Shown here one piece after another: positions 1 to 64,000 of a stretch of DNA of 64,000 bases; the first letter of the stretch is position 1, and every line of letters starts with the position of its first letter. The stretch comes from Octopus vulgaris (taxonomy: Eukaryota), in assembly GCA_951406725.2 (NCBI GenBank), contig OX597814.1, positions 224,006,001 to 224,070,000 of the forward strand, given 5' to 3'. A model generated the notes under the pieces. That model was not told the origin of the DNA and did no database searches. It saw only the letters and a list, made by a program, of their open reading frames with translations. A program made the position numbers and the translations under genes.

Positions 1-211
1 ATTGATCTTCCAGGATTCTTCCACTCAGCACCAATGTAAGAAGCACTGTTGGCTCAGTTGAGCTCTTCCACTACCTCTTCACAATCTGCAGTCCCATGAT
101 TTCACCACATCCCAGTGCCAGAGTGGCTGAAAGGGTGCTAGGCCTTGCCAAAGGGCAGCCCATAACTATGCAAGCACAGTAGGCACTCTATAAGGTATTT
201 GTAAAATACCT

Positions 212-444
212 ATTTCTTTACTACCCACAAGGAGCTAAACACAGAGGGGACAAACAAGGACAGACAGACGGATTAAGTCGATTATATCGACCCCAATGCG
301 TAACTGGTCCTTAATTTATCAACCCCGAAAGGATGAAAGGCAAAGTCGACCTCAGCGGAATTTGAACTCAGAATGTAACGGCAAACGAAATACGGCTACG
401 TATTTCGCCCGGTGTGCTAATATTTCTGCCAGTTCGCCGCCTTT
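212..444 (-). mobile_element. SINE family B (tRNA-like head with GAGTTCAAAT B-box, body containing GCCTTTCATCCTTTCGGGGTCGATAAATTAAGTACCAG, Deu/Nin-like domain)
   Basis: Matches the other copies in the window; TAAAATACCT duplicated at 202-211 and 445-454. Confidence 0.85.
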
Positions 445-629
445 TAAAATACCTGCATAGCTTGAGCATTAAAGCATGTAAATTAGGCATAACCTTACAT
501 ATAGAACCAAGGTTGATTTTTTTTTTTTTTAAATATCTTTTTGGGGAAATAAACGTGCATTTTATACTGTGCCATGAATGATGGGGTTTCAACTACATGC
601 ACTCTAAGTTCAATCAAACTTTTACCTTT

Positions 630-700
630 CATCCTTTTGAGGCTTGTTGATGAAAGACTTTGTTGCTGCAGCCTGGGTTGGAACCCAGCCATCATAAAAA
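630..700 (+). mobile_element. 3' tail stub of RTE-like LINE family G
   Basis: ctttgttgctgcagcctgggttggaacccagccat recurs near 15075 and 50330. Confidence 0.55.
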
Positions 701-705
701 TGACA

Positions 706-1107
706 ATAATGATTTCAAATTTTGCCACAAGGGCAGCAACTTTTGGGGAGGGGACTAGTTGATTATATCAACCCCAGTGTTTCACTGATACTTAATTTAT
801 CAACCCCAAAAGGATGAAAGGCAAAATCAACCTTGGTGGAATTTGAACTCAGAACGTAGCAATGGGTGAAATACCTATTTCTTTACTACCCACAAGGGGA
901 GACACACAGAGGGGACAAACAAGGACAGACAAATGGATTAAGTCAATTATATCAACCCCAGTGCGTAACTGATACTTATTTAATTGACCCTGAAAGGATG
1001 AAAGGCAAAGTCAACCTCGGCGGAATTTGAACTCAGAACGTAACGGCAGACGAAATACCGCTAAGCATTTCACCGGGTGTGCTAACGGTTCTGTCAGCTT
1101 ACCACCT
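706..1107 (-). mobile_element. SINE family B, dimeric form (head + two internal units + alternative tail)
   Basis: Two related ~184-bp units in tandem, then the tail cccttgtggcaaaatttgaaatcattatt. Confidence 0.85.
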
Positions 1108-2449
1108 TATCAGTATCATCATCATGATCATCATAATGAGGAGGAGGAGGAGGAGAAGGATAATGAAAGAACAAACCCAGGGTAAGTGGATTAGCAGAAT
1201 TGTTAGAAGGTCAAGCAAAATGCCCTTGTGAAAATTATTTTTGCTTTATGTGTTGATAGAAACAACTGAGATGGCCATTGGTGACAAATTGTGCTGGTTT
1301 CAATTGGCAAGCCATCTCTTGGATAAACATCAGTGGTGTGAACAGGAAGGAGAAACTCGGCTGCATAAGTGACAACAAGTCTGCCTCAAAATGTCTTGTC
1401 CAGGTTTGCACACATACTTACAAGGCATTGGTCAGCCTGGGGCTATAGTTAATAGAAGACACTTTCTCAAGTGGTACAGTGGTACAGTGGGACTGAACCC
1501 GAAACAACATAGCTGGGTGAATTATTTTAACTACACAACAATACCTGCACATACATCATCATCATCATCATCATCATCATTATTATCATCATTTTAATGT
1601 TCACTTTTCCATGTTTGCATGGATCAGATGGAATTCAACTGAGGCAGATTTTGATTATTTTTTTTTTACAACCAAGATGTCCTCCCTGTCATCAAGCAAA
1701 GTAATAAATAAATGCTTCCTCATGACCAGATAAGGTTTTATGAAGACAGGAAACGAATGACAACACTTGTATGATGATGATACTCATAACTATCACATAG
1801 TCAAAATAAGTATACACATGCATGCACACGCACTATATTATGTGTTTGTGTATATATATATATATATATGATGGGCTCATTTCAGTTTTCATCTACCCAA
1901 TCCACTCAAGAATTTGGTCCGCCTGGGGTTATATTAGAAAATGTGCTGTGTTGTCATGCAGTGGAACTGAGCCCAAAAACACATAGTTGGAAAGCAAACT
2001 TCTCTAACACACACCCAAACCTCCACCTAAATTCTTCAAAATTGGTGTATTTGTGATTTTACATATACCAAAATTCAATAACCTATATTAATGTCTTTCC
2101 CCTTCAAATAACTCAGGCTTTTTATTCTTTGTCTGACTCACAACTTATGTTGCTAACACATTCTCTTTTACTCAGTAACACTCACTGATGCAGAGAGGGT
2201 ATAGAACTATCATCTTTTCTCTCTTTCTCTCTCTCTCTGGAACTTTCATTCTCTCCAACAGTCTCATACAATCTTTTTCTGCCATACTCAGTCACTACTT
2301 TAAGCTCTTGTATATCAAAGATGTTTTAACCATTATACTGAAACACAATTGGCCTACTACCTCCAAACAACAACTAACATTCAAAATTTGAAACAGACAA
2401 ACCACATCTAAGCTTTTTTTTCCCTACCTTTAACCCTCCAACTCAGAGT

Positions 2450-2815
2450 ATAGGCCACTTATAGTTGAATTCCATGTTGCATAATTTTTCGCTTCTGTAC
2501 TTATACTCTGCCATGAATATCCCCCTTTCTCTAGTTCCTTTTGTGTTGATCTCCGCCACGAGTTCTTAGGCCTACCTCTCCTTCAATATCCAACCGGTTT
2601 CCACTGTAAAGCACTTTTCGCTACATTTGGTGTTTCTTTTCTGATTGTGCTACCAATCCACTTCCACTTTTTCTTAACTATTTGCTCCCTAATTGAAACT
2701 TCATTTGTTCTTTGCCACAGCTCCATATTGCTTATGTGTTCAGGCCATCTAATTTTAAGTATACTACGCAAGCGTCTGTTGATGAATGATTGTATTTGCT
2801 TATTTGACTTAACTG
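2450..2815 (-). mobile_element. Degenerate RTE-clade LINE ORF 3' end
   Basis: Peptide LRSILKIRWPEHISNMELWQRT...WKWIG...ALQWKP..RRGRPKNSWRR, typical RTE C-terminus, contains a stop. Confidence 0.85.
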
Positions 2816-3780
2816 TTGTTAACTGTTATCCAAGCGGATAACTCTTTCGCCTTTTACACCTAACCTTACTGTCATTTATTCCTTATATAAGCTACTGATA
2901 GAGGAAGACTAAACCCTTGAAAGCAGTGTGCCAGTATGGTCACACTCCAAATATAGAAACCAGTAATAAAAGAATATGAAACTGCTGAAATCATCCCCAT
3001 GCTACAGAAGCATGTAATACTTGCAAACAAATTAGGAGACTAAAGGAAGATACGAAAGTGGATATTACAGCAATGGCACACAACCATAGCTAAGGCAAGT
3101 GCATTTGAGAAAGCAGCAAACCATGACATAGTCAACAGATGACAAATATAGTTCCTTGCCGTCAAGCCACAATTATTATTACAACCAATATCACATCCAT
3201 TACCGTTATTTCCATCATTATCATTGCCATTATCATCCAATGACAGCAATCATTTGTAATATGCTCTGAAATAAAATGCCAGCTAAAATGCTGATATATT
3301 TATTCAACAACAATCATAAAAGTTAAGTGGCCCATTATTGAACAATTTGTTGTATTTAAGTCCCCCCCCCACCACCACCAGTCATTGGGTCAAAATAAAA
3401 ATAGCAACAATAAAAAATAAATCAAGTTTTAAAAAGAACAACAAAAAAAACGGTTTAAATGGGATGGGAGAAATAGTTTTGAAGTAAAACAAACTTAGCC
3501 TAGTCTGGGGGGGGGGAGAGATGGAGCAAGAGTTGGGAGAGAAATACCAGGTTACTTACTAGAGAGGTAAGAATTTATGAGGTTGTCAAGTGACCCAAAT
3601 TCTCAGATAAAAATAGATAAAAAAAATTTCTTCATTAAACAACACAGAAAGAAATAGTATCTCAAAATCACCCCTAACCCAACCAAACACCTAACCCCAT
3701 ACATAGACAATTATTTGATTGGTTTCTTTTACACAAACCATTTCAGAATTGATAGATTTGGTCATCAGTAGTCTTGAGTA

Positions 3781-3850
3781 AGGTAGACAGGTAGATGCAT
3801 ATGGAGACAAGTAGATGCATATGTAGACAGGTAGATGCATATGTATACGT
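3781..3850. repeat. 20-bp tandem repeat x3 (gtagacaggtagatgcatat)
   Basis: Seen directly. Confidence 0.8.
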
Positions 3851-3863
3851 ACTAGCCATTATA

Positions 3864-4064
3864 CCTGTACTGTAGTAAGAGGACCGAAATGCAAATTATA
3901 TGACTGACAAACACTAATTACAAATGATTCTGTTCAAAAGTAGTACTGTAATCTTAATCTTCCTTCGGGCCTAAAGAAGGTGTGCAATCAGCTACTGCAA
4001 GCCAAAACACTTATTAACTACGTGCACTTTTTACTCAGCTGCACCTATCTCTGCAATACACAGG
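3864..4064. mobile_element. Possible TA-flanked MITE (Tc1/mariner-like)
   Basis: TA|CCTGTACTGTAG...CTGCAATACACAGG|TA imperfect terminal inverted repeats. Confidence 0.45.
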
Positions 4065-4650
4065 TATATGGGTTAGTACTGCTGCTGCTACTGTTGCTAC
4101 ACACATTCCTGCATCTTAAAAATGAGAATTCACAAGGCCAAAGTGGGGAAAACTTTTTTTTTAATTAAGGCATAAATGCATCTTATACTGAGAAAAAATA
4201 CCAAATCTTAAAACTGTACAAATTTGAAGTATAGAGGTATGAATCTTAAAATTAATTTTTTTTTTTTTTTTGATGGTTGATAGACATCATAAGCAAAGAG
4301 TTTCAAATTTGAATGTGGTCAAAATTTCACCAGGGGCAAAGGGTGCACAACATCCATGTATAAACCTTAACTATTTTCAAACGGACTGTTTTTGGTCCAT
4401 CTCTATCAATCTACCTGTGCCAACCTTCTGTCCTCAGTTCGCAACCTCGTAAATGCTTGTAACATGAAAAGCAGTACCCAGTAAACACTGTAAAATGGCC
4501 AACATTAGGAAGGGCATCGAGCATCATTGTTTAAATGTTCCCTTTTCTGTGCCCAACGGAATTTGTTTAAGTGGATTTTCTATGGCTGGAGGCCCTTCCT
4601 CTCAATAACTAAAGTAATATTTCCCTTTGACCAGACATGTTTTTACAGAA

Positions 4651-5075
4651 GAACCTGTGTTCTCATTCCTAAGGTATTTTTCAATGTTATTATAATAATA
4701 ATAATTATTATTATTATTATTATTCAGGTCACTGCCTGGAATTGAACTCAGAATCTTGAGGTTAGTAGCCCACGTTTTTAACCACTATGCAATATGCCTG
4801 TGTGGCTACTAACCCCAAGTTTCCAAGTTTGATTCCAGGCAGTGACATTAATAATAATATTAATAATAATAATAATATTAATAATAATAGTAATAATAAC
4901 ATTGAAAAATACCTTAGGAATGAGAACCCAGGTTCGAAATTTCCCCAAGACACCTGATGAAGGCTGGAGGGTATATCAGCTGAACCGTTGTGTTAACAAC
5001 AAACAAGATGAGGACAAATATCAGTGTCAAATGTAAGTAATGTATATAATTCTTCATCTCTTAAACATAGAACTG
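4651..5075. mobile_element. Fold-back element: tRNA-like head + (AAT)n + body with hammerhead-like motif; Penelope-type/retrozyme-like
   Basis: 4651-4800 is the inverted copy of 4801-4935. Minus arm has A-box-like TGCATAGTGG and B-box GAGTTCAATTCC; plus arm continues into CTGATGA at 4954. Confidence 0.7.
4949..4994 (+). ncRNA. Degenerate minimal type-I hammerhead ribozyme motif
   Basis: GACAC-CTGATGA-A-GGCTG(loop)CAGCT-GAAC-CG-TT-GTGTT. Stems I and II pair; GAAA appears as GAAC in this copy. Confidence 0.6.
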
Positions 5076-5835
5076 AAGGCTTCTTTCAGTTTCTGTTTTC
5101 CATATCCAGTCACAAGACTTTGGGGGACCCAAAGTTATAGTAGAAGACATTTGCCCAAGGTGCCATGCAGTGGGACTGACCCTGAAACCATGTAGTTGGG
5201 AAGCAAGCTTCTTACCACATAGCCACACCTGCACTTGTATGTTTAGCGAATAGAAGTGGTATGCATCAAGCTAGACTCAATCTGTATCTTTTAGCTTTGA
5301 TATAAACTGAATTTACTGTGGTTTTAACTGCTAATTGTGATATATGAAACAAAAAGGTCTTTTTGTTTGGGTTTTTTTTCTAAACTAGCACAAATATTTG
5401 CAACAATTCAAAGTTAAAATCCAACACACAATACATCTTTGTTAATTCTATTTTAACAACGATACCCGTGAGGTCTTTGCAACTTGCAGCAAATGATCGA
5501 CAATAAAACACTTCAACAAAAAAGAAATCTTAATGTACAGTAGCTGACAATAGAGTTTATATATAACCTAAACTGTTGCATTTAAAGACAACACATTGTA
5601 CAATGAACACAAGCACAGCAGCAGAAAAATGCACATAAAACAAATTCATTACCCAAAGCACTAACAAACTTAATTATAACTTTCTCTTTTTAATCTTCTC
5701 TGGTGGAGACAGCAGCTTTAAAATTCATGTAAAGCAATGTTTTTGGACAACAATGCTTTAAATGCAACTGCTACAGCCTGCAAGGTAGGAAAAAACTAAA
5801 GCAAGGCAGCTTCCTGACAAAAGTCATTCATAAGA

Positions 5836-6208
5836 ACATCATCAACATCTTTTAACGTCCACTTTCCATGCTGTCATGGGTTGGACGGTTTGACTGAGGA
5901 CTGGCGAACCAGATGGCTGCACCAGGCTCCATTCTTGATCTGGCAGAGTTTCTACAGCTGGATGCCCTTCCTAATTCCAACCACTCCAAGAGTGTAGTGG
6001 GTGCTTTTACATGCCACTGGCACGAGGGCCAGTTAAGCGGTACTGGCAGTGGCCACAAAAAAAATCATTCTTTTTTTTTTTACGTGTCAACTGCACCCCG
6101 GCACAAGTGCCAGTAAGGTGATGCTGATAACGATCACACTCGAATGGTGCTTTTTACGTGCCACCGACACAAACGCCAGTTAGCCACTCTGGCAACGATC
6201 ACACTTTG
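5836..6208 (-). mobile_element. Family C retro-stub (headless, (GAT)n tail, GGCGTTAGGAAGGGCATCCAGC domain, internal ~57-bp repeats)
   Basis: Same sequence as the copies at 8136, 20268, 21817, 30668, 56365 and 61123. Confidence 0.8.
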
Positions 6209-7411
6209 CCATGGAAATATCATCATCATCCTCCTCTTTGTGGTTTTTTTAATGTCTGTCTTCCACATTGACAAGGGTTGGACAATCTGACAGGTCTGAC
6301 AGGTCCAAGGACTGCATCATGTGGCAATATCTGTTTGGAATGGTTTCATGGGTGAATGCCTTCTTTAATGCCAACTCTTTATAGAGTTTACTGAGAATTT
6401 TACTTATGGCACAAGCAAAGTTAGATCACTACACAGTTTGCAAGACTAGGATCCCCTCTCAGAATTGAGGAGTTAAGATATGAGAGATGGGAGTCATAAA
6501 AGAACAGGCTACTTGCTGCCAAGGAGCTGCAAAGCTACTCGCAGTATAGAAGAGAGGGTGGGAGTAACTGAGGTGAAGCTGGGAAGAGAGATAAAACAGT
6601 GGTGATGAGGTATCAGGTCAGGAGGTGAGTAGAAGTGAATGGAGACAAGACAACAGAAGGAAAGAATTGGAGAAAAGAAGTTGCAAGTGTGCATCTGGAG
6701 AGCAAGGAATGGCGAGAGATGAGGAATGAGGGGTGAATATAATGAATGAAGGACAAGTGTTGTGGGATGATAAATAAATATATAGGACTGAACAGATTGG
6801 CAGAGTGAGGTGTGGATGTAGTGGTTAATGTTATATGAGTTGGGTGAGAGTAGGTGATGACTGACAGTGCAGAAAGAGGCAAGAAACAGCTGAATATTAA
6901 TAATGATACAGTAGACAGAGGAAGGGCGAGATAGACAGAGGGAAAGAGATGGCATATGGTTGGCTAGGTTGCTAGAGTGTGGGGAAAGAGGCAGTTGTAG
7001 TTCAAGGGGAGAGTGAGAGATGTAAGGTGAAGGAGAGATAATATGGTACTTGAAGAATGATACCAACCTGCCTGAAACCATCCTTGGTTTGATGATACAA
7101 ACTTTCTGTTTTGAAAGGATTAAATTGAAACCTTCCATCAAGATTTCAGTTTAATTGATGTTGCAGACACCAGATTAATGACAAAAATATTTGGAAAAAC
7201 AACAGTTAAATTGAGATTTAGGTTTATTCTAAGTTAATCATAAACAATTTATAATATATATACCTGGCATAAGATATAAGTGTAGAGGTTGTGAGTAAAC
7301 ATCATTTTTACACCGGTTATTGGTTGGTAGATTGACAGGTTGCATGCCTTGTTGAGAGATAGAAAGATAGACAGACAGGTAATTAAACTAGAAAGAGATT
7401 ACATTACTCAC

Positions 7412-7713
7412 CTGTAAAACTCTACTGGTATCAAATCTCCGACTGCTAGGTCTTCCTTCCAGAGTACTAAAGACAACTGTGCCTCCAGAGAGTGGAGATA
7501 TATCACTAAATTCATCACTACAAACTGCCTTTGACTCATCATATGCAGTAATAATAGATTTCGGCCGTAAGCCGTAGGTACGCTCACAAGAAGAACTGTA
7601 GTATTGGTAAGGTATCCATTCACCATCTTCTGTAGTCCTTTTATAGATGGCAAAACTTTCGGGACGACTCGAGTGGAATCGTATACTCACGTATGTGATA
7701 TCAAAAGCTTTCT
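7412..7713 (-). CDS. LAMC1: Internal coding exon of a laminin gamma chain (LAMC1/LanB2-like), laminin N-terminal (LN) domain
   Basis: Translates as KAFDITYVSIRFHSSRPESFAIYKRTTEDGEWIPYQYYSSSCERTY...CSDEFSDISPLSGGTVVFSTLEGRPSSRRFDTSRVLQ, closely matching the laminin gamma LN sequence I recall (KAFDITYVRLKFHTSRPESFAIYKRT...WIPYQYYS...EFSDISPLTGGNVAFSTLEGRPS). Acceptor is T-rich ...tttacag| (AG at 7715-7714, phase 1); donor is CAG|GTGAGT (7411-7406, phase 0). Confidence 0.95.
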
Positions 7714-7809
7714 CTGTAAAGATTAAAAAAAAACAGAAATAAGTAACTTAAGAGATAAAATCTTTGATATCGTCTTTATAGAGGCAAAATAAAATTTGAC
7801 TGTTTAGTA

Positions 7810-8665
7810 CCTTTATCTTTTACTTGTTTTAGTCACTGAACTGTGTGGCCATGTTGGGGCAATGCCTCGAAGGGTTTTAGTTGAACAAAACGACCCCAAT
7901 ACTTATTATTTTTAAGTCAGGTACTTATTTATTCAGTCTCTTAACCCTTTCGCTACCAGCCCGGCTGAAACCGGCTCTGGCTCTTAAGTTTTAAATTGAA
8001 ATCTTCTACCAAACCTTAGTCACAATTAATGTTCCTAACACTTGCTTAATGATAACTGAGTTATTTTATTAAATTCTTTGTTGTATTTAAAGTAACTGAA
8101 AGAAACAGAGAGCATCTCAAAATAAATACAGTAACATCATCATCATCATCATCATCATTTAGCATCCGCTTTCCATGCTAGCATGGGTTGGACGGTTCAA
8201 CTGGGGTCTGGGAAGCCAGAAGGCTGCACCAGGCCCAGTTTGATCTGGCAATGTTTCTACGGATGGATGCCCTTCCTAACGCCAACCACTCCATGAGTGT
8301 AGTGGGTGCTTTTACATGCCACCGGCACAGGTACCAGACGAGTCTGGCAAACGGCCATGATCGGATGGTGCTTTTTATGTGCCACCGGCACGAAAGGGTT
8401 AAACCAACACCGGTGCTCTAAAGAGGTGGTGACAAACACAAAGACACACACATATATGTATGACAGGTTTCTTTTTTTTAGTTTCTGTTTACAAAATTCA
8501 CTCACAACACACACACACAAACACACAGTTTACATCAACCAAATTCACTCACAAGGCATTAGTTGGTCTGCAATTATAGTAGAAAACACTTGCCCAAGGT
8601 GCCACACAGTAGGACCGAATGTGAAACCATGTGGCTGCAAAGTGAGCCATAGCTGAGCCTGTGTC
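7810..8665 (-). mobile_element. SINE family A, interrupted by a piggyBac-type MITE
   Basis: Tail half at 7810-7940; head half resumes at 8403. Confidence 0.7.
7945..8398. mobile_element. piggyBac-type MITE containing a family C insertion (about 8136-8391)
   Basis: TTAA at 7941-7944 and 8399-8402; left TIR CCCTTTCGCTAC, right TIR GTAAC|GAAAGGG split by the insert. Confidence 0.8.
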
Positions 8666-9252
8666 TATGTTATGTAGACGTATGACAGAATTGACCAGAA
8701 TTATACAGATGACTTCCAATTACTATTGACAACAAAATGAAGATAAAATATGTCTGGAGTAAACATTAAACGCCTTCCTGTATTTTGATGTTTTATGATA
8801 CTTAAATTATGAGTTCAAACCTTACTGATGCCAACTGTCTTTTATCCTCTCACAGTCAATAAAATAAATAGCAATCAAGCACCAACATTTATTTAATTAA
8901 CTGTACACTCCAAAATATGTGGCCTTGAATATATATTAGAAACTATTACAATTTTATTCCTCGTATCAGTTTAACATCCGTTTTTCCATATTACTATGAT
9001 TTGGCTTTTTTTTTAAAATCATATAGAATGAAACTATGATGATGATGGTGGTGATGGTGATGGTGGTGGTGGTGATGATGAAACTGACCTTTAAGTCAAG
9101 CAATGTTATCTCTAATATGCTTAGTACTCATGGTACAAATATAAAAATAGTCTCAAAATTATTGGGAATCTCTTTGGTTAACCATAGCTTCCATTCCTTT
9201 GATTAGATAAACTCAAGCAAACAGAATGACACTGCTTGAGACAGACAGACAG

Positions 9253-9256
<4 letters not shown>

Positions 9257-9311
<55 letters not shown>
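9257..9311. repeat. (TG)n microsatellite
   Basis: Seen directly; one of many dinucleotide tracts in the window. Confidence 0.95.
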
Positions 9312-9313
<2 letters not shown>

Positions 9314-9649
9314 ACATGTTGAGAGAGAAAAACAAGCAAAGGAACAAAATCAAAGAATGAAGAACAGCAGCCAAAGTCTTTGAAGAATCTTTCATACACA
9401 TAAAAATAGATCAGTTGTTGTTTAGCCCAAGGTCAGCTCTGGTCAAGCAGACCTTTGATGATTAAAGGCATACTAACCATATTAGACATTTTCACACACA
9501 CCCCACCTTTTTTTTTTTTTAAATATACATTAGGGGCTGCTCTGACCAGTGCATCCTTCTTTATTTGAAATGGTATGGTGTTAACTGAAGAATATTTGTT
9601 TGTTGTTTCCAGCAGAAGGAGCAACTGGATATAGGCTCTGTTTTTTTAG

Positions 9650-10042
9650 GTGTCTTGCTGTAGAAGAGATACATGAGAGATGGTGAAGAAGATGTATCAG
9701 AGAATGGGACAGAGTGGTGAGAAAGGTTCTACAGATGGTGGCATTCACAGAGGGGATGACAGGGGGCCAAGACTCCTGGCAGTTTGCTGTGTTTTAGAAG
9801 ACACATCAATTAAAAGTGTGGTTGCCCTCACATACAGGCTCATCTCACCAGCCAAGCACCCCTAATTTTGCAGGCTCATAGGTGCCGGTGCCGCGTAAAA
9901 TCACCCATGCCAGTACTGCATAAAAGCACCCAGTACACTGTAAAGTGATTGGTATTAGGAAGGGCAATCTAGTCCTTCAGTTGGTTAGCTCCTGTCAATT
10001 CATCTAACCCATGCCAGCATGAGAAATAGATGCTAAATGATG
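9650..10042 (+). mobile_element. RTE-type LINE ORF end running into a family C 3' UTR
   Basis: Aligns by eye with 47590-48000 (gtggtgagaaagg...agaagaca...taaaagcaccc...aggaagggca...ccatgccagcatg...aatgatg). Confidence 0.7.
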
Positions 10043-10069
10043 TGTGTGTGTGTGAGTGTGTGTGTGTGT

Positions 10070-10610
10070 ATAGGCATGGCTATGTGGTAAGAAGCTTGCA
10101 TCCTAATCACATGGTTCTGGTTCAGACCTATGGCATGGCACCTTGGACAAGTGTCTTCTACTATAGCCTCAGGCCGACCAAAGCCTTGTGAGTAGACTTG
10201 GTAGATGGAAACTGAAAGAAGCCCATCATGTGTGTGTATATCTTTGTGAGCAGTTGATTTTACAGTGTGATGCTTGTCTTTACTACTACCACCACCACAA
10301 CTATTACTGCCACTACTACTAATACTACTACTCATCTGTGAAACAAGGAGTAACAGAACTTGTGTTTGTCCCTCCATTACTGCTTGACAACCAGTGTTAG
10401 TGTGTTTACATCGCTGTAACTTAACAGTTTGGCAAAAGAGACCAATAGAATAAGTACTAGGTTTTAAAAAAAAATGAGTCCTGGGGACGATTTGTTTGAC
10501 TAAAACCCTCGAAAGCGATGCTCCAGCATGGGCCGCAATCTAATGACGGAAACAAGTAAAGTAATATGGTGGTGCCCCAGCATGACCGCAGTTTTGAAAC
10601 TGAAACAATT
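10070..10610 (+). mobile_element. SINE family A with internal low-complexity insert and duplicated tail
   Basis: Head ggcatggctatgtggtaagaagc...ggttcag; tail module ccagcatg(g/a)ccgca occurs twice. Confidence 0.75.
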
Positions 10611-10957
10611 TTAAAATTTAAAGATAAATACACGTGAGGTGGTAGTTCGTAAAAGTGTGGAAACTTGCGCAAGAGATATCTTCATGCATCTTGAGCTGTT
10701 ATTCCATGTTTGGTTTAAGTTTATTCTGATCGGAGGAAGATTTGAAATTCTTCAGATATACCAAAACTAATCAAAAGACAAAAGCACAGTTTCGGTGCTA
10801 GATAACAATGTCAACAATAATACTTTATCCAAGTACTTCATTGACACTTAGCGTTTGCAATTCTTGCTGAATAACTTATACATAACTGTTACCATAGCAA
10901 GAACACAACTCTTAGTTTGCTGGCCGCGAAACAGGTTCTGTTACTCCTTGTTTCACA

Positions 10958-10959
10958 GT

Positions 10960-11004
<45 letters not shown>

Positions 11005-11079
11005 AGAAGTAGTAGTAGTAGTAGTATTAGTAAGAAGAAGTAGTAGTAAGTAGTAGTAGTAGTAAGAAGAAGTAGTAGT

Positions 11080-11124
<45 letters not shown>

Positions 11125-11149
11125 CAGTAGTAGTAGTAGTAGTAGTAGT
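10958..11149. repeat. (AGT)n trinucleotide microsatellite, imperfect
   Basis: Seen directly; source of the poly-L/Y/T/V ORFs. Confidence 0.95.
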
Positions 11150-12209
11150 GAAGACAATCATCACACTGTAAAATCAATTATTCACGCGATATGCACAAAA
11201 AGTGAAAATTTGTAAATATCTGTTTCCACGCATTTGCAAAAAGTGAATGTGATTAAATAAATAAGATAACAATTAAAAAATTCCAAATTGTAGAGTTGAA
11301 GTTCGTTTGACAGAGTAGAAAAAAAATTTTAAAGCACAAAAGTTAATTGTCCTCACAGAAATGTTACAGAGCTATACAAAATGGTTTCATTTGTTCGTTT
11401 CGGCATGTTTTTTTACCTTTTTCTTTTTTTTTTTTTTTCATGTCGGGCTGTACAGAGACATCTTTGAAGCAAGATGCCTTTCCTGTTGCCAACCCTCACC
11501 TGTTTTTCAAGCAAGAGATCTTATGGTCTACTGGTCTCTAAAATGCACACAGAGGCCAGTTGTAATGTTAACAAGGAATATAAGCATTCATATGCATACA
11601 CACAGAGCAGGTTTCCATACAGTTTCCAGTTTCCAATTCCACTCTTGATCAGGCGAAGGCTTTAGAAGACATTTTCCCAAGGTGTTGCACAATAGTACTG
11701 AACCTGAAACCATGTGGTTGCAAAGCAAATCTCTGAAGCACACAACCATCCCTGCACCTTCATATATGGTTCTTTGTTACCCACAAGGGGCTAAACATAG
11801 AGGGGACAAAACAAGGACATACAAACGGATTAAGTCAATTACATCGACCCCAGTGCATAACTGGTACTTAATTTATCGACCCCAAAACATATAGTAAATA
11901 TTTAGTTTATTTCATTCGACAAGGTTCAGTATTCACGCTCTATTGATGTTCTGTTAAAGTTAGCTTTTTCTAGATAACAGAAGGTAGGGAAAGAGGGAGA
12001 GAGAGAGAGAGAGAGTGTGAGTGTGTGTGTAGGTATGTATGATTGTAATAATTATTTTTAACAAAACAGATAGAATATGGATGGTAAATCAAAGTAATAC
12101 ACTTGTCAATGTTGCCTAGTGGTTGTCTTTTTGAGATGTGACATCAAACATCGCTTGTAACTGAAAGAACGCTGGTTCACACATACAAACTTCCACATAC
12201 TTCCCTTGT

Positions 12210-12244
<35 letters not shown>

Positions 12245-12549
12245 TACATACACTCACACAAAGTTGAAACGCTGTTTGACTTTTCTTTTCAGCATTGAAT
12301 GTTCACCAACATCATTTGCATTTGCGACTTTTATAAACCTACACTTTTCCCACGATTAACATAGTCATAAGTAAGGATTCTTATAATCTAGGCACAACAA
12401 CATAGTTGCATCTATATAATTAGCATAAGGAATATTAAATTTAAAAAATAATAAATACAAAGAAAGAAAATCAATAAATTAATAAAATTTGAACAGAGGT
12501 CCATAATCATCGCTTATTAAATTTCAGTCCACTAGAATTTCATAATTAT

Positions 12550-12884
12550 ATCTATCTATCTATCCGCTCAGTCGAAGTCAACTCTTGGTTACTCGATGGA
12601 CCAGTGTTCTCCAGCCAGTTCTATCCTGGGTCACTTTTTTCAGATTGGCTATGGCCATTCCCGTGTCACTTTTGATGGTGTCAAGCCAGCAGGTTCTTGG
12701 TCAGCCTCTTCATCTCTTGCCACTGACCATTCCGAGCATGATGTCCTTCTCCAGGGATTTTCTCCACATAATATAACCAAAATATGCCAGTCTATGCTTG
12801 GTGATCCTAGCTTCTACCAACAGTTTCGGCTTGATCCATTTAAGAACTTCTCCATTGGTCTGCCTCGCTGTCCATGGAATCAGT
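12550..12884 (-). mobile_element. RTE/BovB-type LINE 3' end
   Basis: IPWTARQTNGEVL...RLAYFGYIMWRKSLEKDIMLGMVSGKR*RG*PRTCWLDTI followed by a (GATA)n tail. Confidence 0.85.
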
Positions 12885-13099
12885 AAAATTATATAAATGT
12901 GTGCTATTCATTCTTTCTTATACATGTATGAATATGCCACTTTTAAATTTTCCATGTATCGTGTTATTTTTACATTTTATGTGAATGCATATAAGCCGGT
13001 ACCCCAGTATGGCCACAATCCAATGACTGAAACATGTAAGAGTATTTCATTAGTATCTGATATCTGTGGAATGCAAGATTGATTGTGCCTAATGCACAA

Positions 13100-14785
13100 T
13101 GCGAGTTGGCAGAGTGGTTAGCAAACCGGGCGAGATGCTTAGCAGTATTTCATCTGTCTTTACGTTCTGAGTTCAAATTCCGCAGAGGTCGACTTTGCCT
13201 TTCATCCTTTCGGGGTCGATTAAATAAGTACCAGTTATGCACTGGGGTTGATATAATCGACTTAATCCATTTGTCTGTCCTTGTTTGTCCTCTCTGTGTT
13301 CAGCCCCTTGTGGGTAGTAAAGAAATGGGTATTTCGCCTGCTGTTACGTTCTAAGTTCAAATTCTTCCGAGGTCGACTTAGCCTTTCATCCTTTCGGGGT
13401 CGATTAAATAAGTACCAGTTATGCACTGGGGTTGATATAATCGACTTAATCCATTTGTCTGTCCTTGTTTGTCCTCTCTGTGTTCAGCCCCTTGTGGGTA
13501 GTAAAGAAATGGGTATTTCGCCTGCTGTTACGTTCTAAGTTCAAATTCTTCCGAGGTCGACTTAGCCTTTCATCCTTTCGGGGTCGATTAAATAAGTACC
13601 AGTTATGCACTGGGGTTGATATAATCGACTTAATCCATTTGTCTGTCCTTGTTTGTCCTCTCTGTGTTCAGCCCCTTGTGGGTAGTAAAGAAATGGGTAT
13701 TTCGCCTGCTGTTACGTTCTAAGTTCAAATTCTTCCGAGGTCGACTTAGCCTTTCATCCTTTCGGGGTCGATTAAATAAGTACCAGTTATGCACTGGGGT
13801 TGATATAATCGACTTAATCCATTTGTCTGTCCTTGTTTGTCTTCTCTGTGTTCAGCCCCTTGTGGGTAGTAAAGAAATGGGTATTTCGCCTGCTGTTACG
13901 TTCTAAGTTCAAATTCTTCCGAGGTCGACTTTGCCTTTCATTCTTTCGGGGTCGATTAAATAAGTACCAGTTATGCACTGGGGTTGATATAATCGACTTA
14001 ATCCATTTGTCTGTCCTTGTTTGTCCTCTCTGTGTTCAGCCCCTTGTGGGTAGTAAAGAAATGGGTATTTCGCCTGCTGTTACGTTCTAAGTTCAAATTC
14101 TTCCGAGGTCGACTTTGCCTTTCATCCTTTCGGGGTCGATTAAATAAGTACCAGTTATGCACTGGGGTTGATATAATCGACTTAATCCATTTGTCTGTCC
14201 TTGTTTGTCCTCTCTGTGTTCAGCCCCTTGTGGGTAGTAAAGAAATGGGTATTTCGCCTGCTGTTACGTTCTAAGTTCAAATTCTTCCGAGGTCGACTTT
14301 GCCTTTCATCCTTTCGGGGTCGATTAAATAAGTACCAGTTATGCACTGGGGTTGATATAATCGACTTAATCCATTTGTCTGTCCTTGTTTGTCCTCTCTG
14401 TGTTCAGCCCCTTGTGGGTAGTAAAGAAATGGGTATTTCGCCTGCTGTTACGTTCTAAGTTCAAATTCTTCCGAGGTCGACTTAGCCTTTCATCCTTTCG
14501 GGGTCGATTAAATAAGTACCAGTTATGCACTGGGGTTGATATAATCGACTTAATCCATTTGTCTGTCCTTGTTTGTCCTCTCTGTGTTCAGCCCCTTGTG
14601 GGTAGTAAAGAAATGGGTATTTCGCCTGCTGTTACGTTCTAAGTTCAAATTCTTCCGAGGTCGACTTAGCCTTTCATCCTTTCGGGGTTGATAAATTAAG
14701 TACCAGCTGTGTACTGGGGTCGATCTAATCGACTAATCCCCCCCAACCAAATTTGAGGCCTTGAGCCTCTAGTAGAAAGGATTAT
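13100..14785 (+). repeat. Tandem array of a 184-bp SINE-B internal unit (8 full units + terminal partial), with single head and tail
   Basis: Units start at 13145, 13329, 13513, 13697, 13881, 14065, 14249, 14433 and 14617; units 2-8 differ at only about 3 sites. Confidence 0.97.
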
Positions 14786-14889
14786 GGGTGTAGTACATGT
14801 GTTCTATGTGTGATGTCCTATGTGTGCCATGTGGTCCATGTGATGCACAATGCTTTTGCAAAGGATACAGTCATGTTGCATATATGCAC

Positions 14890-15120
14890 TGGCCTGAACT
14901 TCATTCACTATATTCAGCCCTCATTCAACTGGGGTCTTGTGGAATCTGCTTCACAGTGATGTAAGAAGAGGAAAATGTTGTCACACTTACATCGACAACT
15001 TGATTGCAGACAATGGCTTGGAATGATTCTAGGACTTAGAAGCAGTGATGATGGGCTGAGAAGTGTTGTGGGTGGCCTTTGTTGCTGCAGCATGGGCTGT
15101 AACCCAGCCATAATAATAAT
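14890..15120 (+). mobile_element. RTE-like LINE family G 3' end
   Basis: gtcttgtggaa...gatgtaagaagagga...ctttgttgctgcagc...aacccagccataataat, shared with 50205-50378. Confidence 0.6.
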
Positions 15121-15889
15121 GTGATTAAGGAACATGATATGATCATAGTGTAAGATGTTTTAGTGTGACATAATGTGTGATGCAACTGACACATGTGATG
15201 CAACTGCAATTTCAATGTATGATGCAGTAATGTGTGGGTGTATGTGACGTGTCTTAATCTGCATACAATTCTCTAAGTATGGTTATACGAAATACTACTG
15301 AAAGGAAGAATCACATTAAAAAGCGAAAGAGCCACCAGAGGCTTCTTGGCTTATATTGTTTGCCATTGTTGTTATAAGACACCAATTTCATTTTATGCTA
15401 TAAGACACCAATTTCACACACACACACACACACTTAGCTACAGGGACTCTACAAAAAGGTTCTCACATCCTATGACAAAGACCAAGCAGCACCACTTAAA
15501 TTTAATTACACCATTCTTATAAAAGATCTTTACCATTTCCTCTACACCTCTTTCTTCTTGTAGACTCATTTATTGCTTATAATAAAGAAGATAAAAGCCG
15601 AGAAGAAGAAGAAGAATATACAGAGGAAATGAACAATGAACTTGGTGTGAGAAAGATGTTAGTGATTCTATAGCAATTTATTTGTGGATGTATCATATTA
15701 GATGAGTGATAATTAAATTGTACAAGTGAAAAAACAAAAAAAAAACAAGACACAGTGACTAACTAAATGAATAAGGGGGGGTCACGTAGCTTGATGGCTT
15801 CATGCAACTTAGTTTCAAATCCGACACCCATGTATCTATGTAATGTCTCAATATTGTTGGAAATCACTGCTTTGAAATGGAATTTCAAA

Positions 15890-16285
15890 ACTCTCTTTTA
15901 CTCTTTTACTTGTTTCAGTCAGGTGACTGTGGCCATGCTGCAACACCACATTTAGTCGAGCAAATCAACCCCAGGACTTATTCTTTGTAAGCCCAGTACT
16001 TATTCTATTGGACTTTTTTGCCGAACAGCTAAGTTACGGGGGACGTAAACACACCTGCATCGGTTGTCAAGCGATGTTGTGGGGAGAGGGCAAACACAGA
16101 CACACAAACACACATACATATACATATATACGACAGGCTTCTTTCAGTTTTCGTCTACCAAATCCACTCACACGGCTTTGGTCGGCCCGAGGCTATAGCA
16201 GAAGACACTTGCCCAAGGTGCCACGCAGAGGGACTGAAACCGGAACCATGTGGTTTGTAAGCAAGCTACTTACCACACAGCCACT
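15890..16285 (-). mobile_element. SINE family A (tRNA head TGGCTGTGTGG / GGTTCAGTCC, internal TA/TG tract, (AAAGAGT)n tail)
   Basis: Near full-length match to 33254-33682. Confidence 0.9.
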
Positions 16286-17270
16286 CTTTTTTTATTCTTA
16301 CTTGTGGCTTAAGATGACATGTAAAAGAGGATTAGCAATGTAAATGGAATTAGGTTAGCAAATTCTTCAAAATGTGATTGCATGTGTGTACATATCAGGA
16401 TGCCTACATGCAATTTAAAACTGTATTCCAATAATCTAATAATAAAAAATGTTTTTTTTATATTAACAGAATGGTTCATTACATGGTCATTGCCACAAGT
16501 TACATCACACACACATACAAACACACGCGAGTGAAGTAGGAATCAATACATTTGGTTCGAGTTGAGTCAAACTGGTGTGTGTGTGTACAAGCATGCATAT
16601 ATAATTCATTTACATACTGAAATTAATACTACATGAAGGTTATAAAACAGCTGAAATCATATGGAAGTCAGATGAATAAATAACTATCTTCACCTCTCAC
16701 ACTTCCTAACTTTACACACACGCACACACACATACATGTATACATACACATATGAAGATAATCAGGAAAACCATTTTTTTTCCCTGGTTATTAACATTGT
16801 CTTAGATAAGGAAGGGCATTATCCATGCAAGACATTCACAGAACTTAGGCAAGAAGAAAGAGAAAAAGAAATCCCATGTCATGGTTTAATGCAAAAGATA
16901 ACAAGACGGTATCACATAAAGATGCTGAGTTATCCAGTTAGAGAAGAGGCTGGGTCCAAATGTTTGCCATAGAGTGGACTCCTGTAAAGGCATCTGAATG
17001 CCAGATGCTGCTTTCAAAACAGACATTGTATAAAGTCTCTCAATAAAATCAGATACACTCTGATATAGGTTACCACACAATTTGCATCTACCCGATTCCA
17101 CACTCGAGGCTTAGCTTGACCTGAGGCTGTGGTAGGAGAGATACTCAGCACCAAATCGAGACCAATGTAACAGCATCATATCTGGAACCCTGTGATTGCA
17201 AAGTAAACTTTATAACTACAAACGAATAACTGAGTTCATCGTCTCTGTTGGATTGCTTACTCTGTTGGAT

Positions 17271-17500
17271 TGCGTTGTGAGTGTTTATTGAGAGAAAACA
17301 CCTAAAAGCTCCACGAGGCTCCGGCAGGAGGTGGTGGTGATCCCTGCTGTACTCTTTCACCACAACTTTCTCTCACACTTTCTTCTGTTGGCCTGCTCGC
17401 TTAGCCAGCGGGGTGGCATCATTTGAAGGCTAAAACAATGTGAAGCGCATTGTGACCAGCGATGTGTAGCAACATCTGATAGCTTGGTCGGTCACAGTGA
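17271..17500 (+). mobile_element. 5'-truncated SINE family E body with its own tail
   Basis: First ~115 bp match the reverse complement of 51339-51455, then diverge. Confidence 0.7.
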
Positions 17501-17675
17501 TTATTGATTATATTTTGAATTATATATTTATGGAGGAACCAAATTCTTTTAATTGTGCAGGGCCAGACCTTGAAACAATATTTGGTCCTCATATATGGTA
17601 TTTAACATCAGAATCCCAGCAGTAGTTGATGATCTGCAGCAGAAATGTTAGAACTCCAGGCGAAATACTTAATGG

Positions 17676-18011
17676 TATTAGCACACCGGGCGAAATACGT
17701 GGCAGTATTTCATCTGCCATTACGTTCTGAGTTCAAATTCCGCCGAGGTCGACTTTGCCTGTCATCCTTTCGGAATCGATAAATTAAGGACCAGTTACGC
17801 ACTGGGGTCAATATAATTGACTTAATCCGTTTGTCTGTCCTTGTTTGTCCTCTCTGTGTTTAGCCCCTTGTGGGTAGTAAAGAAATAGGTATTTCATCTG
17901 TCTTCACATTCTGAGTTCAAATTCCACTGAGGTCGACTTTGCTTTCATCCTTTTGGGGGGGGTCAATGAATTAAGTACCAGTTGCATACTGGGGTCGATC
18001 TAACTGACTGG
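17676..18011 (+). mobile_element. SINE family B, dimeric form
   Basis: Head, one full unit and a second partial unit. Confidence 0.85.
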
Positions 18012-18711
18012 ATTAATATGAGCAGAGTTTGAGACATGGAAAATAGAATAGTGCAATAGAGAAAGAGTGAATACATTACAGCATTTTGTTTTTGTACTTC
18101 TCGTTTAAAATTCCCCCTAAGTCCCTCCAGACATACCCTCACTCTAAATGTGAATGTGACAATGATAGAATGGTGGTAAATCTATAAAATACCAATAATG
18201 TAATGGTACCATTTCAAAGATTATCAGTCAAAAGAAATCAATATGCTGATAGCTTAGTGAAATTAACAAGTTTCACAGGACAGAAATAAGGTACGCATCC
18301 AGAGAACAAAACAGACATACACACACAAACTAAAAATTGCAACCTGAACTGGTGATTGCAAGTAGAAGCCATTTCTTCACATCATATCTTTGTTCTTGAG
18401 AAAGACAAGAGCATCACATAACCTCATTTCTCAGCATGATTTTTTTTTTTTTTATGAAAGACAGACAGACAGAAAGAGAGAGAGTTAGAGAGTTAGAGAG
18501 TTAGAGAGAGAGAGAGAGATTCAGACTACTTTTTTTTTTTTGTCACAAGATATTCCAGTCTACTATTTAACACTAGTATTGTCCTTGAGTTGGTTAACAA
18601 GTTAGTCTGCAATATTTTCACACAGATAAGGCTGACTCAACATGTAGAAAATGGAACAGAAAATAATGTACAAAAAAGAGAGAGACAGAGAGAAACAGAG
18701 AGACAGAAAGG

Positions 18712-18748
<37 letters not shown>

Positions 18749-18895
18749 AGGAAGAAAGAAGGTAGAAATGTTTGGCCTGTGGTAGTTCTGCTATTATCCT
18801 CAAAGAAATAAAGTTCAGTCATGCAATGAGCAACACACTTAAGAAAGAAGTTTACTCAGCAGATCATTATTAGAGTTTATGAATTAGTCATATTC

Positions 18896-18934
<39 letters not shown>

Positions 18935-19114
18935 TGTGTGTGTGTATATACATGTATATGTCCTGTCAAGTAATTATATGCATTATATTTTTATTCTTTA
19001 TATTTGTGTGAGTATGCGTTATTTCCTTCTGTTTTTTTTTATGTGTATATATTGTTGTTTCTTTTTTTTTTTTAAACTCCCATGTATGTGTTTCAATGTG
19101 TTAGTGAGTGCATA

Positions 19115-19523
19115 TATATGCCAGAAGGTTTGCAAATCTAACGGAGGCCTCAAAAGACATTTTAAGAACCGCAAAGATCAGGACTTATCTGCTGCTCTTG
19201 GTGGTCCAAATCGGATATGCAAAGCCATATCAGATGCCATGATGATTCTAAGGTGTAGCACGTCGGGCGAAATGCTTAGCGGTATTTTGTCTGCCGTTAC
19301 GTTGTGAGTTCAAATTCTGCCAAGGTCGACTTTGCCTTTCATCCTTTCGGGGTCGATAAATTGAGTACCAGTTACGCACTGGGGTCAATGTAATTGACTT
19401 AATCCGTTTGTCTGTACTTGTTTGTCCCCTCTATGTTTAGCCCCTTGTGGGTAATAAAGAAATAGGTCTAAGGTGTAGGTACAGGAGGTGGTCAAACTCT
19501 GCATAAGGAGTAGACAACCACCA
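19115..19523 (+). mobile_element. RTE-type LINE 3' end, interrupted by SINE B
   Basis: C-terminal Cys/His finger ICQKVCKSNGGLKRHFK; tail aggaggtggtcaaactctgcataaggagtagacaaccacc. Confidence 0.65.
19259..19466 (+). mobile_element. SINE family B, 5'-truncated, 12-bp TSD
   Basis: TCTAAGGTGTAG at 19247-19258 and 19467-19478. Confidence 0.92.
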
Positions 19524-19544
19524 CACACACATACATATATATTC

Positions 19545-19727
19545 TTGGATCAGACAGCGTATTGTGTCTTTGAGCAAGAGATTTTTTCACCTTGCTTTAT
19601 TTCAGTTTATTTCACTCAGCTGTAGAAATGAGTTGCGACATCACTGGTGCCAAGCTGTATCAGCTTTTGTCTTTCCCTTGTATAACATTGGTATGCATGG
19701 GCGACTGCAGGTCTTCCATAAAAAAAC
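19545..19727 (+). mobile_element. CORE-like SINE fragment with body D
   Basis: tgtctttgagcaaga...cactcagctgtagaaatgagttgcgac...cactggtgccaagc, matches the reverse complement of 62606-62878. Confidence 0.7.
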
Positions 19728-19804
19728 CTCCTGTACCTATGCCTTAGAACCATCATGGCATCTAATGTGGCTTTGCATATCCGATTTGGACCACCAAGAA
19801 CTGC

Positions 19805-20007
19805 AGAAAACAAACAAATGTATTAGTATAATGCTCAGGAATTGAAAAAAGTCTTTTAACGTTTCGAGCCTACACTCTTCCACAGAAAGGAACACAGAAA
19901 GAAACAAGGATAGCTCCTTGTTCCTTTCTGTGGAAGAGTGTAGGCTTGAAACGTTAAAAGACTTTTTCAATTCCCAAGTGTTATACTAATACATCTGTTT
20001 GTTTTCT
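19805..20007. mobile_element. Inverted pair of Penelope-like pLTR fragments, each with a hammerhead-like motif
   Basis: Arms 19805-19894 and 19919-20007; motif CTTT-CTGTGGA-A-GAGT(GTAG)GCTC-GAAA-CGTT-AAAAG. Confidence 0.65.
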
Positions 20008-20267
20008 ACACAACATGTCTGGCCAGGGCGAAATATTACCTTGCTGTTTGGAAACAGATAGGGGTTGGTGCCAGGAAAGGTATCTGGTCATAGAAAATCT
20101 GTCTCAAATAAACACCATCTGATCCATGCAAGCATGGAAAAGTCGATAGATGATGATGATATATGGCTGCAGTGCTTTTTCTTGCTGCATCTCAAAATAT
20201 CCAAATTCCTTTACCATTCATCTGTTGCTATCTTGTATTAAGTTTCTATTATTCTTTGATATTAACT

Positions 20268-20461
20268 GTGCCGGTGGCACGTAAAAAGCACCCACTACAC
20301 TCACGGAGTGGTTGGCGTTAGGAAGGGCATCCAGCTGTAGAAACACTGCCAGATCAGACTGGGCCTGGTGCAGCCTTCTGGCTTCCCAGACCCCAGTTGA
20401 ACCGTCCAACCCATGCTAGCATGGAAAGCGGACGTTAAACAATGATGATGATGATGATGAT
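20268..20461 (+). mobile_element. Family C retro-stub
   Basis: gtgccggtggcacgtaaaaagcacc...ggacgttaaacaatgatgatg. Confidence 0.85.
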
Positions 20462-21816
20462 TTACTAGAAAACCAATCACACTCACTGATATTGTTTGAT
20501 ATATGTTGAACTCAAATCTATAGTCTTCAAGGCAACAATATCTAGTCTAACATTAAACTTAATTCCTTCACCTGCTCACAACAGTTACACTAAATTCTGA
20601 ACTCCTGACCATGTAGTGAGTAGTTATAGCAGCCTAATGAAACAGTTTATTTTGTCTCAATCATTACAAATATTTAGAAAATGAAAGTGTGTTGTAAACC
20701 AAAAAAAAAAAGAAAGAAAACTGGAAAAAATACAAAGGGGATGGTTTAATTATTATCAGCTTAATGAGACTTTTAAATTATCTTACAACTATTTTTTCAC
20801 AAGTTGAGAAAATTTTATTAAATAATGAGAATATTTTGCAAACATTTTCCTCAGAAAGTTACACTGAAACCTTACGCAGTCCACTCAATCACCAAAAAAA
20901 AAAAAAATCAACTTAAGAGAGAGAGTGAGAGTGTGTGTGTGTGTGTGTGTGTTTTAAAATATATTATATTAAATTTCTTTACATATGACGTTATTTTTCA
21001 TTTGATATTTCACACTTACTTGGCATCCATTCCTTCCTCAGTTCAGGTCAAGTACGAAGGCAAGGAATTAAAATATCCGACTATATTTGTAATTCAAATC
21101 TCTTGATTTTACATATAGCTTTTCACAGATCAATGAATGCATGTATATGTATGAATATGGAGTGGTCATGTGAAGGCAAAAAAAACCCAAAAAAACTACA
21201 TGAATGAATTTCAGAAATTTCATGCAAAGTAGCACAATATTTTTTATTGTAAAGAGAGAGGGAAAACAAGTTCTCCTCTTCTTACCAAATGTAACACTTC
21301 TTCACTTCCAGTAACAGAGTGTAATCACCATTTTTACCATGCCTGCCAACTGAGAGGAACACATTTATTAAATCATCATCCAATTATCTTTAATATCTGG
21401 TGCAAAACCAATAAGTAAGAACAGATGTGATGGATCTATAATACTCCATACTTTGATTTTATATACCACTCTACTGACAAGTGCCTATTCTTCCTGACTT
21501 TTGGATTCTTAGACAGCTATACATATGTGCAACAAGTTGGTAGAGTCCTTAGACTGTTGGTATAATGAATTGTTTGGGCTCTATGCTCTCACAGTTCAAA
21601 GTCAAATTTTATTTTTCAGCATTTTGTAGTCAATAAAGGTACTAGTCCAGTTTTGAGTAAATTCTTCTCATTTGGTTCGTTGTTTTACTTTTTCTTTCAG
21701 GAAGAACTCAGCTGTGTTCAAATCTGGAGAGACATCAGCTCCACCAGATTTAAATTTCTCCAAGGCACACTTCCACCATGATGGTGCCCCAAGGAAGCAA
21801 GGAAAGGAAGAAGGGA

Positions 21817-22118
21817 TCATCATCATCATCATCGTTTAACGTCCGTTTTCCATGCTGGCATGGGTTGGACGGTTCAACTGGGGTCTGGGAAGCCAGGAGG
21901 CTGCACCAGGCTCCAGTCTGATCTGGCAGAGTTTCTACAGCTGGATAGCCTTCCTAACACCAACCACTCTCAGAGTGTAGTGGGTGCTTTTTATGTGCCA
22001 CCGGCACGGAAGCCAATCAAGGCGGCGCTGGCATCGGCCACATACGAATGGTGCTTTTTACGTGCCACCAGCACAGGTATCACAACTACAATTTCTATTT
22101 GATTTTTTTATGTTGATA
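21817..22118 (-). mobile_element. Family C retro-stub
   Basis: Same sequence as the other copies; abuts the tail of the SINE A at 22120. Confidence 0.85.
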
Positions 22119-22119
22119 T

Positions 22120-22489
22120 ACTCTTTACTCTCTTTACTCTTTTACTTGTTTCAGTCATTTGACTGCGGCCATGCTGGAGCACCACCTTTTAGTACTTATT
22201 CTATCGGTCTCTTTTTGCCGAACCGCTAAGTGACGGGGACATAAACACACCAGCATCGGTTGTCAAGCAATGCTAGGGGGACAAACACAGACACACAAAC
22301 ACACACATACATATATATACATATATACGACAGGCTTCTTTCAGTTTCCGTCTACCAAATCCACTCACAAGGCATTGGTCGGCCCGGGGCTATAGCAGAA
22401 GACACTTGCCCAAGATGCCACGCAGTGGGACTGAACCCGCAACCGTGTGGTTGGTTAGCAAGCTACTTACCACACAGCCACTCCTGCGC
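22120..22489 (-). mobile_element. SINE family A with internal deletion
   Basis: Matches 33254-33682 but lacks the gtcgagcaaatcgaccccaggacttattctttg segment. Confidence 0.9.
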
Positions 22490-23213
22490 ATATATATATA
22501 ATAAAAAAGAGCAATACCCATGAGGTTTACAGGTTTTTCGATATTGGTGAGCTTGTTCTTAATCTAAACAATAGCAGATCAATGTCTGCAGAAAAAACAT
22601 GCATCTAGAATGGAAACCAATCAAAAGATTCTGAATGCATACAAAAGAATGAACACTGATGAGAACTCGGTGATGGTATTTAAACCAGACAGAATGTTAC
22701 CTTTTATGTGCATGTGTGTCTTTCTCTTCAGGCAGCCATTACTATCTGTAACACGTGTATTGCTTGTGAAAATGTTAGATGTTAGAACTAGCTGTAGAAA
22801 ATCATGCCAGAAAGCCATACAAGGTTCTCAGATTGCTGTTAAGTATTTAGGATAATTATGTAATTTCCTCAGTGGAAGTAATTAACTTACACTTCATCGC
22901 TGCTAGAAACAACAATTAAACCCAGACAACATCACACTCAAAACATGGAATTAGTAGATACTGAATCTTTGCAGCATTTTTGTCATCAGCCCACCAGATA
23001 TTTAGCCTTATCTTCATGGTAACTGACAGAAACCACCAGAAATTACTCCCAATTATAGCAAGTGATAAGGCTTCAAAATCAGTCCCTTTTGCAGTGTAGA
23101 AGATATAATAATGTCTAAGTTTGAACAGGGAATTCAAATCAGTAAATTGGATTAAAGGTTAAGCGAGAGATAAAAACTTTTGATAATTGATAACAATCCA
23201 GAGATTGTGTTCC

Positions 23214-23272
<59 letters not shown>

Positions 23273-23414
23273 TAGGCAACCACTTGGGTGAGTCCTTAGA
23301 GATTCAGATAACCTTTCCAACACTCTGAGTGAGTTCAAATCCCACTGCGAACAACACTTTACCTTTCATCTTTTAGGGGTCAATAAAGTACCAGTCCTGT
23401 ACTAGGTTGCTTCT

Positions 23415-23446
<32 letters not shown>

Positions 23447-23582
23447 AGGAGGAGGAGGAGGCAGAAATCAGTTGTGTTTAGACTCATAAAGATATGGGGT
23501 TCTGCTAGTTTTAAAAATGCCCAAGACACATGTTAGACTGATACTCCTACAACTTTGTCATAAGTGTTGAGAACCCAAGTTA

Positions 23583-23623
<41 letters not shown>

Positions 23624-24130
23624 GTGGGGAAAGCTTTATGGCTTTATGATTAAGATGTTTAATTCTGAATCACACGGTTTTGGGTTCAGTCCTCCTACTG
23701 TGTGGTACCTTGGGTAAATGTCTTCTGCTGTTATCCCCAGGCTAATTTACACTCTGTGAGTGAATACGGTAAGTGGAAATTGTACAAAGCCTTTCATGTG
23801 AGTGTGTATATCTGTATAAATGCTTACAGCCTGCATTGCTTTGCATGTAAAAACACTGGCTATGAACAGTAAAGGTTTCTGTCATTTCCTTGACATCAAA
23901 CTGTCGTCCACTCAGTGCACTTTCAAAGACTTCGAAAAAGGGATCCCTTACTTGAAAAGCAGATAAGAGTTAGTGACAGGAAGGGCAGTGGGCATTCAGG
24001 TCTAAAAAAAATATTATGTATTTTCATTTAACCCATGCTAGCACAGAAACACCAAGTGTAAAAATGAATAGGAATGATATATAGAAGTATTCTAATATAA
24101 AATCATCTCTCTATCTCATGCACACACATA

Positions 24131-24175
<45 letters not shown>

Positions 24176-24318
24176 ATGTGCACGCACGTATGCATGTATA
24201 CATATATGCATGCATATATGTATGCTGTAATCACTGCAGGACAGTGTCAAATATAAAGAAATATTGCCCAGCAGAAATGAAAGAAAAAGTTCAATTGCTT
24301 TAATGCATTCAAACATAA

Positions 24319-24705
24319 TCTCTTACATAAAATCCGTTCTGTCTGTCTGTGTGTGGGTGGGGAGGGGCTTCTAGGTTCTCGAGCATCCTCCATCCGATTG
24401 CGCTCAAATTTGACACGTAGATACCAACGGTATCAGGGTGTGTATAAGTCTTGAAAAAATTACAAAAATCAATTCCAGGTGAGAATGCGATCAATAAAGC
24501 CATGGGAAATCGTTTTTCTTTGGAATAGAAAAAAAAGTCTATCTTTATTTCTTCTTTTGCTGGTGTCTCAAATTTAGGTTAAATCAATGTTTCTCAAAGG
24601 GGAGGTCTATAGGACGGTCGGACAAGTTGTTTTGAGAAAATTTGGTTTAAATGTTTGACAACTCAGCACCATCCATTGGATGGGGGGGGGGGGGCGTTTT
24701 GCTCG
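24319..24705 (+). mobile_element. Non-autonomous Helitron-like element
   Basis: A|TC start, subterminal hairpin CCATCCA-T-TGGATGG, ends CTCG|T; first ~180 bp and 3' end shared with 36110-36657. Confidence 0.7.
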
Positions 24706-25823
24706 TATTTTATATAGAGAAGTGACATCATAAAACAAACCTATTTGCCTTAAACAAATCAAACCCCCTACTTTTTTTTTTGTTCGTTAATACCTTCTTA
24801 ACTTCACTACATTTTACTAATGGCATTGAAAAAGAGATGAATACCACAACTTAAGTTTTATTTTCTGATTTTCAAGGGCTTTTTGTATAAAGCCTAATTA
24901 ATATACATTAGGCTTAAGGCTAAAGGTTTTTGTACAAACAAAAGAAACTTTAATAACCTAACTCAAATAAGTAAACTTGAAACAAGTGACGTTTGTACTT
25001 AACACTATGGTAAGGTGCTGCACCTGATCAAACATTGCCATAGAAACCCTTCATGTAGGCAACAATATAAAATTCTAGACTAACTCACAACCCACAGAGA
25101 TGATACACCTACAAAAATGTTGATGGTACCTGTGAGGCTTAACAGAGATGGTTGTGGTAGTAGTAGTAGTAGCAGCTGTAACACATAGTGAGAAAAAGTA
25201 TCAAAGCAAAACAGTATCAGAATTGGTAGAGTTACTAATACTTGGCATGACCGAGTAAAATGAAATAATAGAGTTGGCAAACTTGAATATTATGATTGGT
25301 ATAACTGAAGAACATATTTTGTATAATTGTATAGAATATTAACAGTTGCTAGAACTGAAAGCTGGTATAATTCAATAAAATGGGAATAGCTGGTATAAAA
25401 AAAAACAGCAGAATAGTAAAAGATGGTAAAATTGAATCATTTTCTTTTTAACATCCACTTTTCCATGCTTGCATGGGTCAGACAGAGTTTAGTGAGGCAG
25501 GTTTCTATGGTTGGATGCACTTCTTGTTGCCAACCCATACCTGTTTCCAAGCAAATAATATTCCCCCCCTCCCATGGCAAACATGTTTTTTTGCAGAACA
25601 TTAGAAATGAATGCCATACATTTACAAACAATCAAGTGATTTCAAGACGAAGAGACAAAAACATCAGGCACGTGTGCACGCATGCACGATAGTCTTTTTT
25701 TCAGCTTCCATCTACCAAATTCACTCACAAGGTTTTGATCAGTCTGGGACTATAATAGAAAGCACTTGCCCAAGAGGCTATGCAGTGGAACTGAACCCGA
25801 AACCATGAATAGAATAATAATAA

Positions 25824-26129
25824 CTAGCACTATGATGCATATACAGCTGCAAATCTCCGACCAATCACACACAGCTAGCTGGCATTCAATTGGCATATCA
25901 AGTTTCAGGGATTTTGATTGGCTTTTGGATAGGAAATTCACAAAAAAGTCACTTCTATTGATTTTTTAATGGCTTTGCAAGGCGACTGGGAAAATGTAAA
26001 GATGTGCACGACCACCCTTGGACGGTTTTAAATGACCATAGAAAGTGCGAGCCCTCTAACTGAAAAATTGTGGATTTGTATAAAGGATACACACACACAC
26101 AGACATTTTGCCGTTTATATATAGAGAGA
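25824..26129 (-). mobile_element. Non-autonomous Helitron-like element
   Basis: A|TCTCTCTATATATAAACGGCA start (as at 39550) and GCTAG|T end; hairpin not evident. Confidence 0.7.
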
Positions 26130-27258
26130 TTGGTATACTTCTAGAAATAAACCATTTATAATGAAGCAGCATAAATTGGCTGGTTATAAAATTCAGAGGA
26201 ACAACATTTCAACTTAACAAACAACATAGAAGAGCATCAACTGACAACTCAACAGTGAAATTCAAAGTAGAAATATTAGATATTTCTCAGCAATTTCTAT
26301 AAAAATAAGAATAATGTGCTTCACCTCAACCAATAAATCAGGTAAGGTTTGAACCTATTTAAAATCTATTCTAAAAGAGAAAAAAAAATACTTTATTCTT
26401 ATATTTTTAAGAACAGTGTCATTTCTCATGCAACTGAGCTGAAAAATAATGTTTAATTCACCGGCATGTGTATATATTTCAGGTCTATATAAAATCACTG
26501 AAGCACGTCAATATGTCTATATCATAAAATGCTGGTTTTATGTTGCATTTGAATCAGGCACTAAATAAATACAAGGTGTTAAAAAAATTCTGTTTTTCAA
26601 ATTATTCCCTCATATATGAGTGAGTATTTGTGAATCATGCATTAAACCTAAGCATATATGTTTGTACATTCATGCATGTGTATACGTCATCATCATCGTT
26701 GTTCAATGTCTGGTTTCTATGACGGCATGGGTTGGACTGTTTAACAATTGTCTGTTGTGGGGGTTTCTATGGCTGGACGCCCTTCCTAATGCCAACTACT
26801 TAACAGACTGTGCTGGGTGCTTTTTATGTGCCACTTTAAATATATGGTTGTTTGTGTGTAAATATTTATGTGCACAATGTTACATATGCTACAAGAGCAA
26901 GAAATGTTTAAAGCTTTGATTTTGTATTTGGTTTGCAAGATTCTTGATGTGAATTTGCGTGTTGAAACAAATCTTGTGTCTTTCTTGGGAGTGTCATTAT
27001 GACTAACTAACAATAAAGAAGTGATACTGAACCAGTGCATGTGTTTGAAGCAGTTTAAATTTACTAAACCCTTAACCTAACCATTTGTGTTTCTCTGTCT
27101 ACAGATAGCTTCTTTGTGTGAATATATTTTGGTTGGCTTTGACTGATTTTAGACATTGACTAACCTTAACATAGGCTTTCCACATCATCTCAGAAGCATA
27201 AAAGATATACAATTAAGATGTTCAACTCCTGATTACATAGTCACATTTTAAAATCTTA

Positions 27259-27648
27259 CTAGCAGTATCGCCTGGCGTTGCTTGGGTTTGTTTCAACCCT
27301 TTAGAATTGGAATTTTGGCAAAGTAAAAATTTTGCATTATGTAGCTTGTTATTCTCTTTAAGTGAACATTTTCTTGGTTGAAATACACCAAAAAATGGCG
27401 ACACAGCAATAAAAAAATCGTAAAAAATAGGGATTTTCATAGAAAAAAAAGCACCTTTTTGATGTAAATAATTTTTGGTGTTAACATGGTCTGATTTGAA
27501 TTTTATCTTCTATGGAATGAAGAGCAAGCCTTCTTTATCATGCTCTCAATTTTGGTCAACTTGCACCACAGGGTTTCGGAGGAGATAGTGTTAGTTGAAG
27601 GCTACCAAACCTGCCACATGCAGACAACTTCAGCTTTATATATACAGA
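27259..27648 (-). mobile_element. Non-autonomous Helitron
   Basis: TC start; ends ACAAACCCAAGCAACGCCAGGCGATACTGCTAG|T, like 41723 and 63536. Confidence 0.85.
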
Positions 27649-28284
27649 TTACACTCATTATATTACACCGGTGACAAAAAAGATAATCTAAGTGTTTGCT
27701 CCAGTTTTCCTGTCAGACAAAACAACAGAATTGAGTCATACTTCCTGGTAGAGTAGTTAATTGTTCTAAGAAACTACAATCACACCTCTGCTAGAAATGA
27801 GAAACAGATACTAAATAGCTAAAAAAAAGAAAAAGAAAAATAATTGCTTAGTAAACCTGATGACCATTAACTAAAAGTAACTGATCAAAAAAATTGGTCA
27901 ACCAATACTGTAAGTGTTCCTTTCTGTATTGCAAGATGATACTCTTGTATAGCAGTCTTAATCTGGAGCTTGATTTGATATTTAACACCTGGTCCTTGGA
28001 TGCCTTTAGTGGAGTTCACTTGTTGCAAGCATTGAGACCACGTCACCCATTTGAAAGTAACTCCACCACCAACCCTCTCTCCTACCAGTCTCTTGAGACA
28101 TGAAATAACTAAGGGGTTTGTGGGTGCAGCATTCTTTTCCAGACTGAGTAGCAACAACAACAACAATCCTTTCTACTATAGGCACAAGGCCTGAAATTTG
28201 TGTGCTGGGAGGACAGTCAATTACATCGACCCCGGTGTTTCATTGGTCCTTAATTTATCAACCCTGAAAGGATGAAAGGCTAAG

Positions 28285-28595
28285 TTGGACCCAAATGTGG
28301 AGCCTAAAAACAGAAACAATCCCTATAATAATAGGTGCATCAGGTATGATTAAAAGACAGTCAGACAAATACGTAACCAAAACACCAGGACTTACAAATA
28401 TATAAAACATACAGAAAATAGCACTTACTAGGCACCGTGCACATCCTACGCAAGGCACTTTCAATACAGGGTACCTAAGAGCACCAAAAGAAACTACAGC
28501 ATATACCCAAGGTACACAGAGCTGCGCTCAGTAGTGCAGTGAAAGCACATGATAAAAATAAGGCTACTGAATAATAATAATAATAATAATAATAA
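28285..28595 (+). mobile_element. Dong/R4-type (RLE-domain) LINE 3' end
   Basis: TETIPIIIGASGMI...IQKIAL.GTVHILRKAL resembles the PIVIGALG/QKxxLLGTxxILR C-terminus; ends in (TAA)n. Confidence 0.75.
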
Positions 28596-30667
28596 AATGG
28601 TTTCAAATTTTTCCACAAGGGCAGCCATTTTAAAGGAGTTGATTACATCAACTCCAGTGTTCAACTGGTAACTTATTTTATCGACCCTGAAAGGATGAAA
28701 AGCAAAGTAGACCTCAACGGAATTTAACTCTGAACGTAAAGATAGATGAAATGCCGCTAAGCATGCTAATGATTCTGCCAGCTTGCCAATAATAATAATA
28801 ACAATAATAATAATGCTTTCTTTGACAATAATTCTCTAGTAAGATTTAAAATTAAAAACATAAAGTTGGAATTTCAAAACAAAAAACTCTAAAGCATTGG
28901 TTACATTAAGTCAATAAATAACGACTACATTCCTTCATTAGCTGAACATGTTAATATGTTTAATTTGAGAGATATGTGAAATCTCTCCAGTGAAGTTGGA
29001 TACATCTGGTTAGATATGTTCCAAGAGAGAGCAGCTGAATTATATATACACTGCACAAAAATCTTATAGACAATACAGTCTCTTTCCTTCTGAAGAACTG
29101 AAACAAATTAAAAATGTCAAGTTCAGCTGTTGAAGGATTAAAAAAAATATTTATTTTACTTTTCTATTCAGTTTGCAATGATTCAATGAAGATAGCACTA
29201 ATAGAGCTGTTTTACCATAATATAAATGAAGGTGGTATGGGTAGTTAATAAACATGCTGTAACTTGTCTAAATACAACTAGACATAAAACAAGTGGTTAC
29301 ATAATACCAGCACTCCTCACAAACAAAGAGCGAAAGAAGATCAGAGGAAAAGTGTTACAAAAGACGAAAGGGAGGGATGTAAGAAACTTGTTAATATTAG
29401 ATAATCTAGAACATATTCTACAACATATGTTTTAAAAGATTCTTTTAGCATATTGTTAATTTTATGAATGTTAAGAAAACATTTTACTCTGATGAATAGA
29501 AATGAAGACATTTTTGGGGTTCTTTTTTTTTTATCATTCCTTCACCCAGGATACCTTTAGCAGAGTCCACTCTTTTGGAAGTATTCAAACCAGGCCCCAA
29601 GTTTAAGGATTTCTTCCTTCTCTCCCATTAATTACAGAGGCCCTGTAATATGTCCTAAGCCCTGCCTAACACCCTGGCTAAGAAAAGATCAAATAAATAA
29701 AGATTATATTTGCTTCATCAGTTTATCAATGAGTTAGAATTTATATTCTCTCATAGCAAGCCATAAGTGATAGAGAGATGGGATGAGACTTGATCTAGAT
29801 ATAAACCACATAAAAACAGAGGCTTTTGATCTAATAACTATGGAAGTTTCACAGTTTGAGCTGCTCGGGCAGTTTGCAAAATAAAGATTTTGAATGGTGA
29901 AAGATTTATTTCTATCAGATACAGTGTATTTTATGCTATAACTATAAAGTAGAACATATTTTGTGCTTAACAAAAGACAACCTGAACAGTGGGCCTCGTA
30001 ATGCAGTCTTGATTATGTGAAGCATGTTTAAACTTGCCAAAAAAAATTAAAGAGAGAGAGAGAGAGAGTGGGGTGTAAAGAATTCCAAGGGTTAGGGTAA
30101 TATTTGTTGTTTTTGTTTTTGTATTTTTCATTCCAGACTGGGGATAATGTCATTCCCTTTTCTTTATGGTGGAAGGGGGGAATAAATTATATTACGTATT
30201 ACATATAATAGCATGTATTTTACACACATAATTATGTACCATGGGTGTTATAGTTGGTTATTTTTTCTTTATCCATTTAACTTCTATTATATGAATTGCA
30301 ATTATGAGACTGTAGAAGACCAGTCATCAAAAGACTTCAAAAAGGAATGTAAATTATTGCTTTTATTTTGCTGTTGGTTTTATGCTTTAACTGCTGCCTA
30401 AAATTATATCAAAGTATCCAATTGGATTTAGCTGTCGTTGGCTTAATGAGCTAATAACTAATGAGCTAATCAATTTCAAACTGACTCTTATAATCTATAT
30501 GAATTACAAATCATTATTTCAATTAGCCTTGATCAATTTTATAAAAGTAAATTAATTTTAGACCTAATTTATAATTGTTTAAAAAAGAAGGGAGAGGGAT
30601 ATACTATGAAGAGTTTAAGGATTCTTAAGGATCAGCGATTAACTCTGAGCTCAAAACTTTAATGAAT

Positions 30668-30958
30668 CATCATCATCATCATTTAGCATCCGCTTTCCAT
30701 GCTAGCATGGGTTGGACAGTTCAACTGGGGTCTGTGAAGCCAAAAGGCTGCATCAGGCCCAGTCTGATCTGGCAGTGTTTCTAACGGCTGGATGCCCTTC
30801 CTAATGCCAACCACTCCGTGAGTGTAGTGGGTGCTTTTTACGTGCCACCCGCACAGGTGCCAGAGGGAGCTGGCAAACGGCCACGGACGGATGGTGCTTT
30901 TTACGTGCCACCGGCACGGGGGCCAGGCGAGGCTGGCAACGGCCACCAACGGATGGTG
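30668..30958 (-). mobile_element. Family C retro-stub
   Basis: (CAT)n tail at 30668; internal repeats; truncated at about 30958. Confidence 0.85.
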
Positions 30959-30980
30959 AACGATGATGACAACAATGAGG

Positions 30981-31630
30981 TGTGTGTGTGGTTGTGTTAC
31001 TGCTTCTTTGTCTTCACATCACGTCATGGTGTGATTGGGCGTCATGGTTCTAATCATGCAGGTGGTGTCCTTCATTTCTTATTTTCCATGGAAACATGTC
31101 AAGTGATGGGGGAAATATTACCTTACTTGGAAACAGGCAGGGGCCGGAAACAGGAAAGGGTATGAATGAGAATGAATGAGAAATAAATTTATCATTATAA
31201 TAGGATGCCAGTCCATCTTATGTTCAATCAATTCCAGAGGCCAAACTAGCTATATTCTGTTGATATAGATGATCTGGCACCAATTCCATAGAAGTTTTAA
31301 TTATGTAAAGTATAACATACACAGAATATTAAATATGTCACATAAACCGTAACAATATTTATACTTTATATCAATCCTTTTAATATTCACTGTTTCAGCC
31401 TAGCATGAATTAGATGGAATATGTTGAGGCAGCCTTTCTACAGTCAAATACCCTTTCCTGTTGCCGGCCCCTGCCTGTTTCTAAGTAAGGTAATATTTCC
31501 CCCATCACTTGACATGTTTCCATGGAAAATAAGAAATGAAGGACACCACCTGCATGATTAGAACCATGACGCCCAATCACACCATGACGTGATGTGAAGA
31601 CAAAGAAGCAGTAACACAACCACACACACA
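30981..31630. repeat. 183-bp inverted repeat (2 mismatches) with 284-bp spacer
   Basis: 30981-31163 equals the reverse complement of 31448-31630. Confidence 0.97.
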
Positions 31631-31786
31631 TCATCACTGCCATCATCATTTAACATCCATCTTCCAGACTCCATTTGTCATATACACCATGGTTGTTTCT
31701 ATGGTGGGATGCCCTTCCTAATGCCAGCCATTTTACAGTGTATTGGGTGCTTTTTACAAAGTACTAGCACAAGAGACACACGCATA

Positions 31787-32203
31787 TACTCTTTACTCTT
31801 TTGCTTGTTTCAGTTATGTGACTGTGGCCATGCTGGAGTACTGCCTTTAGTCGAGCAAATCGACCCCAGGACTTATTCTTTGTAAGCCTAGTACTTATTT
31901 TATCGGTCTCTTTTGCCAAACCACTAAGTTACGGGGACGTAAACACACCAGCATCAGTTGTCAAGTGATGTTGGGGGGATGGGGCAAAAACACAAACATA
32001 CAAACATATACACACACACACATATATATATACATATATACGATGGGCTTCCTACAGTTTCCTTCTACCAAATCCGCTCACAAGGTTTTGGTCGACTCGA
32101 GGCCATAGTAGAAGACACTTGCCCAAGGTACCATGCAGTGGGATTGAACCCGAAACCATGTGGTTCATAAGCAAGCTACTTACCACACAGCCACTCCTAC
32201 GCC
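31787..32203 (-). mobile_element. SINE family A, full length
   Basis: Head at 32203, heptamer tail at 31787. Confidence 0.9.
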
Positions 32204-32211
32204 TATATATG

Positions 32212-32216
<5 letters not shown>

Positions 32217-32295
<79 letters not shown>
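32217..32295. repeat. (TA)n microsatellite
   Basis: Seen directly. Confidence 0.95.
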
Positions 32296-32299
<4 letters not shown>

Positions 32300-32421
32300 A
32301 TATATATACTGAACTTTACAGAAGTTCCTGCCGGTAATCGGCTATATTTACATACCGAATTCTACCAGTAAATAATTGTGGCCTTTTTTTAAAAACCATT
32401 ATAGAAATTATTTACCCTTAT

Positions 32422-32487
<66 letters not shown>

Positions 32488-33253
32488 CACACTTGGGCTT
32501 ATGTATATATTTGTCAGGTATCTTTTGGTTTCTGACTGCCAAATCCACTCTAGAAGCCTTGGTCAGTTGCCTGGGGCTATAGTAGAAAATAGTTGAAGTG
32601 CTACACAGTCGGATTGAATCCAAAGTATACTGTTGTGAAACAAACTTCTTAACCATGTAGCTAAACAGCCGTGCCAATACCTACTGAGTTAAAGCATGTT
32701 GAGAAAAAGTCATAGTTTTGTCATACTCAGCGGTGGTGCCCCAGCATGGCCGCGGCCTTCGGGCTAAAACATTTTTAAGGATTTATACCTAAGTATGATT
32801 TATGAAACAAAATAAATAACAGCTCTTCTTTTCTTCTCTTTATTTTTCTCTCAAAATTTCTGAAGGGTTAAAAGAGATTTTTGTTTCTAACTTTCCATTA
32901 AGTTCACCAGAAATTGAATATTTCATCTTCAGTGTGTCAGAGAAAGTAAAAAATGATTGTTCTGTGAGCTCAAGTAGAACATTGTTAACTTTTAAGTGTA
33001 TATGTCACATTGTTACTGCCACTGAATTCTGTTTCATAAGACTTGACATTGTATGATGAACAGTTTGGGTGATAAAGTGGTGTGTTGTAATGGTAGAAGA
33101 AAGCAGAAGGACCAGGGGACGGCACATACAAGCATTGGGAGAAATGACAGCCTGACAATGCATATACTAACATAAGAAGAAGAAAGAAACAAATGGTTTG
33201 ATTCCCAGAAGTACAGTTTAATGCAAATTTTCAAATTCAAATTAATGACATTT

Positions 33254-33683
33254 AGGCGCAGGAGTGGCTGTGTGGTAAGTAGCTTGCTAACCAACCACAT
33301 GGTTCCAGGTTCAGTCCCACTGCGTGGCACCTTGGGCAAGTGTCTTCTGCTATAGCACCAGGCCAACCGAAGCCTTGTGAGTGGATTTGGTAGACGGAAA
33401 CTGAAAGAAGCCTGTCGTATATATGTATATATATATATGTATGTGTGTGTATGTTTGTGTGTGTGTGTTTGTGTCTGTGTTCGTCCCCCTAGCATTGCTT
33501 GACAACCGATGCTGGTGTGTTTACGTCCCTGTAACTTAGCGGTTCGGCAAAAGAGACCGATAGAATAAGTACCAGGCTTACAAAGAATAAGTCATGGGGT
33601 CGATTTGCTCGAGTAAAGGCGGTGCTCCAGCATGGCCGCAGTCAAATGACTGAAACAAGTAAAAGAGAGTAAAGAGTAAAGAG
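33254..33683 (+). mobile_element. SINE family A, full-length reference copy
   Basis: GGCGCAGGAGTGGCTGTGTGGTAAG (A box)...GGTTCAGTCCC (B box), CORE-like ACCTTGGGCAAGTG, tail (AAAGAGT)n. Confidence 0.92.
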
Positions 33684-34684
33684 TGTGCATGTGTGTGTGT
33701 GTGTGTGCGTGTGCATGTATGTATACTTGTGTATGCAGGCTGACATATGTATGTATGCATGACTATGTATGTGCAAAAGTGTGGATATAAAAACATGTAA
33801 GAACATATGTTTGTCCAAGTGTCTGAGTGGGAGTGTGAGGGGGGTGGAGGGCGGGGGGGGGGTGACAGAAAGAGACAGCAGCAGTGTGAGCGAGTGCATG
33901 AGAAGATATGAGGGTATCATGAAATATAATATCGCTCTTATTCATTCAGCAGTAAATATATTCTGGTAATCATATTGATAGTGAATGTAAATTGATGAAA
34001 GAGAGAGAGAGAGAGAGAGTGTGTGTGTGTGTATGTATGTATGAATGTATATGTATGCAAGTGTGTTTGTGTATGAACATCAGTTATTAAGTTCTTCTCA
34101 GTGAAATTGCACAGAAAGAAACTGTGAGGAAGCCTATTACAAGAACTGTGTTTCTACTAATTCAAAGGTCAGCCCAATAATACAGGTCATGCAGATTATA
34201 GTATAGGGATTAAACCTAAAATACTCAGCTACATATGCATACTGTAATACAATAGATGGTTTATTTACTGAGTAATTAGTATTCACAGTGTAAAAACAGA
34301 AAAGTAATGAACACAAAGGCCCACTTACAATTCCGTTATGTAAGTCTCTGTAATTTAGATATACTGAAACTATGCTGATTCTGACAGCCATGGCTGATGA
34401 GGGGTGTTTCATGTTTAATTTATCCTTTTTCTGGTAATCATTCTATCTTTTGGAGTGTGAACATTGCCAAGATTGGGATCTTCAATTCCTGTCTTTTCCT
34501 CTTGTTTATAATAGGACAACAGTTCTTTTATTCCTTTTCTTTCACACCAGCACATAGTAAATTTTGTTGCACATTCTATGCCTCATATAAAACACTATAG
34601 TGTGTGTGTGTGTGTGTGTGTGAGTGTACACACACACACACACACACACACATGTATTTATGTATGTATGTCTATATACTTTAT

Positions 34685-34870
34685 AATTGAAGCTGTAAAA
34701 CCATCACAAAAGTATCACATAAAAAAAAAACCGCTACTCAGAGTTTCACATTCCCATTCGTTGGGCAGTTGTGATCAGCATTCTTGATCACAACTGCCCG
34801 ACAAACAACACAGTGAAACTCTGAGTTGCTGAATAGGAGATTTTTCTGTGATATTATTGCAGCTTTAATA
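34685..34870. repeat. Long imperfect palindrome (MITE-like or hairpin RNA)
   Basis: ACTCAGAGTTTCAC/GTGAAACTCTGAGT and GTTGGGCAGTTGTGATCA/TGATCACAACTGCCCGAC, plus weaker outer arms. Confidence 0.8.
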
Positions 34871-35358
34871 AGAATGCATATTACTCTACCTCTGGTATCC
34901 GCATACTATTTTTTCCTTGTTTCACATTTATGTGCTTTCTTGGGTATATATATGTGTGTATATATATAGAGAAGGGGGAGGGGAAAGCCTGTAGAGTTGG
35001 CAACAAGAAGGACATCCAGGTGTAGCAAATCTGCCTCAATAAATCTGTCCAACCCAAGCAAGCATGAAAAGTGGGTATTAAAATTATTATAATAATAATC
35101 ATATTGATGATACACACACACACACACACACAAACAAAACAGGTTTCCTTCAGCTTCCAACTACCAAATCCAATCACAAAGATTTTATCAGCACAAGGCC
35201 ATAATGGAAGACACTAATCTAAGGGGCTGTGTAGTGAAACCATGTGACTGGGAATTGAACTTGTTAACCACATGGTCATGCTGTACCTTCATATATCACC
35301 ATCATCATTTCACATCCATTTCCATGCTGGCATGGATTGGATGGTTTGACATATACAC

Positions 35359-35411
<53 letters not shown>

Positions 35412-36049
35412 TTTGCCTTTACTACATCTAATGTAAATAACACAAAAAATAAAATGTAAACAAATGCATTTATGTCTCCATAGGCAGAAAAATTTTAGAT
35501 TATCCCAGAAAATTATGTGTTCATTAATTATCTGATATATATATATTTAAATTTAATAATAGCAAATTTGACATTTATTAATTAAATACGATATATTGTA
35601 ATATATAAATGCTTTATAGTGTAACATCTAATTATGACATGTCAAATGGTTGTCAGAGACAGAATACAGAGGAATTGGTTAATGGTTAAATTTCTTACGT
35701 AAGATTATACATTATATATATACACAAACATATATACACACACACAAAAATACATATAAGTACACACATTCACACACACACATATCAGTAACAAACTACC
35801 AATTATTTACTTATTTCCACAGGCAATGAAAAGGTAAAACAACCAGGTAACATGTAATTTAGACTTATGACAAAATGCTACATTATCATAATTATCTTTT
35901 TTAGATCATCATTTCTTAACCCTCTTTGTTCTACGCCCCACTTTGATTTTCAAAAAAACATACACCTCTCACTATAAACACAAAGTCTGCAGCAGACACG
36001 CATGCACATACACACACACACCTACACATATTCGAAAATAAATTTTTAA

Positions 36050-36814
36050 CCCTTTAGAATTTAAACTGGCCATATTTGGCCAAAATATTCTACCTGTTTT
36101 ATGTTCAAATGAGCAAAACACACCCCCATCTAATGGACGGTGCTGAATCATATCTGCTGAATAAAAAGCAATCAGTGTTTTCTTTTCATTAAAAAATAAT
36201 TAAGCATGTCTTTATTTCAATAATATTTTTGGTTTTGTTAAACGAAATTAAGGCAAATTAAAACTTCTTGAGAAACCAAATAGTCTTTCCTTCCTTCATG
36301 CCAAGTTTGAAGAAAATATCTCTTTTGCATCTTATTTTTTTGATCTCTTAAATATACTACATTTTGTGACATTATTTCAAGCCAGCCGGCTTTTTTTGCG
36401 CAAACTGCATGAGTATTTTTCTCACGTACGCGCAGTATCGATCACAACAGCTGATGTACTTACACGTACAAATGCACGTTCTCACGGCTTTATCGATCGC
36501 ATTCTCACCTGGAATCGATTTTTGTAATTTTTTCAAGATTTATACACGCCCTGATACTGTCGGTATCTACATATCAAATTTGAGCGCAATCGGATGGAGG
36601 ATGCCCGAGATCCTAGAAGACACACACAGACAAACAGAACAGATTTTATATAATAGATTAGCTAGGTTTTGGCCTCTCACACCTCACTCTGATGTTAACC
36701 TAAAAATAAGTTATCTCTTTATCTCATCTAAATCTCAGAGCAACAAGATAATGCATGATTAATTCAAAAGTGAATAAGTATTACATTTGACAGAGAACTA
36801 TGAATGCTAAAGGG
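36050..36814. mobile_element. piggyBac-type MITE split by a Helitron-like insert
   Basis: TTAA|CCCTTTAGAATT...AATGCTAAAGGG|TCAA; the two halves match 53478-53696. Confidence 0.8.
36110..36657 (-). mobile_element. Non-autonomous Helitron-like element
   Basis: Inserted at an A|T inside the MITE without TSD; TC start; related to 24319-24705. Confidence 0.75.
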
Positions 36815-38269
36815 TCAACTGAAACTCTATTGCATGTTTTATTCACTTGTTACTTATATATACACCCAATGTCGCCTCTTAATAATTTTTATTGTGAGTG
36901 TGCATAGAGATTAGCATTGAATGCAAATTTGATCTTTCTTTGCAATGTATGGCAATGTATGTGCAAATTCATATGTGTAATCATCGCTCAAATCTTGAAA
37001 ACTTGGTGGGCACATTTTTTCTATTTTTTTTCTTTTTCTAATGGGGAAATCTGCATGCTTAGAGGGAATACTACTTATGCCCCATTCTGAAAAAAAACCC
37101 ATGACTCACCAACATATCACCATGCTCTACATGTGGGGCATGTACCTTGAAAAACACTGTTCTAAATCAGAATGATTACTACTAGACAAGGATTTAAATG
37201 TGAAACGCCTCTCCTCAGCCATGGTTCAAAGAATCAGCAGAATAACAGTGTATTTTGGATTACAAGGACTTACATAACAAAAGTGCAAATGTTCAGTGTT
37301 TTTCGTTTTTTTTTATATTGTCTTACAAATTTACTAAAAACACTGTTGCTACATGTATGAGCGTATATACATGTGCATGCACACAAATATGTATGTGCAT
37401 AAATGTGTGAGCGTGTGCATATGTGCACATGTGGTGTGTTCATATGCATGCAAATACATATCTACATACATGTGTTAGTGCATACACAGGTACATGCATG
37501 TCTATTTTTCTAACAGAATCTGGGTAGGGCACTGCCCACCCAGATAGTCTTTTTTTTAAAGTATACAGATATAACTATTGGTTTCAAATTTTGGCACAAG
37601 GCCAGCAATTTCTAAGTTAGGCTCAAGTCAACAACACCAACCCCAGTCAAAAGGACAAAATAAAAAGCAAAGTTGACCTTGGTGGAATTTGAACTCACTC
37701 AGCACATATAAATGGATGAAATGCTACTAAGCATTTTCCCCAACATGCTAACGATTCTGTCAGCTTGCTGCCTAAATATATAGATATAAATTTTTAAATC
37801 TATAATTATCAGTAATTAAATAATGAAGTAAATGATTTCCAATTCATGATAAAAATGCTAATTTAATGTCTGGAATTCAGTGCATAACCATGTAAATGGC
37901 TACCCTTTTTTAAAGTTAGGAACAATATCCACAGCCTTTCAAGTCCTATAAATATATATCAAAGTATGATCCACATGGTAACAGTTTCCAGAATGAACTA
38001 AACAGCATCATAAAAGTAGGATACTATCTGCTTAGGCTGTCATTTGTCATTACTGCAATTTAGTATATCAAATAGTAATAATGAATATATACTGTGTACA
38101 AGTGGATGTAAATATAGTTGTAAAAAAATTACATAAGATGCTCCCAACTATGGTCACCACACAGTGTAAAATTAACAACGGAACTCAAAGCAATCCAGTG
38201 AAGCTATACAAAGATGATTGTCTCAATTTGACATGTCAGCTGCTGGGAGGGAGAGAGAGTGAAAAAGTT

Positions 38270-38725
38270 AAGGCTCTACACCTTAGAATGAAGGCAGGAA
38301 AGATGCGCAGTAATACACATCTGGAAAATCTTGGAGGAACTTGTACCTAACTTTGGCATTGTAAGTTACCCAAAAAGCAGAATGGGACACCACTGCATAG
38401 TACCAAAAATCACAACATTGTCATTGGGGATACAGGACCAGATACTTTAACAGCTTGGGCTTCAAGGGACCACAGCTCTTCAATATCCTCCCACAAATCC
38501 CAAGGGACCTACATGGAGTGGATATAGGTGTCTTCAAAACAAAACTAGATCTCCTCCTGCCAAGAGTTCTAGATGAACCGACCATCCAGCAAGTAACCCA
38601 GATGAAGACAGAAAGATCAAACTCCTTCACTCACTAAATGCCACATATCAGAGGAGGTTTAGTGAAAGTGTAGCAAAGCTAATGGCATGGCCATAGCCCT
38701 CAAGCTAATACTAGAAAAGTAAAAA
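38270..38725 (+). mobile_element. CR1-type LINE 3' end
   Basis: WKILEELVPNFGI...GFKGPQLFNILPQIPRDLHGVDIGVFKTKLDLLLPRVLDEP (LFN.LP / FK..LD motifs). Confidence 0.8.
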
Positions 38726-39549
38726 AAAATCTACCATGCAGAGAGAGAGAGATAGTGTGTGTGTGTGTGTGTGTGTGAGAGTGTGTGTGTGTGAGTGAGT
38801 GTGAGTGTGTGTGTGTAGGGAGGGACACTATGGGAAAAAAAATTCTAACCATTCCTAAAATAGGACTTTATTCAAAGCAAAAGTGATTTTGTGTATATGG
38901 TGGGGTTGGAAATGCATGCTATTATAGAAGCTTTTACCATAGAATTGGATGATAAAGCCCGCAACAGAAACATGTAACATTTACCACAACTGAATAAATT
39001 GAACTCTGCTGTCCAAGAAAAAAAATGTCCAACATTAGTAAACAATGGAGATGTTTGTTTTTTTTTTATCTCTTTTCGATTATTTTGATTTAAACAAAAG
39101 TTTCTATCTTACTCAAAAATTACTAATTTTAAATCTCAGCAACAGTACTTTGTAGTAAAGATTGTTTGCCAACATAACATGGCAGTCCTGGTTTAGGATT
39201 AATGTTGCTGTAATTTAGCCCCAGGAGACATCATCTCCAGCTGGCTATACGGCACGATCTGTGTCCTTATACTTTCAAACAAGGGAATCTAGCACCCCCA
39301 CTCAGCTCAAAATAATATCTGTGAATCATGATTTCCAGGTTATTTCCCTTCATCAGCACAGAATAATTGTTTGGCTAGAGGCGGCGCTGCTAAATTCCTG
39401 TTCAAAACATATCATTTTCAAAGTGACAAGTAGTCACTATCTATAAATTAGAAAATTAATATTTTTAAATCTCACAAAAAAAAAAAAAGTAATTTTCTAA
39501 CAACAGAAGCAGTATTAGATGGCCATTTGTGTATCATGCTTAATATAAA

Positions 39550-39972
39550 TCTTCTCTGTATATAAACGGCAGTTTGTCTGTCTGTGTGTCTGTCAGGTTG
39601 TACCCTCACCCTGACCACAGCTTTCAACCGATTCTGATGAAACTTGACGCACACATAGCCCAATGTCATAATTCAAAATTAACGCAGCGAAAATTTTGAA
39701 AAGTTCCCCCAGTTCTGAAAAAAATCGATAAATTCGACATGGGGTCGAGAATCTAAGCTTTTTATATGCAACACATTTTCTGTAGTAGTTTTTGCAACTT
39801 GCAATCGGGAGACAGCTAGGGACATCGTATACACAGAAGTATTCGAGTGAAGAGAAGACATTGCAACCTACACATGCACTTTCGTTCCCTAGAGGGAAAG
39901 AACTAGATTGGGATTAGTTGTTGCCTACTAAGGGCTCTTACATACCCGGGCAACGCCGGGCTATGCTGCTAG
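39550..39972 (+). mobile_element. Non-autonomous Helitron
   Basis: A|TC start, hairpin CCCGGGCAACGCCGGG, CTAG|T end. Confidence 0.9.
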
Positions 39973-40425
39973 TATATTGTAAAAGGCAAATTTACTGTGG
40001 TTTTCATGTTGAGATAATGTCTTTTATGGACATGCTATGTTTAATAATGTTACATGCAGATCGTCAAGACGGGCAGATTATCTCCAAAACTGATTATATG
40101 ACAGTTACTTGAGCCAGTCAGTGATTATAGTGTCCTGATATACGATATTCCAAATGTTCTGCTCAATAGCATCAGATAGCACAGTGACACATACTTATGA
40201 AATGATCCCTGAAATGTTAAAAAGAGCAAAGTTGCACTTTAAGGGATTCTATAAATAAATAAGAAACAGAACATTTGTTTGCCTGGTGACATTTGAAGTT
40301 CAAATTTTGTAAATATCTCTTCCCAGTGTACTTTAATTTTTTACTGTTTTCTCTTAAGATTCAAAGCTAATTTCATGTTTTATGTGCTTTTCAATAAGAA
40401 GTACACAGAAGACTTTCTTCTTTAA

Positions 40426-40604
40426 CCCTTTAGCATTCAGATTACACTCAAATCTAATGCTTATTAATTCACATTGTTTTGAATTAATCTTGCATTATCT
40501 CACAGTTTTGCGATTTCAATAATGTTTTTATGTCTAGAATGGCATTGTAGGGTAAGTGTGAGAGGCCAGATGGGCTGGATATGGCTGGTTTAAATGCTTA
40601 AGGT
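40426..40604. mobile_element. piggyBac-type MITE, internally deleted
   Basis: TTAA|CCCTTTAGCATTCAG start; degenerate right end. Confidence 0.7.
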
Positions 40605-40634
40605 TTCAAATGATATGGCACCAAAATAAAAGAA

Positions 40635-40798
40635 ATGCATAGCTGTGTGGTAAGAAGCTTGCTTCCCAACCACATAGTTCCATATTCAATCCCACTACAT
40701 GGCACCTAGGTCAAGTGTCTTCTACTCTAACTGGGGCCAACCAAAGCCTTATGAGTGGATTTGGTAGAGGGAAACTGAAAGAAGCTTGTCATACATAC

Positions 40799-40839
<41 letters not shown>

Positions 40840-41052
40840 ATAGCTATGTCTGTCTTTGTGTCTGTGTTTGTCCCCCGCCCCACTGCTTGACAACTGGTGT
40901 TGGTGTGTTTATATCCTTGTAAATTAGCAGTTCAGCAAAAGAGACCGATAGAATAAGTACTAAGCTTCAACTGGGGTTGATTTGTTTGACTAAAATTCTT
41001 CAGGGCAGTGCCCCAGCATGGCCACAGTCAAATGACTGAAACACGTAAAAGA
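40635..41052 (+). mobile_element. SINE family A
   Basis: Diverged full-length copy. Confidence 0.85.
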
Positions 41053-41326
41053 ATTCCAAAATATTACACAGTGTCATTTTTATGAACAAGTGTGAAATAA
41101 AACAAATATAAATTTAGAAATTAATTAAAATTTTAATTTTATTTAATTCTTCATTATTTCAAAGGCCGTGCCATTTCAACAGAAACATCGTAACAAAAGG
41201 TTTACACCCAGATGAGCAACAATTCAGCAGACCCAAGGCCAACAGTACTCCAGTCATAACCATCCTGCCTTTACAAGGTATAGTGTGTATTCAACACTAT
41301 ATTATCTAAGATAGACTCATCTCATA

Positions 41327-41723
41327 TTTTTATATATAAAAGTGAGGTTGTGTGCTGTCTGTCTCCTACGATTTAGATTCCTAACTACTCTCACATTTTG
41401 CAGGTGCAGTTTAACCAAAACTGGGTATTTTATAGTCGTGATTCATATCGAGCCCTTCTGGGTACTAGCGCGCGTCTATGATGAGTCTACGATTTAAAAC
41501 AAAATTTACCATCTATTTTTCCCATTTTTAATGCATTTTTGGCATATATAAGGGAAGTAACTCTCTAAAAAAATTTTATTAAATCTCAGAACGTAAAAAG
41601 CTACAGTAACACCCCCCCTTTGTGGTTAACCATATTGAGATGGCTATTATACTTTACATCTCTAAAAATGCTTATATAGTTATTTCCCTTACAAACCCGA
41701 GCAACGCCGGGCGATACTGCTAG
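41327..41723 (+). mobile_element. Non-autonomous Helitron
   Basis: Ends CCCGAGCAACGCCGGGCGATACTGCTAG|T; same family as 63239-63536. Confidence 0.9.
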
Positions 41724-42215
41724 TTTTTTATAAAAGTCAGGAGTCATTTTAGGGAAACTCAGCAGCTATTTCTAACAGATTGAATGACTATGCAGAGGCT
41801 CCCACCTTAGCTCAACTTAAGTAATAGTTGCTTTTAGTTCTCAGTCAATTTCAATGAAAAAAATGGTGGATTTGAGATCACATTATGACAGGATGGGACT
41901 TGAAGCAGATTGGGTTGCTATTTCTAAAATGCCAAATAAACAAATTAACCACATGCATGCAGTCAAGATCTAAACCATCTACATTTGAACCACAAATTAT
42001 TTCAGGTGTTTTCAGATTATAAAATTATAGAAAAAAAAAAACCAAAAATAATCTCAAATAGATTTGCCAAGAACAAGTAATAATTTGAAGACAAACCACT
42101 TCACTAAGACAACAAACACATTCTGGAAACTTCTGTTATGACAGACAATATTTAAAATAAGTGACATTTCAATGTAAATCCTGCCAGCTGCAATTGGAAC
42201 TAACAGTGCCCCAAG

Positions 42216-42340
42216 AAGACACAACTAAACTAGATATATTTTTAGGGCCTAGTGTTAAGACACAACTAAACTAGATATATTTTTAGGGCCTAGTGTTAAG
42301 ACACAACTAAACTAGATATATTTTTAGGGCCTAGTGTTAA
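42216..42340. repeat. 41-bp perfect tandem repeat x3
   Basis: aagacacaactaaactagatatatttttagggcctagtgtt at 42216, 42257 and 42298. Confidence 0.95.
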
Positions 42341-42595
42341 TGGACACTGTCAATTCTGTTTTTCATCATCATCATTTAACGTCTGCTTTCCATGCTAGCA
42401 TGGGTTCGACGATTTTGACTAAGGGCTGGCGAACCAGATGGCTGCACCAGGCTCCAATCTTGATCTGGCAGAGTTTCTACAGCTGGATGCCCAAATTTGG
42501 AATTTTGCTATTCACTATCATTCAGGCCAATCCTTTCAGTCGATACCATAGTACTCAATACGGGGTTCTGCATTTGCATATCTTGTTTCAATTAA

Positions 42596-42813
42596 TTCTG
42601 GTTTTTAAGTTATGGCACAAGGCCAGCAATTTTGGAGAAGAGGACAAGTTGATTACATTGACCCCAGTATTCAACTGGTACTTATTTTATTGGCTCCAAA
42701 AGGATGAAAGGCAAAGTCAACCTTGGCAGAATTTGAACACAGAACATAAAGATGGACAAAATTCCACTAACCATTTTGCCTAGGGTTCTAATGATTCTGC
42801 CAGCTCACTGCCT
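42596..42813 (-). mobile_element. Older SINE family B-related monomer with alternative tail
   Basis: ggcacaaggccagcaatttt...gaccccagt...aaaggatgaaaggcaaagtcaacc; similar copies at 28600-28790, 37578-37775 and 43730-43915. Confidence 0.75.
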
Positions 42814-43144
42814 CTTTGAAAATAATGAAAAATTTTATATGGTGTTTGGAACATAAATTAAGAAATTCTTTAAGGAAGCTTTAAATGTAGATTATGTTAA
42901 AGCAAGAAGTTTTGCATCACAGAGCCAGGGTTAGAAGTTTTGCATCACAGAGTCAGGGTTAGTTACAAATGAGTTGTTATCAAGAGAGTCAGTGTCAATA
43001 TATAGAAATCAAGTTAGAACATTAGTTAGATTTACGGTTGTAGTCATATAGACAGTTTTATTTACATGTTGCTGTTTTTATGTAGCTTCAGGTTAGCTTT
43101 GATCCAGCAGGTACCATAATAAAATACAAGTTTGGACTGCGACT

Positions 43145-43388
43145 AAGGCAACAAGCTGGCAGAAACGTTAGCACGCCGGGCGAAATGCTTAGCAGTATTT
43201 CGTCTGCCGCTACATTCTGAGTTCAAATTCCGCCGAGGTTGACATTGCCTTTCATCCTTTCGGGGTCGATTAAATAAGTACCAGTTACGCACTGGAGTTA
43301 ATATAATCGATTTCATCCATTTGTTTGTCCTTGTTTGTCCCCTCTGTGTGTAGCCCCTTTGTGGGCAATAAAGAAATAAATAAGAAAT
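43145..43388 (+). mobile_element. SINE family B, full monomer with 17-bp TSD
   Basis: AAGTTTGGACTG(C/T)GACT at 43128-43144 and 43389-43405. Confidence 0.92.
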
Positions 43389-43511
43389 AAGTTTGGACTG
43401 TGACTGCTCAAGTATTTTTTTTGTTGTTTTTGCTAATGAGGGTAGGCTCTGATTTGAAGGATATTTGACTGTTATTCTTACAACATTTGGCTATTTTACG
43501 ATAACATTTAA

Positions 43512-43731
43512 CACTTTAGTATTCAGATTACTTTGTGAAAAGTAATCCTTATTTATTCATATCTTTAAAAATTAATCTGGTATTTTCTTGTAGCTTCAAG
43601 ATTTGAAAGATGTAATTGTCTATTTTTAGAATGACATAGCAGGATAGGTGTGAGATGCTGGCTCTGGCCAGTCTGAGCATAAAATGAGTAGAATATTTGT
43701 GCCAGGTACAGCCAGTTTAAACACTTTAAGG
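43512..43731. mobile_element. piggyBac-type MITE, diverged
   Basis: Same family as 53478-53696 in opposite orientation; TTAA at 43508-43511. Confidence 0.7.
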
Positions 43732-44372
43732 CAGCAAGCTGGGAGAATTGCAAGCTTGCCAGATAAAATGCTTAGCAGCATTTCTTCCCGTTAAGGTCAT
43801 TTTTGCCTTTCATCCTTTCTGGGTTAATAAAAGATACCAGTTGAACACTGGGGCTAATGTAATCAACAGCCTCCTCCCTCAAAGTTTCAGGCCTTGTACA
43901 TATACTTGAAAGAATTCAAATACTATATCACTTGGTTGTAAGTCAAGATACCATATAGAAGCCACTCTCTCTTCTCACCCCACCTGTTAGCACATTTGTT
44001 TACAAGGTAATCAAAGGAACATAAACACTGTAATTGGAAGTGGACTAGAAGAATTGTGGCATTAGTTCCAAATCTTAATGTTCTATGTTCAAACCCTATT
44101 CAAGTCCGTTTTCCATTTTTTTCAGGTTTGATAGAATAAAGTACCATTCAAGAACCAGAGTCAACCCTGGGTACTTGAACGGTAATTCATTCTATCATTG
44201 ACTTTATTCTATAATTGACAAAACCTGTGTGTCTGAAAGTTCCTGGTCTTCTGTCTCTATTAAAAAGCAATTATTATATTTGGTTGTCGGACAGGCAGCC
44301 ATGTAGTGGTTTCCCCATTAGCACATTTGTTTGCAATGTAATCAAAGGATCTCTGACAAATACTCTAACTGG

Positions 44373-44414
<42 letters not shown>

Positions 44415-44581
44415 GCGTGTGTTTGTAAGTATGTAATAAATGTGTGTGTGTGTGTGTGTGTACATAAATACTGCATCAGGACAGCTGATGCCTGGCTACC
44501 TAAGTATGAGAAAACATGATAAAGTCAAAATTTTCACAGAAAACTGACCCAGATAAAAGGACACACACACTTATACACATA

Positions 44582-44631
<50 letters not shown>

Positions 44632-45254
44632 ACAATGATATTCATCATGGATTATTTCCTTTTTCTTTCACCTATTTTCATTTTATTTTTAGTTGTAACC
44701 CAATTAAACCCCAATCCAAAAGACCTAATTTTTCAACTGCTAATCATGGTCAAAATCATGATATATGGACAACAATGTTTACCAAACAACAGAGCATAAT
44801 ACATTACAACATTGCCAGGTGTATATTATGATGTATATTAGCAGTGACATGCCATGGGGCTTTTAGGTGGCACATGATGTACCTTGAAAAAGAAAAACCT
44901 CCAGAAATATGGTGTTATAAAATACTTCTTTATAATCATTTACCTGAAATCAAAATACTAGTGTACATGAAAGGGGTACTCACTCCTGTTACATGATTGT
45001 TGAAAGTGAGAATCATAGAACAAGATGGGGACAACGAAAAACCTGGCTGATGACAGTCAAGGCTGATCTGGAACCCAACCTAGGCCTCCATATCTACGGC
45101 GTTCACCACTAGAATAAGGAGTGGTTGGAGATCCTGCAGTCGTTAGCCTCAAATCGCCAGGCCTGGTCAGCGTTTGTGAGAGATGCAGCACTGAGGATAA
45201 ATGAAGCCAGCTCAACCCACCCCGGGTGAATGCTGTAAGAAGAACAAGAACAAG

Positions 45255-45640
45255 ATGAGGTGTGGTTTTGTAGTTAAGAAGATTGTTTCCCAACCATGTG
45301 GTCTTGGGTTCAATCCCACTGCATGACACTTTGGGGCAGTGTCTTCAAGTATAGCTCTATGACAACTAAAGCCTTATCAGTGGATTTGGTGGACAGAAAC
45401 TGAGAGAAGCCCATCATTTGTATATATGTATTATGTGTGTGTGTGTGTCTTTGTATTGTTTGTCCTCCACCATTGCTTGATAACTAATATTGGCTTGCTT
45501 ACATCCCAATAACTTAACAGTTCAGCAAAAGAGACTGACAGTATAAGTATGAGGTTTAGAAAATAAGTATTGGGGTCGATTTATTCAACTAAAACCTTCG
45601 AAAAAGTGTCTCAACATAGTTGGAGTCCAACGACTGTGAA
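45255..45640 (+). mobile_element. SINE family A, diverged
   Basis: Head, TG tract and tail all recognisable. Confidence 0.75.
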
Positions 45641-46470
45641 TGTTATCTAGTATATGTAAATCACAGTAGGTGTGTGTATAATGACTAACGCATACATTTC
45701 CACAATTCTCAACTGATTTTCACCAAACTATACATACATATTAACTACGTCACAAGGATGGTCATGCACTATAATATTTTCCCCAGAGTTCTTGCATAAA
45801 TGGACGTAGTTCTTTTGTATGTAGGGTCTTTCATACTTTTTTTTACAAAGAATAAGTCCTGGGGTCAATTTGCTCAACTAAAGGCAGTGCTCCAGCATGG
45901 CCGCAGTCTAATGACTGAAACAAGTAAAAGAGAGAGTCAAAAATATTTTATGTATTGTAGAAATATAACCTATTTCTTGTACATACACTTTAATAACAAA
46001 ATCTTATATGGACCCCCAAGGGTGACATGGATCATGGTTGAGAACCACTGCTGGGGTCCCTGTCACAGATATAGAAAATAGCCTCTACTTCCTCAAAGTA
46101 GCTATAGCCACCTGCATAATGTTTTCACCTAACACTTTGTTTAGTTTATCTTCCTGACAATTTATGTATATCACCTCCCAGACCCTACACCAAATATTTA
46201 ACCCAGTTTTTCTTCTGCAGCCGATTATAGATCAGTTCAGTCAGAATTCAGCTGCCAGCAACACTAGCACTGATTGAGTAGACCTACAGTAAAATGTGCC
46301 CCAAATGTGACCATCCCATCTTTATTTTTTTCATGCACAGGATTTAAGAATGACATGGTCGAGTGTATTTTCCTTTCATAACATGATAGGCTTGTACCTT
46401 TGAAGGAGATTTAGCTTATTATTTTCACAAAGGTGAATGAGTACTTTGAGTCTAGCTTAGATGTTATTTA

Positions 46471-46500
<30 letters not shown>

Positions 46501-46503
<3 letters not shown>

Positions 46504-46623
46504 GTATATAATTATAATTAAGGACGCCGGAGGTCCATTTAGTGTTGCTTATAGACATTTGACATCTACTTCTAGCGCATTGGCATTGGCCCGGCAGTGT
46601 CCTTAATTATAATTATATACTTA
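46501..46623. mobile_element. 123-bp MITE-like element with perfect 25-bp terminal inverted repeats
   Basis: TAAGTATATAATTATAATTAAGGAC ... GTCCTTAATTATAATTATATACTTA. Confidence 0.75.
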
Positions 46624-46933
46624 AAAATTAATTTTACCAATATGGTTTTTTTATATACTAGATATATTAAATGGAAGATCCAAGGAGCGAGGTGTAGGAA
46701 GAAAGTGAGCTTCAAGCAATCCATAGTAAATATATTCAATCAATCTCATCGAATCCTCCGTGTGTTAACACGGGCCTCCTAACAACAAAAGTAAACTTCA
46801 TTTAATCAAGATACCCTTGGTCTGAAGAATAGCCTGTAGTATACACCTCATTTGGACATTTACCACATCCGAGGTTCCACTCACTATGAAACATATGTAG
46901 CCCAGAATTTATCTACTCCATTCTTTGAATCTT

Positions 46934-46990
<57 letters not shown>

Positions 46991-47414
46991 TGCAGGTATG
47001 ACTGTGTGGATAGGCACAGATGTGGCTGTGTGGAAAGGTGCTTGCTTCCTAATCACATGGTTCTGGGTTCAGTCCCACTGAGTGGCACCTTGGACAAGTG
47101 TCTTTTACTACAGCCTCAGGCTGACAGAAGCCTTGTGAGTGGATTTCATAGATGGAAACTGAAAGAAGCCTGACATGTGTGTTTGTGTCTGTATATGTGT
47201 GTCTGGCAACAACCACGCTCAAATGGTGCCTTTTACATGCCACCAGCATGGGAACCAGTCAAGCAACACTGGCAATGACCATGCTAAAATGGTGCATTTT
47301 ATGTGCCAGAAGCATGGGAACCAGTCCGGTGGGACTAATGGATAGTTTGGAGAAAAGCACATAGGTTACAACATGATCAAAAAATAACTATAACTGTATA
47401 TATGTACATATATA

Positions 47415-48000
47415 TATGGATGGGTAATGGTCAGTATGCATTTACGACATAGTGCAAGTGATTTGAGAGAAAAACTGAGTATATGGGGCATCATATGTAT
47501 TGTGAAAGAGAGAAGACTGAGCTGGTATAGTCACGTAATGCATATGAATGAAGACAGTTGCATCAAGAAGTGCTGAGCTCTAATTGTGGAGGGAACATGT
47601 GGAAGAGGTAGACCCAGGAAGACACGGGATGAAGTGGTGAGAAAGGATCTTCAGAGTGCTACACAGAGGAGATGACAGGGGAACTGTGCTTGAGAAGACA
47701 TTTCAAGCTAAGTAAATATATGGTCAACCTTGCATACAAGCATATCCCTGCATCCCTCTTCAGCTGAGCATTCCTAATCTTATGGGCTCATGGGCGTTGG
47801 TGCCAAGTAAAAAGCACCCATGTCACTGTCATGTAAAAGCAGCTGTTCCACTTTGTAAAGTGGTTGGCATTAGGAGGGGCATCCAGCCTTAGAAACCATG
47901 CCAAAACAGACATGGAGCCCAGGCAGCTCTCCAGCTGGCCAACTCTGGTCAAATTGTCCAACCCATGCCAGCATGGAAAACAGATGTTAAATGATGATGA
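47415..48000 (+). mobile_element. RTE/RTE-X-type LINE 3' end with family C sequence as its 3' UTR
   Basis: LREKLSIWGI...RRLSWYSHVMHMNEDSCIKKC*ALIVEGTCGRGRPRKTRDEVVRKDL, continuous with ...aaaagcaccc...ggcattaggaggggcatccagc...gatgttaaatgatgatga. Confidence 0.85.
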
Positions 48001-48389
48001 GATCAAAAATGGAAGATGAACAAGCAAAGCATTTGTGCATTACTCAAGGATATTTACTCCAAATTAAAGAGGACAAATAGAGTGTAAAGTAGAAATAAAG
48101 CATAGAACAGTAGATAAGTAGATAAGTAAAGTCTCAACATCTGTTTCTGGAATAACTGGGCAAATGGGTCATGTTAATGTGTAATGAATTCCATCATTAG
48201 AGAGATCGATGTAAAGTAGTAGAGAAACTTTATATTGCGTTACCTCGGTCTCTCCAATGATAAGATACTTGGATTATATGAATTAATGACCCACTAAGTT
48301 ACAGGGATACAAAAAAATCGACACAAGTTGTCAAGCTGACAAAAAGAGGTATACACACACACACACAAATTTAAAATCTTTCCTGAGCC

Positions 48390-48592
48390 TGGGTTCTGTT
48401 ATGTATGTATTGCCCACCTGGATTGGATGCCAGTCCATCTCAGGATTGCTCATTTTGTCTGTTGAGTGAACTAGAATACTGTTTAATGAAGTGTTTTTCT
48501 CAAGAACACAACACATCAGCCAGTCCAGGATTCAAAACCACAATCTTATGATGAAGAGTGCAATATCCGAACAACTAAGCAACACATCTTCA
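48390..48592 (-). mobile_element. tRNA/CORE-like SINE fragment with a third body type
   Basis: tgtgttcttgag...gttcactcaac...aaatgag followed by gatggactggcatccaatcc. Confidence 0.6.
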
Positions 48593-49921
48593 TGCGCGCG
48601 CACACACACACACAGCAGGCTTCGGTACAATTTCTATTTACCAAATTCACTTGCAAAGCATTAATCATCCTCGAGTTTTTGATCAATGCACTTACGCAAG
48701 GTACTGTGCAGTGAAACTGAACCTGAGACCACATGGTTGTAAAGTGATCATTAAATGCATGATTCATGTTAGAAGAATTATATCTAATAAGAATACAGAC
48801 TGTCTCCATAATAAGCTTAGTTTTAAGTAGGGTAGCAGAGATTCAATCCACCCCTGTTATTTATTTATATATTTACACATTTATTGATATTTATGCCACA
48901 TTTCACGTCAAAGTTAATAAAGAAAAATAAGAAAGAAAATAACATAAACAAACATATATAAAAAATTAAAAGCTGTGTAAATGTGAATGCGTCAGGAGGT
49001 TAGTGTCTGGAAATGTAAGTTAGGAGTGTTTCCAATGACCTACTACAGGTAGGTGACTATATTCAGGACAGTGCAGTTCAAACACACGTACACACCACAC
49101 ACATATATGTGATACATACATAGATAGATAGATATGTATATATGTGTGTGTGTGTACATATACACACACATAACATTTATAGGTCAATAGTCTGCTGTAT
49201 TTACACTATATAATTAAGGCGAAGTCTTCTATTTTAGGTTCTCTATTCTGTTTTGTTACAGAATTTGTATGCTTGGAATAGACAAGATTTTCAGTAAAAC
49301 TAAAATTTTCCCAAACTTTCTCTCTCTCTCTCACACACACATTTATTAATATTCAAAGCTTTGTCCCACAGTTTACTGACCATATGGAATACTCAGCCAG
49401 TTGTCACTGAACGTCTGGGAATGATTTCATGAAAGCCAAAATCATGCAAAGTAATGAATGAAGTGAAATTCACAGAGTCAAATGCACAATTCATATTACT
49501 AATAAACACATATACACATGTATTTTAGTATGCAAATTACACATATATTCTAAATAGGTGTTGTTTATACATAGCACCTTGAAGGTTGTTGTATCTACTG
49601 TAAGAGGCTTTCAAGCTCTCTCATCAAGGGGTCCTTAGTAAGTCTGGTAAAAAGTAGCCGGGATTGCCGTTGGATGATGCTATTATGAATGGTGCACTAT
49701 TAAAGAAAAATGAACTGGAATATCATCTGGTAAAAAGGAACAAAAAGCAGGTCAAGAGTGAACAGAAGAATAACCAGTAATATTATATGGCAGTGAAACA
49801 TGGACACTGCCAAAGAAATTATCAAGCAGGATAAATGGATGCTACACAAGTAGCCGTAAATGTAAAATGGCAACAATATATGACAAATGAATGCCTTTAT
49901 GGAGACCTGCTGAAAGTCAGT

Positions 49922-50158
49922 GAGAAGATCAGGCAAAGTTAGGGAGAAGATCAGGCAAAGTTAGGGAGAAGATCAGGCAAAGTTAGGGAGAAGATCAGGC
50001 AAAGTTAGAGAGAAGATCAGGCAAAGTTAGAGAGAAGATCAGGCAAAGTTAGGGAGAAGATCAGGCAAAGTTAGGGAGAAGATCAGGCAAAGTTAGGGAG
50101 AAGATCAAGCAAAGTTAAGGAGAAGATCAAGCAAAGTTAGAGAGAAGATCAGGCAAAG
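49922..50158. repeat. 22-bp minisatellite, about 11 copies (gagaagatcaggcaaagttagg)
   Basis: Seen directly. Confidence 0.95.
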
Positions 50159-50204
50159 ATGGCTGCAACTATCTGGTCACTGTGTGCACACTCTAAACTG
50201 GAAG

Positions 50205-50378
50205 CATCCAAATTAGTCTTGTGGAACCCTCTTCCTGGGGATGTAAGAAGAGGAAGACATCACGCATCAACATTTTGTTTGCAAACACAGACCTAGATTG
50301 TATCCAGGACTTTTGAGGCAGTGATGATGGACTTTGTTGCTGCAGCCTGGGTTGGAACCCAGTCATAATGATAATAAA
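50205..50378 (+). mobile_element. RTE-like LINE family G 3' end
   Basis: LWNPLPGDVRRGR-like peptide and shared tail. Confidence 0.6.
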
Positions 50379-51002
50379 GAGATAATAAGCAAACCTGGAG
50401 ATACACATAATTTACATTATTAAATATAGAAAGGGAATCATTATTATACATTGTAAAAGAGAAGTCAGAACAAATCCAAGATTACTGGGTATTAATCACA
50501 AGATACCTGTTCCTGTTCCTCTATTGTACTTTTAACCTCTCATCACCTGACTATAACTCTCTCCCTCAATATTGCTCCTTACTCTTAATTGAGGTGTCTT
50601 GTCTTGCAATTTACTAGGTGACCTCAATGCTGCTGGTACTATGCACACGTTTCCCAAACCACATGGTAGAATGGCTGAAATTAGGAAGAGAGTTGTAGAA
50701 ACTATGCCAAAGCAGATACTCGAAATTGGTGCAGTCCTCTGGCTTGCTGGCTTCAGCCAAACCATCCAACCTACGACAGCATGGGAAACGGATGTTAAAT
50801 GATGAGGATAAAGATATATATAAATATATGCAAATCATCATCATCATCATCATCATCATTTAGCATCCATCTTCCTTTCTGGTATAGGTTGGATGGTTAA
50901 ACTGGAACTGGTAAGCCAGAGAGTTGCACCATGATCCAGTCTGTTTTGGCTTGGTTTCTATGGTTGGATGCCCTTCCTAATGCCAGCCACTTCACAGAGT
51001 GT

Positions 51003-51531
51003 GTGACCACCCATCGGTCATGAATGACCATGGGATTGCACCTAGAAAGTTACCCTCCGAAGCACAAGTCTGGGCAAGGTTTTTTTATGGAAGACCAGCA
51101 GTCGCCCATGCATACTGGCCTCCCCTTCTCCACATCACCGATGTTATCCAAGGGAAAGGCAAAGGCAGATATAGCTTGGCACCTGTGACATCGCAGCTCA
51201 TTTATTAACATGCAAGTGGCCGAGCATTTCACAGACACGTGTACCCTTAATGTAGTTCTCGGGGGCGGGGGGGGGGGGGAGATTCAGCATGACACAGATT
51301 GTGACAAGGTTGGCCCTTTGAAATACAGGTACAAGAGAAACAGGAAGAAAGAGTGAGAGAAAGTTGTGGTGAAAGAGTACAGCAGGGTTCACCACCACCC
51401 CCTGCCGGAGCCTCGTAGAGTTTTAGGTGTTTTTGCTCAATAAACACTCATAATGCCCCGGTCTGGGAATTGAAACCGCGATCCTATGACCGCGAGTCTG
51501 CTGTCCTAACCACTGGGCCATTGTGCCTCCA
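51003..51531 (-). mobile_element. Chimeric tRNA SINE (head/body E + module F + tail D) with 15-bp TSD, inserted in an old family C copy
   Basis: CACTTCACAGAGTGT at 50988-51002 and 51532-51546; A box TGGCCCAGTGG, B box GGTTTCAATTCC. Confidence 0.88.
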
Positions 51532-52818
51532 CACTTCACAGAGTGTATCGACTGTCTTTTATGTGTCACCAGCATGCCACTCGCATGGGTGCCTCTTACA
51601 TGTAATCAATGCAATAATATGAATTTGTAGTCACCCCATACAGAAAATATATGAGTCTGACAATCAGACAGCCAAAGGATTGAAATTTGAATACAGTTAG
51701 TTATACAGCTTCAGTGCAGAGCCATGCATGTACACACACATACATGTACATATATGGACATATGTATATAGATGTGTGCATATATATTTAAGTCTAGTTT
51801 AGGTAAATCTGCCTCGTGATTGGGTCAGATATTTAGTCATCTGCAGCTTCAAATGCAAGTTACAAAAATCACCTCACAATTACTGGTACCATGTAAAAAA
51901 AAGTACCCAGTACACATTGTAAAGTGGTTGGTATTGCAAGAGTATCCAGCTCTAGAAACCATGCCAAAACTGAGACAGTGGAGCAAAACAAGACATGGTC
52001 CCCCACATGCGTACATGCATGTGGTGAATTCATGTATTTATTTTATTTTCTTATCTGTTTCAGGCACCGGTGCAGCTGCACTGCCTTGGAGGGTCGAGTT
52101 CAACAAAGCAACACCAGTGCTTATCTATTTACTAAGTTTGGTATTTATTCTCAGTCTATTCTCCTAGGTTACAGGGCATTAAAAAGCAGGATGGGGGGGG
52201 GGAGAGACAAACATACACACAGGCACGCACACACAGGCATGCACACACACACACACAATCATCATCTTCATCATTATCATCATTTAACATCTATTTTCCA
52301 TGGGTTGGACAGTTTGACAGGAGCCAGCAAGCTGGAGGGCTGCACTAGGCTCCACTCATCTGTTTGGCATGGTCTCTATGGCTGGATACCCTTTACAGTG
52401 TATGCTGGGTGCATTTTACCTGGTGCCAGTTTCCACCAGTTTCCATCAACCACAAGGCATTGGTCAGCTTGGGGCTAAAGAATACATGTCCAAGGTGCCA
52501 TACAGTGTACGTGAACCCAAAACCATGTGGTTTGCAAAGCAAGCTTCTTAACTACACAGTTACGTTTGTTCCTATTCAAATATATCCAGAAAACGTAATA
52601 TGTTGCATATTCAACAATTATTGTCAAGAAAAATTATGAAATTACATAACATTCTGGAGAGTATATGAATTAATCATAATTATATGAAAAAGAAAATTCA
52701 AGCTTCGCTCTGATGTAATTTAGGATTGATGATCCCCAAGGAAGAAGATAATCAAATAATAAAAATAAGTTAATATGATAATAATGATGAAGAGGTAAGA
52801 AAGACGACATTATGTATG

Positions 52819-52863
<45 letters not shown>

Positions 52864-53477
52864 AGACTAAAAAAATAAGGGAAAAGACTGGAGGTGGTAT
52901 GAGTAAGATTCTATTAAAAGAAAAAACAAATCAACAGCAGTTTATATGAACTCCCTTTGAGTTCTATTTTAGGCGTAGGATGAATTAAGACAATTTTCCT
53001 ATGAATAAATATTCAAATATAATTATCATAATTATCATCATCATCATCATCATAATTATCATTACACATCTGCTCTTCCATTTTGGCATGGTCTGGCCAA
53101 GCTGCACATCTCTTCATCGCCTGCTGTGGTCTTTCAGTCATCTGGCACACACACATACAATAACAGAGAAAAATCAGCCATTTAGGATTATTCTTAGCAT
53201 GATTCTAAAGAATGGTTGTCCCTACCATCACCAACCACTTTACAGCATGGACTGAAGGCATTTTATCACCCCAGACAGACAAAATGCAAGAGAATGCTCT
53301 ACTGTAGGCTGTCTCCATTTGCTCGTCTTAGCACAGTCTTTACAGTTGGATGTCTTTCCTAATACAACTTGCCAAAAATTAAGAGAAAAGGAAACAGACT
53401 TTCCAAACACAAGGAGATGATACATGTTTAAAAACTGGAGGATGAAATTACATATCATCATCATCGTCATCGTTTAA

Positions 53478-53696
53478 CCCTTTAGTATTTAAACCGGCCA
53501 TATCTGGCCAAAATATTTAATCTGTTTTATGTTCAAACTGACCAGATCCAGGCCCTCACACCTACCCTACAATGTTATTCTACATTAAGTAATTACACCA
53601 TCAAGATCTTGAAGATATGAGATAATGCATGATTAATTCAAATCAATGGGAATCAATAAGCATTATGTTTGATAGAATAATCTGAACACTAAAGGG
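53478..53696. mobile_element. piggyBac-type MITE, intact 219 bp
   Basis: TTAA|CCCTTTAGTATT...AACACTAAAGGG|TTAA; sits in the TTAA of a family C tail. Confidence 0.92.
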
Positions 53697-54249
53697 TTAA
53701 TGTCCACTTTCCATGCTGGCACAGTTTGGACGCTTAGACAAGCTGGCAGGCTGCTCCAGGCTCCAATCTGATTTATATCTATATGTATTTATATGTATTT
53801 CTTTCGACCATTTCATTATGTTGAACCATTAATCCCTAAACATTTTTTTCTATTCTATCTCTGGTTTTTTGTTTTGTTTGTTTGTTTTTGCCTCTTAATC
53901 CTTTCCATCAAAGAGAGTAGGTTCAAAATGTCAAAGACTTTTCCATTCTTCCCGAGTGTTAACTTAATGAAAGTGCAAACACTACTGATGGGCAGAAATA
54001 TCTCCCCTGAGCATATTTAAAAATTCACTGCAGCCTGCATCCATTTTCTACATTGAGGCATAAATGACACTTGCTAGATTTGAAGCTTAAGAGTATAAAC
54101 TGAATTTCAAGAGCTGATAAATAACCCTAGTCAGCTTTGCATTAATGCCCATATGTATTAAGACCAATCAATAGACTTCAGTGAAAATTTTACTTACACT
54201 TCAGATATACTGAACCTGCACTAAGTTCAAACTATATACCCTATCATGC

Positions 54250-54467
54250 CAGAACCGTTAGCGCGCCGGGCGAAATGCTTAGCAGTATTTCGTCTGTCGT
54301 TACGTGTTGAGTTCAAATTCTGCTGAGGACGACTTTGCCTTTCATCCTTTCGGGGTTGATAAATAAAGTACCAGTTTCGCACTGGGGTCGATGTAATCGA
54401 CTTAATCCGTTTGTCTGTCCTTGTTTGTCCCCTCTGTGTTTAGCCCCTTGTGGGTAGTAAAGAAATA
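54250..54467 (+). mobile_element. SINE family B with 17-bp imperfect TSD
   Basis: tatataccctatcatgc at 54233-54249 and tatataccccgtcatgc at 54468-54484. Confidence 0.9.
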
Positions 54468-55411
54468 TATATACCCCGTCATGCTATATATTTGATTGTG
54501 TGAATCACAGAATATACAAACAGTGATTGTCAACATCTAACCTTGTTATTAAGACTTTTCTAAAGACTCATCTGTAATTAATGATTGTATTAATTATGGT
54601 AAAAAGCAAACAAGACTATATACTAAATCATATGTTTATGAATTTGAGAATTCATTCTATTCACATCATCATCAAACAATATAAAAAGTTGTATAGCAAA
54701 ATATACCTGAAAACTGAAGCCCCTCTTAAGATTTACACGGAAATTGTTCCCCATTTAAGAGGCATTAATAGAATCCTGAGAATGGTGAAGTCTGTATTTC
54801 AATGAGTGAGTATTTATAAGAATGAAACACGTTAGGCATCACCTCCCATGCTGGTCAGATTCATTACAATATCATCATCATCACCATCATCATTTTAACA
54901 GCCACTTTCCTAAGCTTGCATGCATGAGAGGGAGTTCTTTGAGGCTGATTTTCAAAAGCCAGATACCCTTTCCTTTTGTCAACCCTTACCTGTTCCCAGC
55001 TAAGGTAGATTTTCCTTATAACCAGAAAGGTTTTTCACAGAATATTCAAAATTAATGACTTGCATGGACAACAACCATGCAACATCATAACAACACTAAC
55101 ATACACACTCACACTCACGAGGGACTTCTATCAGTTTCCATCTATGAAATCCATTCACAAGGCTTTGGTTCATTCAGGGTTACCATAGCAGACACTTGTC
55201 CAAGGTACCATGCAGTGGAACTGAACCCAAAACCATGTGGTTGGGAAGCAAACTTTCTACCACACCATCACACCCATGCCCTCAGCATAATTATTTTTAA
55301 TTAGCATTTTTTTCGTTAATTTCCCACTATATTAAACATGTTAATATTAAGTTAATTACCTCTTAAATTCCTGTAATGCTTTCTCTATATAGATCCCCCA
55401 ATTCTGTTAAA

Positions 55412-55634
55412 ACTCTTTTATTACTCTTTTATTTGTTTCAGTCATTTGACTGTGGCCATACTGGAGCACTGCCTTTAGTCGAGAAAATCAACCCCAGGAC
55501 TTATTCTTTGTAAGCCTAGTACTTATTCTATCGGTCCCTTTTGCCGAACCGCTAAGTTACAGGGCATAAACACACCACCATCGGTTGTGAAGCGATGTTG
55601 GGGGAACAAACACAGACACACAAACATATACACG

Positions 55635-55666
<32 letters not shown>

Positions 55667-55853
55667 AATATATATACACACACACATATACGACGGGATT
55701 CTTTCAGTTTCCGTCTACCAAATCCACTCACAAGGCTTTGGTTGGCCCGAGGCTATAGTAGAAGACACTTGCCCAAGGTGTCATGCAGTGGGACTGAACC
55801 TGGAACCATGTGGTAGGTAAGCAAGCTACTTACCACATAACCACTCCTGCACC
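55412..55853 (-). mobile_element. SINE family A, full length
   Basis: Matches 33254-33683. Confidence 0.9.
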
Positions 55854-56207
55854 TAAGATTTTGATAAAAATGCAGTTAATTCAGTATAGAAAAATCATAA
55901 AAATATAAACTACTGTATGAATTGGATGAAATTTGGTGATCTTTCCAATTTTTTTTTCAACATTTACAACTGGTTTTTCTAAGATTTTAAAAACAAGTGA
56001 AATATACAAAAAAAATCCTTACTCAACAAGGATGAGTTGACAACAGGAAGAATGTCTGGCAGTAAAATTCTTTGTCAAATAAATAAATCCTCATCCAACC
56101 CATGCTAACATGGAAAAACATATTAAAACGAACAATCAAACCAAGAACAGAATATGTTTAAAGCAAAATTTTGAGAAGACAAATTCTATTTTATGTTTGA
56201 AACTCTA

Positions 56208-57103
56208 TTAGTGACGCTGACAAGGATTCCAGCTGATCCAATCAACAGAACAGCCTGCTCGTGAAATTAACATACATGGGGCCAAACACTCCACAAATGT
56301 GCATGACCTTAACCCTTTAGCATTCAGATTACTCTGTCAAATGTAATCCATATTTATTCACATTCATCATCATTTAACGTCCGTTTTCCATGCTAGCATG
56401 GGCTGGATGGTTCAACTGGGGTCTGGGAAGCCAGGAGGCTGCACCAGGCTCCAGTCTGATCTGGCAGTGTTTCTACGGCTGGATGCCCTTCCTAACACCA
56501 ACCACTCTGAGAGTGTAGTGGGTGCTTTTCATGTGCCACCTGCACAGGTGCCAGATGAGGCTAGCAAACGGCCATGATCGGATGGTACTTTTTACATGCC
56601 ACCGGCACAGAGGCCAGTCAGGGCAGCAATGGCAACGGCCACGTTCGGATGGTTCTCTTACGTGCCACTGGCACTGGTATCACAGCTACAATTTCCATTG
56701 ATGTTGGATGTTGAAAGATTTCGATTTGAATTAATCATGTATGATCTCAAAGCTTCACAATTTTGATAATGTAAATGTTTTAGTTTCAGGATGGCATTGT
56801 AGGGTAAATGCGAGAGGCTGCATCTTGTCAGTCTGAACAAAAAAACGGTAGAATATTTGGGCCAGATAAGGCCGGTTTGAATGCTAAAGAGTTAATGATG
56901 TTCTCATGGAGATTTAGCGTTGACATAATGTGACATTGCTGGCCCTTTGAAATACAGGTGCTACTCAATTTTGCCAGCTGAGTGGACTGGAGCAACATGA
57001 AATAAAATGTCTTGCTCAAGGACAAAACGTGTCACTGAGAATTGAACTCACGACCTTACAGTCTTGAACTGAATATCCTAACTACTTTACCACATGCCTT
57101 CAC
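56208..57103 (-). mobile_element. tRNA/CORE-like SINE with body F, split by a MITE
   Basis: Head at 57103-57030 (GAGTTCAATTC), CORE-like gtccttgagcaagaca, body continues across the TTAA at 56895/56309. Confidence 0.8.
56313..56891. mobile_element. piggyBac-type MITE containing a family C insertion (about 56365-56723)
   Basis: TTAA at 56309-56312 and 56892-56895; TIR CCCTTTAGCATTCA / TGAATGCTAAAGAG. Confidence 0.88.
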
Positions 57104-57884
57104 GTCACTCCATATATCAAATGTAAATAGGTTAATATTCTTTTGTAGCTCAGCCAGAAGATGATTAAGATTCAACAAGATTAAAAATGCCTTTATTTTT
57201 GTGTGTGCTAATTCCAAAACCTAAGTTATGTATCTGCACAAATCACCTTGCTCATTTTTTTTTTTTTACCTTTTTTCCTTTTATCCATATGTAAAAGAGG
57301 CATAAGTACAACCCAGCTCCTCACAGACACAGAAAACTTACATTAACAAATCAAAAAAATCCTTATCTTTCACTCTTCAACAATAAGAGATTGTCTCATA
57401 CATGCAAGCAAACACAACGCACAGATTAGTTAGCGCCTGATTAATAATAATAATATTTGTGTCACCTTAAGAAGTTCAGAATTAGAAGATTATAAAGTCA
57501 CAGGAGACAATAAGCTATTTCATAGCATTCACCTAAACAGCCTGTACTCATTGTTAGACAGGTCAAGCACATACTATATTTACTATGAAGACAGAACTAC
57601 TTCTTGACTGAAAAGAAACACTTGCTTGCCATTCATTAAGATCAGGTTGTAGCATATGTTTCATTGAAGATAAAAACTAAATAGCAACAGTGTTTGAAAC
57701 CTGATACTGTCTATGAAGCAATAATATAAATCTTTTATCTTTGTTTTAGACACATTCATATCATTATAATATTTTAAGTTTAAGGGTGTTTGGCCTCATG
57801 ACCACAAAGTTAATGGTTTGTATCCCTAATCACCAGTACTAGAAGTGTTTATGGGTATGACTTAAATCATGCCAGATCAGTTAA

Positions 57885-58182
57885 CCCTTTCGAGACACAT
57901 GATGATTTGGTATGTGTGGCCAAAAAGACCAAAATGGTTTCCATGGTGAGATTGAAACTGATGGGTGCACGTAGAAAGCAAAGGATAAAAGGCCTAAAAC
58001 TACTTTATTAGTATGTAAAACTATATATATTATACAGTTTTATATTATATCTACTGAAAGACAATCTCTGATTGGTTATTACACTTCAAAATGTTTGTTT
58101 CATTGGGCCAATGGATCGTCCTTAAAATCCTTTCGGCTAGTATCACTTGGACCAATTAATCGGCCCATGTGTCCCAAGAAGG
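57885..58182. mobile_element. A different piggyBac-type MITE
   Basis: TTAA|CCCTTTCGAGACACATG...CATGTGTCCCAAGAAGG|TTAA. Confidence 0.75.
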
Positions 58183-59634
58183 TTAAATGAATAAATACAT
58201 ATCAGATGAAGATGTAGATTACTTCTGCAATGTGTACACATTATAAGAGAATGGCCCCACTGACTTACAGTGAAAAGCCTTAAGTTTTAAAATCACTTCT
58301 CTGAAAGTCATTCATTACTGGATGCATCTAATAAATAACCAATTACTTACCTATTTGTTATCACATTTACTTTGGTAAATATATTCAATTAAAATTATTT
58401 GTGAAAATTGCCTCCCTACTTTCTGCCACCTATACTTCCCCCACTCTTTACCTGTATAAACTGTCATTCCTGTACCAAATTGATCACCTATCAAACATAA
58501 CAAAATCAACTAGAAATATGTCAGAATGACTTCACAATTTTTCTTATTTTATTTTTCTTTGTTTTAGAATAAATATACCCATATCTTTGCGTAATGACTG
58601 AAAATGCTGGCAACAAAAAGGGTACCCAGCTTTAAAACACAGCATCAGAAAATCTGTCTAACCTATGTCAACATGGAAAAGCAGCAGCAGCAGCAGGTGG
58701 TGATGATGATGATGAGGAGGAGGAGGGGAAGCTCCAGCAATTCTCTGATCCAACTTTGAAGAACAGAAATCTTTATGCAACCTGAAAATGTTGGAAATAT
58801 CTAACAACTATCAAAACAATTTGTTTGCAACAGATTAGTTTCATACAAAGGATGCCACAGTAACCATTTACTGCACATAACTGCATAGGAACCACTGAGG
58901 GAGCCTCTAATGTTTGCTTGACCTGTGAACATAGTAACCAAATCACCTTCAAAAACAACATCTTTTAGAGTCTAAAACAAAAAAACACTGGATACAGTAG
59001 AGTGGAATGAGTTCGGTCACACATCTTGATCAGGGTTAAATAACAACAATAATACTGTATAGTTATTATACTTCCCCCATCTTCACATCATGTTTTCTGT
59101 TTAGTTTTCCTTTTCTATCAACAAAACATGGTAACTTTAGGGAATTTGCTGGTTGGGTTATTTCTTACTTTAGCTTTTTTTATTTCAATTCAATTCAGAT
59201 AAATCTATTCATTCAACCTAGAGGCCCCTACATTTTTTTTTCTTTCCATTCAAGACCCCCTGCTTGATTCCATGATTCTCATGCTGTACTTCCAATGCAG
59301 TGAGAATGAGGTCATTTGCATACAGAATCTTCCTGGGAAAGTATTTCTAAAATGGAAATATTTCAACATTGCCACAAAGACTTACTTGTTTAGATGAGAG
59401 AATATATATATTTTTCTTAATTTCTACCATCCTCTCCCATGCTTGTATGTGTGTGTGTAAAGATACATAATCTCATGTACAACAGGAAGTGCCCCTTAAA
59501 CTTAAGACCTCCTTGTGAGAATTTAAAAGAACTAGCTTTTGATCTTTTTACTCATGTGTCAGCTTCCACTTGCTCTTCATTGCAGTGTAAGCAATAATGT
59601 TTAACAATTACTTTATCATACAACAAAATGGAAC

Positions 59635-59945
59635 AATGACTATACTAAGGGCTACTGCTAACCATTGACTAATGGCTATGATACTAAGGGCTACTGCTAA
59701 CCATTGACTAATGACTATGATACTAAGGGCTACTGCTAACCATTGACTAATGGCTATGATACTAAGGGCTACTGCTAACCATTGACTAATGGCTATGATA
59801 CTAAGGGCTACTGCTAACCATTGACTAATGGCTATGATACTAAGGGCTACTGCTAACCATTGACTAATGGCTATGATACTAAGGGCTACTGCTAACCACT
59901 GACTAATGACTATGATACTAAGGTCTACTACTAACCACTGACTCA
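59635..59945. repeat. 39-bp minisatellite, about 8 copies
   Basis: aatggctatgatactaagggctactgctaaccattgact repeated. Confidence 0.95.
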
Positions 59946-61122
59946 TCAGTCCGAACCTTAATAAATAATTTTTTTTATCTTATTTTCAAGGAGGAAGGCA
60001 GTGGTCATAAAACCTTTGTAGGGTTTTCCAGACTTGTAAGACGAAAGGAAGGGAAGGTGCTTTTAAATAAGTAGCCTTGTTCAAATTCTTGCCACATTCA
60101 ACAGAATGGGCTCTGCTACTGCTTATGGCACCCAAGGGGTGCAGGCAGAGGTGTTAAAACCAGGCAATGGATGAGGTTTACCAGCCAACTAAAGAAAACA
60201 AAAAGTGTAGGGATGGTACATTAAGTACCTCAGTCTAATCAGATTCCTTACACAAGCTCCACTTTCCCTATCAAAGTGTATTTAGAAAGAAGGAGAACTT
60301 AGACACTGTAACAGCCATAGATATGCAAAGAATCGTGAAGGTCACATCTGATTGTAGCTTTGTTCAATCAGGGATGACCTGGAGTAGAATAAGCCAAGGA
60401 GTAAGCTCCTATGAGGTCATTTGACCTACAAGAAACAATACCACATTGTGGTTACTCAGGTTGCAAGAACAGATAAAACAATAATTTAACAAGAGACAGA
60501 CACATGCTTCGTTTCAAGTCAGTGAAGAACTACTAAATAGTTATTTAATCTGCTAGAAATAGCAGACAAATCTCCTTCAAATTACACATCCTACTATCAT
60601 AAAAGGATAGATACATGCTTCATTATGTAGTTGCATAACATGTTAGAAATAGTAGACAAATCTCCCTCAAACTGCATATCCTTCTGCCTTAAAATGTACT
60701 AAAAGAAGAGTTGGTTTTTAGTTGGAATGCTTTTAATCATAGGTCAATCCAATTAAGACTAATGTAGGACTAAACCACTACTACAACAACAACAACAGCA
60801 GTACTCTTTGTGTTAATTGTTCTAATTAAAAAGCAAAATTTTTTCAATGAGATAACAAATAATGAATCATCTTAGACATGAGTAAATTAAGTGTTCTGCA
60901 ATTATATCTTGATCACTTCTTACTAATTACTCTCATGTGCAATAAGATAAATTTATTAACAATGGCTAAGGAGTGTGTGTGTGTGTGTGTGTGAATATAG
61001 TGTACATATCTGGGGGTGTGCTGCATGTCATTGTTATCATTACTTATTGCTCATTTTTCTAAGCTTGTATGGGTCAGACCAAATTTGTTGAGGTAAGATT
61101 TTCTACAGCTGTTTGACTTTCC

Positions 61123-61417
61123 TCATCATCATCGTTTAACATCCGCTTTCCATGCTAGCATGGGTTGGACGATTTGACTGAGGGCTGGTGAACCAGATGG
61201 CTGCACCAGGCTCCAATCTTGATTTGGCAGAGTTTCTACAGCTGGATGCCCTTCCTAACACCAACCACTCCGAGAGTGTAGTGGGTGCTTTTAGGTGCCA
61301 GTCAGGTGGTACTGGCAACGACCTCGCTCAAATCTTTTTACACATGCCACCGGCACAGGTGCCAGTAAGGCGATGCTGGTAAGGACCACGCTCAAATGGT
61401 GCCTTTTTACGTACCAC
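61123..61417 (-). mobile_element. Family C retro-stub
   Basis: Same sequence as the other copies. Confidence 0.85.
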
Positions 61418-61765
61418 AAATCTGGGTTTTGTCCCCGTTAACAAGGATGGCCGGATCTACCTCAATGCCATAGCAACCACCCTCGCACCATCACGCCCGG
61501 TGTGGGGTGTCCTCCTTTTTCAAACCAACCCTCCCAATCTCCTTTTACGCCTGTCCCCTCCACCTTTTCCTCAGTCTACCTTGCTTTCATGCTCCATTTT
61601 CCTCAAATGCAATCACCCTACCCCCTCAGAACATTCTTCATCCCTCCTCAACACATGCCCATACCACCTCTATTCACCCTTGCCAACCATTCCACTGATT
61701 TCTCCGACCCCAACATTCCCATCAAATCCTCAGTAATCCTCTTATCAAACCAGCTTCACCCCATG
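61418..61765 (-). mobile_element. RTE-X-type LINE 3' end, frameshifted
   Basis: DKRITEDLMGMLG...WYGHVLRRDE; tail gatccggccatccttgttaacggggacaaaacc. Confidence 0.7.
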
Positions 61766-61904
61766 AGGTATTTCCTCATGACTAGATATGTATTTCATGG
61801 AACACTAGAAACAAACAACATTGCTTAGTATGACCATTAATGCTTGTTTACAATCACCACGTCGCATCAAGACAAGACCACACACACACATATATATATA
61901 TTAA

Positions 61905-62160
61905 TCGAAGCATAGCTGCACTAACAAAAGGGACCACCTCCTACAAACAGAGCAGGATTACAGGAACACAAAGAAAATGTGAGCTGTACAAGTCCAGAGT
62001 AAACTCCTTGCTTTTAGTCGCAGCAGACCACCAGTGCCCAACCTGTGGTAGAACATTCCAAGCAAGTATCAGCCTGATTGACCACAGTTAGACACACTGT
62101 GACCCATCTTCACTTCCCAAGTGATATCCTAGTCATCATCGACAATGACAGATGAACATT
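61905..62160 (+). mobile_element. RTE/BovB-type LINE 3' end
   Basis: C-terminal finger CPTCGRTFQASISLIDHS*TH, then a gtcatcatcgac...gaac tail. Confidence 0.8.
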
Positions 62161-62437
62161 ACGTACAGTATCATCTATCCAATACAGCCAATCTTACCAA
62201 TAGGTATAGCACTAGGAGTACAATGTAATGTTAGATAACAGTCGGATTATGAAACCCTGTTATCTAACATTCCCTTGAACACCTAGTGCAAAACTGTGAA
62301 AGATACATAATATTGTACACTCTATTGAAAAATATACGAGTGCATATTTTTTCTGACTTGTGGATTCTTAGACAGCAATATATATATATATATATATAGG
62401 TGCCATGCTTGACTGCTAAATCCACAAGTTTTTTTTA

Positions 62438-62596
62438 TTCTCTCTCTGTTGAAGAGCATAGGCTCGAAACATAAAAAACTTTTTCACTTTCCCACAAGAC
62501 AAACTAATACAACTGCTTATTGTTCATACATCTGTCTTTGTCTTTTTGTACTCCACCTGCCTTCGTCTTTTGCTTATTTTCGTAAAGTTTCCCTTT
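62438..62596 (+). mobile_element. Penelope-like pLTR fragment with hammerhead-like motif
   Basis: TCTCT-CTGTTGA-A-GAGC(ATAG)GCTC-GAAA-CA-TA-AAAA; same family as 19919 and about 53900. Confidence 0.6.
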
Positions 62597-62605
62597 ATAT
62601 ATGAA

Positions 62606-62878
62606 AGGGTAAAGACCCCCTTCAGTCAAGAGTGACCATAGGATTGCACCTAGAAAGTTACCCTCCGAGGCACAAGTCTGGGCAAGTTTCCCCTCTCCAA
62701 ACCACTGATGCTATCCAAAGGGAAAGGCAAAGGCCAATACATCTTGGCACCAGTGACATCACAGCTCGTTTCTACAGCTGAGTGAACTGGAGGAATGTAA
62801 AATAGGGCGTCATGCTCAAGAATGCAACACACAGTCCGGTGTGAGCCCAACACTAACCACTAAACCATGTGCCTTCAC
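62606..62878 (-). mobile_element. tRNA/CORE-like SINE with body D (internal deletions)
   Basis: gtgaaggcacatggtttagtggttag head; cactcagctgtagaaa; tail gggtaactttctaggtgcaatcc. Confidence 0.75.
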
Positions 62879-63238
62879 AAATATATATGCATATACATAC
62901 ATGATGGGCTTCTTTCAGTTACCATCTATCAAATCCACTCACAAGGCTTTAGTAGGCCAGGGACCACAATAGAAGGTACCATACAATGGAACTGAACCTA
63001 AGACCACATGACTGGAAAGCAAGTTTCTTAACCACACAGCCACATTCTGTGTACATTTGTAAATGTATGCATGTGTGTGTGCAGGATGCAGTTTTGTGTA
63101 ATTGCATGTACACATGTAGGTTACACAGTTTTGGAGCATGTTTCATGTTGGTGTATTTACATTTTACTCAGCATTCTTCAGTGTCTACCTGAATGGTTCA
63201 TTCAATGAATTGGTAAGCTGTTTCAAGGAAGACTTAAA

Positions 63239-63536
63239 TCTTTATATATAAAAGTGAAGTTGTCTGTCTGTCTCCTACGATTTAGATTCCTAACTACTCC
63301 CACATTTTGCGGTGCAGTTTAACTAAAACCGGGTATCTTATAGTCGTGATTCATATCGAGCCCTTCTGGGTATTAGCGCGCATCTACGATGAGTCAACGA
63401 TTTAAAAAAAAATTTACCATCATTTTTTTTTCCATTTTTAATGCATTTGTTTGCTATTTTTTGGCTATAACTCTCTAAAAATGCTTATATAGTTATTTCC
63501 CTTACAAAACCGAGTAACGCCGGGCGATACTGCTAG
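63239..63536 (+). mobile_element. Non-autonomous Helitron, shorter variant of the 41327 family
   Basis: A|TC start, subterminal hairpin, CTAG|T end. Confidence 0.9.
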
Positions 63537-64000
63537 TTGTATATAATGTAAGAGAGAGGGGGAGAAGAGAGAGGGGGAAGATGAGATAGGGGGAGAGGAG
63601 AGAGAGGGAGAAAGAAAGGATAGACAAAACCTGGAGGTATAAATAAAGAGTTTAATACAAACAGAAGGGGACATAAAGTGAAGAGGAGGATAATAGAGAA
63701 AAGGGAAAAGAAAGTAAGGTGATGAAGAGATAGAAAGAAGAGAAAAGGAAAGAAAAAAGAGGGAGAAATTGTTAAAAGAGAAAAAATTAAAATAAAAAGT
63801 AACGAAAGTAAAAATTTCTTAAACATAGTAAAAAAAAAACCCAATGAAAGGAATCAAGAAATGTTGAGATTTTTGGAGCCAGTTTCATGACAAGTTTCCT
63901 GGTTACCAATGTCTGCAGGAAAAAAAATACCTCCTAAAAAAGAGAGTGGAGGGAGAGGGAGAGAATTAGTGTATGTGTGAAAGAGAAGGATTTAGTTTTT

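Follow-up and report, generated by a model that had tools for sequence, protein, structure and literature searches.

Back-to-back terminal-repeat stumps of a Penelope/Poseidon-type retrotransposon with a tRNA-derived head in Octopus vulgaris

The window that we analysed is a stretch of 64,000 nucleotides of Octopus vulgaris (assembly GCA_951406725.2, contig OX597814.1, positions 224,006,001 to 224,070,000 of the forward strand), and positions below refer to it. A preliminary description had placed at 4651-5075 a tRNA-like head with boxes A and B, an (AAT)n linker and a hammerhead-bearing body, arranged against a truncated inverted copy of the same unit. All of these motifs were present where they had been placed, and the locus can be laid out as follows, with head positions counted on the tRNA scale and body positions from the start of the body.

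4651..4802, minus strand: inverted arm, comprising head -3 to +76, (AAT)n and the first 36 body bases
4723..4802, minus strand: tRNA-derived head, complete only in the inverted arm and collinear with the tRNA-Arg(ACG) genes of the genome
4738..4747, minus strand: box B-like motif of the inverted head, decayed at CpG
4782..4792, minus strand: box A-like motif of the inverted head, with two changes against the family majority
4803..5075, plus strand: forward arm, a 5'-truncated pLTR with the head from +29 onward, AAT tract, ORF start, hammerhead and tail
4827..4836, plus strand: box B-like motif of the forward arm, from which box A is absent
4849..4899, plus strand: (AAT)n tract from the head to the ORF start, variable in length from copy to copy and a frequent landing site for other elements
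4920..5075, plus strand: first 50 codons of the ORF, with the first in-frame ATG at 4920 and a frame that crosses the hammerhead
4949..4994, plus strand: minimal type-I hammerhead, with the predicted cut after 4989
5040..5050, plus strand: internal preferred 3' end (body 139-149), the usual stop of inverted arms
5051..5075, plus strand: "tail" of 25-35 bases that closes with the terminal 3' end at 5075 (49 of the scored arms end at body 174)
5076..5245, minus strand: unrelated high-copy SINE outside the element (families D8, D10, D12, D14)

The segment 4651-4802 mirrored 4803-4935 at 76% over 304 alignment columns (E 2e-60), so that the head-to-head inverted self-copy stood as described. Neither arm is whole: box A is found only in the inverted arm and the hammerhead only in the forward arm. 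The inverted arm lacks the outer, hammerhead-bearing part and ends 13 bases before stem I. Because 51 of 58 other inverted arms reach body 136-153 (see below), we infer that this one was secondarily shortened or joined prematurely. A long target duplication was not found around the window copy, whose outer left-arm part is gone. The insertion appears to interrupt the CA/TA-rich end of the SINE at 5076-5245. This SINE, which we take to be CORE-like, is very common, tRNA-headed and on the minus strand here, and has at least nine copies in the window. Elsewhere in the window, a 184-base unit is repeated in tandem (13145-14739; 8.7 copies, 98% matches); it belongs to another dispersed repeat and has inverted relatives at 204-1109. 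Two possible MITEs were also seen, an almost perfect hairpin some 130 bases long (19834-19967) and a 183-base inverted repeat of 99% with a 284-base spacer (30981-31630).

The hammerhead of the window copy has its stem I at 4949-4953 and 4990-4994, its stem II at 4962-4966 and 4977-4981, and its core at 4954-4960 (CTGATGA) and 4982-4989 (GAAC-CG-TT). It carries two lesions, A15.1>C (4985) and C11.1>T (4981), both predicted to be inactivating. The copy had been regarded as probably inactive owing to its GAAC, which held, with 4981 as a second lesion. Its ORF frame, as judged by translation and alignment, is disrupted by a 2-base insertion near 5023. With the core changed from GAAA to GAAC and box A missing from the hammerhead-bearing arm, the window copy is by its sequence dead.

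The consensus check proposed in the preliminary description succeeded, in that the family majority restores CAGCCGAAACGTT; among 111 arms from tail-picked loci, 89 had GAAA and none had the GAAC of the window, and the core was intact in 34. The hammerhead lies far beyond chance, since the intact 41-base core had 1,117 exact matches in the assembly and the reversed-pattern control had none. The family majority has the minimal type-I core (CUGANGA, GAAA, NUH and the G10.1-C11.1 pair) together with an extra base after A9 and the palindromic 15.2-16.2, in agreement with the earlier assignment to the Penelope-type minimal hammerheads. Stem covariation, which had been named as a further check, was absent: the 11 pairs of stems I and II showed 2 two-sided changes over 111 arms of what is one young family, where covariation is not expected. 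Divergence at non-CpG positions was 4.6% in the core and 5.0% in the flanks of the same 111 arms, meaning that the copies decay neutrally, and the single common non-CpG core variant fell at the free position N7 (T 82, A 23), where it is also an Asp/Glu change in the overlapping ORF.

A scan with Rfam of window positions 1-20000 and of one intact copy gave neither a hammerhead nor a tRNA match; Rfam has no model suited to the minimal form of the hammerhead. Self-cleavage is a prediction from the layout, and the predicted minimum-free-energy fold of the monomer differs from the active hammerhead fold. Among the 15 of 54 RNA-read joints listed, none lay at the predicted cut site. The assembly also contains several further minimal-hammerhead-like motifs with different stems (L395-L410), of which L402-L404 and L408 are mutually similar and L402-L404 align with the PLE loci L070 and L077. 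No pair of boxes A and B was found within 400 bases upstream of 16 other hammerhead-like motifs, one of which is a decayed copy of the present family and some of which may be chance.

The head was compared with tRNA-Arg(ACG), which is the closest isotype tested rather than a proven source. Global alignment scores were 54.5 for the inverted arm of the window and 63.5 for a second copy (L088), against 19-20 +/- 5.5 (maximum 41.5) in shuffle controls, and boxes A and B as well as their spacing match this tRNA. The alignment thus bears out the tRNA-like head of the preliminary description. ARAGORN called no tRNA in the window, nor in any of six head-bearing loci. The genome has a cluster of tRNA-Arg(ACG)-like genes at about 206-base spacing on contig 2 (G000:C2:211.89-211.91 Mb; L184-L204), some with a changed anticodon.

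The unit belongs to a large family. In the assembly (G000; 2.8 Gb, 227 contigs) the body gave 1,822 candidates, and all 40 that were scored matched at 91-100%. A 30-base tail pattern had 3,991 exact matches, with 0 for controls, which suggests, as a rough estimate, 12,000-23,000 tail-bearing arms at 4-6% divergence. The linkage of head and hammerhead body assumed earlier was confirmed for loci picked on the head, 33 of 40 having the body downstream within 700 bases (in one of the 33, just 15 body bases); these 40 were drawn from roughly the first 60 contig 1 places in the list, leaving out those already in the locus set. Most head-picked loci without a downstream body were interrupted within the AAT tract. 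What had looked like "alternative heads" upstream of this tract were rejected as such, being other elements nested in it. Two LINE-like families inside the tract (L096, L107, L104, L109, L132) end in (AAT)n and carry a restriction-like endonuclease motif (PD..D); presumably these are R4/Dong-like elements that target the microsatellite. A third sequence also begins in the AAT tract (L007, L098, L106, L357, L367).

The partner that encodes the reverse transcriptase (RT) was found through the flanks of hammerhead-picked loci, of which 4/30 had coding sequence directly upstream of the head. When loci were picked on DNA of the endonuclease region alone, the body lay directly downstream in 28 of 30, and 24 had a head match; the tail of the window copy, which the preliminary description had proposed to look for in the pLTRs of autonomous Penelope elements, was thereby located there. 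Among 34 RT-bearing loci, the body was present as a direct 5' repeat that runs into the ORF in L151, L153, L158 and L161, and as a partial direct 5' repeat before the ORF in L157 and L142. In the natural 5' pLTR copies L158 and L161 the body is N-terminal coding sequence, and its frame continues into the RT ORF. Since the repeat flanks the RT-endonuclease ORF on both sides, the unit is a pLTR and no independent element. It is thus almost certain that head, (AAT)n, hammerhead and tail make up the pLTR of a Penelope/Poseidon-type retrotransposon, and the window feature is a pair of back-to-back stumps of the terminal repeat of a protein-coding element, with no separate parasite RNA. The earlier proposal of a separate non-autonomous, retrozyme- or Sm-alpha-like element fails here, as the unit is the pLTR of an RT-encoding element and its body the start of the ORF.

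The encoded protein is in line with this placement. One natural copy matched RVT_1 (E 1.8e-8), and the DKG and YVDD motifs were present; a PLE with a GIY-YIG domain, encoded in the same genome, is 29% identical to the ORF over 470 aa. Of 21 database relatives, all carry PF26215 and 14 carry PF00078 in precomputed annotation, and one with 57% identity (P0016) keeps the peptide that overlaps the hammerhead core. A PDB search with a relative gave weak RT matches. The Pfam GIY-YIG model had no match on the domain of this family (P0002) and a weak one on P0016 (E 0.23). The C-terminal domain has an invariant Y, C-x-C, T, EH, H and R-x-x-KE in 11 aligned proteins, a pattern that we assume to be that of PLE endonucleases; called by motif, it fits a putative PLE endonuclease. 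The CX2-5CxxC linker between RT and endonuclease, which separates Neptune and Nematis from Penelope/Poseidon, was by inspection absent from P0002 and present in a control family. The clade label Penelope/Poseidon is a call from motifs and layout. A partner search with Pfam GIY-YIG returned other, Neptune-type families, and the body sequence was absent from 30 Neptune-type loci and 20 longer regions. One young Neptune-type Penelope family (L061, L062, L078, L080) includes numerous intact ORFs of 781 aa, and its 3' region is long and repetitive; the hammerhead-like motif L400 aligns with its flank.

We then turned to the marks left by insertion. The inverted and tandem arrangements that the preliminary description had proposed to count were unequally represented: an inverted arm, placed head to head, was found in 58 of 90 tail-picked loci, and a direct tandem in 1 of 30 hammerhead-picked loci. 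In 51 of the 58 the inverted arm ended at body 136-153, as compared with 174 in the other arm, and so was missing the last 21-38 bases. Target duplications of at least 9 bases (median 11, one mismatch allowed) were scored in 38 of 51 insertions, in comparison to 3.6% of shuffled pairings. The inverted arm, the two 3' ends and the long target duplications agree with the earlier attribution to Penelope machinery and not to a LINE. Within an insertion the two arms had the same N7 in 32 of 33 T/A pairs (five further pairs had a gap or C), and 36 of 157 derived states were common to both arms, against 8% between loci. This suggests that the two arms of each insertion come from one source; their origin from different RNAs was considered and dropped, since the arms of one insertion share variants.

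The same data bear on the possibility that the unit is a retrozyme, in which the hammerhead would cut multimers into monomers that circularise and are then reverse-transcribed. The hammerhead is indeed of type I, and pLTRs have been proposed as a source of retrozymes in the part available of bioRxiv 10.64898/2026.07.22.740005. Against this, the copies are dispersed and head to head, with the rare direct tandem just mentioned, their ends lie at the tRNA start and the tail, away from the cut site, and the unit overlaps the ORF. We consider this explanation very improbable and already largely refuted.

Insertions of PLEs with an inverted 5'-truncated copy and a 30-40-bp tail are described in the accessible part of PMC8557442, and the PLE of the anole cuts and extends both strands from two RT start sites and inserts uncleaved RNA, with a hammerhead dispensable in vitro (PMC11167929). 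By the scheme that we propose for the octopus element, the endonuclease would cut both strands about 11 bp apart, and each 3' end would prime reverse transcription: the terminal site would serve for one of them, and for the other the internal site, which lies 25-35 bases further upstream. The template for both arms would be uncleaved RNA from one source, because the copies extend about 85 bases past the predicted cut site. The cDNAs would run off at the 5' end of the RNA (tRNA position -7 to +1) and be joined head to head, often after folding back on a short palindrome at the run-off point. The hammerhead, predicted to be slow and dimer- or protein-dependent, would be unneeded for insertion, as for the anole element. 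With its thousands of copies, two fixed 3' ends, duplications of about 11 bp and matched arms, the family offers a genomic test bed for how Penelope elements integrate.

Most genomic copies end where the tRNA begins. Among 75 arms that bear a head, 36 ended at -7 to +5, 15 at +7 to +22, which is the base of a hairpin, and three further inside, while four ended at -12 to -18 and 17 beyond -20; the ends at -7 arise in part from how the palindrome aligns. Genome-wide counts of 25-mers were 2,521 at +1..+25, 672 at -33..-9 and 614 at -151..-127, meaning that copy number drops 3.75-fold across the tRNA start and 1.1-fold over the next 118 bases; these counts are raw, uncorrected for mutation rate, and two places in the head pattern are degenerate. 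Many ends at exactly +1 or at -2 to -7 join partners that are not palindromic. In nine loci (L361, L368, L374, L377, L380, L385, L389, L390, L393) the arms begin at or near mature tRNA +1, alongside another group that begins at -2 to -7; a speculative cause is the trimming of a pre-tRNA-like transcript in the manner of RNase P.

The pairing of arms was also informative. When one arm was long, its partner passed the tRNA start in 10 of 15 insertions (L119, L125, L130, L168, L230, L290, L328/329, L330/331, L345, L349), against 0.27 expected (p 0.0014), and stopped at the boundary, at -1 to +12, in L111, L132, L137, L139 and L281; the pairs were classified by hand, partners ending before the head being uncounted and L258 dropped as ambiguous. 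Since there is a copy-number step at the tRNA start, and since long arms pair with long arms, a separate short RNA probably starts at the tRNA head and is likely to be made by polymerase III. The correlated arm lengths could, however, reflect differences in processivity from event to event.

Alternatively, the copies may be ordinary 5'-truncated ones, all from a long Pol II RNA, with the head a passenger of the 3' UTR left by an old tRNA or SINE insertion, and with a hairpin or palindrome that stalls the RT or folds back the cDNA. A stable hairpin (-21.7 kcal/mol over 86 bases, z -2.2) is in fact predicted to span the tRNA start in the long RNA, the fold-back lay exactly at the palindrome in 12 of 40 head-picked loci, and known PLE promoters are LINE-like internal ones, according to the available part of PMC2377424. 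Since 5 of 15 long-arm partners stop at -1 to +12, that is at the tRNA start, the hairpin alone does stop some cDNAs. However, the partners of long arms pass it far more often than arms do generally, many ends lie 5' of the hairpin or at exactly +1 without fold-back, and boxes A and B with their spacing have been kept though the cloverleaf is lost. We regard the passenger explanation as rather unlikely; were it right, the locus would be an ordinary truncated Penelope insertion.

Short RNA and hairpin both seem to act. In a two-parameter estimate from the 15 insertions, a short Pol III RNA would be the source of about 60% of head-reaching arms, and the long RNA that of the rest; on the long RNA the hairpin would stop about 30% of cDNAs. 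In summed contigs and RNA reads, whose depths are not copy numbers, the ratio of head to ORF-end depth was about 1-1.5, and the step was not reproduced. Logan contigs of four runs (four organism labels) contain the junction of ORF end and head. In three raw RNA-seq runs of one study, reads were equal on both strands and 67-72% of them ran into unlike flanks; there was no pile-up of starts or ends in these runs, which are uninformative on promoter and cleavage.

A further possibility is that the short copies have become an independent lineage, a Penelope-dependent SINE with master genes of its own that arose from a solo pLTR. About 80% of tail-picked insertions have no ORF sequence upstream of the head, a 9-base duplication was found in 12 of 28 short arms as compared with 3 of 29, and a variant at head position 64 was enriched in short arms (p 0.016). 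Two things confound this enrichment, however: the manner of choosing the ORF set, and ORF arms that stop short of the duplication. Moreover, no position separates short from ORF-bearing arms, which have polymorphisms in common and the same divergence (5.0% and 4.8%, respectively), and the short unit has no sequence of its own. An independent lineage thus appears improbable.

If a short RNA is made from the tRNA head of the downstream pLTR, the same promoter in the upstream pLTR might serve the whole element. Under this proposal, which we regard as doubtful, RNA polymerase III would transcribe the genomic RNA of an autonomous element of about 2.7 kb from a tRNA-Arg promoter that the element has captured, and the promoter of the downstream pLTR would give the SINE-like short RNA behind most copies. 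Oligo-T terminators would have been removed from its sense strand. In the majority sequence, that strand is free of runs of four or more T over 2,646 bases. The expected number was 3.35 under a trinucleotide shuffle (p 0.02), 2.64 under a synonymous shuffle (p 0.045) and 3.0 over 630 codons with the codon usage of controls (p 0.028), and four ORFs of a Neptune-type family, with equal T content, had 7-9 such runs per 2.3 kb. Natural copies had 0.32-0.34 runs per kb. The result is weakened because the clade is poor in Phe (2.2-3.1 per 100 aa in relatives), because, under control codon usage, AAAA likewise falls short of its expected number (26 against 49), and because one natural stretch of 569 codons has three T runs. 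A search for a head-less sister Poseidon family as a control gave this family only (30/30 loci, 82-100% identity). We therefore read the absence of T4 runs as a weak hint of whole-element Pol III transcription.

The closest described system is Poseidon_Ac of the green anole (PMC11167929; PMC8557442, the latter as far as accessible). It resembles the octopus element in its pLTR-ORF-pLTR layout, its RT with a C-terminal endonuclease-like domain, a minimal hammerhead that overlaps the beginning of the ORF and has its cut site past the ATG, a tail defined by two preferred 3' ends, and an inverted 5'-truncated arm. In the octopus element, unlike Poseidon_Ac, a tRNA-derived head and (AAT)n open the pLTR, most copies stop there, and the sense strand has no T4 run; the PLE promoters described in the available part of PMC2377424 are LINE-like and internal. 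The minimal hammerheads of metazoan PLEs (Cervera and de la Pena 2014, PMC4209133) have the same core, G10.1-C11.1 pair, unpaired base between 9 and 10.1, palindromic 15.2-16.2 and 5-bp helix I, and pairs of them lie 100-700 bp from each other on opposite strands; the octopus element has a helix II of 5-6 bp, the schistosome families of that study one of 7-8 bp.

Other repeats share the promoter rather than the insertion mode. The TRIMp3 elements Cassandra, Helenus and Ajax likewise have a small-RNA-derived Pol III promoter in a terminal repeat, proposed to come from a SINE that landed there (Kojima 2024, PMC10886601, in its accessible part); they are, by the same text, non-autonomous elements with true LTRs, whereas the octopus repeat belongs to a protein-coding Penelope whose short form is its own pLTR. 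Sm-alpha and Sj-alpha also place a tRNA-related Pol III promoter before a hammerhead in a short repeat, but Sm-alpha, unlike the octopus element, forms tandems, and its ribozyme cleaves in vitro and frees monomers; the available parts of PMC6765202 and PMC2770079 report neither an ORF overlap nor Penelope insertion marks for it. SINE2 elements resemble the octopus unit in their tRNA head, short length and tens of thousands of copies, and presumably in a 3' part recognised by the RT of a partner, a likeness that is inferred. The octopus unit differs in that its partner is a Penelope element that contains the whole unit, and it does not form a separate lineage with only the 3' end in common, as a SINE2 would. 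The tRNA-derived octopus SINEs OK, OR1 and OR2 were reportedly described by Ohshima and Okada in 1994. OR1 and OR2 are cited as CORE-SINEs in the accessible parts of PMC4824008 and PMC4758252.

The literature covered gave no instance of a protein-coding PLE whose pLTR contains a tRNA-derived promoter. The available parts of PMC7761336, PMC3531059, PMC4824008, PMC4758252, PMC6962438, PMC13282606 and PMC2377424 contain nothing on a tRNA head in a PLE, and that of bioRxiv 10.64898/2026.07.22.740005, on retrozymes, has no mention of tRNA. Repbase, Dfam, the supplements of SINEBase and bioRxiv and the 1994 octopus SINE paper were outside this scope and may hold the family. Head-to-head Penelope insertions and minimal hammerheads are already known; the unusual part is the tRNA head inside the pLTR.

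If the whole element is transcribed by polymerase III, a protein-coding retrotransposon would depend on a polymerase whose transcripts are uncapped, and its translation would become a testable question, as would the role of a hammerhead that cuts downstream of the first ATG; the element would also be a SINE caught at birth within its own partner. SINEs are thought to arise when a promoter from a small RNA becomes fused to the 3' end of a retrotransposon that serves as partner. In the octopus element the putative promoter lies within the partner's own terminal repeat, so that the SINE-like copy and the autonomous element are one sequence, and the partner is a Penelope element instead of a LINE.
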